64,000 bases of DNA from Massalongia carnosa (Eukaryota), in assembly GCA_965645245.1 (NCBI GenBank), contig OZ287074.1:2046001-2110000 (forward strand), in the 5' to 3' direction. A model generated the notes under the pieces. It saw only the letters and a program-made list of their open reading frames with translations, was not told the DNA's origin and did not search any database. This document shows, piece by piece, positions 1 to 64,000 of this stretch. Every line of letters begins with the position of its first letter. Position 1 is the first letter of the stretch. A program made the position numbers and the translations under genes.

Positions 1-1297
1 GAGCGCTTTAGCATCGGATTCGACCGTTCTTGCTAGTCCTTTCTTCTTCTTGATCGCCTCCCATTGATTGCTGATGCATGCAGCTGCTTTCCAGAATCCG
101 TCGTCATTGCCCTCCACCTCAGTCTGGAACAGGTTACAAGGGACTTTCATTGCCTGGATGGCAACGGCGCTATTCACGTATCTCGTGCGGTCACAGTATT
201 CGGAAATGAGGTGACCATTGCGCAGATCCATAGGCGAGCCGCTATTGTATACGTCTTCCGAACTTGGCTTGATATCGGACATTTCGTAGACCGCTTTCAG
301 CATTGCCGCATGGAGGATGCCAGTGAGCTTTACCCCGTGTTTGCGACCAATGATTAGGAGTTGTGGAAGAAAGCTGGGGTCCTCAAAAGTGTGAGAGACC
401 AAAAGAGTTCCTCGCTGCTCCGGCTTGAGGCCGAGAATATCTGGCCGATAAACAGGAAGTCCAACGTCGGGCTGTACGAAGTCATGAGTCAACTACGCCA
501 CGGCATTTGAATTGAAGTTGCGCGGGTGGTATATATACCTTATGGAACCCCTTCAGTCTCTGTTCAGGCACCAGCGGCATGGGTGTGCTGTCAGCACTCT
601 CTGGCTCGTCTACCTTCTCCAGGAGAACTGCAGCGGGCAGAAGTCTCTGAGTTTCTTCACCCCATACCATCTCATTATCGGGCAAAGGATCCGCTAGACG
701 TTCAAGAAACTCATTCAGAATGACACGAATACCCGACCCGTCATTTAAGGCATGGTGCGTGTGCATGAGGACATCAAACGACTGTAGCTCCGGCTTTACT
801 GTATCATCCGGTCGTACAATGAGGTAAAATAGACAACAATCACCGTCTGGTGTGGGTAGAGGTGACTCTCGGCTCAGGCGTTCCCTCAGCGCAAGCCAGC
901 CCCCATCCTGACAGATGGTGAACACCGTTCTTTCTGCCCATTTCTCCACGCCCTCACTGGATTCGATATTATAAGAAACTTTTTCGCCGTCAGCCACACG
1001 AGCAGCAACTGTAGGGTACTTCCATCGGGTCTGGCAAAATGCATTAATCGCTCGAGTGTGCAAGCGCGAAATGTTGAAGGGCTTCAATTCGGACGAATAA
1101 CATCGACCCTGAAGCGAGATGCTGGCACCCATAAAGGGGCAGTTCTGGCCGTACATGTTTTGATTGAAGATGACAAACATGCGCTCAAGGCTGGTGAATT
1201 TTCGACTCATCGAATGAGAGCCGTCATTTGATTCCGCCCATGAGTACCCGAGTTGGTCTTGATTTTTGCACGAGGGCTCAGACACAGAATGCGGCAT
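1..1297 (-). CDS. Tri3-like / CoA-dependent O-acyltransferase (3' end runs off the window)
   Basis: ORF 482..1297 has the HxxxDG motif (HTHHALNDG). A GT-AG intron at 538..472 restores an open frame to the window edge (PDVGLPVYRP...PMDLRNG...FWKAA). Confidence 0.7.
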
Positions 1298-2027
1298 TGT
1301 GCAAGAGAGTCAGGCTCCGAGAAAAGATAAGCTATAGTGTGTGGGAGGAAGAGAATGGGAGCGAGGAAGAGATTAGGTGCGAGGAAGAGAATAGGTTTGA
1401 GGAAGAGTATCTGTAAGACAATGATTGCAATCTAAACCCGTTAAGATGACTCCTCTGTGGATGTATCTTTCAATGTCTTGTCGCCGATCAACTTTTGCTA
1501 ATCCCCACAACCAGGTCCCACGCCAACGCGTTATTCCTGCCTTAAAGTTTGGTTGATGGTAGAGGTACGGAGCAGAGATTACGGTTACCGATGAATCGTT
1601 TCGGCGCTCATGACAAGCGTTTGTGGTGACGATGACGACTTAAAAGACCCGTGAAATAATCATCCATGATGAGAGACATGTTTAATGCATACTGGTTGCC
1701 TTCGAATCGTATATCCGTGCTGTGTTCTTTAGTTCTTCGGTTTCCGAAGCCATATATGCCTGATTGCCTTGTACACTGTAAGAAGGAATATCAGCCTTGG
1801 CATGCTAAATATAGTTTCATCAGCTCAAATTTGCTAGGTCTCTCTCTCAAATCCTGGAATGACAACGACTGCTGGACAACGAGGCCATGGTATACCAGGT
1901 TTGATTCACGCGGGGCTTTCCTTGTAGCGGCATTAAGTGTTTCGAATAGCAATTGCCCAAGTTCTTTCTCGTAGATGTATGTATTTAGGAAGAAATATCT
2001 TGGCCAAAACTCTGATTAAAAGCATAA

Positions 2028-3152
2028 CTATTGGCTCAATGGGAGAACAGTAAGATCCCAAGCACAACGCTCATACTTGCCCGTGTCAAGTGATTTCATC
2101 TCGTCGTCGGTCAACTCAAAGTCGTAGATATCCGCGTTCTCCTCAATCCGTTCGGGTTTCACACTCTTCGGCAAAGGCGAAAATCCCATCTGCAAACTCC
2201 ACCGCATCAATACCTGCGCCGCCGTCCTTTTCGTTCTCTCCACTATTGGCTTCAGCAAGCGATCATCAAGCCTTTTGGCCCTCGTTAGTGGACAAAAGGC
2301 TTGAACCACTATTTCCCGTTCTCTGCACCAGGAAACAATATCAGGATGTGCAAGCCAGGGTTGCAATTCCCATTGTCCTACAGAAATGATTCCGCCTCTT
2401 CCCGGGCCGCGTTCTAATTCTAAATCCTTGATGTATGCCTCCAGCTCGTCGAGATGGTGTACTCCGTAATTCGAGACGCCTATACTTCGCACCTTGCCAG
2501 CTTCTTGGGCATCAACCAGCGCCCTCCACGCGGCTTTACGCCCATTAGGACCGCCATAGGGAGCATGGATTAGCATTAAATCAATATATTTTAGTCCAGT
2601 GGCTCTAAGCGTCGAGTTGACTTGACTACTCGTGTCATGGTAGGAGAGGGCGTTGGAATAGACTTTGGATGTGAAGAAAAGGGAGGAGCGAGGGATACCA
2701 GAAGAGACCATGGCGCGTGCACAGGATCCTTCATTAAAGTAGCAGGTGGCAGAATCGATCTGTGATTGTGAGCTGGGTATTTTAAGAATCAATGCAACAT
2801 AGCAAGCGGCCTTGCCATGGGGCGAGTGAGCAGCGCAATCAATAGAGAGAAGATGAAACTCGCCAGTTTTTGTGAGGGGGAGGAGGGGAACGTACATGCC
2901 TATAACCTGCATGAAGGGCATGCCTCACGGCAGCTTCAGTTTCATCGGAAGGCCTTCGAATCGCGTTAGAAGCTTTATCTCATCTCTCCCAACACCCATC
3001 GGGTTTCATTTTACGTTTGAAAGACCTTTCACAGATTTCAGCATAGCAATACTTTGTTTGACATTCATCCCAAGACTTACGCCAAATCCCAAAATCGGTA
3101 TGTCGTAACCAGATTTCATGAGCAGCTTTGACTCAATATTCAGACCCACCAT
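2028..3152 (-). CDS. Aldo-keto reductase (intron-containing)
   Basis: N-terminal MVGLNIESKLLMKSGYDIPILGFG followed by a GTAAGT donor; IDSATCY, FFTSK, YIDLMLIHAP, SIGVSNY and PKS motifs of the AKR family. Confidence 0.9.
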
Positions 3153-3745
3153 GGCTATATGAAAATGCCACCTCAACTGTAGAAATATACAGCGAACTTG
3201 CAGTGTAAAATCAAGGTGAACAGACAAGCCCTTGCTTTGCAAAGATGATTTATTGCGTGTGCTCTGTATGATGATTGGCGATGACGGTTCACACGTATCA
3301 TGTCTATGCTTCGGAAACCGTAACTACCCCTCACTACCGGCCACATGCCGAATGTTTACTCTCCAATCTCCGCAAAATCCGAACTTTATGCCTTATAAGG
3401 CTGATAAACCCTGACTCGGTTAGGGCACGATTCAGGCCACAAGACAATCTGATCGGTTCTTGTTACCCGAACCTTCTCCCATCACGTTGACAAGCGCTGC
3501 ATCACGACCATGTAAATGCGCATCATCGTTCATCGTGCCCGTTCAGGAATAGACAATCTTAGGAAGAAGGTACATTGCGTGTGTAAAGAACCCAGCGACC
3601 GTTGGGAAATAACATGGCTAAATGGCGAAGCTAATCCTCTTACAGGTACAAAGTACAAAAAGAAACGCATTCATCAGACTTAAACCATCGCACGTAGGTA
3701 TCCCGAGCGGAGGGAATCTAAAGCCCCTCGTGCAGAGAGAATCCA

Positions 3746-4853
3746 TCAGTAGGCCGCAATGGCCCTTCCGCCTCGGCTCCTCGCCGTGTCCTTTCCACTC
3801 ATGAGGCCTATCGCCTTGCTAGTCCCCCATTCGCTAGCATTGCAGTCGAGCTGCTGTTCTCCCTCCTCCAACGGCGGAATAAGGCTGCCCGGCACATCCA
3901 GTCTCTTCATCGAGACAGCACCTTCGGGCCTGATGGCATAGGCTAAACTGTACCGCTCGTGTTCCGCCTGGGCGCCAGGCGCAAAGAAGACACGATGAAG
4001 GTTGCTTCTCAAAATCCCACCGCTCCACTCTACCATCGCATCGCCGAGGTTGAGGATGGCGCAACCGGGCTCGGGTTTGATGTAACGCCAATTCTCCTCT
4101 TTCGCCTCCAGGCCAGGGGGGAGAATCTGAAGGCCTCCAAGGACGTTGAAGAGGATGGTCAAAGTTCCAAGATCCGTGTGGCCAAGGAATGCTGTTCGAC
4201 GATCTCCCTCGGGCTGCGGTGGATAACGAAGCATCCGTAGCTGGGAGCGGGAGGGACGATCGAGACGTTGCAGAGACGCTAGAGTCCCCTTAGGAAGGTG
4301 CAGGTGCCCGTCCAATTGGTTCATAATCAACATCCCAAGCTGGTATGCGTCCTCGAGGTAGGACTTGATACTTTCGCGGTTCCGCTCGATGGGCTCAGGT
4401 TTTGGACATGACGGGACATTGCCAAGAATCTCATCGTTGTTCACACCGTAGCATTCAAAGCGATCTGGAAGCCCATCCTCCGTCTTGGTCTTGCCGATGC
4501 GGCTGTACCTATCGGTGGTTTAGAAACATCCAAAAATGCAGACCCATAGATACCTACCCAAAGATTCGCTGGGGCGACGCCTCATATTTCATTTTCTCCT
4601 CCACATCCAACCCGATGGTCACTTCGCGAGTGACCTCGAACATTTTCTCTGCTTCCTCCAACAACGCTTCCCCTTCGGCGCAGCCTTGCAAATCAAGGAG
4701 GGCGAAGCCATGCGATCGGAAGCCTTCAAAAAGTTCACGAGACTGTTCCGGATCGTTGGAAATCAGCTTGCTTAGAGAAAAACGTGGGAGCTCATAAATG
4801 GGGATATCGTCTGGAAAAGGGGGCACGGCCTCGAATGCTTTTGCGGTGGGCAT
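3746..4853 (-). CDS. 2-oxoglutarate/Fe(II)-dependent dioxygenase (DIOX_N + 2OG-FeII_Oxy)
   Basis: ORFs 4554..4853 and 3746..4444 are joined via introns; HTD...H (HTDLGTLT, NLHRV) and RxS (RYSL) motifs. Confidence 0.9.
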
Positions 4854-5328
4854 GATTGATTTACTACTGACGATGAGGGAAAGGCTTCTTAGTCGATATG
4901 AACAATACTTGAAGGGTTTTTATGAATGAAAAGAACTGTATGGTGATCATTAAGATGACTTCTTCGAGTTAAATATGTAACCGATAAATTTAGAAGGTTG
5001 AGTACCTATGTAAATCTGGATTCCTGTCGGCTACCGATCTCACGACACGGTAACCGAATTCTGAGGCTGTACGAGTACAGAGCAACAATAGGCCATATGC
5101 TTACATGTCTTGCCTTAGTGACGTGCGTGGGATCTAGGCCGTCTAAGCCCCTCCGGGTTAGCATATTTCGCTAAGCTCCTTCGGATTAGCGTCCCAGCTG
5201 GCTAACGTGGCTGCGATAGCACGTCTGAGCGCAAAACTCAATATTACGGTCAGATATTCGTAATAAATCGTGTATTATTGCGATTTTTCGACATTTTGAC
5301 GTCTTGCTTTTTCGTTTGACACGGGCTA

Positions 5329-5776
5329 TGTCATGAAATCGAACCAACCCGATCCAGAATCAATCCCGCAGATGAATCTGACTAAGCTCCCGTTCCTCTA
5401 TTCAGCTTAGTCAGAATCTCATTAACTAAATCGAGTTTAGACCCCTCTCAACGGCTTCAGGTCAAAGCTGTACCATCACCATCAAAGCGTACCAACGACA
5501 GGAGAACCTCATCTCCACCTTTTATCGTCAAACACCTCGTCAAACCTTCGTGCCGTACGTCTCCTAATAGGGGGAGATGAACACTGATCGAATCTTCATG
5601 CAAAGGGGTTCGAGACAAATATAAAAGGAAGGACAAGTTAATTAGATAGTTGACTCCTTGTCCGACGTCTTGTATAGCAATCCATCACCTAGCTCTAGCC
5701 TTATTAATAAAGACATCTTGATCACCCAATCCAATTCCTAGGAACATTAGTTCAATCCCCTGCCCAGTCCTTGACA
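5329..5776 (+). repeat. 5' LTR of Gypsy 1 (448 bp)
   Basis: Repeated at 11460-11656 plus 12553-12800 with about 3 differences; TATAAAA at 5620. Confidence 0.95.
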
Positions 5777-5846
5777 TTACGTCGGACCTACATCGAAAGG
5801 TGCCTTTCATAGCACTAGCCCCTGTCCCCCCTCATATTCCACCATC

Positions 5847-7040
5847 ATGTCTTCGTCTTCAGAAGAGATGACCGTCCCCCAAAATCCTCTCATCGACGAG
5901 AACGTGAAGTTGTTTCAAAACCAGTTCCAAACCAATCCTGAAGCATTCGTCGCGGAAATACGACGACTTCAAGACGAGGTGGCCCGGTTGCAGGCCGCCC
6001 CAGCTCCCGACCCCCCTATACCCACTCCAGCATCAACCTCGTCTCCCTCGTCCGTTCCGGCAATGGACCCTCAGATAGCTGCCCTCCTGCAGCTCCTTTT
6101 GACCCGGAATTCCGAGTCCAAAACCGATCTTCGTTCCGAAAAACTTCCCGACATCTCCGAGTACGATGGAGATGAAGCCAAGTTGGACTCCTGGGAACAG
6201 AGCCTGATTCAACGGATGCACGTTAATCATGATCGATACTCCACCGATGCCTCCAAGATTGCATACGCGGAGAATCGGCTCACCATCGGGAAACGAGCTC
6301 ACAACCTTATGAATGCGTATCGAGTGGATGGCATTTGTAGACTCACCACCTTCTCCGAATGGCGTTCTGCTCTTCGCCTAGCCTGCGGCAACCCCTTCGA
6401 ACAAGAGGATGCCCGTAAGTACCTTCGAGAAACCCTCAAGCAGGGCTCTCTGAGTTTCGAAGAGTACAACACTCTCTTCTCTCAGAAAAAAGACCGATCC
6501 AGAATGGAAGACGCTTCGTTGATTGATGCCATGAAGGCAAACATCAACTACTCCGTTCAAACCGCGGCCGTCCACTACCGAGTCCCCGGCACCAATCTGG
6601 AGCCAATCACCTTCGACGAGCACGTCGCAATGTGGTTAAGCACGGACCGGAAAATCCGTCAGATCCGTCATCTGGCACCCAAGGCCACGACTCCGGCCAC
6701 ATCAGCTCCCGCCAATCGAAGAAACGGCAACAACCTTCCTGCTGCCCCTTTCCCCCGCACTGTCGTCACGGGCACGGTCACCCCATTGATCCCAACCCCC
6801 GCCTTCCCCCCAGCTGGAGACCCCATGGACCTAAGTCAGGCCATGGCGGCTGTCAAAGGTCAGTCGTTGAAAACCGAGGGAGTAAGGAAGATCTGCGAGA
6901 ATTGGAACCTGTGCTTCTATTGCAAATTGCAACACCTCGGGTCGGCCTCCGACTGTCCAAATAAGCCTACCAAACGCCTTCGCAACATGGAAGTCGTCTC
7001 GACCCTCACTCCCGAGACTGACGACTCGGGAAACGTCTAG
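5847..7040 (+). CDS. gag: Gag of Gypsy 1
   Basis: 397-aa ORF with GDPMDL and a CFYC..H..C knuckle; homologous to 13577..14719. Confidence 0.93.
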   Translation: MSSSSEEMTVPQNPLIDENVKLFQNQFQTNPEAFVAEIRRLQDEVARLQAAPAPDPPIPTPASTSSPSSVPAMDPQIAALLQLLLTRNSESKTDLRSEKLPDISEYDGDEAKLDSWEQSLIQRMHVNHDRYSTDASKIAYAENRLTIGKRAHNLMNAYRVDGICRLTTFSEWRSALRLACGNPFEQEDARKYLRETLKQGSLSFEEYNTLFSQKKDRSRMEDASLIDAMKANINYSVQTAAVHYRVPGTNLEPITFDEHVAMWLSTDRKIRQIRHLAPKATTPATSAPANRRNGNNLPAAPFPRTVVTGTVTPLIPTPAFPPAGDPMDLSQAMAAVKGQSLKTEGVRKICENWNLCFYCKLQHLGSASDCPNKPTKRLRNMEVVSTLTPETDDSGNV

Positions 7041-10000
7041 ACTCTGCGCATCGTCGCGCGCAGAGCCCTATTTTAATTTCTTCTTGTCTGTTAGCCAACT
7101 CGTTTTCTCCCCCCCTTCAATCAAACACTCGTTTTTCCGCAGCCTCCGCTTTGGAGCTGTTTGAAACCGAAGAAGCGTTTCGAGATAGCCACCTAGTGGT
7201 ATCATGTATCTTACGTATAGGTAGATCTCGAATTCAAGCTCTCAATCTGATTGATTGCGGTGCATCTGGCTATGCATTCATTGACAAGAAGTTTGCGCAA
7301 ACTCACCAAATCCCCCTTCATCCCCTCAAATACGCCCGACGCCTTGAAGGCTTCGACGGTCAGCCGGCTCTGACTGGAAATATCACTCATGTGGCCGAGG
7401 TAATCATGGACTTAAACGGACATGTAGAAAGATTATTCCTTTTCGTAACAGGACTGAAAACCTACCCCATCGTCCTGGGACACCCGTGGTTGCGACGACA
7501 TCAAGCTCTCGCTGATTTCGAGTCCAACTCTCTCTCCCTGTCTTCCTCTTTCTGCCTGGCTCATTGTAGCCCTCATCCAGTCAAGGTGAAGGCCTACACG
7601 GGCGAGAAATTCCTATCTCCTGCGGAAAGTCAGGAAGTATGGGAATCGGAAAACTACTCGTCCAATAGTCAAATCCTGTCCGAAAAACCTGTCCTGTCCG
7701 ATAAAACCACGCCGCGCGATAGTAAGACAACTTCTCTCGAAAATCAGGACATCAGTCGTATCGAAAAAGCGATTGAACAGGGCGACTCACCGAAAATCCG
7801 ATATCGAAGTCCCTCTTCGTATCGCACCTCCACTCAGCGACATGCTGCCCAGCAGAATCGCAATCCTCCTGTTTTGGACGTCTGTGAAATCGGCGCCCTC
7901 AACTTCAACTATCTCGGACGAAAAAAGAGTCACGAGATGTTTGCTCTCTCCTTGAAAGAAATCGATCACTTTCTCGGCCTGACTCAACCTGAACCTAAGC
8001 CTGAACCCAAACCCGAATCTCGCCTTCGTCAAGAGACTGACTGGGCACACTCGAAACCAACCTACCAACCCAACCCCCGGTCCAGCCCTAGTGAAAAGAA
8101 ATATCACTTAGCCCTGTTCCGTATGAACCAGGCTCTGACACAGTTATGTTCAGTGAACGAACCCGAACCTCAACCCTTGACACTGCAATCATCAGTGACC
8201 GCCGAAGAACTGAACGCTTATCGTGAGCGAAAGAACGTCGACCCAGCCCCCCTTCTACCCAAACAGTATCACGACTTTCTGGATGTCTTCTCCAAAAAAG
8301 AAGCGGACGTCCTGCCCGAACACCGACCCTACGACCATGCCATAAAGCTAAAAGAAGGCTCTCCAATCCCGAATCAAGCTCTTTATGGCATGAGTCGAAC
8401 CGAAATCGAAGAACTCCGACGCTACCTTGATGAGAACCTGTCGAAAGGCTTCATCCGAGCTAGTAAATCCCCCGCTGCCTCCCCAGTCATGTTCGTAAAG
8501 AAGCCAGGAGGAGGACTTCGCTTCTGTGTCGACTATCGAGGCCTCAATGCCATCACGATTAAGAATCGGTATCCGCTTCCCCTGATCACCGAAACCCTGA
8601 ATCGCCTGAGTCGGGCTAAGATATTCACCAAGCTGGACATTATTTCAGCGTTCAATCGGCTCCGCATCAAGGAAGGAGATGAAGAACTCACCGCATTCAG
8701 AACCCGTTTTGGCCTCTTCGAATCCCTGGTCCTACCATTCGGCCTCTGTAACGGCCCCGCCTCCTTTCAACACTTCATCAATGATACTCTTCGAGAGTAT
8801 CTCGACGACTTTTGCACGGCCTATCTAGATGACATTCTCATCTACAGCGAAATTGAAGGCGAGCATGAAATCCACGTCAAACGTATCCTCATCAAGCTGA
8901 GAGAAGCCGGGCTGCAAGTAGACATCACCAAATGCAAATTTCATGTCACAGAAGTTGCCTATCTCGGACTAATCGTAACCACCGAGGGAATCAAAATGGA
9001 CCCCGCTAAAATCGAAACAGTAACTCATTGGCCAATACCGATCAATATGAAAGATGTACAAAGCTTTCTGGGATTTGCTAACTTCTATAGACGATTCGTA
9101 TACGGCTTTAGTAAGATAGCCGGCCCACTGACGAATCTAACCAAAAAGGAGGTCAGCTTTCAATGGACTGACAAATGTCAACAGGCATTCGAAACTCTAA
9201 AAAAAGCTTTCACCTCGGAACTAATACTGATGCATTTCGATCCCGATCGTCCTATCATCGTGGAAACCGATGCTTCGGACTACGTCTCTGGTGGTATCCT
9301 TTCTCAGTATGACAACGAGAACGTGCTTCGCCCCATCGCATACTTCTCCAAGAAACACAACCCGGCCGAATGCAATTATGAGATCTATGACAAGGAACTC
9401 ATGGCCATCGTCCGATGCTTCGAAGAATGGAGACCGGAATTGGAAGGTTCTGCTCACCCCATCAGCGTTATCTCAGATCATAAGAATTTGGAATACTTCG
9501 CTTCAACCAAACAACTCAGTCGTCGTCAAGCTCGCTGGTCCGAATTCTTATCCCGATTTGACTTTAAAATAGTCTATCGACCCGGAAAAGCTGGTGGAAA
9601 ACCAGATGCACTGACTCGTCGCTCAGGAGACCTCCCTAAAGAGGGGGATGAAACTGATGAAAGACATAAACATCAGCATCAAACCATCCTGAAAACTCAT
9701 AACCTGGACGACGAAGTGGCGAAATGTTTCTTATCCACGATTATCCTAGCCCCCGCGTTCATCGAACAGGATCCCGAGTCCGTTGAACATGATCACGAGT
9801 TCATTGAACCTGAACCACAGCTGGATCAGCCTGCCGACCAAACCAATCCTGGCCAAGACCCGACCGACGTCCCAACTCAGCTGTTATGGGAACAAGCTCT
9901 GGAACAGGATCAATTCTCTCTGAAAGTTCTAGACATGCTTCGCAATAATGTCAGATATCATAACGGCATTCAGCTAGCCGAATGTGAAGATAAAGAAGGG

Positions 10001-11419
10001 ATTCTTTATTTTCGAAACCGTCGATACGTACCCAATTCGGATCGGCTCCGTCTCCGTCTCATTCAACAGGCACACGACAGCGTAGCAGGTGGCCATCCCG
10101 GTCGTTCCAAATGCTACGAACTAATGAATCGATCATACTGGTGGCCCAGTATGCATCAAACCGTCAAACGATTCATTCGTAACTGTCACACCTGTAGACG
10201 ATCCAAACCATCCCGCCAACGATACCAAGGATGGCTACGCCCTCTGTCCCCACCCGAACGTCGATGGCGTAACGTTTCCATGGACTACGTAGGTCCGCTG
10301 CCTCCGAGCACCTTCATGGGTATAACCTATCGTTATATCCTCGTCTTCATCGATCGCCTTTCCAAGATGCGACATTTCGTCCCCACCACCTCCATGGAGG
10401 TAGAAGAGGCTGCTAACTCCTTCTACCAAAATGTATGGAAATTACACGGTCTCCCAGACGCCTTGATTTCGGATCGAGGCACCCAATTCACCTCCGATTT
10501 CTGGGACATCATGTGTAAACGGCTTAGAATTGATGCTAGGCTATCAACCAGTTTTCATCCCGAGACAGATGGCCAAACCGAGAGGGCTAATGCAACCATG
10601 GAACACTATCTTCGGGCATACGTCAATTACATGCAAGATGACTGGGCCCAGTACTTACCCGGTGCCGAATTCTCCAGCAATAACACCGACTCCTCCAGCA
10701 TTCTCGCCTCTCCCTTCCTGGCTAATTATGGACAACACCCCAGGGTAGGATTCGAACCTGAAGAGCCCCTTCCGCAAGACCTGACCGCTCAGGGAATCGC
10801 TAACCTGATCGCCGCCAATCGATTCGTAGACAAGATGCGAGACGTAGACACTCACCTACGAGAAGAGATGTTGATCGCGCAGGCCTCATACGAATCTTCC
10901 GCCAATGAGAACCGCCGTCCCTGTCCTCGTTATCTTGTAGGAGACATGGTATGGCTGAACACCCGAAATATCCAGACAGCCCGTCCGGCAGCCAAACTGG
11001 ACGATCGAAATGTCGGTCCTTACCGAGTCTGTAAGGTGTTCGCCAACCCTCTTGTTGTTCAACTGGAACTCCCCGACACGGTTAAAATTCATCCGGTCTT
11101 TCATGTAAATCTGCTACAACACGACGCAGACGACCCCCTCCCAGGACAAATTCCGGAGCTTCGCGACCCAATAATAGCCGAAGATGGACAGCGAGAATGG
11201 TATGTCAACAGCATTCTGAACTCGAAACTGGACAGACGTTATCAACCTCCGCTTCTCAAGTATTTCGTCAACTGGGAAGGACATACCCCCACCTGGGAGC
11301 CATTTCACCTACTAACCAACTGTCAACAAGCTCTGGACGAATTCCACGAAGCCTATCCTGGTGCATCCGGCCCACATCTCACCCCCTGTTCCATTCCTCG
11401 ATGTCGCTGTCATGAATAA
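7028..11419 (+). CDS. pol: Pol of Gypsy 1 (PR-RT-RH-IN-chromodomain), entered by -1 frameshift
   Basis: LIDCGAS protease, YLDD RT, TDAS RNase H, HHCC/DDE integrase, GPY motif, chromodomain (EWYVNSIL...KYFVNWEG..PTWEP). The -1 frame is open from the slippery site GGGAAAC at 7028. Confidence 0.95.
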   Translation, partial: GKRLDSAHRRAQSPILISSCLLANSFSPPLQSNTRFSAASALELFETEEAFRDSHLVVSCILRIGRSRIQALNLIDCGASGYAFIDKKFAQTHQIPLHPLKYARRLEGFDGQPALTGNITHVAEVIMDLNGHVERLFLFVTGLKTYPIVLGHPWLRRHQALADFESNSLSLSSSFCLAHCSPHPVKVKAYTGEKFLSPAESQEVWESENYSSNSQILSEKPVLSDKTTPRDSKTTSLENQDISRIEKAIEQGDSPKIRYRSPSSYRTSTQRHAAQQNRNPPVLDVCEIGALNFNYLGRKKSHEMFALSLKEIDHFLGLTQPEPKPEPKPESRLRQETDWAHSKPTYQPNPRSSPSEKKYHLALFRMNQALTQLCSVNEPEPQPLTLQSSVTAEELNAYRERKNVDPAPLLPKQYHDFLDVFSKKEADVLPEHRPYDHAIKLKEGSPIPNQALYGMSRTEIEELRRYLDENLSKGFIRASKSPAASPVMFVKKPGGGLRFCVDYRGLNAITIKNRYPLPLITETLNRLSRAKIFTKLDIISAFNRLRIKEGDEELTAFRTRFGLFESLVLPFGLCNGPASFQHFINDTLREYLDDFCTAYLDDILIYSEIEGEHEIHVKRILIKLREAGLQVDITKCKFHVTEVAYLGLIVTTEGIKMDPAKIETVTHWPIPINMKDVQSFLGFANFYRRFVYGFSKIAGPLTNLTKKEVSFQWTDKCQQAFETLKKAFTSELILMHFDPDRPIIVETDASDYVSGGILSQYDNENVLRPIAYFSKKHNPAECNYEIYDKELMAIVRCFEEWRPELEGSAHPISVISDHKNLEYFASTKQLSRRQARWSEFLSRFDFKIVYRPGKAGGKPDALTRRSGDLPKEGDETDERHKHQHQTILKTHNLDDEVAKCFLSTIILAPAFIEQDPESVEHDHEFIEPEPQLDQPADQTNPGQDPTDVPTQLLWEQALEQDQFSLKVLDMLRNNVRYHNGIQLAECEDKEGILYFRNRRYVPNSDRLRLRLIQQAHDSVAGGHPGRSKCYELMNRSYWWPSMHQTVKRFIRNCHTCRRSKPSRQRYQGWLRPLSPPERRWRNVSMDYVGPLPPSTFMGITYRYILVFIDRLSKMRHFVPTTSMEVEEAANSFYQNVWKLHGLPDALISDRGTQFTSDFWDIMCKRLRIDARLSTSFHPETDGQTERANATMEHYLRAYVNYMQDDWAQYLPGAEFSSNNTDSSSILASPFLANYGQHPRVGFEPEEPLPQDLTAQGIANLIAANRFVDKMRDVDTHLREEMLIAQASYESSANENRRPCPRYLVGDMVWLNTRNIQTARPAAKLDDRNVGPYRVCKVFANPLVVQLELPDTVKIHPVFHVNLLQHDADDPLPGQIPELRDPIIAEDGQREWYVNSILNSKLDRRYQPPLLKYFVNWEGHTPTWEPFHLLTNCQQALDEFHEAYPGASGPHLTPCSIPRCRCHE

Positions 11420-11656
11420 AACTGCTTCGCAGGAGCTCAGCTCTTGAAAGGGGAGCTACTGTCATGAAATCGAACCAACCCGATCCAGAATCAATCCCGC
11501 AGATGAATCTGACTAAGCTCCCGTTCCTCTATTCAGCTTAGTCAGAATCTCATTAACTAAATCGAGTTTAGACCCCTCTCAACGGCTTCAGGTCAAAGCT
11601 GTACCATCACCATCAAAGCGTACCAACGACAGGAGAACCTCATCTCCATTTATCGT

Positions 11657-12547
11657 TGTTGGAATACTCGCTTAGCCCCATTAGATCTAGCTCAGCCCTG
11701 CAGGCTGCCATGACTGCTATAAGCAGTCACCTCCGTAGTAATTTCAACATTATGCCGTCAACTGTTTATTCAACAGGTTATGAGTCCCGGGTTTGTGCTT
11801 TGCGCCCCTCCGACGGCATCCTTCATGCATAGACTACGTACTATCATGTCGTATCAAGAAGATGATGAGGTGAAAGTTCAGACGTGGAAAGCGCGAAAAC
11901 GAAGCGGAAACGACATCGAAAGGGATGAGAAACGAAGCGGAAACGAAGCGGAAACGTCATCGAAAGTGGTGTACGTACGAAACGTGCTGAGGAGGACATC
12001 TACAATGGGCGGTGCCTCGAAGACTTCACATCTTGCATTACTGGTCAGATCAGCAAGGGGAGATAAAAGCCCTGCGATCAGGCCACCAACGTCAATGGTC
12101 TGCGGGAAAATGTCTAACAGAGACATCGAGAAAAGCCCTGCTCAGGCCATCAACAAAACACGTCCATAGTACTCTTCCCATCCACCCATACACTCACAAA
12201 AGCTACGTTTCAAGAGATGGTTATGGGTTTAATGAGGCTACAAAGCAGGACAACAAAAGACATAAGAAAGAACTACGTGCTTAGGGAAAATGGAGTCAGA
12301 GGGAGCTAGATTCGTTCCGCAAGGGGAGCGAATCGGACACAGCTGGATGAATCACTTCGCAAGGGGAATGATAAAAGCTGGATAGTTTCAATTTTGGAGG
12401 CGAAAGGGGAGCCACGCTCGAAGGGGAGTGTTGGAATACTCGCTTAGCCCCATTAGATCTAGCTCAGCCCTGCAGGCTGCCATGACTGCTATAAGCAGTC
12501 ACCTCCGTAGTAATTTCAACATTATGCCGTCAACTGTTTATTTAACA
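11657..12547 (+). mobile_element. TRIM / miniature non-autonomous Copia-type LTR element (891 bp)
   Basis: 119-bp TGTT..AACA LTRs at 11657-11775 and 12429-12547 (1 mismatch); TSD ATCGT (11652-11656 / 12548-12552); PBS GGTTATGAGTCCCGG at 11776; PPT GAAGGGGAG before 12429; no RT or integrase coding. Confidence 0.9.
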
Positions 12548-13576
12548 ATCGTCAAACACCTCGTCAAACCTTCGTGCCGTACGTCTCCTAATAGAGGGAG
12601 ATGAACACTGATCGAATCTTCATGCAAAGGGGTTCGAGACAAATATAAAAGGAAGGACAAGTTAATTAGATAGTTGACTCCTTGTCCGACGTCTTGTATA
12701 GCAATCCATCACCTAGCTATAGCCTTATTAATAAAGACATCTTGATCACCCAATCCAATTCCTAGGAACATTAGTTCAATCCCCTGCCCAGTCCTTGACA
12801 GGCTATTTCTTCGAAAGAATTCAAGTAGAATTTGTTTAGAAAGTTTCCTGAAATTCCTAAAGTTTACGTGGGGCAATCAGATTGCACTTCGCATAGAAAT
12901 CGAGAATCGACTTAACGAAAATAACAAGATTTATGTAAAATTGCTCTGCACGTTATAAACATAAATAAAGATTGAAATTTATGACGAAAAATCAAAATTA
13001 CATTGATCATGATTGTCATGAAATGCCTCCGACCTCACCACGTGCCTCTATCACGTGCCTTGATCTGATGACTACTCACGGACGTCGTGCCATGCCTTCG
13101 GGACCCTCATATCATTCTTCGAATTCGCCGATTACTGATCATTAATCAGCCTCGCATTGATGATTTATTCCCGTCTTTCGACTATTATCATGTCTAATAG
13201 CTTCGCATTGATGTTTGACATCTCCCGTCTCCTCGCTGACCCCATCGTGCTTATTGCCGCTATAATGCCCCTCATTCATCATCGCACTGACTAGACATCA
13301 TTCGCCGCCACCCTAGAAAGATGAATATGGGAGGACAAAGATATAAGAAAGAAGTCGAATCATGGAAGTTCTGATTCTTTGTCGAACGTCTTGAATAGCC
13401 AACCTAGCCTAGCCTAGATTCATAGCTATAGACTCAATCAATAAGCTTGACCATCAACTCACCTTGCCTTTGCCCTTGCCCTCGACCTGATTTCGTGACA
13501 TTACGTTCGACCAACATTCAAAAGTGCCTTCCATAGCATTTTCCCTCATCTCCCTTTATCTCATTCCCCCTCAATC

Positions 13577-14719
13577 ATGTCTTCAGCAGAAGAGAACCTC
13601 TCCGAGCTGGATAAGCGTATTCGATTCATTCAGGAACGTCTTCAGGCAGACCCTCAGCAATTCCTGAGTCAAATGGACAACCTAGAAGCCGAAGTAAACC
13701 AACTTCGCAACAATGCCAATACCCCTTCTATTTCCGAGCCCATACCTATCTCAAATCCACCCCCCCCTACCTTGGATCCGCAAATCATGGCCATGATGCA
13801 GCTGCTCCTGGCGTCAAAAAACTCCCTCATCCGCTCCGAAAAGCTCCCGGACATCACGGAGTATGAGGGCGAAGAAGTCAAGCTGGATGCGTGGGAGCAG
13901 TCCCTGATTCAAAGAATGCATGTCAACAATGATCGATACCCGTTCGATCAAGCCAAAATTGCCTATGCCGAAAGCCGACTCACCATAGGCAAAAAGGCTC
14001 ATAACCTAATGAATGCGTACAGGGTCGATGGCCTTTGCGTACTCACCTCATTTGCTGAATGGCGATCAGCCCTCCGCCGCGCATGCGGAAATCCCTACGA
14101 GCAGGAGGATGCTCGCAAATACCTTCGCGATATCCTCAAACAGGGAAGTAGTAGCTTCGAGGAGTACTACAACCTTTTTGCGCAGAAAAAAGACCGGTCC
14201 AAGATGGAAGATGCCAGCCTGATCGATGCCATGAAGGCAAATGTGAATTATTCAACCCAGACCGCAGCCCTAATGTATAGGGTCCCCGGAACCCAAAGGC
14301 AACCAACCACCTTCGACGAGCACGTCACCATGTGGTTGGAGACAGATCGTGGCCTTCGGCAGATCCGCCACATTGCCCCAAAGGCGAACACCACCACTAT
14401 CACCCCGACACCGAAAAAGCCAAACCCGTTATCAGCACTTCCCCCGACAGTCGCTCCCGCTGCCAAAGCACCTGTCGCTTCTCCCGCCTCCCCTGCGCTG
14501 CTCATTGGCGACCCCATGGACCTAAGCTCTGCCATGGCAGCGGTGAAAGGCCAATCGCTCAAAACCGAGGGGGTCCGCAAAATCTGCGAAGACTGGAAGT
14601 TGTGTTTCTACTGCAAATTGCAGCATCCAGGGAAGTCAGCAACTGACTGTCCCAACAAGCGAACCAACCTTCGGAGCATGGAGCTCGAAGCCCCTGATAT
14701 TGATCAGGGAAAAGCCTAG
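13577..14719 (+). CDS. gag: Gag of Gypsy 2
   Basis: 380-aa ORF homologous to the Gypsy 1 Gag (RSEKLPDI, GDPMDL, CFYC). Confidence 0.93.
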   Translation: MSSAEENLSELDKRIRFIQERLQADPQQFLSQMDNLEAEVNQLRNNANTPSISEPIPISNPPPPTLDPQIMAMMQLLLASKNSLIRSEKLPDITEYEGEEVKLDAWEQSLIQRMHVNNDRYPFDQAKIAYAESRLTIGKKAHNLMNAYRVDGLCVLTSFAEWRSALRRACGNPYEQEDARKYLRDILKQGSSSFEEYYNLFAQKKDRSKMEDASLIDAMKANVNYSTQTAALMYRVPGTQRQPTTFDEHVTMWLETDRGLRQIRHIAPKANTTTITPTPKKPNPLSALPPTVAPAAKAPVASPASPALLIGDPMDLSSAMAAVKGQSLKTEGVRKICEDWKLCFYCKLQHPGKSATDCPNKRTNLRSMELEAPDIDQGKA

Positions 14720-17700
14720 TCTCTGCACATCGTCGCGTGCAGGGACTCCCCCCCCTTCTCATTTCCTCATGTTTGATGGCCAGTTTTTCCCCCTCTTTGA
14801 GATCCAATACGCGATTTTCCGCAGCCTCCGCTTTGGAGCTGTTTGAATCAGATAAGACGTTCAGAGACAGTCACATGGTGATGACAGGTATCTTGCGATT
14901 ATCTAGATCTAGGATTAGAACGTATAATCTAATTGATTGTGGTGCATCTGGCTTTTCATTCATCGATGAGAAATTTGCGCATACTAACCAAATTCCCCTT
15001 CATCTTCTCAAATATCCCCGCCGGCTCGAAGGATTCGACGGCCAAAGGGCTCTATCCGGCAATATCACTCATGTGGCCGAAATCACCATGGATCTAGAAG
15101 GTCATGTAGAAAAACTCTTTCTATATGTCACCGGGTTAAAAAATTATCCCATTATCCTGGGCCATCCATGGCTCCGTCGGCATAACGCCATAGCCGATTT
15201 TGGGCATAATACGCTCACCTTTGCCTCCCCCTACTGCCTCACTCACTGTTGCCCCCACCCCGTCAAGCTTCAAGCCGTTGAGGAAGAATTCCTCACCCCA
15301 GCCGAGAGTCGAAAAATCTGGGATGAAGAGATCCTCGAAGACGCCCTAGGAAAAGTTATCAATCAAGACACGTCTATCAGAACGTCGATAACTTCTCTAG
15401 AAGAGGGGGAAGAAATTCCCACAATCAAAAATTCCATTCCTGACAATCCCGTCAAAATCGAGGAATCCATCCCTTTGTTCAAAACCGCGCCGCGCGATTT
15501 CACCTTAATCAAACCCGAAATCAATGAACCCGAACCCCAGCCTCAAAACCCCACCGATGAACCCAGTCGCATTGAAAATGCAATCCAGCAAGGGCTTCCC
15601 CCCCCGAAAATCCGATACCGAAGCCCGTCCAAATTGCGGACATCCACCCAAAGACGTGCTCATCAAGCAGCACGCAAAACCACCCCGCAGATGAATGTCT
15701 GCGAAATCGGAGCTATCTCCTTCAATCGACTGACTCGGAAGAAAAACCACGATAGTTTCGCCCTGTCCATGAAAGAAATTGACCTCTTTCTAGGAAAAAC
15801 CAACCCCGAACCTCTAGTAATGAAAGCCTCACCTAGTTCAGCCCCCGATTTGATCGAAAAAGCCAAAAAACCCAGCCCAGCCTACCAACCATTGCCATCT
15901 CGAGCAAGCCCGCACGAGAAAGAAATCCACCTAGCCTTATTTAAGATGAATAAGGCCCTAACCCTAGCCACCGCCGTGACTCGTGAAGAGTTAGACGCTT
16001 ACCGAGAAAGTAAGAACGTCGACCCAGCCCCCCTTCTGCCCAAGCAATACCACGAATTCCTAGATGTCTTCTCGAAGAAGAAATCCGAAGACTTGCCCCC
16101 CCGCCGTCCCTACGATCATGCCATAAACCTGAAAGAAGGTACGCAGGCCCCTAGTCAAGCCCTGTATGGTATGAGTCGTACCGAAATCGAGGAGCTCCGC
16201 CGCTACCTCGACGAAAATCTAGCCAAGGGATTTATTCGGGCTAGTCGCTCCCACGCCGCCTCCCCGGTGATGTTCGTGAAAAAGCCAGGTGGGGGACTTC
16301 GATTTTGCGTGGATTATCGTGCTCTGAATGCCATCACGATTAAGGATCGCTATCCGCTGCCCTTGATCGCCGAGACCCTGCACCAATTAATCAAAGCCAA
16401 GATATTCACCAAGATAGACATCATCGCCGCCTTCAATATGCTCCGCATACGAGAAGGAGACGAAGAACTCACCGCTTTTCGCACTCGTTTCGGCCTTTTC
16501 GAGTCCTTGGTCCTACCCTTCGGCCTATGCAACGGGCCCGCCTCATTTCAGCACTTCATCAACGATACGCTTCACGAGTATCTTGCTGACTTTTGCACTG
16601 CGTACCTAGATGATATCCTCATCTACAGTGACAATGAGCTGGAGCACGAGGTCCACGTCAAAAAAATCCTGTCTCGACTCCGAGATGCAGGCCTGCAAGC
16701 CGACATCACCAAGTGCAAGTTCCATGTCACCGAAATTGCATACCTAGGGATGATCGTGACCACCGAAGGGATAAAAATGGACCCGGCCAAGGTGGAAACC
16801 GTCGTCAATTGGCCAAACCTCGTCAATGTGAAAGATGTGCAAAGCTTTCTGGGTTTTGCTAACTTTTATAGACGATTCGTGTATGGGTTTAGCGACATAG
16901 CTGGCCCCCTAACCAACCTGACCAAGAAGGAGACGGAATTCCTGTGGACTGACAAATGCCAATTGGCATTCGAAATGCTGAAAAAAGCTTTCACCTCCGA
17001 TGTCATTCTCAGGCATTTCGACCCCGATCGTCCCATCATCGTCGAAACCGATGCCTCCGACTATGTTTCGGGGGGCATTCTTTCTCAATACGACGATGAT
17101 GGGATACTTCACCCCGTCGCCTACTTCTCAAAGAAGCACAATCCCGCCGAGTGCAACTACGAGATCTATGACAAAGAACTGATGGCAATCGTTCGATGTT
17201 TTGAAGAATGGCGACCCGAACTAGAAGGATCTGCCTTCCCCATCAGCGTCATATCCGACCACAAAAACCTGGAGTATTTTGCCTCCACCAAGCAGCTCAG
17301 CCGTCGCCAAGCTAGATGGAGCGAATTTCTCTCTCGATTTGACTTCAAGATAGTCTATCGACCAGGAAAAGCCGGAGGAAAACCGGACGCTCTAACTCGT
17401 CGATCGGGAGATCTTCCTAAAGAAGGGGATGATACGGACGAGCGAAGGAAATTTCAACACCAAACCATTTTGAAAACCGAAAACCTGGATGAGGAAGTCG
17501 CAAAAAGTTATTTGCGATCCATTCTTCTGGCACCAGCTTTCCTAGATGATGCAGATATCGAAGAAGCAGAACCTCAGCTAGATGAGGACCTCATCGATCC
17601 CGATGAGGATATCTCCACGGAGCTCCTCTGGGAACAAGCCCTGACACGAGACCAATTCGCCCCCGAAGTCCTGGAAGCCCTTCGTAATAACGAGAGGCAT

Positions 17701-19164
17701 CACAATCGAATCCAATTAGCCGAATGCGAAGATAGGGACGGTATCTTGTATTTTCGAAACAAGAAATACGTACCTCGATCCGATCGTCTGAGGCTTCGTA
17801 TCATTCAACTCGCTCACGATAGCGTCGCCGGCGGACATCCGGGCCGTTCCAAATGCCATGAGTTGGTAAATCGATCCTACTGGTGGCCCAGCATGCATCA
17901 GTCCATCAAGCGATTTATCCGAAACTGCCACACTTGCAGAAGATCAAAACCATCCCGCCAGCGCTATCAGGGCTGGCTACGCCCACTCCCCCCCCCCGAG
18001 CGCAGATGGCGGGATATTTCCATGGATTATGTAGGCCCCCTGACCCCCAGCACCTTCATGGGAATCACTTATCGCTACATCTTGGTGGTTATAGATCGCC
18101 TGTCCAAGATGCGACATTTCATTCCTATCACGTCCATGGAAGTTGAAGACGCCGCCGATGCGTTCTATCAGAATGTCTGGAAACTACATGGGCTTCCCGA
18201 AGCCATGGTTTCTGATCGTGGCCCCCAATTCGTCTCCGATTTCTGGCAGCTCATGTGCAAGAGGCTGAAAATCGACGCCAAGCTATCCACCGGATACCAC
18301 CCGGAGACCGACGGGCAGACCGAGCGAGCCAACGCCACCATGGAGCACTACCTAAGGGCTTATGTCAACTACATGCAGGATGACTGGGCACAATGGCTTC
18401 CTGGCGCCGAATTCGCCAGCAATAACACCGATTCATCTAGTATCCTGGCCTCCCCCTTCCTAGCCAACTTCGGGCAACATCCCCGCATGGGATTTGAACC
18501 GGAGGAACCCCTGCCGCAAGACCTAACCGCTCAGGGCAGAGCAAACCTAGTTGCAGCCAATCAGTTCGTGAATAAGATGCAGGATATCGACACTCATCTT
18601 CGAGACGAAATGCTGATGGCCCAAGCTTCGTACGAAGCAACTGCAAATGCTAACCGACGTCCCTGCCCCCGCTATTTCGTTGGCGATATGGTGTGGCTAA
18701 GCACCAGAAATATCCAAACCGCTCGCCCCACAGTCAAGCTGGATGACCGAAATATCGGCCCCTACCGCGTCAGCAAGGTGTTTTCCAACCCCTTGATCGT
18801 ACAGCTGGAGCTTCCCGATACCGTCAAAATCCATCCCGTCTTTCACGTCAATCTGTTGCAGCATGATGCCAATGACCCCCTCCCCGGGCAGAGACCGGAG
18901 CCTAGAGACCCCGTCATCGCCGAAGATGGCCAACGAGAATGGTATGTCAATAGGGTATTGGATTCCAAGCTCGACCGACGGTTTCAACCCCCGCTTCTGA
19001 AATACCTAGTGGATTGGGAAGGGCATCCTTCCACCTGGGAGCCTTTCAACTATCTCATCAATTGTCAGCAAGTCATAGACGAATACCACCAAGCCTATCC
19101 CAATGCGGCCGGCCCTCATCTAAACCCCTGTCAAATTCCCCGTTGCCAATGCCACGAGGCATAG
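14707..19164 (+). CDS. pol: Pol of Gypsy 2 (PR-RT-RH-IN-chromodomain), entered by -1 frameshift
   Basis: Same motifs as Gypsy 1 pol; slippery site GGGAAAA at 14707 with an open -1 frame. Confidence 0.95.
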   Translation, partial: GKSLVSAHRRVQGLPPLLISSCLMASFSPSLRSNTRFSAASALELFESDKTFRDSHMVMTGILRLSRSRIRTYNLIDCGASGFSFIDEKFAHTNQIPLHLLKYPRRLEGFDGQRALSGNITHVAEITMDLEGHVEKLFLYVTGLKNYPIILGHPWLRRHNAIADFGHNTLTFASPYCLTHCCPHPVKLQAVEEEFLTPAESRKIWDEEILEDALGKVINQDTSIRTSITSLEEGEEIPTIKNSIPDNPVKIEESIPLFKTAPRDFTLIKPEINEPEPQPQNPTDEPSRIENAIQQGLPPPKIRYRSPSKLRTSTQRRAHQAARKTTPQMNVCEIGAISFNRLTRKKNHDSFALSMKEIDLFLGKTNPEPLVMKASPSSAPDLIEKAKKPSPAYQPLPSRASPHEKEIHLALFKMNKALTLATAVTREELDAYRESKNVDPAPLLPKQYHEFLDVFSKKKSEDLPPRRPYDHAINLKEGTQAPSQALYGMSRTEIEELRRYLDENLAKGFIRASRSHAASPVMFVKKPGGGLRFCVDYRALNAITIKDRYPLPLIAETLHQLIKAKIFTKIDIIAAFNMLRIREGDEELTAFRTRFGLFESLVLPFGLCNGPASFQHFINDTLHEYLADFCTAYLDDILIYSDNELEHEVHVKKILSRLRDAGLQADITKCKFHVTEIAYLGMIVTTEGIKMDPAKVETVVNWPNLVNVKDVQSFLGFANFYRRFVYGFSDIAGPLTNLTKKETEFLWTDKCQLAFEMLKKAFTSDVILRHFDPDRPIIVETDASDYVSGGILSQYDDDGILHPVAYFSKKHNPAECNYEIYDKELMAIVRCFEEWRPELEGSAFPISVISDHKNLEYFASTKQLSRRQARWSEFLSRFDFKIVYRPGKAGGKPDALTRRSGDLPKEGDDTDERRKFQHQTILKTENLDEEVAKSYLRSILLAPAFLDDADIEEAEPQLDEDLIDPDEDISTELLWEQALTRDQFAPEVLEALRNNERHHNRIQLAECEDRDGILYFRNKKYVPRSDRLRLRIIQLAHDSVAGGHPGRSKCHELVNRSYWWPSMHQSIKRFIRNCHTCRRSKPSRQRYQGWLRPLPPPERRWRDISMDYVGPLTPSTFMGITYRYILVVIDRLSKMRHFIPITSMEVEDAADAFYQNVWKLHGLPEAMVSDRGPQFVSDFWQLMCKRLKIDAKLSTGYHPETDGQTERANATMEHYLRAYVNYMQDDWAQWLPGAEFASNNTDSSSILASPFLANFGQHPRMGFEPEEPLPQDLTAQGRANLVAANQFVNKMQDIDTHLRDEMLMAQASYEATANANRRPCPRYFVGDMVWLSTRNIQTARPTVKLDDRNIGPYRVSKVFSNPLIVQLELPDTVKIHPVFHVNLLQHDANDPLPGQRPEPRDPVIAEDGQREWYVNRVLDSKLDRRFQPPLLKYLVDWEGHPSTWEPFNYLINCQQVIDEYHQAYPNAAGPHLNPCQIPRCQCHEA

Positions 19165-19946
19165 ATAAGATGGCATCGCAGGAGCTCTGCCTTGAAGGGG
19201 GAGCTACTGTCATGAAATGCCTCCGACCTCACCACGTGCCTCTATCACGTGCCTTGATCTGATGACTACTCACGGACGTCGTGCCATGCCTTCGGGACCC
19301 TCATATCATTCTTCGAATTCGCCGATTACTGATCATTAATCAGCCTCGCATTGATGATTTATTCCCGTCTTTCGACTATTATCATGTCTAATAGCTTCGC
19401 ATTGATGTTTGACATCTCCCGTCTCCTCGCTGACCCCATCGTGCTTATTGCCGCTATAATGCCCCTCATTCATCATCGCACTGACTAGACATCATTCGCC
19501 GCCACCCTAGAAAGATGAATATGGGAGGACAAAGATATAAGAAAGAAGTCGAATCATGGAAGTTCTGATTCTTTGTCGAACGTCTTGAATAGCCAACCTA
19601 GCCTAGCCTAGATTCATAGCTATAGACTCAATCAATAAGCTTGACCATCAACCCACCTTGCCTTTGCCCTTGCCCTCGACCTGATTTCGTGACAATGATC
19701 ATATCAAGCGACGACGTTACAAACATGAAAACAATAAAGTTGTGACGTTGTTCTATGAGGTCGAAATCGTTCTTGTCATGATCGTTAAGCCATATCTGAC
19801 CGTAATCTTGAGTTTTGGGCTCAGACTTGCTACATATATGATGCGTAGTCAGCCTGTTAATCCGAAGGGGCTTAGCCGAGCGGTACTGAGGCAATTCTCT
19901 TTCTGCTATCACCTGAAATAAGTGCCTCGCTTCTTGAACAGTTAGC

Positions 19947-21294
19947 CACGCGGGGCCAAAAAAAGTTCCCACACCAAAATTTCACCCACCCTAAAAATCC
20001 TTCTTTACCCAACTCCCTCATCATGAATAATCACTATTATACACGACTATATGCAACAAAAATCGCTCAATGTCCGTCATTTTACCCTCTCCATCTAGCA
20101 CATCATGCATGCGTTGTGGCATTTGTTCTACAAACGAATTGATCCATTCCTGGGGAACGTGATCCATCCACCCTGTACGAATTGCATCTAAAGTGGTCTC
20201 ATCGTCCCAATGATCCGATTTTGATAACCACTGCTTGACGGGCTGCCAGCAGTTTTCAATGATGGACAAATCGGGAGATTTTGGGGCGTTGAAGTAGTAC
20301 TTTAACCCGTTTTCTTCCTTCCATTCCGTACGATGTTGTTATTGTTGGCTGAACCATGCCCCGAATCACCATCTTCCTCCAAAACAAATCGTTCACTCAT
20401 CTCGAGACACGGCTTTACAATAGGCTCCAAAATGGAGTCTATATAGACTCTTTGACTCATCTTTCCATTGGTGTTTCTAGGAATCTCGTAAAAAATCAGA
20501 TCTGATTTGTAATTCCATCCCACCCACGCCCAGCAATGAAAACGCTTTTGTACTCTTTCTTCGGGCTCTTTCCCCTCCTGCATGCAGTCAAAACAATATC
20601 TTTGACCCGGTCGACGTATAATGCGCAATCGGCGTTGAGGACTAAGCCCGAAATGAACTTCATCGCTGAAACGAACCAACTTCCAGTCCTCCAATGTCCA
20701 AGTGGTGATTTTATCTCGTGCAAAAGTACGTCTTAAAGCACGAAGATGAGGAGCAATCCAGGTCCTCGTACAAGCGATGCATTTGTGATATTCCAAGTCC
20801 TGCATAGTATTTCTGATGGTGTGCCAATGCACTCGATTACTGCCCACGAGGCCTACTTCTTTGGCCAGTTGATACCAGGACATAGCTCGAGCTTGAATAC
20901 CTCCATTTTCAATTATTTCCTCCAGTCTCTTGAGAGTCTCCCAATCAATCGCTTTTTTTCTACCTCGAAGCTCTGGCCAGACCGAGTTGTGATGAAATCG
21001 ACGAGATGATTCGCCCCGAAGCATGGCATAACCGCTCGTTCGTTCCACGCCGAAATGACGAAAAACGTCTTCTTTAAAATAGAGAATTTTATGAGCATCA
21101 TTAAATTCAACAACAGCTTGAACTTTAGCTTTTATGGGCGTAGAATACTCCTGATTACAGTTATGATCATCAAAATCAGGTGTACTAGAACGATTAATTG
21201 ATGATTGATTATTCATAATGAGGGAGTTGGGTAAAAGATGGATTTTTAGGGTGGGTGAAATTTTTGGTGTGGGAACTTTTTTTGGCCCCGCGTG
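19947..21294 (-). mobile_element. TIR DNA transposon with IS630/Tc1-type DDE transposase, flanked by a 5-bp direct repeat
   Basis: About 87-bp TIRs (CACGCGGGGCCAAAAAAAGTTCCCACACC... and the inverse ending GCCCCGCGTG); TTAGC on both sides (19942-19946 / 21295-21299). Confidence 0.9.
20021..21216 (-). pseudogene. Tc1/IS630-like transposase with one frameshift
   Basis: FSDEVHF, EEDGDSGHG and SPDLSIIENCW motifs; a 1-nt deletion near 20325 splits it into ORFs 20302..21216 and 20021..20269. Confidence 0.85.
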
Positions 21295-21375
21295 TTAGCT
21301 AAAGAACCGCTAACCTGGCGAAGCTTAGCCGGCTCGCTAGAGCCTCGCACATCTGAGGTACAAGGTACAAGGTAT

Positions 21376-21625
21376 TACGCGGGGACCAAAATTGTCGCGA
21401 CACCAAACTTTCACCCCACCAAAAACCTTTCATCATCAAATAACTTATTCAGTGTGCAACGTCAGCAATGATTCTGAGTATGCCTCAACAACTGGAAGAT
21501 GTTTTGGACGATGATGGAAGGATGACAGGTCATTAGTAGCAATCTTATGATCGTCTTGTATGTAGATAAATTGATGTTTTGTTGGTGGGGTGAAGTTTTA
21601 GCGTCGCGACAATTTTGGTTGCGTG
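21376..21625. mobile_element. Degenerate MITE (about 250 bp) related to the neighbouring TIR element
   Basis: Imperfect TIRs of about 50 bp (ACGCGGGGACCAAAATTGTCGCGACACC..TTCACCCCACCAA versus TTGGTGGGGTGAAG..GTCGCGACAATTTTGGTTGCGTG); no ORF; no TSD recognisable. Confidence 0.7.
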
Positions 21626-21670
21626 ACTGTTGAATTACGTTACTCGGAAACTTCTCATACCATTGTCAGC

Positions 21671-23009
21671 ATGCTGGAGATTCCAGATCGTACATCCAGC
21701 AAGAGGACTTATGACTCGCTATTAGATCAACATGATGCAGTCAACAATGAACTTACAAAGTCTCGCAAGAAACTAAAGCCTCAAGCTTCCTTCAACAGCG
21801 AGTAAGTATTTGCTACATTCTGTTATCCAAGAATTCGCTGACGTAATCGTGTATTACAGTTATTGGATGAAGGCAGCGGAAATTGCAAAGTTGCTACAAG
21901 AGCGCACGAAACTGACAACGAAAATATCGATTGAAAACTTTTTAAAGCATAAAGGCAAAGAGGCCGATTGGGAGAAGACAACTAAGTCGCGGGAGTTATT
22001 CGAGCAGTTGAAAGCACAAGAACTCGATGGACGTATATGCGCCAAACAGGCCCGTCGTCTAGCTCGAGAAGGTCATCCAGGAGCTTTGTCGCTAAGACGG
22101 AGCTTTATTCAGCTATTCACGACGAGTAAGATATGTCTTGGAATTACATCCACCGGCACGGGTAAACGGGACAGCGGCCTGCAGAGTGACTTTCGAGAAA
22201 AGCTTGTTTGCCGTTCCAATAGCAAGCACCCAGATACCAGGAGGAAATTTCTTTGGTGTCCTGTCCTGAAGGACTGGTTTGTTGAAGAATTGACCACTGC
22301 CGCTCAATTGTTCGCGTACATGCACGGACAAGAGGTCATGGACGCTCTTTTTGGGCCTATGAACCCTCCCGAGTTATTCGCCCCCCAAAATGGTATACTC
22401 TTGTGTTCTCTTGTGGAGAAGTTCATGGACAAAGGCTTGCTGGTGATAGTGCCTCGACTTCCAAACAAACCCTCTGCTGCACAGATTTCCCTTTGGAATA
22501 GCTCAGAACCCAAGAACTACAAGGTTAAGATAATCGACTTTGCACATCCTCTGATTGATGACTATATCCGTGGGGGCTCTGAACAGACATGGAGGGACCT
22601 AGATGATACCGAGCTGGTGTTCAGAAGTGACTTTAGGCCGCGCGCTCGGTACTTATACTTTCATTACTGTGTGCAGATTCTCCGTGTTTCTTGGAAGGAG
22701 AAACACACTGGAGCATTGCTAAAAGGGGAGATTGGCAAAATCTACTGGGGTACTCCTGGCAGATATCTACCTCGGAATATGTTGCTCGCCTTGGTCGAAG
22801 AAACGGGTCATGAGTACGAACACCTACTAGAAGGAGCACTAGAAGAGAGCATGGGAGCAACTGCAGAGCCTAACGACATTCTCCTTGCTGCGGCAAATGA
22901 TGAAGTAAAAATCCAAGCAAATGAACTGGAGGAAGAAGATGATGACGAAGACAAAGATGAAGATGAAGACGAAGAGGAAAGCAATGATAGAAGGAACGAT
23001 GAAGATTGA
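21671..23009 (+). CDS. Fungal HNH_2-type nuclease-domain protein with acidic tail
   Basis: Exon 21671-21801, intron GTAAGT..CTGAC..CAG 21802-21859, in-frame exon 2. Motifs FREKL, WCPVL, NGILL, RPRARYLYFHY and YWGTPGRY resemble fungal HNH proteins. Confidence 0.65.
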
Positions 23010-24859
23010 ATAAGAGCCTGGGTATCTGGAGTGGCGGAGAGCACACAGGGGATGAATAAATAGATGGATTTTATGTGGGCAAGGTGGTGACAACATGCCG
23101 ACGAGCGGGATAGCTATTTACATTGAGCCGGCGCTGTTATATATGGTTATGAAGAGAAATACTACTACAGCTTGTTACGACTATTAGCATACTTGGAATC
23201 TAGGTTGCAACCGATTTTCCACGTTTTCTCGTTCTTTCTATTACATGTTTCGTATCATGAAGAAATACCGTGAAACATACTAAGGAGTTGTGTTTTGGTA
23301 GTTCAAGATCTTAACTTATTTTGTAAACAGTATCTATGATCACCGAAAGCGGTATTGGCAGACCTGGAACAAATGCTACTGCAGCACTTGCAAACAGTCT
23401 GATGAGCTCCTCCTCGTACGTATCGAGGGTGGCCGGGCGCTGTAAACTGATTATCTTTCATCGATCTCACCATTGGCTTATGCGCATCCATGAATAGGAT
23501 ATGATTTCTTGTAATAACATCCTACGTCAAACACAGCTTGTTGACGACGTCTTGAATGATCGACAACAGTCTTTTAATGACCTCTGCGCGTTGTTTTGGA
23601 TTTTGCGAGCGTCGAGCTTATCTTTGTGTTTAAAATAGGAGGGATGGATGGAGAATGATAGACCCAATGCACAGAAAATAGGTGGCAGAGTGCCAGAAGT
23701 CTCTGGATAGTACAGAACTTCTATGAATGAAATAATTCAGATTATTGCGACTAATCTCTATATGCTATGCGTAGGAGTGATGCTATATACATATTGATTC
23801 ACAGAACATTCGAGATTCTCCTCGAATGTCTATAGACCTGAATTTCTAAGCATCGAAGATACTAGAAATTCTCAGATGTAGCTATTCCCATATCAGTAAA
23901 ATACGCGAAGGCATTCGCATATTACGTCAGATATGATCCAGCTGGCTTGGCATTCGCAACACTTTGTCTAAGAGAGAATCGCAGCTTGAGACCGCATCGT
24001 GCCATTTAGCGGTGCCTTCTGGATCTTCGAAGGATTGCTTATACGCTATTCTATAGCGACGGGGATGGTATGTATTTCTCGGCTGAGCTAAATATCTGCA
24101 TCTTGTCCGTGGGAATGCTGTGCTTCCACAGCTAAGCACCTAATGGTTTGGCGAGAAATGGTCTCCACCCCCAAACTCTTAAGATTTTATGAGGATGTTG
24201 AAAGATTAGTTGCTTCTCCTCAAATTTCATAATATCAATATTTGCTCAGCTAAAGGATTACCTCAAGCACTTGAGGGTCAGGATTGTTCTGTAGTCTGTA
24301 TAGTTCAAGCTCTCTGCTGATTGGAGCGACAATGAACGATTCATGCTATTCTCAGACCATGCAAAAGCATGCAGGAGAACATCCTGATGTGAAGGAGAGG
24401 CTGAACTGGATAGGTTGGGAAGGCGATTCGAGTCAGTGGCACGGAGTCGGGGAATGGAAGGTTTTTCTGTGATGGCGACATAACTATCAAAGTAGATGAT
24501 TTGTATCGATAGCTACAACACGGTTTGGATAGCTACGTCCCTTTTTACAGAGCAACGCGCCGCTGATCGCTCATGTTAGGTAGTAAAAATGACTCTGTAT
24601 CTGCACCTGGCACGGCATGGAAAATAGTTTGATTGGCGCCATTCGACTGTTGTATCAACTGTGTCATATGAGAAAAGTGCTGATTACAGAGTGCTTGTGG
24701 CGGTTTCGAGATAATTCTGCTTGCCTAATATCTGTGAAGGATGGTCTGGCTACTCCTTCAACCGGTTCTAGCTTCGAGCAAATATTCGTTGCTTAGTCGC
24801 ATGTTGGAGGAATTGCTATTTCACCAACATCACCAACTGTCATAGGAGTCTAAATTGCC

Positions 24860-25840
24860 ATGTAAAACTCGCAAGCTATATCGTAACTTCCTCCTGGCTA
24901 TGTGAGGCAGTACAATGGCAACGCGCCTTATAATGTCGCAATTGCATTCCTGGTTCTTGAAGTCATCTGCATAACGCTACGATTTTTGGCTCGAAAAATT
25001 GGGAAGGTGGCCTGGGGAGCCGACGACACCCTGATCATCCCCGGCGCAACATTTTGTCTTGCTCTTTGTTGCTGTTCCATAGGTGAGCGGAATGTCATTC
25101 TTGACCTTCATGGCTTTCGAGAGTCTCCCCAGTGCTAATGACTACAAACAGCTGATTTGATATATGGTGGTATGGGCCACCATGAGGCTGTTCTCGCTGC
25201 AACCGATCCCGAAAATTTGTCCTTTGGGCCAGGTTTGCTCTCATCATACTAAAGATTTATCTTGCTTCGGCACTTTTTCCAAAACTAGTTATTCTGGCCA
25301 TCTATCTGCTAATTTTCCCTAAACCGCTATATCGCATCGCGTGCTGGGCTCTTGCGGTTCTTCTAATCACGAATTGGGTGGGCACCACCTTGGCAGGCTT
25401 TCTAAGTTGTAGTTCTCTCGAATTTTGGTGGGATAGAAGCATCCCTGACGGTCGTCGTTTCAATATCAATTCTTACTTCCGATGGGCTGGTCTCAACAAT
25501 ATTTTCACCGACGTCATAATGCTTATACTCTCTCTCCCCGTCATTTGGAAGTTAAAAATTGCTACGAACATTAAAATCGAGCTTACCTTTACCTTTGCCG
25601 CAGGCAGCATGTAAGCCCATAAATTAGACCCTAGAGGTTAGTATAGAGCCAACACTAAAATCGAACCCCAGCGGTCTGGTCACATCCATACTTCGCTTCG
25701 CATGCTTCTTTTCCAGAAATGCTCAAGTGGATTGGACCTATTCTGGAGCAGACCTGACCGTCTGGATCATATGCGAATCTGGGATGTACCTGATCGCAGC
25801 ATGCCTCCCGACTTACCGATCGCTCGTCATGCTATTATGA
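24860..25840 (+). pseudogene. PTH11-like (fungal rhodopsin-domain) integral membrane protein pseudogene
   Basis: LRFLAR..GADD, KLVILAIYL, NIFTDVIMLILSLP..WKL, SILRF and E.GMYLIAACLPT motifs; two introns; in-frame TAA codons just after ATG 24860; frameshift near 25215. Confidence 0.8.
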
Positions 25841-27699
25841 ATGCGAAGCCCACTGTCATCCCTTGGATCATGGGTGAAATTATCCAAAGCCGGACGGTTG
25901 CGAGCCGTTGATGCATCACCCAGCGTTTCGACGGCGTTCCGCCACCAGATGACAGGGTTTATGCGCCTAGGTGAGGACGGAAGGCCGATGAGTCTATGTT
26001 GAGAATACGAAACTTCGGGCTGTTTCAAAAATGGTGATACATACGAGAAATTGAGGGAAAACCGTGATCAGGCAGGACATGGTATGGGATATCTTATTCG
26101 TCTAGGAGGAAATCAAGTGAGGGAATAACAACACAACCATGATACGATCAGCATGAGCAAGAATCCTGTCGATCAGCTGCATGAATGCTAACTGTTATTA
26201 ATCTCGTCTCGATTTTCGGTCTTTTTAAAAAAATTTCCCTCTCCTTTCTGGATTAACTTCACCACAACCCTCCGCTCATTCGCTTTTCTTATCATCCCAA
26301 ATCGCACAAGCCTTGTCGATCGTCAAGCTCATCTATCCTATCCCCCTTTTGTGCCCGCCCGAAACCGCAAACCAGCCCTGCAAAGACACATCGTTTAATT
26401 AAACGTATGCTGTTGCTGAAATCTAAACTTCGCTCCCATGACTCCCTGCTACATACCTATTCGCATTATATTGCTTCTTCTTTTGTCTTTCAGGCCGATG
26501 AGCGTCTAGCTGACTAAATGGCTCTCTTGCGAAGAAAAAGAACAGTTAAAAACCGCGACAATGCTTCGCGCAGGCAATCATCAGTCAAAGTAACAAGCGC
26601 AGGTAAATACACCTACAACTAGGTTCTTGGGGGGGCGGGATGCAATCACAACAGGGGTTTGGACGTGGCGACTCTCACTTCCCAGTTTTGGGGTTCGATG
26701 TGTCTCGGCGAGTCGATCACATTTTTTTATGGCTGAGGCACTGTGAGCATGATTGGGGAATCACAATTGCTTCGAAGATCAAGACTCTTCAACGTCTGAT
26801 CATCGCCCATGTCTGTTTCCAGCAAGAAATTTCCAAGGACCACGAATTTCAGAGACTCCAGCGAGAAGACGGACAACGAAAAAAGCGCATGCAGCGCAAC
26901 TTCTGATTGAAAAAGCCTTGCCCACATAATGCATGTAATTGGAAGTGCATACGAAACGGACATGCATACCATGAGGAAAATGATCTCTCCGGAGCACGGC
27001 AAACAGGCACAACAAGTATGTTTTATAAAATAACCCGAACGATACGGATGATCACGAGTCGTGACGTGTTTAGTTGTTGTTGAATGATTTGAATACCCGA
27101 AAAGCGCGAACGCCGATGTGCAACCGGAGGTAATCTGAACAAATGTATATAGATAGTCAAAGAGGCAATGATAGCGGATAGCGCATTAATATAGAGAAGA
27201 ACAGAAATGAACAAAAAAAAAAGCTGACACAAGAAAAAGGAGGAGGCGGAAGAATGCGTAGGGATACGAATAGGAATGGATGAATAGGAAATGAACCATG
27301 ACTTATATCCCGCAGAACCTGAAGCGAAAAGGTTTTTCTTAATCACAACAAAACCAGTATCAATAACGGTTCTTAACAAAGATCCTATGGAGCTTTAGAA
27401 CCTCACTCTGCCCTCTTTCTTTTCTGGTAATATGTAGCTGCTACTGCGGTCGCAGCGGTTACAGACTCCGTGGCGCTGGCTGAGTATATTGGTGTGTTAC
27501 TACTGTAACTAGGATAGGATTCAGTAGCACTAGGATAGTTTTCAGTGGCACTAAACGGGTAGTGCTTTCCAGGTCATCCCCTGACCGGTACCGCAGCTTC
27601 AGGGCTATATTCTATGAGATTCAATGTTAGCGAATCAGAAGTCTGTGATATGGAACTGAAATGGGAAAATCTTGACAGAATAGGTCTAAGAACTTGGAA

Positions 27700-27900
27700 A
27701 TGCTGCACGAGGTGACTTCATAGGGGCACAAGTCTTCCATGCAGTTCAAGATGTCCTTCTCAAGGTTCGCCGAGGAACAGAGGCATAGCAGCGCAGGTAC
27801 GCCGGCGAAACAGTTTATGGCGGATACCTGATCTAACTTATCGTTGAGGCAGTTCTCTATAACTCGAACAAGCATTTTTGGCTATAAGGAACACTTCGGG
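27700..27900 (-). pseudogene. Possible CFEM-domain remnant
   Basis: Cys spacing C-x12-C-x8-CxC-x11-C-x4-C in ORF 27627..27875; no clear signal peptide or full gene model. Confidence 0.35.
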
Positions 27901-30900
27901 TTAAGTTGGTGAAAAAGAGTACAAACTCCACATGCTGGGAAAGGGACATTTTTGTTGTTATGACGAGAAGCGTGGCACGGCCCGAAGAGTAGAGCAGCGA
28001 TCGTCAGGGAGAATCTCACTATGATTGGAATGAACTTGCAGTGCTGCTATCGTTGTAGACTCAAAGCTTGCAAAGAGAATCGATGTGTTAGTGAAAAGAC
28101 AGGTTAAGATAACAACCTTCGGGGACGGAACGCAAAAGAATGAATCGCAGACAAGCAGTTAAAACAAGAAATCTTGCTGCTTTCAAAATAGCACGTGAAA
28201 ACTGCGCAAGGAATAGAAGACATTAGTCTTGACCGATTGAAACGCTTTAAGTAATAGGACTGATGTTTCCTGCGCTTCATTCGGCCAAGGAGAAGACGCC
28301 ACAGACGTGCAGAAAGATCTCAACGCATTAAAAGAGTAAAGACATGCACTGAAGGATCAAATACTTGCGACTAACGATAGCCGTTGTGGCGACCGCCGCT
28401 GTGGCGATTGACGGTTCTTCCATTCGAAACAACCCGCACAATCACAAATTTGGCGGCTCTCATAACGTCGCGGATGGAGGAGCGTTTAATATGAAATCGC
28501 TGTCCCTGCAAGTCATCGAGAATAGTTTCGATGTATCGTGTCTTCTTAATTTTGATGACTTTGAAGTTCTAATTGAAAATGGGCTTATGCAAATCTTGGC
28601 GCAAACTGTGGATAATTGTTGAAGGAACCCACGGGCTGTGATGCGTTGACGGACTGGGGCTTTAAGTGGACTCTGATTGATGCTAATCATCAGTGATACG
28701 CACATGGCATTTGCCTATTGGGACGAAGTCTTGTGTAGAAAGGGCGGTCCAGTCGGCTGATACTTCTACTGCTGGGAATTGTCATGGAGCAGGTAAGTTG
28801 TAGAAACTTAGAGGGCGTCAAAGATTGGAATGGAAAGTAGTGGGCTGGCGAATTGCCGTGGAGGGACGTTCTTTAACCCTATCACATTTCTGGTGCTGAT
28901 TGTCTCATGAATAAGACTCAAGCAAGTCTGCTTTATAACACTTCCAATCTCTACTTAAAGCCTGCTGCCAGATTTTTCTTGTTTGAAGCCTCACAGCTGC
29001 TCACTTTCTGTTAGGATTATCGCAAAGGAGATATACTGCAGCAATCAGGTAAGCAGATGATGTGGAGGGCCTGTATCCTAGGGAATGCCCACAAATAAAC
29101 CAACGCTGTCATGCTTCCATGACCTGTCATCAACGACAGAAAATGAACTGCCTTACGCTCGTTTTGTTTGAGCCATCCATCCGCCGAATTGCAGAAAGAC
29201 CATGCCGATAGGTAAGAAAGTGCTGAAATGTAGAAGGGTAATCGTAACATGAGATTAATGTCTGAGCAGGGTCACCATTGAAAGATCATTTGATGGGTCA
29301 GCACAAGCTTTTTTTTTGACACTCCTCTGTATATGTATTTCATACCGTATATTCGAAGTACTGTGGTATTGTATGTACTCTGTACTTTGCGTTAGATCGA
29401 TTTTCAGGATGCAATCCAGCATCTTTCATGTCCACCTATCGACTTTTGTTTTCATTTCCCGTCTCAGATTTGTCGATAAAAGTTTCCACCTGTCTTCTTC
29501 TATCTTCCTCTGATGGCTCTCATTCTTGCTTCTTGCGTGGTTCATTTGTCGGCTCGCATTGGCGAGATTTTCTTGTCTTGTTTTTCATGATATGACCCCA
29601 CCCGTCTCTGAACCCCCCCTCTCCAACTAATCCCCACTTTGGCTATAAAAATCGAGGTCATACACTCCCCTAGGCCTCCTTCTCCGTATGCACTGCTGTC
29701 CTCCACACCTTGCCCACACAGTGCTGATTCATCAGCCGCACGATCGTATTATTGCCAGCGTAGAACTGGCTTGCCGTCTGATTGTTGGCCAACTTCCAAA
29801 TCTTCAGCTCAGAAAGGCTTGTCATCCTTTCAATCTGTGCGTTGAAGGAATGATTGGTCGCGCCAATAAGTCACTGATAATCCTCAAGATATACTAGGTC
29901 ATCAGAAACAACTTAATCGTCTCGCCGGCACGCCCAAACAAAACGTCTCCACTCGTCCCCGTAGAGATCTTTGACTGCTGCTGTGAAATGCTGTGACACC
30001 GCCACATGAAGAATCTCGACAAGAACTACATTTCCGTCCGCAAGAGTCTGCGCCTACTGCACATAACTTTCACACTATATCATTATTTTTAGTAAAGTAG
30101 AGTTCACGATAGCTCTTCGAAAAATCCTTCGAAAAAGTGCTGTCAACAACCGCGAAATCAAATTGCTCAGCAATCATGAATAAGCGATCTAGACGAAATC
30201 GTATAGTCTTCTTGAGTAGCATGACGTGCTCGTTCAGTAGTTTGAGACATTCATCGACTACAATTACAATTCCGGGCTGAAGCGTTTTAAATGAGTCAAG
30301 TTCTGAGTCTTTGCTAGCTTGACTGAGACACGAAGAAGAATCGCTGAGACAAGTTGCGTACTGAAGAAGTCATTGAACGTCGATATACTTGATTTGCGGC
30401 CGATGAACAAAGATTGAATGACGTCGCCAAGCGTTTGAAGAAATTCATAACGAATTTCCATCATTTCGTAGACTCACCGCTTGACACTGTCAGAAAGTCT
30501 TATCCTCTTCATGTCGTCTCTCATAATGCGAAATTGAAAATTGCTGCTCAAACCTATGCGCCTCATGATCTCTATCCAATGATCGTAGTGTTAGTAAAAG
30601 CGTCTCCTTGCATGCTGTCAATGTAGCGCTTTGCGGAATTGGAGACGTTGACAATGAGGGAATTTGAATGGACTGATGCGACAAGACTTTTAGGCTTGAG
30701 CTGGACGATGCAGTCGTAAGCGTCCTGGACATATTGATCACTATGAATTTGTTGAAGTAGGTTCAATCATGATGAGTAGAGATCGAATTTACACAACTGT
30801 GGTTTTAGCCGCCTCTATTCCGACGAGAATGTGTGAATAATCTAACGAGTAACCTAGCCCAATAGAGAATAACATAACAATTTAAGCTGGGATATGAAAG

Positions 30901-31253
30901 CTGGATTGTTTGAGATGATCTGGAGAGTATGAATTGAGTAATGTGATTTAGGTGGATGAGACGAGTTGACTTTGATCTTGCTATTTTGTATTATTGTTGT
31001 TTATTGTTATTCATTTTGAAAACCGTTGGGATGTTTAAATAACAAGTTTGATTAGTTGTTATGAGAAAGAAGTTTTATTCATTTGAATATAGTTTGTTGA
31101 TATACTCACTTAGTAAAAAATCAAGTCGGAAAGAAAAATGTGTCATCTCAAATAATAAATACCTTGATAATTAAAGCATGTGCTTATTCTTTACGTAAAA
31201 ATCAACGAATTCGTCATTCGCGTTGAACAAGACCACTTCATCCTAATATAAAC

Positions 31254-32793
31254 TCAAAAGTTGAACGTTACATCCTTCTCAGAGTTAATGTTTGTCCCTT
31301 GGACCGTCTTGCCACCGTTCGAAGTGCTTTGGTTGTGGATATTCAGCGTGCTTCCTCCCTGTTGCACTCTGGGGCCTGGCCCGTGCATCTGTGCTGCTGG
31401 CGAACCATCGTAGTACGGGGAAGCCTGCCGAGGATACGGCGATGGAGAAGGTTGCCGCTGTTCAAGATAGTAATGCTGAGGCTGCAAAGGGTAGGGTGAT
31501 GAAGCCGAATGCGGCTGTGAAAGAGAGTAAGCTTGCCATGATGCAGGCTGCTGTGGCCTATACGGTAGATAGGAGTCCGTATTGTGAGCAGACCCTATGG
31601 CTTTGACCCATCTTCGAAGTTCGCTCGAGATTGCAAGGTATCCGGGATCTTCTTTGCTACTGAACTTGGTCATGTCCATGTGATTTGCTCGAATGCCGAT
31701 GGCATTGTAGGCTGGCAGGATTGCAGAATACTTGGGGACAATCTAGAAAATACTATGCAGTTAGCCCCGAACTTCTAGTAAGCGTGTAGAGTTGGTGCTG
31801 CCCGATGCAGTTATCTGGCACCCGCAAGAAATAATGAAATCCTCAGTTCACCTCGCCGACGCCTCTGACTGGAAGCTCTTCGAAGAAACAAGTAATTTTC
31901 AATGGTGGCAATCCTCGACTGTGGCGCGCTCGAAGCATCGTATGAAACTCCTGCTGGATGCGAGCGAGTACCTCCGACTCAGGTTTCAGGACGTTGAGCA
32001 GGTTCACATTGGTCGTCTTTACTACACTTGCGATATTGCCAAATATGCTGGCCCAATTTGCGGTGAGCGAGCCGCAATGCGGTGTACCCAAAAAGCATAC
32101 GCCCACGGTGCAATCAAGAAGTCCTTGAATATGCGCTTCGGCGCTGTTCTTCGATGATAGCAAAGCCTGGATTGCAGCACGATCAGCCCGTAGCCTCGAT
32201 GAATGGAAGAAGATTGCTGACATCTTCGAAAACTAGGCCGCCAAGGCTGTGCGTCACGAATATTAATGGTCGATCTTCAGTCTCTGTCCTCTCGCGCAGC
32301 TGCGCCAGAGCATTGATGAGATTCAGTGCATGATTGCCAATCCGATTTTGGGATGCCATCGCCCAGAAATGTGTGACGTCGGCATCATAGCCAAAGGTCA
32401 ATCTGCGTGATTTGGGCACATCATCCTTGAGGAAATGCGCAGGCCAGAATATTCCCGACTCCTTGTCTAACCATGTCGTCTCCCGGTTGCCTGTAAGCCC
32501 ATGGACAAATACGACGCTACAGGTATATTAGCTCACAACTAGCAATAAAAAGCGTTGCGTCTTACAATGACACGAAGGAAGCTATTTGAAAAAACATACT
32601 CTGAAACCGCGTCCGCACAATCATGACAATTCTTCGCGTCCGCACAATCATGACAATTCTTCAGCCCATAATCACCATGTGTGGAGTACCTGCAATCGTT
32701 AACACCATCTTTCTAAGACCCTCATTTTGTAAATATATACTTTTGGAGATTTTCTAAACCTTCAGTCTCTGAATTTGATTGACGATTGAACAT
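31254..32793 (-). CDS. SesB-like alpha/beta-hydrolase (PGAP1/DUF676-type) with Q/P/Y-rich linker and C-terminal putative amyloid motif
   Basis: Five exons (32793-32741, 32689-32600, 32516-32222, 32166-31852, 31742-31254), phases consistent, about 413 aa. Motifs VFVHGL, TFGYDA, THSLGG, FLGTPH.GS, CFFEE, NHMDMTKF. Confidence 0.9.
32608..32661. repeat. Perfect 27-bp tandem duplication in hydrolase exon 2
   Basis: CGCGTCCGCACAATCATGACAATTCTT x2, encoding KNCHDCADA twice on the minus strand. Confidence 0.95.
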
Positions 32794-33193
32794 CTTCAGC
32801 ATCTTTATCGGATTCTTGGAGACCGTCTCACTCCAAGTGCCTGGGTCTCGACAGTTGAGATCAGAGACGGGTTTGGCTTTTGAACAGCTTTTAATGTAGC
32901 CGGAGCAGCTGAGGTTTCAGCTTCAGCTGTATCCGATCCAATAAGGCATAACGTGGCCGCAATTGGGGGCTTGCCTTATTGGGGGCGGGTGAGGCTGAAA
33001 ATCGATCAGTCGTCTTAGGCAGCCTCGTAGGTTCGCAAGGCTTCGTCCATTGTTACTTGTTTGTATACTCCGCTCTTTCTTTTCGCAACGCTCCCGGATT
33101 CAGCAATCTATATCGTCCGAGGTCGAGCACCCTCTAATAGCAAATCCATTTTTGGAAATCTGATGGTGTTGGCTTTGGACGACGGGGGTTGCA

Positions 33194-36100
33194 ATGTCGA
33201 AAGGCAAAATCAGTCAAGCCGGAAACAAGATCACTGGTACCATCCACAACACAGGAATTGGTTTCTTTGGCGCCAACCTCAATGTTGGTGGTAATTTCGT
33301 CCTGAGTATGTTCCCTTCCGCTTCACACAAGATACTGTGATATTGTGTTGACTTCTTTGCAGATGCTGGGCAAACAGTCGAAGCCAGAGGGAAAGAATGC
33401 CTTGCGGCGCTCTTTATCACGAATCCCGTCGACGATCGGGCGAAAATTGTTAGTTTTAAGGGTCGCGTTCTTGCTGGCACTTGCGATTGGATAATTGATC
33501 ACTCCCGGTATAGGTCATGGAAGAGTGTCCAAACACGCTCCCAGCTGTTGTGGGTTTCCGGGGGAGCGGGCATGGGAAAGACCATGCTGTCCACCTTCCT
33601 TACACAGGAACTCGAGAAGGAATCAGAAAACCCAGATAATACTGTCACTCTGTACTACTTCTGTGACGGCGGCGACGAGAAAAAGAACAACGCCGTGTCC
33701 ATTCTCCGAGGGCTCATCTTCTTGCTTCTGCGAGCAAAACCAAGTTTGATGAATGTGTTGCTTCCAGAATATGAAATCCAAAAAGAAAACCTTTTCACCC
33801 ACACGGCGATTGAAGCATTGTGGAGAATATTTGAATCTATGGTCTTAGATTCAGTTACCGGCCAGGTCTACTGTATTATTGACGGCCTAGATGAATGTGA
33901 CCAAGGCTCACTTTGGCATCTTTTGAAAAAGATCAAGAATTTCTACATGGATAACGCTAGCGAGGAGGGAGCATGGGGTAGGAGCGCACCGGCGCAATTA
34001 CAATCGTCCACTATTGGTGTGGGGCTTAAGATGGTTCTCGTCAGTCGTGAGGCACCGAGATGTCTTGTTGAAGAGCTATCGGGGTTCCCACGAGTTCAGC
34101 TCGGAGCTGCCGCCCAAAAGGAGTCAAAAACAAACACCCAGACATCCAGAGCTCCCAAGTTAGCAGACGTCGCAGCCGCTGTACTTCGGAAAGCTAAGCT
34201 TGACAAGGCTGGCACCATATCCACTCAAGTGCAACCAAGCTCGCAACAAACGAGACCTCGCCCTCATCAAGCGCAGAACGAAACCCTTCTTGATCAAAGG
34301 AATGCTGGGAGTATTCTATCAGAGCCTATTGCTCCACCTATGGATACACCCGTTGGGCCCACCGCCCAGCCCAATAGGTTCACCGATGAAAAACCGGATG
34401 CAGAACCCGATTCCGTTGGTGACGGAGTCGACGAAGACCTTCCATCAGAGGAGAGTAGTCAGAACCCGGCGTTACAACTCTACATAGATGCTAAACTAGA
34501 GGAGCTATCGTCCGAGATGCACTACCCACAAGGTCTACGTGCATCCATTACCCGCGCTTTTCAGATTCGCGGTGATGGCACATTCCTCTGGGTCGACCTG
34601 GCGGTTGGTGAGCTGAGGAGAGCCCCGTCCCAGCAGGCTGAAGAAATAATTGGTCACTTACCCCTCGGGCTTGATGAGATGTATTGCCAAATATTGCGCC
34701 GAGTCCCAGCGCACCTTGTGGGATTAGTTGCCGCCATTCTGCGCTGGGTTTTTGCAGCACGGCGCCCACTATATTTGCACGAACTTAGCATTGCACTCAA
34801 GCTACCGATTCATAACCCTGCCGATCCTATTGGACTTCTTGAACAGGGTATCGCAGCTTGCAGAGAAATGATCGCAGTTAACGAAGACCAGGCCGTGAAT
34901 ACCGTTCATAGTTCTGCTAAGGATTTCCTGACTGGAGACTCACCACAGTTGGTGAACGACCCAGACCTCTTTCGGTTTCGTGTTTGCACCGAAGAGGTTG
35001 ACCGAGAGATTTCGTATTTTTGCCTTGATTATCTTGAGCAGGGATGCCTGCAAGAAGGTCCCATTTCATATCAAGAAAATTCAGACCGCTATGACAAGCG
35101 TGTAAATCAGTTCCCCTTCTTGCCTTATGCCGCATTATTCTGGCCAGACCATCTCCGCTCAGCCTCAAACGTATCTCTCAACTTGTTTTCGCCTTTCTTC
35201 AGAGCAGAATCGGCAATCAGGAAGAGCTGGTGGCATACCTATTGGGTCGCGACAAGCGGCAAGGCAAAGTTTCTTGCTCCTAGGAATTTCACGCTGTTGC
35301 ATTTGGCGGCCTATTTGAATCTTCGAACATTGGCCGAACAGCTTGAGCATAGAGGTGGTCTGCATTCTCGATTAGACAAGATAGATAGCCATGGGGGGTC
35401 TCCCCTCGCTTATACAGTGGAAAGGGGGCACGTCTCCATGTTCGACTTCCTAATTGAGCGAGGAGCGAAACAAGATAATAATCATGGGGAAACTCTTCTT
35501 GAGAAGGCTTGCCGAAAGGGTCAAATAAATATTGTCCAGCATCTTTTGAATTTGGGCTACAACGTCAATGAGCAAGAAAAGAACATTAATGCCATCGAGA
35601 GTCTCATGGTAATGGTGCGCTGGCTTCCCGGTGCTTTTAACGAGGGCTTGGACTTGAATGGCGATGTATGGCGGCTTATGCTGCGAGACACTGGCAACGG
35701 AGGAACAGCACTGCATTCAGCTGCATTGTATGGCCACGCTGCTATCGTGGAAATGCTGCTAGAAAGAGAGGCTAATGTTAACGCGGTAACCTCCAAGGAC
35801 TGGACTGCCTTACACCTTGCAGCATGGACTGGGCAAATTGAATGCGTCAAAGCTCTCCTAGCTAGAGGTGCTCTTCCTGATGCAAAGACGGATTTAGGTT
35901 GGATTCCATTCCACTGCGCTGCGTCTCGAGCAAAGCTTGCGGTAGTTCAAAGTTTCCTCGATCTCGGCATTTCTGTCGACACGATGACCGCCAAACAAAA
36001 GACCGCCTTACATCTGTCGGCATATTCGGGGCACGCATCTGTTGTGCGCTTGCTGGTCGAGCGAGGTGCTGACCTAGAAGCGAAGTCATATAAAGGGGAA

Positions 36101-37378
36101 ACGCCACTTCACCTTGCTGCCAGAGCCGGGAAACCCGAAGTCGTAGAACTCATCCTAATGCTGGGAGCCGATAGATCGGTGCTATCAAATGCTGGCCAAA
36201 CTCCAACCGAACTAGCGAAGCAGGTAGTATCCAAAGAACACCTGGAGGCTATTCAGATACTAGAAACTTTTGGAACGCCAGACTACCAGCCATGGCAACC
36301 ATCTCCGGATCCGAAGACTAAATCCACTGCGGCCGATGATGCAGCTCTAAACATGGTAGACGCGAACCAGAAGCTGCATAACGAACAACATGCGCCTAGT
36401 CTTAGAGTCCCACCTACTTCGAAATTGAATATTAACATAAACCCTCCAACGGACGCCTATGCGACCCCGTCATTTCAAGCTAGTTTGAGGTTTGGGACGC
36501 AGCAACCGCACTATCAACCTTATCGAACGGCATCGGCGCCGATTGTGCCATCCACTCAGCAGTACACACCAGCTTCTTTTTCTCCGCCAGTGATGAGTCC
36601 ACCTCCACCATATACGCCTGCTCCCTCAGGCGTGCCGGCATTCCAGGCATTTCCGGAGAAAGGTCAATTTGCTCCAGCCACTCCTTTCGTTCCCCAACCA
36701 AACTCAAACCCTTGGCCGTCGCCTGCTTCCCCTGGACCCTTGGCGCTAGCTGACGGACGACAACCACTCACCTACGAGAATACGCCGAGAAATCCTGTAC
36801 TCGGTTTTCAAACCCCACAAACCTCGTTGATGTCACCGCCACAACCCAATCCTCCGCAGCACCAGCAATCACCCCATCCTCCCGCATCATCTTTATCGTA
36901 CACGTCTCAACCTCCTCAACCGTCGCAACGACCGATGAATCATCCTGCCTATTCATATGGGCCTCCGATAACAGCTCACATCAATCAGCCGGCATATAAT
37001 CCTCCATCACGCACAGCACCAGAACCGACCTTAGCGACATTCACCCCCCATGCTGGCATGCCCACAGGATTATACACAACGTCGGGGCCGACCATTTTCA
37101 CAGGTTCCCCGTCGTCCCCGCCGGCCCCAGCTCTAAGTACCGCAGCCAGCTATAGTTCCCAATACGAGTACAACGCCCCAGCACTCACCCAGCCTTATAT
37201 TCCGGAGGCTCAATCCTCCGCTTATCTGTCCATCAGCTTCACCCCTTCATCGCAGACTCGGCCGCCCGAGCAATATGCCTCACGGCCAGGGACGCCGAAT
37301 CTGTACTTTGCGCCGCCGCCTTCGCCGTCTCTGCAAAAGAAGAAGAGCTGGCGGGACTTGGGCGGGATCTTGAAGTGA
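33194..37378 (+). CDS. Fungal NLR: short N-terminal motif + NACHT + ankyrin repeats + Pro/Gln-rich tail (about 1375 aa)
   Basis: Exon 1 33194-33305, intron 33306-33362, exon 2 in frame with ORF 33548..37378. CL..LF.T.P..DR..I...KG...GTCDWI, Walker A GGAGMGKT, Walker B IIDGLDE, GTFLWV, multiple TALHLAA ankyrin repeats. Confidence 0.93.
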
Positions 37379-37515
37379 AATGCGCATGGCACGATTGATT
37401 CTCGGTGTTATCAATTAGACGTTCTGATGAGAATATTATAAAAACCATTAATATAATTTGAATAGTACGCGTTATTGTTGTTTGTCTATGTTATTTTTTT
37501 GTTCTAAATGCAATC

Positions 37516-37589
37516 TAATCGTGTCAAGAAACTAGTAATCGAAGCGTAGTAGGCGACTCGCTTCGATTACTAGTATCTTGACACGATTA
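37516..37589. repeat. 74-nt near-perfect inverted repeat (hairpin)
   Basis: TAATCGTGTCAAGAAACTAGTAATCGAAGCG..CGCTTCGATTACTAGTATCTTGACACGATTA. Confidence 0.9.
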
Positions 37590-40500
37590 TAAGATTTTTG
37601 AATTTTTTAACATCATCTTGTTTCTCGAAATAATAGATATTATCAAGCTTGATTTTTGGAATTCAGAATTTCCACGTTTATAATCAAAATTCATAAATTA
37701 ATCTTCAAATTGGTTAATCCGACTCATTTACGGAAACCGTAGATGTTATATCGTTCAAGAAACACTAATAGGTGTTGGTCCAAAGTTGAACATTTAACAC
37801 ATAAAGTCTGAAATTGCCTGTGACATTAAATACTCCCCGCTAACTACCCCGATCAACCTCCCTCTTTCCCACCTCTCAACAAATCTTAAGACAAGCCCCC
37901 TAGTAGTCGCCGCGGTAAAGTGGTCAGCCGCTGCATCGTGCCTCTTTTGAACGCGATCTGGACGCTGTACGAGTGGCCCGCTAGCCACAAGTCCTCCGTC
38001 AGCACTGCAAAGCTCGGGATCACCTACGTGCGCGACTCCCGCGGCTATGGCCTACTTCTTCCCTGTGGTTTTGCCACTGCTGAAATTGGAGGCCTCGGCC
38101 TCGGACGTGGGGCCGGTGGTGACCTGCTTCGCACGATCCGCGAGTTTCGTGGTCAGGACTGTGTCGGGCGAGTTCATGCGGTCAGAAATTACACGCTGTG
38201 GGTGGTAAGCAGATAATGGCGGTTATAGATGAGAGGAAGAGCAGAAGAGAAAGGGTGATAGAAGCACAAGAGAGGATTAACATAACTTTCGGTATATTTA
38301 TACATAAGTCTCGCCACTCTCTGGTAGAATCGTTCCAATAATTCGCTATGCTTGTGCCTTGGGCTTGCTATGCTGGTCGGTATCAAATGCTAGATGATGA
38401 TTCGATTGGTGCTCGTAGCCAGACTATTTGCGCACTCCAGGTCCAAGCTCAAGTACGAGGCATTTGCATTCTACCTCTTGAAGTCCCCGCTCGGTGTGAT
38501 GTACATACGGCTTGACCACCGTCACTTCCCACCGTTGATGCGCAATGAATTTAGAGTTTTCGTGGGCCATGTAATCTTATGCCCGATCCGTGTTGCTGGC
38601 GCGGTAAAGGGCTGTCTAGCCTTCGCCAGGCGCGTCCAGCTGCCGTTCCAGCTGGTTTAACCCCAGCTTTGGATTTCAGTTGATAGCCATATGAGGGATG
38701 TTGGTAAAGTCGAAGACGATGCAGCAGATTGAAGCGGCCGCCTACCTTTCCCCATCGCATACATCCAGGCTTTAAAGATAGACTTGAATGTTTCCTTCCC
38801 GGCTGCCACATGAATTGTCCACGCAAGCTGCATGATGTAAGGCGAACCCGGCAGGCCCTCCAGTGTCGTAGTCTATAAAGAACCATTGCTCGCCTTGCAG
38901 ACTTGTTGATCTATTGACCTGGCTTTGTGGGTTTGAGTAGCCTGGATTGTGTGAGGATTGTGAAAGATTACTCTGTAATCTAATCTGGCTGCCTTTCTTT
39001 TAACCAACAGCTCAATTCCTCGACGTGGTGATTGAGGATTCCGTCAAACCCGACCAAAGCCGTCAAGTTGCGTCGAGGTGCTCCGTACTTGACAGCCGCG
39101 AGCCATGCGCGTGGGATGAAGGGTTTGTTGTGAACCAAGCGAAAGTTTTAACTCGAGCGTTTCATACAAATACACAGATATGCGGACTAATCGTCGGCTC
39201 GTTTAGCTCCGTTGGATCCGACTAAAAGGCGTTCGCCTTTTCATCGTCGGCTCGCTTAGTGGGATCCGACTCGGAGGCCGTCGCCTCCTAGTCGGGGAAA
39301 GCGATTTGCATCCGGAAAGCGATTTGCATCCATTCAAACTGAAATTTTCACCTTTTACCCTCAACCACATTGATTTATTGATTCTAAATTTCATACAAAG
39401 CTCGAAAGGCATCGTCATCATCAAATCCGTCATTAAAATCATCCCTCTGACCCCCCTGACCCCCTTGACCACCCTGACCACCCTGATTATTCTGATCTTC
39501 CTGATACCCCGCATACCCCGCATCTCCCTCATAATTCGAAGCATCTCCCGATTCGAAACCTGGATCGAAAGACACAAAATCATCTCGTAGCCATGCTTCT
39601 TCTTCTGGAATGTCCGGAATGTTCGAAATGTTCGAAATGCCTCCATTTCTAGCTTCAGTCTCATCTACAATAAATGTGACGTCTTCTTCAACATTGGCAC
39701 GAGCAGATGCAGATGGATTCTTTCTGGCTTCTTTTTTCGCTTCCTCAGCTATCCACACCTCATTTGTCGCTTTCCATAATGCCTCGGGGTCAGGAATCTC
39801 CTCATACATCTCAACTGAGATGGCACCGAGCCCTTTCTGCATCTCTTTTAGTCGTTTGACTCGATCCCTTCTGCTTTTCGAGCAGTCACCCCTTTGACAT
39901 GAATTTCGTCTCTTTCCGTTCTCCACAACTTCATGAAGTTATTATTCTCCTTCTTCTTCTCAATTTCCTGATCTTTTTGTAGCTTCATGGCTATAGCTTG
40001 CTTCGCATCTTCAGCGGTTATTCCCAATCTTCCGATTTCAGGTCTCAATCTTTTACGAGATATTCGTCTGCTGTTTAGCTGATTCGTTCTTTGCTGCTGA
40101 TACATTTCAAGCTCCGCTTCTCCGAGTATAGACTTCGAAATGATCTCTTTCGTACCAGCTATAAAAGAAGCAAATTCCCCTGCTCGGGCGGGATCACTCC
40201 ATTGCATAGATTCTTGAATTTTTGACCCCCATTGACGCAATCCATGTTCTATGTCGACTATATCCCTAGGTTGAATTTGACGAGGTAGAGGAAGTGAGGG
40301 CTGATCAGTCAGATCAGAATTGTTCAGACTAGAATTGTCGAGAATGAATTGTTTCAGCTGACGAATGCATGCTTCTGGATTGACCAGCCACATTCCCGAA
40401 TTTTCAAATGCATGTCGGATTGTAGAAGCTTTGAATGTCTGGTTTCTAATTTTGATCAAATCCTGAAGAAACCGAGTCAGGGAATACTCGACAAATGACG

Positions 40501-41181
40501 ATGCAACATTCTCCTCAATTAGCCTGTTGATGCCAGTGTTTATAGGGCTGAAATACGCCGACATCCAATGGCTGCATGCAATGAGTCAAATGTGGAATTA
40601 GTGGGTAGGGACGAATGTGATTTTCATTGGCCAGAAGTACAAATTCAGGAGTAACGTGACTGCTATGATTATCCATCAGGAGCAATTTCCAATCTGCATT
40701 AGGTCCTACATCCGAATTTTGAATGAGATGCTTCAAATATTCAATTGCTATCTTATCAGATGTGAAACCACTGACTGAAGGCACAATACGCGTGCCCACC
40801 GGCAAATCCTCCGAAAACCACGTCGCCATGATTTCCTGACCCTGTATGATGATCATGGGGGGAGGGGATAGTCGCCAGCAGCATTGATCGTCTCAATGAC
40901 CGTCGCAGATCTGCGATTCTCCGGGCTGACGGCGTAGAATTGCTTGATTTCCTGACCCTTCATGCATCCAATTCGAAAACCAGCTTCATCAAAGTTTAGA
41001 ATGTTTCGTCTTCTTCTGATTTTCAATTCTCTCAATACCTCTTTGTAGCCATCAAACTATTTGATCACATCTGATTCTTCAGCGGCTTCAAAGCGAATCA
41101 TTGGTAATGGTTTGGTCTTAATCTTGTGTAAATTGCTACGTTTCCACCAAGACCGAAACCATCGTCTTGATGGAGCTTTTA

Positions 41182-43369
41182 CGGGATTTCCCGGTGAAAC
41201 GCCGAACCCGGTGACAACGCCGAATTTTAGAAAATTACTCCGCACCACCTTACCCTCTTCAACCATGAATAACACTACTACCACCGCGCCAATTGACCAA
41301 GCAATTGCTAATTTAGAATCGCAAGAGCGACCAAATATACTTGCAACTGCTAAGAAATTTGGCCTAGTCGAAAGTACTCTTCGGCGGCGATGGAAAGGCC
41401 AATCGGTCTCCCGACGGGAGGCTTCATCCACACATAAGCAACGCCTCACAACGGTCCAAGAAGAGGCTCTAATCTCACAAATCAATCGATTAACCGACAG
41501 AGGAATACCTCCTACCCCTACAATTGTGCGCAATTTGGCAGAAGAAATGATCCAGTCGTCAGTAGGTAGGAACTGGGCGGGAGAATTCACTAAGCGAAAT
41601 CAAGATAGACTTAAAAGTCTATATTTACGCAACATGGACAGTCTACGCATAAAGTCTGAGTATGCACCTACATTCAAACAATTCTATGATCAGGTCCGTA
41701 GTTTTGACAATATAACTGCCCCTAATTGCGTCGCATTTGTGCCTAATAGTCAACATTTCTTCTAGTTGATCGCGGGCATCGAAAAATATAACATCACAGC
41801 AGATAACGTCTATAATTGGGACGAAAAGGGCTTTTTAATTGGCATGGCCTCTGCCGTAAAGCGAATAATGACTCTTGAAGCTCTAGAATCGGGGCGCATA
41901 ACCCATGCGAGTCAAGATGGAAGTCGTGAATTCATCAGTCTACTGGCTTGCATATGCGCAAACGGTACCGCTTTACCACCCGCGCTGATCTACAGAGGCG
42001 ATTCAAAGACACTTCAGGATACATGGTTAGAAGATTGGAGTGTAGATCAGCAAGCTTTCTTCGCGGTCTCCTCCAATGGATGGAGTTGTGACCTGCTTGG
42101 TCTGAACTGGCTTGAGCGTGTTTTTGAACGATGTACGAAGCAAATGGGGCATAGAAGGCGGTTGCTGGTGGTGGATGGTCATTCTAGCCACGTCAATATG
42201 AAATTCATCAATAAATGCGATGAACTACGAATTCTATTGATGATTCTACCATCGCATACTACGCACCGGTTGCAACCCCTAGATGTTTCATTGTTTGCCC
42301 CCCTGGCCCGGTATTATACGAATGGCCTCAATGATATGATGTTTAACTCATTGGGCACAGTGAACATATCAAAAAGAGTCTTCTGGGGTGTTTTTTGGCC
42401 TGCCTGGCAGAAGGCCTTCAATGAAAAGAACATAAACTCTGGGTTTGAGAAGACAGGCATATGGCCGTACAATCCAAACATCCTACTAGATAAAATCACC
42501 AAATCGCCTTCACCAGAGGAGATACCTAACGTCACACAAGCACCCAAGACACCTATGACGGGACGGGCGGTTCGTCGCATACAAAAAGCCTACGTAAAAG
42601 AGCCAAATAGAGTTTTGTTGTCCAAGATATTTGCTGCAAATGAGCGTCTCGCAGCTAATCGTTCTATTGATCAACACGTAATTAGGGGCCTATGTGAGGC
42701 ACTTAAAGAGGAAAAGAAACGACGAAAACGTGGTAAACGCCTGAATTTGCTAGGTGAAGAAGATTCTGGGCCTCAATTTTCAGTCCGGGTAGGGTGGCAG
42801 CGGCCAGAGCCTATCAGGCTTCAAAAGATGACGAAAAGACACGACGGCAACAGGATCTCGCTGAAAAACGGGCACAATTAGTTTTTAACAAGTCGCTGAA
42901 GGAAAAAGAAAAGCAAGAACGGGCCCTAGTTGCTATAGAAAAAAAACGATTGATCGAGGAGGCGAGGCAGTCTAAAGCGGTCGAAAAGCAGGCCCAAAAA
43001 GAATTGAAAAACGCAAGTACTAAGCCTTCTGAATTATCGCTGAGGTTGAAATCGACATCTACAGGGCCAAAGCAGGTGCCAAAGTGTCGAAAGCAGTCCC
43101 AGGAGCAAAGTGATGATGTCGAGGTGGTTGGTGGAGTGGAAATGATAATTTCTCGTACATCTAGGGGGAGAGAGGTGCGAAAGCCAAATCATTTTGGCGA
43201 ATAGAATTTTTCTTCTATACATCAAATTGGACACCTTCTATGTACAATTTACCAAAGCTTCAGTGTATCAATCGTGGTGGTTGTCGCATGGTAGCAAAAA
43301 ATAGCAAAGTGCCGAAATTTAGAAATTTCGGCGTTCTCACCGGGTTCGGCGTTTCACCGGGAAATCCCG
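41182..43369 (+). mobile_element. Pogo/Fot1 DNA transposon C inserted in B's transposase
   Basis: TIRs CGGGATTTCCCGGTGAAACGCCGAACCCGG..., TA on both sides. Removing C restores B's frame (AHKL|KAPSRRWF). Confidence 0.95.
41265..43204 (+). pseudogene. Transposase of element C (HTH-psq/CENPB + DDE_1), one intron, C-terminal frameshift
   Basis: Exon 41265-41693, intron 41694-41765; NWDEKGF, VDGHSSH, QPLDVS; 1-nt deletion near 42780. Confidence 0.85.
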
Positions 43370-45457
43370 TAATTTATGAGCCTTTCTCAGACTTACAATT
43401 GCATTAAAAGCCATGTAATGCGTAGGTGGAATTCCATGTATCAATAAGGATTTAATGAATCCATCTAAAGCCCTAGCTTCATGCTCTTTCAGTATCTGAT
43501 TTTCTCCCCCCTTTTTTTTCCCTTCTTTTTTCTGTCCTTCTTTCGGATGACGACGAACAAAAGACGTCAACGTTTTAACGTTGACATTGTAGATTTTTGA
43601 CGCAGCAGCCTTGCTTTCTTCGGGATGATCAATCAGAAATTGCTTCGCTTCTTCCAATTTTTCCATGGGGCTGAGAGTGGAAACCAAGATTGAGGCATTA
43701 TTTTCCATGGTACGAAGGGAGGTTGAAAACCTCTTTTCGAAAGTTGCAAATGCGATAATAAAGGATCGGAAATTGAGGGGGGGGGATAATTTTGATGACA
43801 ACGATAACGACGACGATGCTTTCAAGCTTTTTACGATATTAAGTAATGATTGATCAATGTGGTTGAGGGTAAAAGGTGAAAAATGGTCAAAATTTCAGTT
43901 TGAATGGATGCAAATCGCTTTCCCCGACTAGGAGGCGACGGCCTCCGAGTCGGATCCCACTAAGCGAGCCGACGATTAGTCGGGGAAAGCGAAGCATCCC
44001 GGCAAGCGATGCATCCTGCCAAAATCAGAAAATTTTCAACTTTTTCAACTTTTCTTAGCAACCACCTTGATTTATTGATTCTAAATTTCGAAAATTGATA
44101 TGTATAGCCCTTGCAGCATTTATTCGGTAAAATAACTTCTCAATTACCTCATTTGCAGCACTGTATCGCCTCCGTCGCATTTCCAGCATTTAACCTTCGT
44201 CGCATTTTCAGTCTGCCAAACCAACCATGGATCGTTCCAACGCCGCCCCCCTCACCCCCCTCACCTCATTAGAAGAGGCGAAGCAATTTTTGGAGGAACA
44301 TCCATCCGAAAGCAAGACCACGGCAGCGATAATTTTTGGCCTCAATGTCAAAACATTGACGGCCTCTATTCGACGGAATTCTAGAACGAAAAAGGGAGGA
44401 CAAAATCGAATGATGAAGGATCATGAAATAAGAGCTCTTGATCAATTTATTCGATCTTTATTGGCACATGGAATTCCGCCTACACATCAGATTGTTTTCA
44501 ATGCAATTGGAAGTCTGAAGAGAGCTCATGATCCTGCCTTCGTAGGTCCATCTCAAAGATGGTTTCGGAGTTGGTGGAAAAGTAGCGGTCTTCATAAAAT
44601 AAAGACAAAACCATTGCCAATGACACGTTTTGAAGCAGCCCACGAATCAGGTTTGATGCAATGGTTTGAAAATTATAAGCTTGTTTTAGAAGAATTGGAA
44701 ATTCGTCATCGACGAAATATTCTGAATTTCGATGAGGCGGGGTTTCGTATCGGCTGCATGAAGGGGCAGGAAGTTCTGCTTCCCCCAGATATCAGACAAT
44801 TTTACGCTGTTAGCCCGGAAAACCGCAGATCTGCGACCATCATGGAGACAATAAATGCCGCCGGCGATTTCCCCCCCCCTCCCATGATTATCATACAAGG
44901 GCATGACATCATGGCTACCTGGTTTTCAGAAGATTTGCCGTAGGGCACACGTATCGTACCTTCGAACAGTGGTTTTACATCTGATAAGTGATAAGATAGG
45001 GATTGAATATCTGCAGCATCTCATCAAGCACACAGATTGCGGACCTGATGCGGATTGGAAATTGCTGCTGATGGATAATCATGGCAGTCATATAACTCCT
45101 GAATTTGTCAAATTGGCTAATGAGAATCGGATTCGTCCCTTTCCATTTATTCCGCATTTGTGTTGAAATAGGTATATGACTATGGCTATATGGCTATGAT
45201 AAAAATGGTATGTATGACCGTGATGTTAAGGATGAAGAGTGCTGTTCAGCAGTCTTTGTCCCATAACTGGTCACCCTCTGCTAAGCGAGGTGATAAGATT
45301 ATCTGAGCTGATCTTATCTAATCTCTAGGCTAAGCCTAATACGGCATCTACGGTTTCTGTAGGTGCTCTGTCCATCTTGGGCAGTCGTAGGTGCTATGTT
45401 CATTGAACTGGTAGGTGTTCACTGTACTGGTAGGAGTTGAATATTCAACACCCCCCC

Positions 45458-48400
45458 TCAAGTCCTGCCAGTACTTGTTTTGCCTGTAGGTTCAACCGTG
45501 GTTGAATTGTTATCCATGTGTAATTGTCTGACAAACGAGAAGAACTTAACATGAGTGAGAGGTTTTGTCAGTCCGTCTGCTATCATGTCTTCTGTTGAGA
45601 CATAGGTGAGGTCGATTCGTCCCTCGAGGACCTCGTTCCGGATGAAGTGATGCTGAATGTCTATGTGCTTAGTCCTAGCGTGTAAGACAGGATTGTTGGC
45701 AAGGGCTATGGCGCTTTGATTGTCGCCTTTTAATGCGATGGTGCCTTCTCCTCTTAACACATTTACCGTTGGGGATTCGTTGTCTATAGTCATTAATCCA
45801 AGTTCGGTCATCAGTAAACGTAGCCATGTGGCCTCCTTTGCTGCTAAGGTAAGTGCCATATACTCTGCTTCAGTTGATGATAATGCGACGGTTGTTTGTC
45901 TTTTGGAGCACCAGCTTATGGGTCCATTGTTTAACATGAAGACATAACCAGACGTTGACTTGCGTTCTTCCTTGTCTCCGGCCCAGTCGGAATCGGAATA
46001 CCCTTGTATTGTCAGGTCTCCTCCGCCGAAGGTGATACCTCTGTCCTTGGTAGCGCTAAGATACCTGAGAATATGTTTGGCCGCTTCCATGTGTGTCCTG
46101 CTTGGATTTTTCGAATGTCGACTGACTGCAGATGTTGCAAAAGCAATGTCGGGTCTTGTTTCTATCATCGCGAACATGATGGATCCAACAATGGTTTGAT
46201 ATTGTCTAATGTCTTTGTCGGAGGCTTGGGATTCATTGGTGAAAAGACATTCTTCTCGCATGGGAGTATTGGCTGTTTTTGCATTTTGCATATGAAATCT
46301 TTCTAGCACTTTCTCAATATAGGTTGGTTGAGATAGCTTGATGATCCTTTTGACTCGATCTCGTTCGACCTTGAGACCTAAGTAGTAACTGATCGGTCCC
46401 ATGTCTACCATTTTGAATGCTAGCTTGAGTTGTCTCTTGACTTCGGTGATCATTTGGGAGCCCTTTGGACCTATGATGTTCAGATCATCAACGAAAGAAG
46501 TAACGATGGGACCTTTTATGCCTTGAGGTGTGGCGAAGATGCTGTGGTCTGCGTGAAGCTTCTCGAGTCCTAATTTTTGCAGCAGAAAGGTAGAAAGTCG
46601 TTCATACCAGAGGCGAGGAGACTGTTTTAGACCATACAGGGCCTTGTTCAGTTTACATATCATGCCGGGTACGTCATAACCTTTTGGCATGTGAACATAG
46701 ATGAGTTGATCAATGAAGCCATTGAGGAAAGCTGTCACTATATCGAGTTGTTCGATATCCAAGTCATGATAAGCAGCTAATGCGAATATCAGACGAAAGG
46801 CCATCGGCTTGACCACAGAAGCGAAGGTTTGATCGAAGTCTACTCCGTATTGTTGTAGATATCCCTTGACGACCCATCTAGCTTTGAAGCGGGTGATGTT
46901 TCCATTCACATCTTTCTTTAGCTTATATACCCACTTACCGCTTAATGCTATGTGTCCAAGTTTCATGGTTTCGATAGGTACAGTGTCCCAGGTGTTGTTT
47001 TCCATGAGGCTCTTGTGCTCTTCGTTCATTGCCAGGCTCCATTCGTTTGAATAGCTGGAGTTCATTGCTTGATGATATGTCTGTGGCTCAGCTATGTCTG
47101 ATTGAACGAACGCATCAAGATCGTTTAGGTTTGCTGCTCCCTCTTTTTCCATTTCCTTGGCTAGAAGTATGAGTGGATCTTCTTCATCTTTGTCTACCAT
47201 TGTGAAGATATGCTCTGGTTCAGTCAGTGCTTCATTAGACAGAAGGGCCAGTACTTGTGCTACATGAGCATGTTTCCTGGGCCTACCTCTTCCTCGTTTT
47301 GAAGCTTCAGTGACTTCGGGATTTAACCGTGGTTGAGTTCTGGAAGAGTTGGAAATGGCTTTAGGCAGATTCTCATCTTCTTCAACAATAATCACGGAAT
47401 CGTATGTAGGCAGATCAGTCTCATTCTTGTCTATAGCATCTTCATGAATTCGTAGATCTTTGACTCGAATGACCTTGTAGTCTTTTTCCAGGAAGACGCG
47501 ATAGATAGTGTTTCCGTCATATCCACACAAGATTCCTTTCTGAGCTCTTGGGGCGAATTTTGCAGACTTGCTGTTCATTCCCTTTCGCTCTTGTTCATGA
47601 ATCAATGCATAAACGGTGGATCCAAGTACTCTCAAGTGATCTAGCTTGGGTGGTTTGTTCTCAAAGACTTCATAGGGGGTTTTACCTCCCAAGGCGTTTG
47701 TTGGTCTAACGTTTTTGGTGTGAACCATGGCTAAAACGACTTCTGTCCACAGATAATCTGGAATTCCTCCACCAATAACTGTGCATCTTGTCATGTCCAT
47801 GATGGTCCTACCCATTCGTTCTGCGACACCGTTTTCTTCTTGAGAATATGTGGCGGAAGGTTCATATATTATACCTTGTTGAAGGAACCAGTTATCTGAC
47901 TTGTGACTGCGTAGTTCTGTGCCGAAGTCAGTGCGAAAGATGCTTATTGGCTTTGCTTTCCCAGATTTGTTTTGAGCCATGTTGTTGTATGTCAACAAGT
48001 GATCAAACCATTCACTTTTTTTGTGTCCCGTATAAACATGAGTGTATCTGCTGGCGTCACAGGTGAAGGTGAAGAAGTAGAGCTCTTCAAGGAGCCCTAC
48101 TGGTTTGATTGGTCCTACCATGTCGGAGTTTATTTTCTGGAAGATCTCCGTGGCTTTCTCTTGTGGAGTTCGATTGTATATCTTGGTGGCTTTCCCCATC
48201 TCGCAAGCATGACAGAACCAACCCTGATTGATATCGTCAACAAACGTTATGTTCAGTGTTTTCAGGTACTTTCGGCATGTCGGTATGTTGAGATGACCAA
48301 GACGTGCATGCCAAGTTGTGAGCTTGAATTTTATGAAAGTTTGATGAATAGCGACGTTTTCTTCTTGATAAGTGTTCTCGTCAATCGTGTTCAGATGCAT

Positions 48401-48835
48401 CCTCATATCTAGAGTGTCTATGGTTTGTAGCATGAAGTTGCTGTTAACTCTGGGTACATAACATATGATTTTCTTGGTAGGTTCAAGGAACAGTCTCCAG
48501 TTCGAGTTATCATAGAAAATAGAATGCTGATTGAGTAGTCCAAGGCTGACGAGGCTCACAGGGCATTGAGGAATGTAAAGTACATTGTTGAGGGTCAAAA
48601 CTGAACAAGGTGATCCGTCCTGTGATGTCAAAGTTTTTTGAATAGTCCCTCTTCCTGGCGATGTGCCTGTGGACGTTGATCCTGCTAGTCCTGTAGGATA
48701 GTCTATGTAGTCAGTGAAAGAGGGTCTGTGATTGCATACATGCATATCTGCCGCGCTGTCCAATAGCCAAGAACTTCTACTGAGACTTGTCATAGTCATG
48801 ATCTTCTGTAGTCTAACGGTCATGACCTTTGTGAG
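45458..48835 (-). CDS. pol: Copia Pol (PR-IN-RT-RH), in frame with gag after a UGA
   Basis: WLLDSAA protease, WHARLGH, integrase ENGVAER, FKARWV, LYGLKQSPR, FVDD, YSDSDW, KHIDI, ADGLTK. Confidence 0.95.
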   Translation of the reverse strand, partial: LTKVMTVRLQKIMTMTSLSRSSWLLDSAADMHVCNHRPSFTDYIDYPTGLAGSTSTGTSPGRGTIQKTLTSQDGSPCSVLTLNNVLYIPQCPVSLVSLGLLNQHSIFYDNSNWRLFLEPTKKIICYVPRVNSNFMLQTIDTLDMRMHLNTIDENTYQEENVAIHQTFIKFKLTTWHARLGHLNIPTCRKYLKTLNITFVDDINQGWFCHACEMGKATKIYNRTPQEKATEIFQKINSDMVGPIKPVGLLEELYFFTFTCDASRYTHVYTGHKKSEWFDHLLTYNNMAQNKSGKAKPISIFRTDFGTELRSHKSDNWFLQQGIIYEPSATYSQEENGVAERMGRTIMDMTRCTVIGGGIPDYLWTEVVLAMVHTKNVRPTNALGGKTPYEVFENKPPKLDHLRVLGSTVYALIHEQERKGMNSKSAKFAPRAQKGILCGYDGNTIYRVFLEKDYKVIRVKDLRIHEDAIDKNETDLPTYDSVIIVEEDENLPKAISNSSRTQPRLNPEVTEASKRGRGRPRKHAHVAQVLALLSNEALTEPEHIFTMVDKDEEDPLILLAKEMEKEGAANLNDLDAFVQSDIAEPQTYHQAMNSSYSNEWSLAMNEEHKSLMENNTWDTVPIETMKLGHIALSGKWVYKLKKDVNGNITRFKARWVVKGYLQQYGVDFDQTFASVVKPMAFRLIFALAAYHDLDIEQLDIVTAFLNGFIDQLIYVHMPKGYDVPGMICKLNKALYGLKQSPRLWYERLSTFLLQKLGLEKLHADHSIFATPQGIKGPIVTSFVDDLNIIGPKGSQMITEVKRQLKLAFKMVDMGPISYYLGLKVERDRVKRIIKLSQPTYIEKVLERFHMQNAKTANTPMREECLFTNESQASDKDIRQYQTIVGSIMFAMIETRPDIAFATSAVSRHSKNPSRTHMEAAKHILRYLSATKDRGITFGGGDLTIQGYSDSDWAGDKEERKSTSGYVFMLNNGPISWCSKRQTTVALSSTEAEYMALTLAAKEATWLRLLMTELGLMTIDNESPTVNVLRGEGTIALKGDNQSAIALANNPVLHARTKHIDIQHHFIRNEVLEGRIDLTYVSTEDMIADGLTKPLTHVKFFSFVRQLHMDNNSTTVEPTGKTSTGRT

Positions 48836-49777
48836 TCAACTGCTCACAGTTGGTAGGTCTGTTGATACGGTGGATGTCGGGACCGTTTCCGTTTTGGAAT
48901 CAGAGGTCCTTGTTCCTCTTGTCTTCATAGACTCCAAGGGGTATGTTTGACGTCTCAGATTTGGGTATTTCTGAAAGCATTTCTCTAGTAAGTGGGAAGT
49001 CCGCCCTCTTCGGACACATTCTGGAAAGGTGCAAGTTCCTGGTGGTGCTTTTCCGTTGTTTCCGGCAACGCCAGTTCTGGAAGCATTGATGTGGAGTGCC
49101 TTTCTCTCTGGCCTGCTGATGGAGTAAGCGGTGATTGATCTGCATGCAGTCGTGAGGTTCGATCTGCCAGTAATCCAATCCCGACGAAGTTGAGCTATAA
49201 GGGGTAGATAGTCCTCGATGACGTTTCGTAACAAGTATCCTTGAAGGACTTGTTCTGCTCCCTTTGCGTTCAGTTCCGAGTCCTCATCTATCATGCCTTT
49301 TATGGAGTTCAATGCTTTTTCATACTCAGCGCAGTATTGAGTGACATTCTCATAATTCGTCATCTTCTTGGAGTTCATGTTGTAGAGAATGTCGGTGATG
49401 CTCATGGGTGCGATGTCCTGAAACTTGATCTTCAAGATTCTCCACATATCGCCAGCTGTGCGGGTTGATATCAGAGTGTGATGCTGTGGGGCGACACGCA
49501 TTTGAATGATTCCTTCGGCCTTGAGCATGAGAAGGCTCTGCTTTTCAACGTCAGCTCCGACTTTGGTAAAGATTTGTTCATCCTTGAGATTCGCCTCGGT
49601 GAAGCCCATCTCCAAGTACTTGCGCTTGACTGTCTGATACGTGATAGCGGCAATGTTGTCTTGAATAGCAAAGATACAATTCTTTTGCTTCAGAATGCCC
49701 TCGGTGTGCACAACCCATTGTGGATAATCTTCCGCTTTTTCTAACAACTGAATCACGTCTTGAGTAGAACTAGACAT
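48836..49777 (-). CDS. gag: Copia Gag
   Basis: 313-aa ORF with Copia gag features (DYPQW, TAGDMWRILK) and a C..C..H..C knuckle. Confidence 0.85.
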   Translation of the reverse strand: MSSSTQDVIQLLEKAEDYPQWVVHTEGILKQKNCIFAIQDNIAAITYQTVKRKYLEMGFTEANLKDEQIFTKVGADVEKQSLLMLKAEGIIQMRVAPQHHTLISTRTAGDMWRILKIKFQDIAPMSITDILYNMNSKKMTNYENVTQYCAEYEKALNSIKGMIDEDSELNAKGAEQVLQGYLLRNVIEDYLPLIAQLRRDWITGRSNLTTACRSITAYSISRPERKALHINASRTGVAGNNGKAPPGTCTFPECVRRGRTSHLLEKCFQKYPNLRRQTYPLESMKTRGTRTSDSKTETVPTSTVSTDLPTVSS

Positions 49778-49969
49778 CTTGTGAATGAAGAGTAGAAAGC
49801 TTGTGAATGAAGAACTTGATTTTTATATCTTAGAGTTCTATAATACAATGTGTGAGGGATAAAGTAGGAGGATGATGTGTTGACTTCTCCTTATGAGAAA
49901 AACAAGCAGCATTCCTTTTACTTATCATCATGCACCTCATTGTCCTAGCAATATTTGCTCCAAGCCCAT

Positions 49970-50148
49970 ATCCTAGTGAAAATTTGTCTAACACTTGGTG
50001 GCTTGATTGTAGTCTGATGAACTTTGATCTATCATCGGCTTGTATCCTAGTGAACTTTTACCTATCACTTGGTGGCTTGATTGTAACCTGATGAACTTTG
50101 ATCTATCATCGGCTTCTATCCTAGTGAAATTTTATCTATCACTTGGTG
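49970..50148. repeat. 74-bp tandem repeat (about 2.4 copies) in the Copia 5' leader
   Basis: ATCCTAGTGAA recurs at 49970, 50044 and 50118 with similar intervening sequence. Confidence 0.9.
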
Positions 50149-53100
50149 ACAAGGAAAAACAGAGTCTGAACAGGGATATACCGTTTTCATTTAACAGGCA
50201 CAGGGCCTGTTAAATGAAACAGGGTTCTTCCACTTTCACTACTCCCATGTTTTCCCTTCTGTGGCGTTCAAGAAATCTCTTTTGGCAAGGAAGGACTACT
50301 TTTACAAGATGGGTCTGTATCTCTTCCTGCTCCCTGAACCTAGTTGACATAGTGGTATCCTTTGGTCTTTAGAGGTTCATCGTTCCTTCTAATCTCCAGG
50401 CATACACGCTATTCAAAGGTTTGTTGAGATTGCCTTGGGCCTTTGGGCTAACGGCCTGTCTGGTGTCCAAGGTCTTTGTAGGTATTGTGCATTTGAATTT
50501 CGTGTAATGATGCGTGTGCGTAGTTCACGATAGATAATCGTGGTGAGGTAAATTCTAAGTACGCAAAGAAATTTTTTAGTATTGCATCTAAGGGGTTTTT
50601 TTTTGTAAACGATGATGCTTAGCTATTATGCACTGTAGTGCTGCGGATGAGCAATTCGATTCGTGACTGAATCGATAGCGCCCTTCCGGGCTCATAACCT
50701 GTTGAAATAGGTATATGACTATGGCTATATGGCTATGATAAAAATGGTATGTATGACCGTGATGTTAAGGATGAAGAGTGCTGTTCAGCAGTCTTTGTCC
50801 CATAACTGGTCACCCTCTGCTAAGCGAGGTGATAAGATTATCTGAGCTGATCTTATCTAATCTCTAGGCTAAGCCTAATACGGCATCTACGGTTTCTGTA
50901 GGTGCTCTGTCCATCTTGGGCAGTCGTAGGTGCTATGTTCATTGAACTGGTAGGTGTTCACTGTACTGGTAGGAGTTGAATATTCAACAATTTGACTCAT
51001 TGCATGCAACCATTGGATGTAGGCGTATTTCGGCCTTATAAACATTGGCATGACAAAGCTATTTCGGAATTTGTTGCGAAGTCATTTATTGATTATTCTT
51101 TGACTCAATTTCTGCAAGATCTCGGCAAAATCAGAAATCAGACATTCAAGCCTTCTACAATTCGACATGCTTTTGAAAAGTCGGGAATGTGGCCTATTAA
51201 TCCGAAGCAATGCGTCAAACTTTTGAAAGTTTTCAATCCTGACTCTGATCTAGTCGAGACTGATCCTAAGTTGCCACTGCTACCTCGTCGAACTCATCCT
51301 CAGGAAATAGCTGATATAGAGTATGGTTTTCAGGAATGGGGTCCTAAAATTCAGAAATTCATGCAATGGAGCGATCCTGTCCGTGCTGAGGAATTTAATT
51401 CCTTCGTCACCAACACTAGCGAAGTCGTTTCGAAATCGATTCTCAAAGAGGCAGAACTGACAATGTGGCAAAAGACAAGAATGCAACAGTTGCATGGTCG
51501 GAAACTATCTCGCAAGCGATTGAAGCCCGAAACAGGAAAATTGGGACTTACAAAGGAAGATGCGGATGAAGCTATAGCCATAAAAACTCGACAGGAAGAG
51601 GAGGCTGAGAAGAAACGGGCGGACAATAACTTCATGAGATTATGGCGAGGTGAAAGAGACGACATTCATGTCAAGGGGGTTGCTGCTCGAAAGGCAGAAA
51701 GAGATCGCGTCAAAAGACTGAAAGAAATGCAGAAAGGATTCGGTGCCATTCCAGCTGAGATGTATGAGGGAATTCCTGACCCCGAGGCATTATGGAAGGC
51801 GACGAATCATGTGTGGATAGCTGAGGAGGCGAAAAAGGAAGCCAGGAAGAATCCACGTGCCAGTGCCAATGCCAACTATGAAGAAGACGTCACGTTTATT
51901 GTAGATGAGGCTGGGACTAGAAATGAAGATATTCCGGACATTCCAGAAGAAGAAGCATGGCTGCGTGATGATTTCGTATCTTTCGATCTAGGTTTCGAAC
52001 CGGGAGATGCTTGGGATGGGGAAGATGCGGGGTATGCGGGGTATGCGGAAGATCAGAATGATCAGAATAGTCAGGGGGATCAGGGGGGTCAGGGGGGTCA
52101 GGGGGATGATTTTAATCACGGCTTTGATGATGACGCTGCCTTTCGAGCTTTTCATGAAATTTAGAATCAATAAATCAAGGTGGTTGCTGAAGAAAGTTGA
52201 AAAAGTTGAAAATTTTCTGATTTTGGCAGGATGCATCGCTTGCCGGGATGCTTCGCTTTCCCCGACTAAAAGGCGAACGCCTTTTAGTCGGATCCAACGG
52301 AGCTAAACGAGCCGACGATTAGCGGATGTAACTTTATCTTGAAGATTGACCTATCATCATTACCTATCATCATTACATCTTTATAGCAGAGGTTTTTGGT
52401 TAAACGAAACATTTTGAACTCAGCTCGATGGGGTCCGACTGTATTCATATTATCATTGTGTACCTGTCATATTATCATTGTGTACCTGTTACCTTTGACA
52501 GAGTGAAATTTGAAAGAACATCGGAGCTTAGAAGACAACCACAGTAGCTACAAAAGCCATGCCGTTCATAGCTATCGCAGCTATCACATCACTTACTCGA
52601 GATCTTAATAAGCGCGCCTCCCTCCTGAGGCTAGTCCAATACATTGCTCATCCAGTACATGGCTTTTCTGTTGTACAAAGCGCTCTGCACATTGGCGCAT
52701 GCCTGCAATTGATATGATTTGTTCTGGCGTGCTGAGAAGGTTTCTCGGACTGTCTGGACTGCTCCATACGATGCGCGTGGCGGCAACCTTGCGCGATGAC
52801 AGATGTGGACCGTGTTTTTCCTGGTTAGTATCTATAGCTCCAGTTCGCTGGTAGGAAGCCTGCATGGACTGACATCTCAACCCTTCCTGATTGTTCTTAT
52901 CAAATATCAACCGCGTAATGCACTGAAAATAAGCCATCAATTGCACGGCATACGTCAATTTTGACATATTTCGGTTGCAGGTAACATCGCATTGCGCTGG
53001 TCTCGCAGTCATTCAAGATGGCGATGTGATCAGAAGCTCGATAAGTCCATCAAGTAGGTGGGTGAGAGCGCTTGTGAAGGCGGCTGCACCTATACCATCT

Positions 53101-53839
53101 AAGCAAGTGATCAGTTATTCCACTTTGTTTGGCGCCATTGAAGTTGCATTATCACTGGATCAGCAGCGTATTTCATTGGCCTTCTTGGCGCTCAGCAATC
53201 CTAAAGTGTCAAATATCGTCACTCCTAGACAAGCTCATAAGGAGACGCCTAGATCTCAAGAAATTGAAGCTTCGTGTCCAAATAACAATGTTAGTTATCT
53301 CCAGCATTCTGTGATACTTCAACGCAAGGGATAGGGTTGACGAAACAGGTTTTGAACAGCTTAAACCAAGTTCTGACTCGGAAAGTATCATGGATACGAT
53401 CATGGCTGAATAGAAAAGGAACCCCTTCACCGCATATGCTAATTTGAACGCGAGGCTGACCATATGAGGCGATCTGGCAAAGAAGGCTCAAAATGCGTTC
53501 CGGTTCGAGCAAAGCAAGGATGGCGCGGATTTCGTTGATCAAGGATATTGGAGTAATGGATACAACGGACTCCTAGAAGGGGAGTAGCTCTATCTGGGAC
53601 TGAAACGGATGGAAGCGGCGTACTTCAACAGTTATAAACATGACTTTAAGCTGGTTAAGAGTATCTCTTTGCGTTAAACTCGGCCGTGAATGCTGGTTTC
53701 TCTGCAGAAGACGAGCATTGCCACTTTATCTCTTCTGAGGTATTTTTCAGCTTCAATTAGCTTGTACCCTATTGCCGTCGGATAAATTTATCACGCTTAC
53801 GATACTTGCATTGGGGGGTTACATACGAGCATCAACACT

Positions 53840-56567
53840 TGTTGAAATAGGTATATGACTATGGCTATATGACTATGTAATAATAAAGGTATGTATGACC
53901 GTGATGTTAAGGATTAAGAGTTGCTAGGCAGCAATCTTTTCCTATTACTGGTCACCCCCTTCTAAGCGAGGTGATCTTATCTTATCTTGGGACTAAGCCT
54001 AATGCGGCATCTACTCGAGATATGCAACAAACCTAGATATGCAACAGCACTAGTAGGGGTTTACCCGAAGTTTGACCGATAATCTTCTGATTAGCATTGC
54101 CAGTCTAACTTATCGAATTTGGCTGCAGTATCTTCAGAGCACTAATAATTGCAAGCAACGGCCGAATTAATGGTTTAAACAACTGAAGCTATAGAAAGCT
54201 TTGGTGCTTAGGCCCCGCCCGCTAGGCCAGCTCAGTGCTATATTATACATGATGTAGTATATAAAGCAGTCAATCTCGCCTTCTAGGAGGTCTCACTATC
54301 CTCCCAGAGGCCGTATATACAGGCAATACCGTCACAGCGTCATGTATTCCCTCACTTCGGGCCTTGACTGACTTCCTGCCTCTTTTACCTCTCATCCCTT
54401 TATCCCTAACATCCTGTACCTCAGTCTGTATAGCGAACTCCGGATAAGCAAGGCTCTGGCGGAGCAAGCGTTGAAGGGTCTAAATCGATCGAAATTGGCT
54501 GGATAGCCTGTGCCTTCTTATTTGTCTTGTTTTTCAGACTTTGAGGTTTGGGCTCTGCAATGAGACTCCACACAGATTTCCAGGCCTCCCAGAACTCCTT
54601 CTCTTGTTTATCTGCACGCTTCTTCTGCTCCTCTGTGTGCTTCTTCATCTCCCGTTCTTCGAGGACGTCATGATTCATTATACGTCCTTTACCGAGCTGT
54701 TGATTTGAACGTTTGGCCTTCTCCTTTTTACACTGTTGATTCTCCAACAATTCAGTATTTGTAGTCTCTAGTAACACCTTCTCGACGTACGTTTTTGATC
54801 CAGCCTTGCCTAGCTTCATAATCTCTTGCTGGGTAGCCTTCCCATCAATAGCTTTGTGGACGATTTCATCGAATTCAGCTGCATTTCTTGGAGTCTTGAT
54901 AGGAGCGGATATAGTGACGCCATCCGACGATCGGAAGAATACTTCTGGTGGCGTATACGGCCTTAGAGTAACAGTGTTTATCACATCTTTCGGCTGTGGC
55001 AATGTCTTCAAAAGACTCTCTAGATCCAGAGGAAATAGAAGTGCTTTCTGCCAAGCACTGAGAATAGTAGTGAGTTTGGCTGTCTCACTCCGAGCTCGTT
55101 GATATAAATCAATGAAATCGACCTTATCCACGTTAGCACTGCTATCCGACTTTATCAGACGCAGTAGCTTGGTCCGATAGAGACTCCCCAGTGGCTGAAA
55201 GAAACCCACATCTAACGGCTGGAGGACGTGTGTTGTGTGAGCTGGAAGGCAAGCAAGAATAATCTTCTCATTGATACAGAATTGGATAACTTCCGACGTA
55301 ATATGAGAAGCATGCCCGTCGAGGATAAGCAAGCGATATTCGCCTTGTTGTCGCTTCTTCGAATATGGATCAAATACACGTTTAAACCATTCGAAAGCGA
55401 GTGTATTATTGGTCCAGCCCCTGTCACTGATAGCGATGTTATTAACTCGCTCCAATTCATTCATCTAGGCCTTCCGTTGAGTCTTTGCTTTAAAGATGAC
55501 GAAAGCAGGAAGAAGTGCTCCATTTGCAGAGATACATTCAAGAAGAGACACCCATTCCCGGCTCCCATTCTGACACATGTATGCATTGAGGTTTGCCTTT
55601 GAAACCACTACTTTCTGCTTGCCTGCTTGACCTACTGCAAAGCCCTTCTCGTCCATATTATATACGTCTCTTTTTTCAATGTTGTATTGCTTCATTGTGT
55701 CCGAAAAGAACTTAAACCAATGATTGATTGTTTCGTAATTGACTGCATTGATGCGCTCTTTATCTAACGGAGTGCAAAAGCGAGATTTTAACGAATGATG
55801 TCGATTCAAGAACTTCTCCACCCAGTGACATCCCAATGGGGTATGATTTCCACTTTTTTTGAGAATCTCTTCTGCTTGTAACTTGATTCGATAAATCATT
55901 GGAGGGAAGCTCCATTTGGCCAATAATTCGATCCAGTTTACTAAGCATTCCTCCTCAATGAAAGTGAGGCGTTGTTGGGCTTGATGAGCTTTGTGATGAG
56001 GTAATGTTTCTCCTTTGTATCGTCGATATAATGTTGTATGGCAAACATTGTATTTGTTGGCATATTGGCGGAATGAAGGCTTCTCTTGCTTAGGCTTTAT
56101 TTCAGGCTGGAGTTCATATTCATCCCACCGCTTGATAGCTTTGGCAAAGGAGATCAGAGCAAGCTCCATGCGCTCACGCCTTGGGATGACCTCTGTATCT
56201 GATTCCTCTTCTAATGGGTCTTCCTCAACAGCTTGCATGATATTTTGGTAACGGAGGGATGGCTAGGCCAGGCGCTGAGACCAATTATAGCTTCAATGGC
56301 CAGGGTTAAGGGTTGGAGAGTAGGTATAGGTCAATTGGCTGATTTGTAGAGACGCTACAGTATAAATTTTGGTAGGAATGCTTTAGCATCGGATAAACAT
56401 CGGATATAAACCCCTACTAGTGCTGTTGCATATCTAGGTTTGTTGCATATCTCAGTCATCCCGAGTACGGTTTCCGTAGATGATCTGTCCATCTAGGGCA
56501 GCCGTAGGTGCTATGTTCATCGTACTGATAGGTGTTCATTGTGCTGGTAGGAATTGGATATTCAACA
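53840..56567 (-). mobile_element. Copia solo LTR (diverged relative of the 45161 LTR) split by Pogo element D
   Basis: Pieces 53840-54013 and 56468-56567 align to the 290-bp LTR; TSD ACACT (53835-53839 / 56568-56572). Confidence 0.92.
54014..56465 (-). mobile_element. Pogo/Fot1 DNA transposon D
   Basis: TA flanks; TIRs with a GATATGCAACA repeat (left copy lacks 9 nt). Transposase 56238..about 54270 (NMDEKGF, LDGHASH, QPLDVG) with in-frame TAG at 55465 and a probable frameshift near 54450. Confidence 0.92.
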
Positions 56568-57460
56568 ACACTATCTTGACTCTTTTGAACCTGGCGATAC
56601 GATGCGTATGATCAATGTACGTGTCCCTTGATAAAACGAGGAAGGAAAGTCTAGCCGCGAACTCGAGACAAAAGTTTGCCTTGAAAGGAGTTTGGTCTTG
56701 CGTCATTCAAATGGCGCAAAGTGAGAGATTAATAAATATCTCTACTGCACGATGAGTACTTTCATGACATCGAGACACATAATACTCGAAATACAGATTG
56801 ATGTAGAAACAAGTGATAAAACTATTCGTTTCTGATAAAAGTTTTCAAGAACTGTTATTAGACCTGCAAATCTCGAATGAGGTTATCTTTGAATAATCGA
56901 ACCTGCATCCCAAAAAGAAATATTTTGTAGATTATTTTAGAAAAGTAAAGAAAATGATCAATGGTAAGTTTACTAAATCTACAAGGGTGGATAGAAAGCC
57001 AGAAGTCTCTGAAGAACGAAATCTTGAGGCAGTTGAGTTCTAACGAGATCACTGAAGATAGAATGGATTGGAAACACGATTGCGATGCGAGCGCTGATGC
57101 TGCTGCTGTTAACATCAGCGACGCATCGATCGTTTATTAGAAACAAGTGCAAAGAAGAAAAAAAGTAATATAAATATCATGAGCATCAGGAAGCTTTCAA
57201 TAAAATCTGGATCACTTCCGTTGACGACGATGACCTGCGGCAAGAATTGTGGAAGTAATAGTTTCATCTTAATATCGTACAGAACAATAACTCAGGCGAC
57301 GAAAGAAGTTTCAACCCGAATCGCACTGACAGTCTGTCAACGAAAGTACGCATACTTTTCACACTACGATTAACACAACGGTATCAAGAACATGGATGAC
57401 GTATGAAAAGCAAACCTGCCAGCAGTCATGACACGAATCTTTTCCGGACTCACTGCGTCG

Positions 57461-58319
57461 TCACATAACCCCAAGACCCATCAGCATCAAAATCGCCAGA
57501 GTCGGGGCTCCCATCTGCATAAATGTGTATCCGATTACTACAGCGCCGCTGCCTTTGGGCTGGCTCGAGGTGGCACGAGCTGATGGGGACGTCGCTGTAG
57601 TGCCCGAAGAGGTCGGAGAAGTGCCCGAAGATGTCGATGTAGTGCCCGACGATGCTGCAGTGAGTGAACTCGCGCTACGTTGAGCAGTGGTGCTTTTAGT
57701 TCCTAGTGCCGAGCTGATCGCCGCCGCAGAGCTAGTCGCAGAGGCACTCTCGGCTGCGCCACTGGTAGCAGCGACATTTCCTACTTGACTTACTGTGCCA
57801 TCCGCTGAAACATATGTGCCATTATTTTGAAAGAAATAGGAGCCGTCGGAGAAGAACCAGCGCGTGGTGGCGGGAGTCTAACGATTGTCACAGTAGCATC
57901 ACATCAGTACGTAACTCTGTCGATACCATCTCTGACCGTCCATTCTCAAGCGGCGGGTACCTAGCTAGGGCCGGAGAAAACAAGCGACTCACATAACAGA
58001 ACGGCACGTTATACTCGGTCCAGATCCGACACTCCACCGGAGCCGGCTTGCAGCACAGCGCGTTCTGCCGCACGAAAAGACCGTCTCTCTTGACCGATGG
58101 CGGCGGCGCTTGGATCTCGTCGCCACCAGCATCAACCACGGGATTGCTACCGGCAGGAGTGGGAATATTGATCCCTCCTCCCAACACAGCGGGAGGGAGT
58201 GTACTCCCGGACGCGGATCCCTGAAAGGAGGACGGAGGACAGGGGACATAGCCCGGTGTGTTGCACTCGGCGAAGACGCCGAGGATAGGGAGGGAAATGA
58301 GGATGATGGGAATATACAT
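57461..58319 (-). CDS. Secreted Cys-containing, Ser/Thr-rich, probably GPI-anchored cell-wall protein (about 247 aa)
   Basis: Signal peptide MYIPIILISLPILGVFA; 6 Cys; a KR site; intron 57992-57878; S/T-rich stalk; GSGA omega region and hydrophobic C-terminus. Confidence 0.8.
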
Positions 58320-59278
58320 CTTCCTTTTGTTTTGTCGTTGTTGTGTCTGATCCTCGATGCAGGAGTGAGTGGGGTGTTCAAAGTATCAGAAATGTAAGTG
58401 GATGACAGACAGGCAAGATCGCATAATGTAATAAAAAAGAGCAACATACGTACGCAAACCTCAAGGGTTTATATTCCCCGGGTTAGTATCCCCTTCAGCC
58501 TCTCTCATACCTCTCCCTTAACTCCATTGATCGACAGTCACCCGAGCCCTTGATGCCTGCGCGCGGACCATCGGAAACCTCATACGGAGTACTCACTCGT
58601 GTTTCGTACGGAGTACTTCCGTATGTAGTTTAGTACAGAGTACCCGAGTCTCGAACCTTCAACAAACAAATCGATTGACTACGCTTGGTCCAATCGACCC
58701 CTGCATCATTGTAAGTAGGTTTGAGACCCCAACACGCATCCTAGTCTAGAACTCAAGCTTTTGATTGGCAACGCCACCAAAACGCCCCGTTTCGTCCTTT
58801 TTGAGAATCGAGGCTGCAAGAAAGACTCTTTTCGTTTGTTGAAACTTTGCCTCGATGTATTCGTAAGCTCTTCCGGATTATTTTATTCGCTACGCTTGAT
58901 GTTGCAGCTGTGCATGAAGAAAACAAAGCTGCAAAAGTATCATCTCATGGGCTTGATCGTGCCACACCACCAGTAACTAATCGTTTTCGCTTACTATTAT
59001 GATTCAAACGAATTTCATAGCAGTAGGGAACTGATGAGGAATAGTGAGGCTTTACAGCTAGCCAATAGGCATTCGGACATTCCATGGTCGGCAGGGCAAC
59101 CCTTGTCTATCATATTCCTAGCTCCTTTCCCTCTCGGATCGTATGAGCCGGGTTTAGCGGGTTGTCCGCGATGACGGTGGTGGGGGGAAAAGGAGGGTTG
59201 CCTAGTTTGAATTATCTATTGTTGCTGTTACAAAATCAACGTTTCAGTAAAAGGATGCGATTATTTGTTTACATATAA

Positions 59279-60146
59279 CTAATATTTAGTATAACCTCCA
59301 TTTGCATTCAGGACTGCTTGCACTCGACGAGGCATTGACCGCATTAAACTTTCCAAAAACGCCTCCGTTATGTAGTCCCATGCCTCCAAGACAGCATCAA
59401 CAATGGCCTCTTGAATTTTTGGGGCACTTGCTGACAGAATGCGTAATTCGGGGTGTCTTCTAAAGACTATGTTCTTCACTTTCTTCTATACCATCTCGAT
59501 GGGGTTCAAATCGGGGGAGTAGGCCGGCCAATCCATGACCGTGTACCCCTTTTCTTTGAACCAGTCTATTGTCTCTCGAATTTTGTGTCTTAGCTCCATC
59601 TTGCATGAAAATAATGCCCGAATCGTCGTCGAGCATGGTAGGAAGATGTTCTTTATAAGCATCGAGTATAATCAAACCTGTGATACCTTTCTTTCCCGTA
59701 CGATCTGGATCGGGCTCCAACGAGGTCAAACCACCCCGTCGATTGCCTGCAAAGCAGCCCCAGAACATCTTTGTGACTCTCGATCCATTGTTGACTGGTT
59801 CGAAGCATTCTTGATCCCATTTCTCATTTGGAAGTCGAAAAACCCACACGTTCTCACTCCCATCCTGTTTGCAAACTGACATCTCATCAGACCAACACAC
59901 TTGAGCCCACTGATCCTCCGAAACATCATCATATTGACGTGCCCAGCTCAGCCGATCAGCAATATGAGCTTCCGTTAACATCGTACGATTAGCTGCGCGC
60001 CATTTGCGAACGTTTTGATCTCGAAGACGTCGTTTCATGGTGGTTCGAGAAACATCGGGCATAATTTTAGCTTGCAACTCCCCCAGAGGCTGTCGACGAC
60101 CCTTTGACCCCGATTTATTCGCTGCTCGTGCTAAATTATCCTCCAA
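59279..60146 (-). pseudogene. Impala-like Tc1/mariner transposase, 5'-interrupted and frameshifted
   Basis: WSDE, FMQDGA, WPAYSPDLNPIE (alternative frame) and SMPRRVQAV...GGYTKY; homology stops near 60150. Confidence 0.85.
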
Positions 60147-60261
60147 CCACCTTTATAGGTATAGCGCAGCCCTGCGAGCCTTAGCGCGCTAGGCAGTATA
60201 TAATAGCCATGTAGACAGATCTCAATAGAACACACCTTCATGCAGTCTTCTCTCCTCCCTA

Positions 60262-62208
60262 ACCGTGCGACCGAGGTAAATCTGATGGACCGCACCCAGA
60301 GCTACGCTCCAGGTGCGGCTCACCTCCATGACGCTATCATCTCCATGGCGCATTTTTAAAAAATTTCTATCATCTATCATCAACCATTTATTATTCAACC
60401 ACATCATGTCTGATTCGTACAAGAAACGAGAGGCTAACATTGCAAAGGCCTTAGATGCATTGCAAAGAACACATACAAATCAGCCGCAGCCTGTGCCAAA
60501 GAATTCGATATTTCACCTCGTCTATTTCAAAGAAGACTACTTGGATATAGCAAGCGAAAAGCAGGCAATATGAGGCTGTCTGCTGCACTAGAACTAGCCC
60601 TGAAGGAGTATATTGAAATTTTTGATGATATTGAATTATCAATAAGATTGCAATTGATTCGCGGTGCAGCTAATTATTTGTTGCAATTGCAACATCCTTC
60701 CTCGTCTTCAACTTCTCTCACCCGCGTAGGAAAATGCTAGACCGGACGATTCTTGAAAAGAAATCCCCAATTTTTCATGCAAAAAGGCAAGCCATTAGCA
60801 GCCGAAAGGAAAAACGCTCACAATGTTACGGATATTTAAACTTATTTCTCTTCATTTCAATCGACTGTAGCCCTTCTCGGTATAACTCCAGATGATATAT
60901 GGAATATGGATGAGACAGGCTTTCGAGTTGGCTGTGGGGTAACCCATTTGGTGGTGACACTATCATCACATAAACGAATTATGATCGCTGATCCAGACAA
61001 TCGAGACTATATAACTTCGGTCGAATGCATCAATGGAGTTGGCGGAAGCGTTCCATCCTTTTTGATTTTGAAAGGGGTCAACATACTTCACAAATGGGCC
61101 TTAGAGAATGATTTGAAAGATGATATCGTGTTGACTACAAGCGATAGCGGCTATTCGAATGATTGTCTAGCATTAGAGTGGTTAAAGCATTTTAATGCTC
61201 ATTCAAAAAAGGTTCAAAAAGGAGCGTTTAGGCTTCTTTTGTTGGATGGATATGGATCTCATCTAACGTATGAATTTTGGGAATATTCGAAAGAAAATAA
61301 GATCTGTTTATTCAGATTACCCCCCCCCCCCCATTCAACCCATTTGACGCAGCCATTGGACGTTGGTGTTTTTCAGCCAATGAAACATTATCATGCTGAA
61401 GCGGTTGACAACGCCATTCGGTTGGGTGACGTTGACTTCAATCGTCTGGATTTTCTGGCCGCATTCAATCAATTTTGTACAAAGGCATTCAAATCATCTA
61501 CTATCAAATCAGCCTGGGAAAAAACTGGGTTGATACCTTACAATCCGGAGGTAGTCTTGACCAAAATTCGTGCTTTAAATCCGGCATTACCACCACTACC
61601 AATATCATCTTCGGAGACAATAATCCTACCTCATACCCCCAAAAAGCCCAAAGACGTTGCTAAGGAAGGGGAAAACATTATTCAGCGAATGAATAATAAT
61701 AAAGAAATTACTCCAGAAAGAATGCGACGTTTTATCAAAGGGTCGGTTGCAAACGCTAATTTACTAGAATTGACGCAACGCGACTTGCAAGCCACACACA
61801 GCTGCATTAGCTAAAAGGGCCCGAAAAAAGCTTGCTGGTACCGTTGTTCAGAAGGGAGGAATCGTTACCGTTCGAGATGTGAGGCACAATCACCTACATC
61901 GTACCCAAGAAGAGGTGGAAAGGGAGGAGGGTCGTCAAAAGCGTGCTGAGACGGCTAGACAAAAGAAAATATTTCTCTTTGGAAAAGCGATAACTAAACG
62001 GTTTGGCTTGGTGGGTAAAAAGGCCGAAAGCTGGATAGATGAACGTCAGCCTTTGATTTTGAATAGCTTCATTTTGAAAGGGTCAATCAATGGATATAAT
62101 GTAAATAGTGTGAGAAATGCGTCATGGAGATGATAGCGTCATGGAGGTGAGCCGCACCTGGAGCGTAGCTCCGGGTGCGGTCCATCGGATTTACCTCGGT
62201 CGCACGGT
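60262..62208 (+). mobile_element. Pogo/Fot1 DNA transposon E (degenerate transposase)
   Basis: About 90-bp TIRs ACCGTGCGACCGAGGTAAATC..., TA flanks (60260-60261 / 62209-62210); NMDETGF, LDGYGSH and QPLDVG in 60906..61814; stops and frameshifts upstream. Confidence 0.93.
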
Positions 62209-62284
62209 TACCTGATATACCATTTAACTGCTCGTATCAAATGACGATCTGATCACCCAACAATCATTAGGAAAACAACGGAAA

Positions 62285-63916
62285 ATGAATACGACAACGA
62301 GTGTCGAAGCCCAAGGGCAAGAGATAAGTGAAACTCACGAGCTAACAAGCAAAGCAAGAGAATTTCTGGAAAGAGCAGATGTGATTGTAGCCGGCGCGGA
62401 GGCGAGGCGTTGGATACTCGATCTTGTTGAGTTCATAGAAAAAACCTCATCGGAACGCGACGCGCTCGACGCGTCGACGCAGGAAAATTTTCAAGATACA
62501 TTGCAGGATATTCAGCAAAGATTGAAGAAGATAGAAAAACAGGGCGAGAATAACGGCAAGGCTCTCAGCTACGCGGCGGTCGCAGCAGGAAAGCGTAAAA
62601 GCGGACAGGAAACCGAAGTGAAGAATCAAGGCCTCAACGAGGAAAACACCCTCAGAGAGAAGAGAAAAATGAAGGAAATCATAGTGAGAATAGAAGACCC
62701 CAAGGAGCAGGAAGCCCTAGGTAAAAAGACCACAAAGGAAATAGTAGACGCCCTACGAGTCTCTAACGAAGAGGTGACGGGCATCCGACGACTACCAAGT
62801 GGAGATCTAAAAATTCACGTAAAAACACCGGAAGTCAAGGAAACCTTGCAAGCACACTCGGAATGGATAAAGAGAGTTGCTGCATCAGCGACGATACGCA
62901 AAGAAGGCTATGCAATTCTAGCTCACGGAGTAAAAATGAACGAAGTCAGAGGGTCAAAGCAAGCGAAAGCATTGGAATACTTGACAAAGGAAAACGCAGG
63001 ATTGCATGAAGGACTGAAAATCAATCGAGTAGCCTGGAGCGCCAGAGCCCGCAAACAAAACAAGCGCTACGCCTCGTTACACATCGAGGTAGAAACTGCA
63101 GAAATGGCCAATCGTTTGATCCTCGTAGGACTGGCGGACGAAGGGGAAATAAAAACATGCGAGCTCTTCGAAGCCGGCTGCAAGCTCACGCAATGCTTCA
63201 ATTGTCAGTAATACGGACACATCGCGAAGTTTTGCAAAAATCCCACCGTCTGCGGGTACTGCGTCGGAAGGCACGACAGCAGAAACTGCCCATGCAGCAG
63301 AACCGGAAGGTCCCTACGATGCGCAGTGTGCGGGGACAAGGGACACCCAGCGTGGGCAGCGGAATGCCAAGTCAGGAAAGAGAAAAAACACCGCACGGAA
63401 ATCACAAGAGAATCACGCCGGCGCTTGTACGCAGTGCCGCCCCCACCCAAAGGAAATAAAGCAATCCTCAGCCAAGCGCAGGGGGGGCGTATGGAAGTCG
63501 TAGTCGAGGACGAAACCGAAGCAGGTCATGGGAATCAACAACACCAATCAAACAAACCCACCGACGCCTCACAAAACGAGTTCCCATCGACACACATCAC
63601 CAACGAGGCGGAGCCGCAGGAAGGAGAAGAGGCGGAAAACGAAGTGGAAATGACAGAAACTACGAAGACGATAAGTAAGAGAAAAGAAAGTGCGAGATCA
63701 ATTAGAGAACTGAGAGTCACTCGGTCGCGCTCGTTATCACCACAAGAAGCACAAGAACGGAGGATTCTACGAGGGAGGGAAGAATGGGGGTCGACGAGGG
63801 CAAAAATAATGAACCCAGAAAACAGAGAGTCGGTCTTCGCCAAACCGAAAAGAGGACGTCCGATGACTAGAGCAAGAAACACCAACGAGATACAACTCAA
63901 CGAAAGAATGCTATGA
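62285..63916 (+). pseudogene. Tad1-like LINE ORF1 (gag-like, three zinc knuckles) with a premature stop
   Basis: SYAAVAA, RRLPSGDL, CFNCQ*YGHIAKFC, CGYCVGRHDSRNC, CAVCGDKGHPAWAAEC; TAA at 63209. Confidence 0.88.
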
Positions 63917-64000
63917 AGAACACAGAAACCCTTACGATACTGCAGTACAATGTCAGGAAAAGTGCAAAAGGCACACTGATACCCTTGCTGTCAGATAAAA
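63913..64000 (+). CDS. Start of LINE ORF2 (APE endonuclease), truncated by the window end
   Basis: MKNTETLTILQYNVRKS matches the APE N-terminal motif; the ATG overlaps the ORF1 TGA (ATGA). Confidence 0.8.
   Translation, partial: MKNTETLTILQYNVRKSAKGTLIPLLSDK

Follow-up and report, generated by a model that had tools for sequence, protein, structure and literature searches.

According to the accessible part of PMC12261475, five motif families are known to serve amyloid templating by fungal NLRs, namely HRAM, sigma, PP and PUASM1-2. In the sigma locus of Nectria haematococca (sesA/sesB/het-eN), a SesB-type alpha/beta-hydrolase adjoins a NACHT-ankyrin NLR, and the motif is found at the C-terminus of the hydrolase and at the N-terminus of the NLR. 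The motif region of het-eN was initially overlooked owing to an intron near the 5' end of the gene, as far as the available portion of PMC3321046 describes it. In the PP cluster hellp/sbp/pnt1 of Chaetomium globosum, the putative lipase SBP bears a C-terminal amyloid motif and is under the control of an adjacent NLR with an N-terminal copy, as given in the accessible part of PMC7885112. The PP motif, identified with PF17046 in the same part of PMC12261475, is RHIM-like and forms the pseudopalindrome FxGx(x)NxGLQLxGxNxGxL. The het-S/nwd2 system, based on HRAM, consists of a neighbouring, often divergent gene pair. Its NLR carries the motif once, a few residues in from the N-terminus, the receptor and effector motifs evolve in concert, and the effector domain is of the HeLo or HeLo-like type. 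The repeat of HET-s has 21 aa, with N at 1 and 18, hydrophobic residues at 3, 6, 14 and 16, G at 17 (and 10) and a positive residue at 13 (PMC3321046, in its accessible portion). Both HRAM and PP start near the NLR N-terminus, about 6-8 residues in (PMC9815663 section 19). PUASM (PNP_UDP-associated motif, PMC9815663) is a recent fungal family in which the NLR N-terminus is paired with the C-terminus of a neighbour, and it is tied to one enzymatic effector class, PNP_UDP.

The locus described here lies in a 64-kb stretch of DNA, hereafter the window. It is considered fairly probable that two genes here form an NLR/effector module of the "amyloid signalling" kind found in fungi, in which a NACHT-ankyrin NLR and a divergent SesB-like lipase carry homologous motifs outside HRAM, PP, sigma and PUASM. 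It resembles the sigma locus in gene content, in the placement of the motifs and in the intron near the 5' end of the NLR gene. Unlike the sigma locus, the 64-kb window holds no motif-bearing sesA/HeLo-like gene, and sigma-type lipases (e.g. P0140, P0145, P0147 and P0157, labelled by reading their C-termini) end differently from the window lipase. The combination of a lipase with a C-terminal motif and an NLR with an N-terminal motif is shared with the PP cluster, whose motif is related to RHIM, whereas the PP-cluster NLR is of the NB-ARC/TPR type and that cluster includes HELLP, a third gene without a counterpart beside the window pair. A third motif-bearing gene was not found in the 64-kb window, where the next best six-frame match had an E-value of 2.5. 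The window family further shares with het-S/nwd2 the neighbouring, divergent genes, the one NLR copy close to the N-terminus and the concerted evolution, but has a lipase as effector. On the effector side there is also a partial K-h-x-h-G-N resemblance to HRAM, and one orthologue, that of Candelaria, has two copies of the motif, which are however about 110 residues apart, versus 6-18 in HRAM (PMC4518210 section 3). Like PUASM, the window family pairs an NLR N-terminus with the C-terminus of a neighbour and is tied to one enzymatic effector class, lipase instead of PNP_UDP.

The NLR gene is encoded on the plus strand. Its translated exon 1 (33194..33305) comprises the start codon and a 37-aa receptor-side motif peptide (37 codons plus 1 nt), the core of the motif covering approximately residues 6-37 (33209-33304). 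Intron 1 (33306..33362), which has comparative support, is 57 nt long (GTATGT...CAG, phase 1) and contains an in-frame stop, and exon 2 (33363..37378) is an ORF ending in a stop; the join translates as ...GGNFVL-N-AGQTVE.... Pfam detected in exon 2 an NPHP3_N/NACHT domain (4.9e-36; ~33476-33940), a winged helix (GPIID_WHD, 6.3e-8; ~34724-34942) and ankyrin repeats (Ank_2, 7.2e-46; ~35471-36265), the coordinates being computed from residue ranges, and the proline profile delimits a proline-rich tail (20-33% Pro) at ~36287-37375. With this order of domains, a NACHT-type P-loop NTPase, then a winged helix, then ankyrin repeats, the product is a NACHT-ankyrin NLR. A search for ankyrin repeats of high DNA identity found none. 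The 37-aa exon gave zero Pfam matches, NACHT starts about 75 residues in, and the homologues are arranged alike. Gene model and Pfam thus bear out an earlier note on this DNA, which had described an NLR lacking an N-terminal effector domain and having a 37-aa peptide on its own exon: at its N-terminus the NLR has neither an enzymatic nor a pore-forming domain and bears a short G/N-rich motif instead.

The predicted splice from exon 1 to exon 2 is supported by protein-level conservation across the junction and by a homologue, L009, with the motif on a separate exon. Homologous NLR N-termini keep both the motif and the ..L-N-A-G.. junction, and in the intron-less homologues L003, L005 and L019 motif and NACHT lie within one unbroken ORF. 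The motif HMM, which includes this very sequence, scored 49.3 bits on exon 1. An upstream start exon is needed, since exon 2 has no in-frame ATG in the conserved stretch before Walker A. A start at a downstream ATG was ruled out, the first in-frame Met of exon 2 falling inside Walker A.

The lipase gene (31254..32802, minus strand) comprises five exons (32802-32741, 32689-32600, 32516-32222, 32166-31852 and 31742-31254), three borders of which were reproduced by tblastn of the Candelaria orthologue P0121 at 81-84% identity. Translation probably begins at its second ATG (32793), as homologues start with MFSR..; with this start the divergent genes, which share the intergenic region 32803..33193, are 400 bp apart, in agreement with the earlier note. 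Pfam gave a weak DUF676/Abhydrolase_6 match on exon 3, and precomputed annotation places PF05057 on the orthologues P0121, P0122, P0125 and P0128. The nucleophile elbow THSLGG is encoded by exon 3 and the histidine motif NHMDMTKF by exon 5, and the Ser and His columns are invariant in the lipase alignment. Judged by its xHSLGG nucleophile elbow and conserved His, the protein is a SesB-like lipase (DUF676/PGAP1-type alpha/beta hydrolase). A perfect 27-nt tandem duplication in exon 2 (32608..32662, minus strand; 2.0 copies with 100% matches in Tandem Repeats Finder) adds KNCHDCADA in frame; the unit is single-copy in homologues. The effector-side motif makes up the final 39 residues of the lipase (PRVQQGG...GGKTVQGTNINSEKDVTFNF; 31257..31373, minus strand) behind a Pro/Gln/Tyr-rich linker, and both this and the receptor-side peptide were found in the sequence as the earlier note had quoted them. 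Over 40 aa, this copy is 68% identical to the C-terminal copy of Candelaria and 65% identical to that of P0179, while the linkers of the three lipases vary in length and sequence, which indicates that the effector-side copy is under selection. The reading frames of both NLR and lipase are intact and their splice sites canonical. The surroundings of the pair are rich in transposons.

A short extension, defined as 25-75 aa before the conserved C..ALF..P.DD anchor, is present in 30 of the 120 listed NLR homologues. For the first NLR profile, 22 of these 30 were taken as motif-bearing, by eye; P0008, P0040, P0048, P0050, P0054, P0068, P0083 and P0093 were judged to be without the motif and excluded. 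The receptor-side consensus is G/N-rich and spans about 30 residues (Q-x-G-N-x-I-x-G-x-h-x-N-x-G-x-x-h-x-G-N-N-F-x-G-N-h-h), beginning, like HRAM and PP, about 6-8 residues from the NLR N-terminus. The effector-side consensus sits at the lipases' very C-terminal end (Q-G-G-N-x-I-x-G-x-x-N-x-x-G-G-K-x-V-Q-G-N-N-h...V-x-F), with an invariant K-x-h-x-G then N, and G-G before. In length, the majority of the lipase copies exceed the NLR copies by 2-3 residues. The anchors aligned in the earlier note hold in part: (I/V)xQxG, GxN(L/I)N and the hydrophobic end recur in the family alignments, and the shared "IHN" does not align, that of the lipase falling within a 3-residue insertion which the window lipase copy carries relative to its NLR.

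An HMM built from the NLR N-termini alone matched the lipase C-termini of P0125 (2.2e-6), P0122 (2.4e-6), P0128 (3.8e-5) and P0124 (3.1e-4; E-values over 59 targets) and gave an E-value of only 1.4 for the window lipase. With hhalign, the NLR and lipase alignments were matched at 95.4% probability with a score of 37.3, which was reached by 0 of 200 column shuffles (mean 8.3, sd 1.8, maximum 13.6); larger alignments gave 95.8% and an E-value of 7e-9. The effector copy of the window aligns to the NLR-motif profile by way of the lipase-side profile. Direct Smith-Waterman comparison of the two window peptides was no better than composition-preserving shuffles (2143/5000 at gap 11/1; 348/5000 at gap 6/1). 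The alignments therefore indicate a relation between receptor side and effector side that is above chance at the family level only. In a scan of 1.84 billion representative proteins, 17 matches were obtained at E<=1e-3, comprising 11 NLR N-termini or short first-exon ORFs, 4 lipase C-termini and 2 unrelated repeat proteins. A profile search of proteins with the motif alignment returned, among the matches listed, mostly the input proteins and P0179.

The gene pair was also found elsewhere. Lipase and NLR carry neighbouring locus tags in Candelaria pacifica (P0121/P0003) and in Geoglossum simile (P0122/P0004), and they lie on common contigs in Colletotrichum shisoi and Plectosphaerella plurivora. 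The head-to-head layout was seen again in Candelaria, in Geoglossum and in four metagenomic lineages (loci L003, L005-L007, L008/L009 and L019). The earlier note had proposed a test of co-occurrence and covariation. Of 80 metagenomic lipase loci, 41 had at least 2 kb upstream, and an NLR-type motif was found there on the opposite strand in 7, namely L019 and all 6 whose lipase shares 50% or more identity with the query, and in 0 of the remaining 34; a metagenome scan using P0179 as query found nothing. Moreover, among six complete pairs the cognate pairing gave the top summed motif score, reached by 1 of 720 permutations (2 of 720 with C-terminal copies only), and by these scores receptor and effector motifs evolve in concert. 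The internal copy of the Candelaria lipase is identical to its own NLR at 18 of 31 positions. In P0047, a lipase domain with 63-65% identity to the window lipase exons is fused to a NACHT-ankyrin protein of the window NLR's clade, and lipase-NLR fusions are many among the homologues.

Conservation of the motifs in orthologous pairs, one of the conditions that the earlier note had set for its proposal, was thus observed, and the proposed NLR/lipase-effector module with a shared terminal motif is supported by the conserved divergent pair, profile homology, concerted evolution and the P0047 fusion. The general marks of such a module, an adjacent effector with a homologous C-terminal motif, effector-NLR fusion and concerted evolution, are present in the family, the window pair alone being weak. 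That two low-complexity G/N-rich tails are adjacent by chance, with no real relation, would agree with the pairwise alignment of the window peptides; it is nevertheless very improbable, being refuted at the family level by the profile-profile match, the co-occurrence at loci, the permutation test and the specificity of the motif in the 1.84-billion-protein scan.

Within the family, the pair in the window is the weakest case. Its cognate score of 32 is the lowest of the six pairs, tied with L009, and the window NLR scores 75 with the Candelaria lipase and 54 with the Geoglossum lipase. The coupling is less certain in the window because its own lipase copy is the most diverged. The family could therefore be real while the window pair is decaying or uncoupled, the lipase motif having drifted until it gives no response to the neighbouring NLR. 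Such decay would be consistent with these scores, with the weak match of the NLR-only HMM, with the 3-residue insertion and the lack of an NLR-like internal copy such as that of Candelaria, with the transposon-rich surroundings and with the fresh 27-nt duplication. It is considered unlikely, as both reading frames are intact with canonical splice sites and the diverged C-terminal copy is kept at 65-68% identity in the window, Candelaria and P0179.

The earlier note had also held that the motif is not a clear HRAM, PP or sigma, and had suggested scanning for these and for PUASM. Of 26 motif sequences, none matched Pfam HET-s_218-289 (PF11558) at E<=10. A profile search over all PDB chain sequences, a set that presumably includes the HET-s and HELLF prion domains, gave nothing at E<=10. 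Scored for HET-s consensus features in the best 21-aa window, the NLR side reached 3.9 of 9, versus 4.08 +/- 0.79 after shuffling, and the lipase side 4.9, versus 3.98 +/- 0.82, with 23% of the shuffles reaching 4.9. The PP core G-h-Q-h-G was present in 0 of 31 sequences (1 of 31 in a loose form) and PF17046 had no match. The sigma units A (GxGxQFN) and B (GGTQNINT), three times, were found in 0 of 31 even loosely, without a match to NACHT_sigma (PF17106), and the PUASM pattern FxGxGxQxxGxGxF in 0 of 31. Two NLRs of the family, matched via species and length, are among the proteins to which the HRAM profiles of PMC9815663 were applied, and the 2022 catalogue enters them as "noasm". Six motif peptides were sought in the searchable supplements of PMC9815663 and none was found; the motif may sit in the remaining files (9, 10,.hmm/.fa). 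By every test run, the motif appears to fit none of the definitions of HRAM, PP, sigma and PUASM, as the earlier note had judged by eye, and the family is probably uncatalogued.

A module of the same kind whose motif belongs to the HET-s-related (HRAM) family as a distant branch is the alternative that these tests address. The effector K-x-h-x-G followed by N recalls the positive residue 13, hydrophobic 14 and 16 and G17-N18 of HET-s, as set out in the available part of PMC3321046, and resembles the Q-in-core variants of HRAM4/5 (PMC4518210 section 3). The two copies of the Candelaria lipase may be compared with r1 and r2 of HET-s, and the one NLR copy near the N-terminus in a divergent pair with nwd2. 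Set against this are the negative PF11558 and PDB searches, the HET-s feature scores, which are not above shuffles on either side, and the two "noasm" members, so that a branch of HRAM is regarded as rather unlikely, if worth keeping in mind.

On the whole, the NLR/lipase signalling pair is judged to be real and most likely works by amyloid templating. By analogy with het-S/nwd2, sesB/het-eN and sbp/pnt1, from which the amyloid nature of the motif fold is also drawn, a ligand would be bound by the ankyrin repeats and the NACHT domains would oligomerise. The clustered N-terminal motifs would then take a cross-beta fold that would template the C-terminal motif of the lipase, and the lipase would be activated or relocated, with membrane damage or cell death as the outcome. 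Homology, synteny and concerted evolution require just a specific interaction, and the shared motif could instead be a non-amyloid interaction or targeting element, mediating mutual binding or recruitment to a common third partner or membrane site via a soluble beta-hairpin or a short linear motif. The length difference between lipase and NLR copies is awkward for strict in-register templating and would be easier to reconcile with a looser interaction than with in-register stacking. Against such an element, the experimentally studied fungal cases with this layout and motif placement all use prion-like templating in the accessible parts of PMC3321046, PMC7885112 and PMC9815663 (sections 19, 24). 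Moreover, the window lipase copy, with no proline across 39 aligned residues, alternating hydrophobics, G/N richness and an adjoining proline-rich linker, has the usual format of an amyloid motif, and the non-amyloid explanation is therefore considered quite unlikely.

Under amyloid templating, the longer effector copy would require that templating tolerate a register break or proceed strand by strand. It is conceivable, though we would stop short of calling it probable, that the motif constitutes a sixth fungal amyloid-signalling family, confined to pairings of NACHT-ankyrin NLRs with SesB-like lipases and present across Pezizomycotina (in Sordariomycetes, Dothideomycetes, Eurotiomycetes, Geoglossomycetes and lichen-forming Candelariales). 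The effector copy of this family would usually be 2-3 residues longer, with G-K added before the last strand, and templating would cope with the mismatch in one of these two ways, unlike the strictly in-register HET-s model.

If this reading is true, the amyloid-motif catalogue would be enlarged by another family, linked to a single receptor type and a single enzymatic effector, and a set of NLRs labelled "unannotated / noasm" would gain an annotation. The short first exon bearing the signalling motif is of a kind that gene callers overlook. Studies of cross-seeding barriers could make use of the two-copy effector of Candelaria, of the single-copy effectors, and of pairs that do or do not have insertions, and the family would serve as a natural test of the length mismatch that templating partners can tolerate.

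The NLR gene is encoded on the plus strand by two exons (33194-33305 and 33363-37378), which give a 4,128-nt coding sequence in a gene model built from translation. Its 57-nt phase 1 intron has the ends GTATGT...CAG and contains an in-frame stop, and a prokaryote-style ORF call therefore splits the gene into a 48-aa peptide (P0181) and a headless NLR (P0001) that starts inside Walker A. This agrees with the earlier note, in which the 37-aa N-terminal peptide was assigned to a separate exon missed by ORF calls. At E<=10, Pfam finds nothing in exon 1. This exon is needed, since no in-frame start codon occurs in the conserved region from the motif to the P-loop. Exon 2 encodes, in order, NPHP3_N/NACHT, a winged helix, ankyrin repeats (Pfam) and a Pro-rich tail of ~360 residues (36287-37375, plus strand; 20-33% proline in the proline profile), which is also rich in Gln, Ser and Tyr and includes PPPY. 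Just 3' of the NLR stop lies a 31-nt inverted repeat (37516-37589; 97% complementary, 12-nt spacer). Contig depth at this repeat is ~14x that of its flanks and many contigs stop within it, which identifies it as a multi-copy MITE-like element.

The alpha/beta-hydrolase (lipase) model on the minus strand has five exons and 416 aa, or 413 aa if translation begins at the second ATG, consistent with the MFSR.. start of its homologues. The protein contains the motifs THSLGG and NHMDMTKF, and the borders of exons 3, 4 and 5 were reproduced by tblastn of the Candelaria pacifica orthologue (81-84% identity). Judged from the similarity of the best hits alone, the source organism is probably related to Candelaria/Candelina. 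The two start codons are head to head, 391-400 bp apart, in line with the divergent arrangement with 400 bp spacing described previously. Lipase exon 2 contains a perfect tandem duplication of 27 nt (32608-32662, minus strand), single-copy in homologues, which inserts nine residues (KNCHDCADA) directly N-terminal of the VFVHGL strand. The lipase linker (31374-31620, minus strand) is similar in composition to the NLR tail. The Candelaria linker also matches the window NLR tail in tblastn (E 0.004), a likeness that may reflect shared composition only.

The pair is located in a transposon-rich stretch. Two gypsy-type pol ORFs (7022-11419 and 14704-19164, both plus strand) have RVT_1, RNase H and integrase domains, and a gag-sized ORF (~410 aa) lies before each of them. 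There are also one copia-type pol with RVT_2 (45458-48835, minus) and three DDE_1 transposase genes (41766-42881, plus; 54421-55464, minus; 60840-61814, plus). A further ORF (2028-2924, minus) encodes an aldo/keto reductase domain (E 1.2e-25) and is unrelated to the NLR/lipase finding.

The shared motif claimed for the two proteins could not be established from the window peptides alone: 2143 of 5000 shuffles attained the best local alignment score of the 37-aa peptide against the last 45 lipase residues, as did 348 of 5000 when gaps were cheap. It was recovered, however, with family profiles. A short extension (25-75 aa) precedes a conserved C..ALF..P.DD anchor in 30 of the 120 listed NLR homologues, of which 22 were accepted by eye as motif-bearing and 8 excluded; the other homologues listed have PNP_UDP, SesA/HeLo-like, HET or lipase domains, or are truncated models. 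Related C-termini are present in the lipases P0121 (C. pacifica), P0122 (Geoglossum simile), P0124, P0125, P0126 and P0128, with P0179 and P0183-P0185 as later additions. Among 59 targets, an HMM built solely from NLR N-termini recovered four of these lipase C-termini, with E-values between 2e-6 and 3e-4, the window lipase reaching only E 1.4. Profile-profile comparison of receptor and effector motifs gave a probability of 95.4% and a score of 37.3, against 8.3 +/- 1.8 (maximum 13.6) for 200 column shuffles and 13.3 for the reversed alignment; enlarged alignments of 20 NLRs (A4) and 11 lipases (A5) gave 95.8%, E 7e-9. The C-termini (..ITQGGSEFHGPTTVSGGSVFQGNF..) of two Dothideomycetes lipases, P0129 and P0158, look like further members of the motif family, but reached only E 0.31 with the NLR-only HMM.

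The earlier note had also proposed co-occurrence and covariation of homologous pairs as a check, and both were found. Lipase and NLR genes are adjacent in Candelaria (locus tags ending in 7452/7453) and in G. simile (3962/3963), and are on one contig in Colletotrichum shisoi and in Plectosphaerella plurivora. When metagenomes were scanned with the lipase alignment, 80 loci were obtained, 41 of them with at least 2 kb 5' of the lipase. An opposite-strand NLR-type motif was found upstream in seven of these 41 (L003, L005-L007, L008/L009, L019). Apart from L019, these are all six loci with a lipase sharing at least 50% identity with the query; the motif was found in none of the 34 more distant loci with at least 2 kb upstream. 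Pfam detected NACHT (and ANK) in L003, L005 and L019. In these three, a single uninterrupted ORF spans both the motif and NACHT, while the L009 motif has its own small exon, like the window NLR. For six complete pairs, the cognate pairing had the top summed motif score (1 of 720 pairings); with C-terminal copies only, 2 of 720 reached the cognate score. Residues particular to one lineage recur in receptor and effector alike: GSNIS for Geoglossum, GMN for Candelaria and G(T/M)I(I/V)QG for L005. The L005 lipase (5211-6122, plus strand of that locus) has a tail (..NTGMIVQGPVYGNPTM) without the G-G-K element, and the lipase-motif HMM did not detect this tail. The tail nevertheless mirrors its own NLR (1436-4228, minus; ..NSGTIIQGNFQGS..), an example of lineage-specific co-drift. 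The Candelaria lipase P0121 carries an internal second copy (residues ~365-395), ~110 residues before the C-terminal one. The internal copy shares 18 of 31 residues with the cognate NLR motif and is much closer to it than the C-terminal copy. This recalls the two copies r1/r2 of HET-s, although the Candelaria spacer is very long, unlike that of HET-s.

The motif is also specific. A HMMER search with a 37-position profile against all 1.84 billion representative proteins gave 17 proteins at E<=1e-3: 11 NLR N-termini or short motif-initial ORFs, four lipase C-terminal exons and two long repeat proteins, which have hits in more than one internal region each and were taken as unrelated. In a six-frame scan of the window, only the two expected sites, both part of the profile, scored (next best E 2.5). 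No effector partner other than this lipase subclade has been seen so far.

Known families were compared using definitions from the relevant parts of PMC3321046, PMC4518210, PMC7885112 and PMC9815663. None of 26 motif sequences matched the Pfam HET-s prion domain, PP (PF17046) or sigma (PF17106) models at E<=10, none of 31 matched the PP core, sigma units A and B or the PUASM pattern, and the motif profile had no match at E<=10 when searched against every PDB chain sequence. Nine HET-s consensus features were matched no better than by shuffles on the NLR side, and slightly but not significantly better on the lipase side. These results bear out the earlier reading by eye that the motif is not a clear HRAM, PP or sigma. 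P0019 and P0045 correspond in species and length to a 1737-aa Lomentospora prolificans NLR and a 1313-aa Talaromyces amestolkiae NLR in the PMC9815663 supplement, where entries in file 2 list both as 'unannotated, NACHT ANK, not-clustered, noasm'; both are absent from its paired-motif tables. Fungal families were still counted as five in a 2025 paper (PMC12261475), and the 2022 profiles were reused by a 2025 Sordariales survey (PMC12258605). Full-text searches of the openly available literature, the.hmm/.fa supplements and files 9 and 10 of PMC9815663 aside, turned up no paper describing this motif. The family is probably not yet catalogued.

At this locus, the effector motif is of the most diverged type, which the window lipase has in common with P0179 and with the C-terminal copy of Candelaria, and it carries three inserted residues compared with the NLR. 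The window lipase lacks the NLR-like internal copy seen in Candelaria, and the score of the window NLR against its own lipase is lower than its scores against those of Candelaria and Geoglossum. The diverged copy is 65-68% identical across three lineages despite differing linkers, which argues that it is functional.

Taken together, a receptor without an effector domain adjoins an effector enzyme, and homologous motifs occupy the receptor N-terminus and the effector C-terminus. This is the layout of het-S/nwd2, sesB/het-eN and sbp/pnt1, and in P0047 a lipase of the same type is fused directly to a related receptor. Layout, conserved pairing, the fusion and the profile match support the proposed reading of the locus as a real NLR/lipase module. 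By analogy with these systems, a ligand would cause the NACHT domains to oligomerise, and a cross-beta fold would thereby be nucleated in the NLR N-terminal motifs. The lipase tail would be templated by this fold, and the lipase would be activated or relocated. The module most likely uses amyloid-type signalling.
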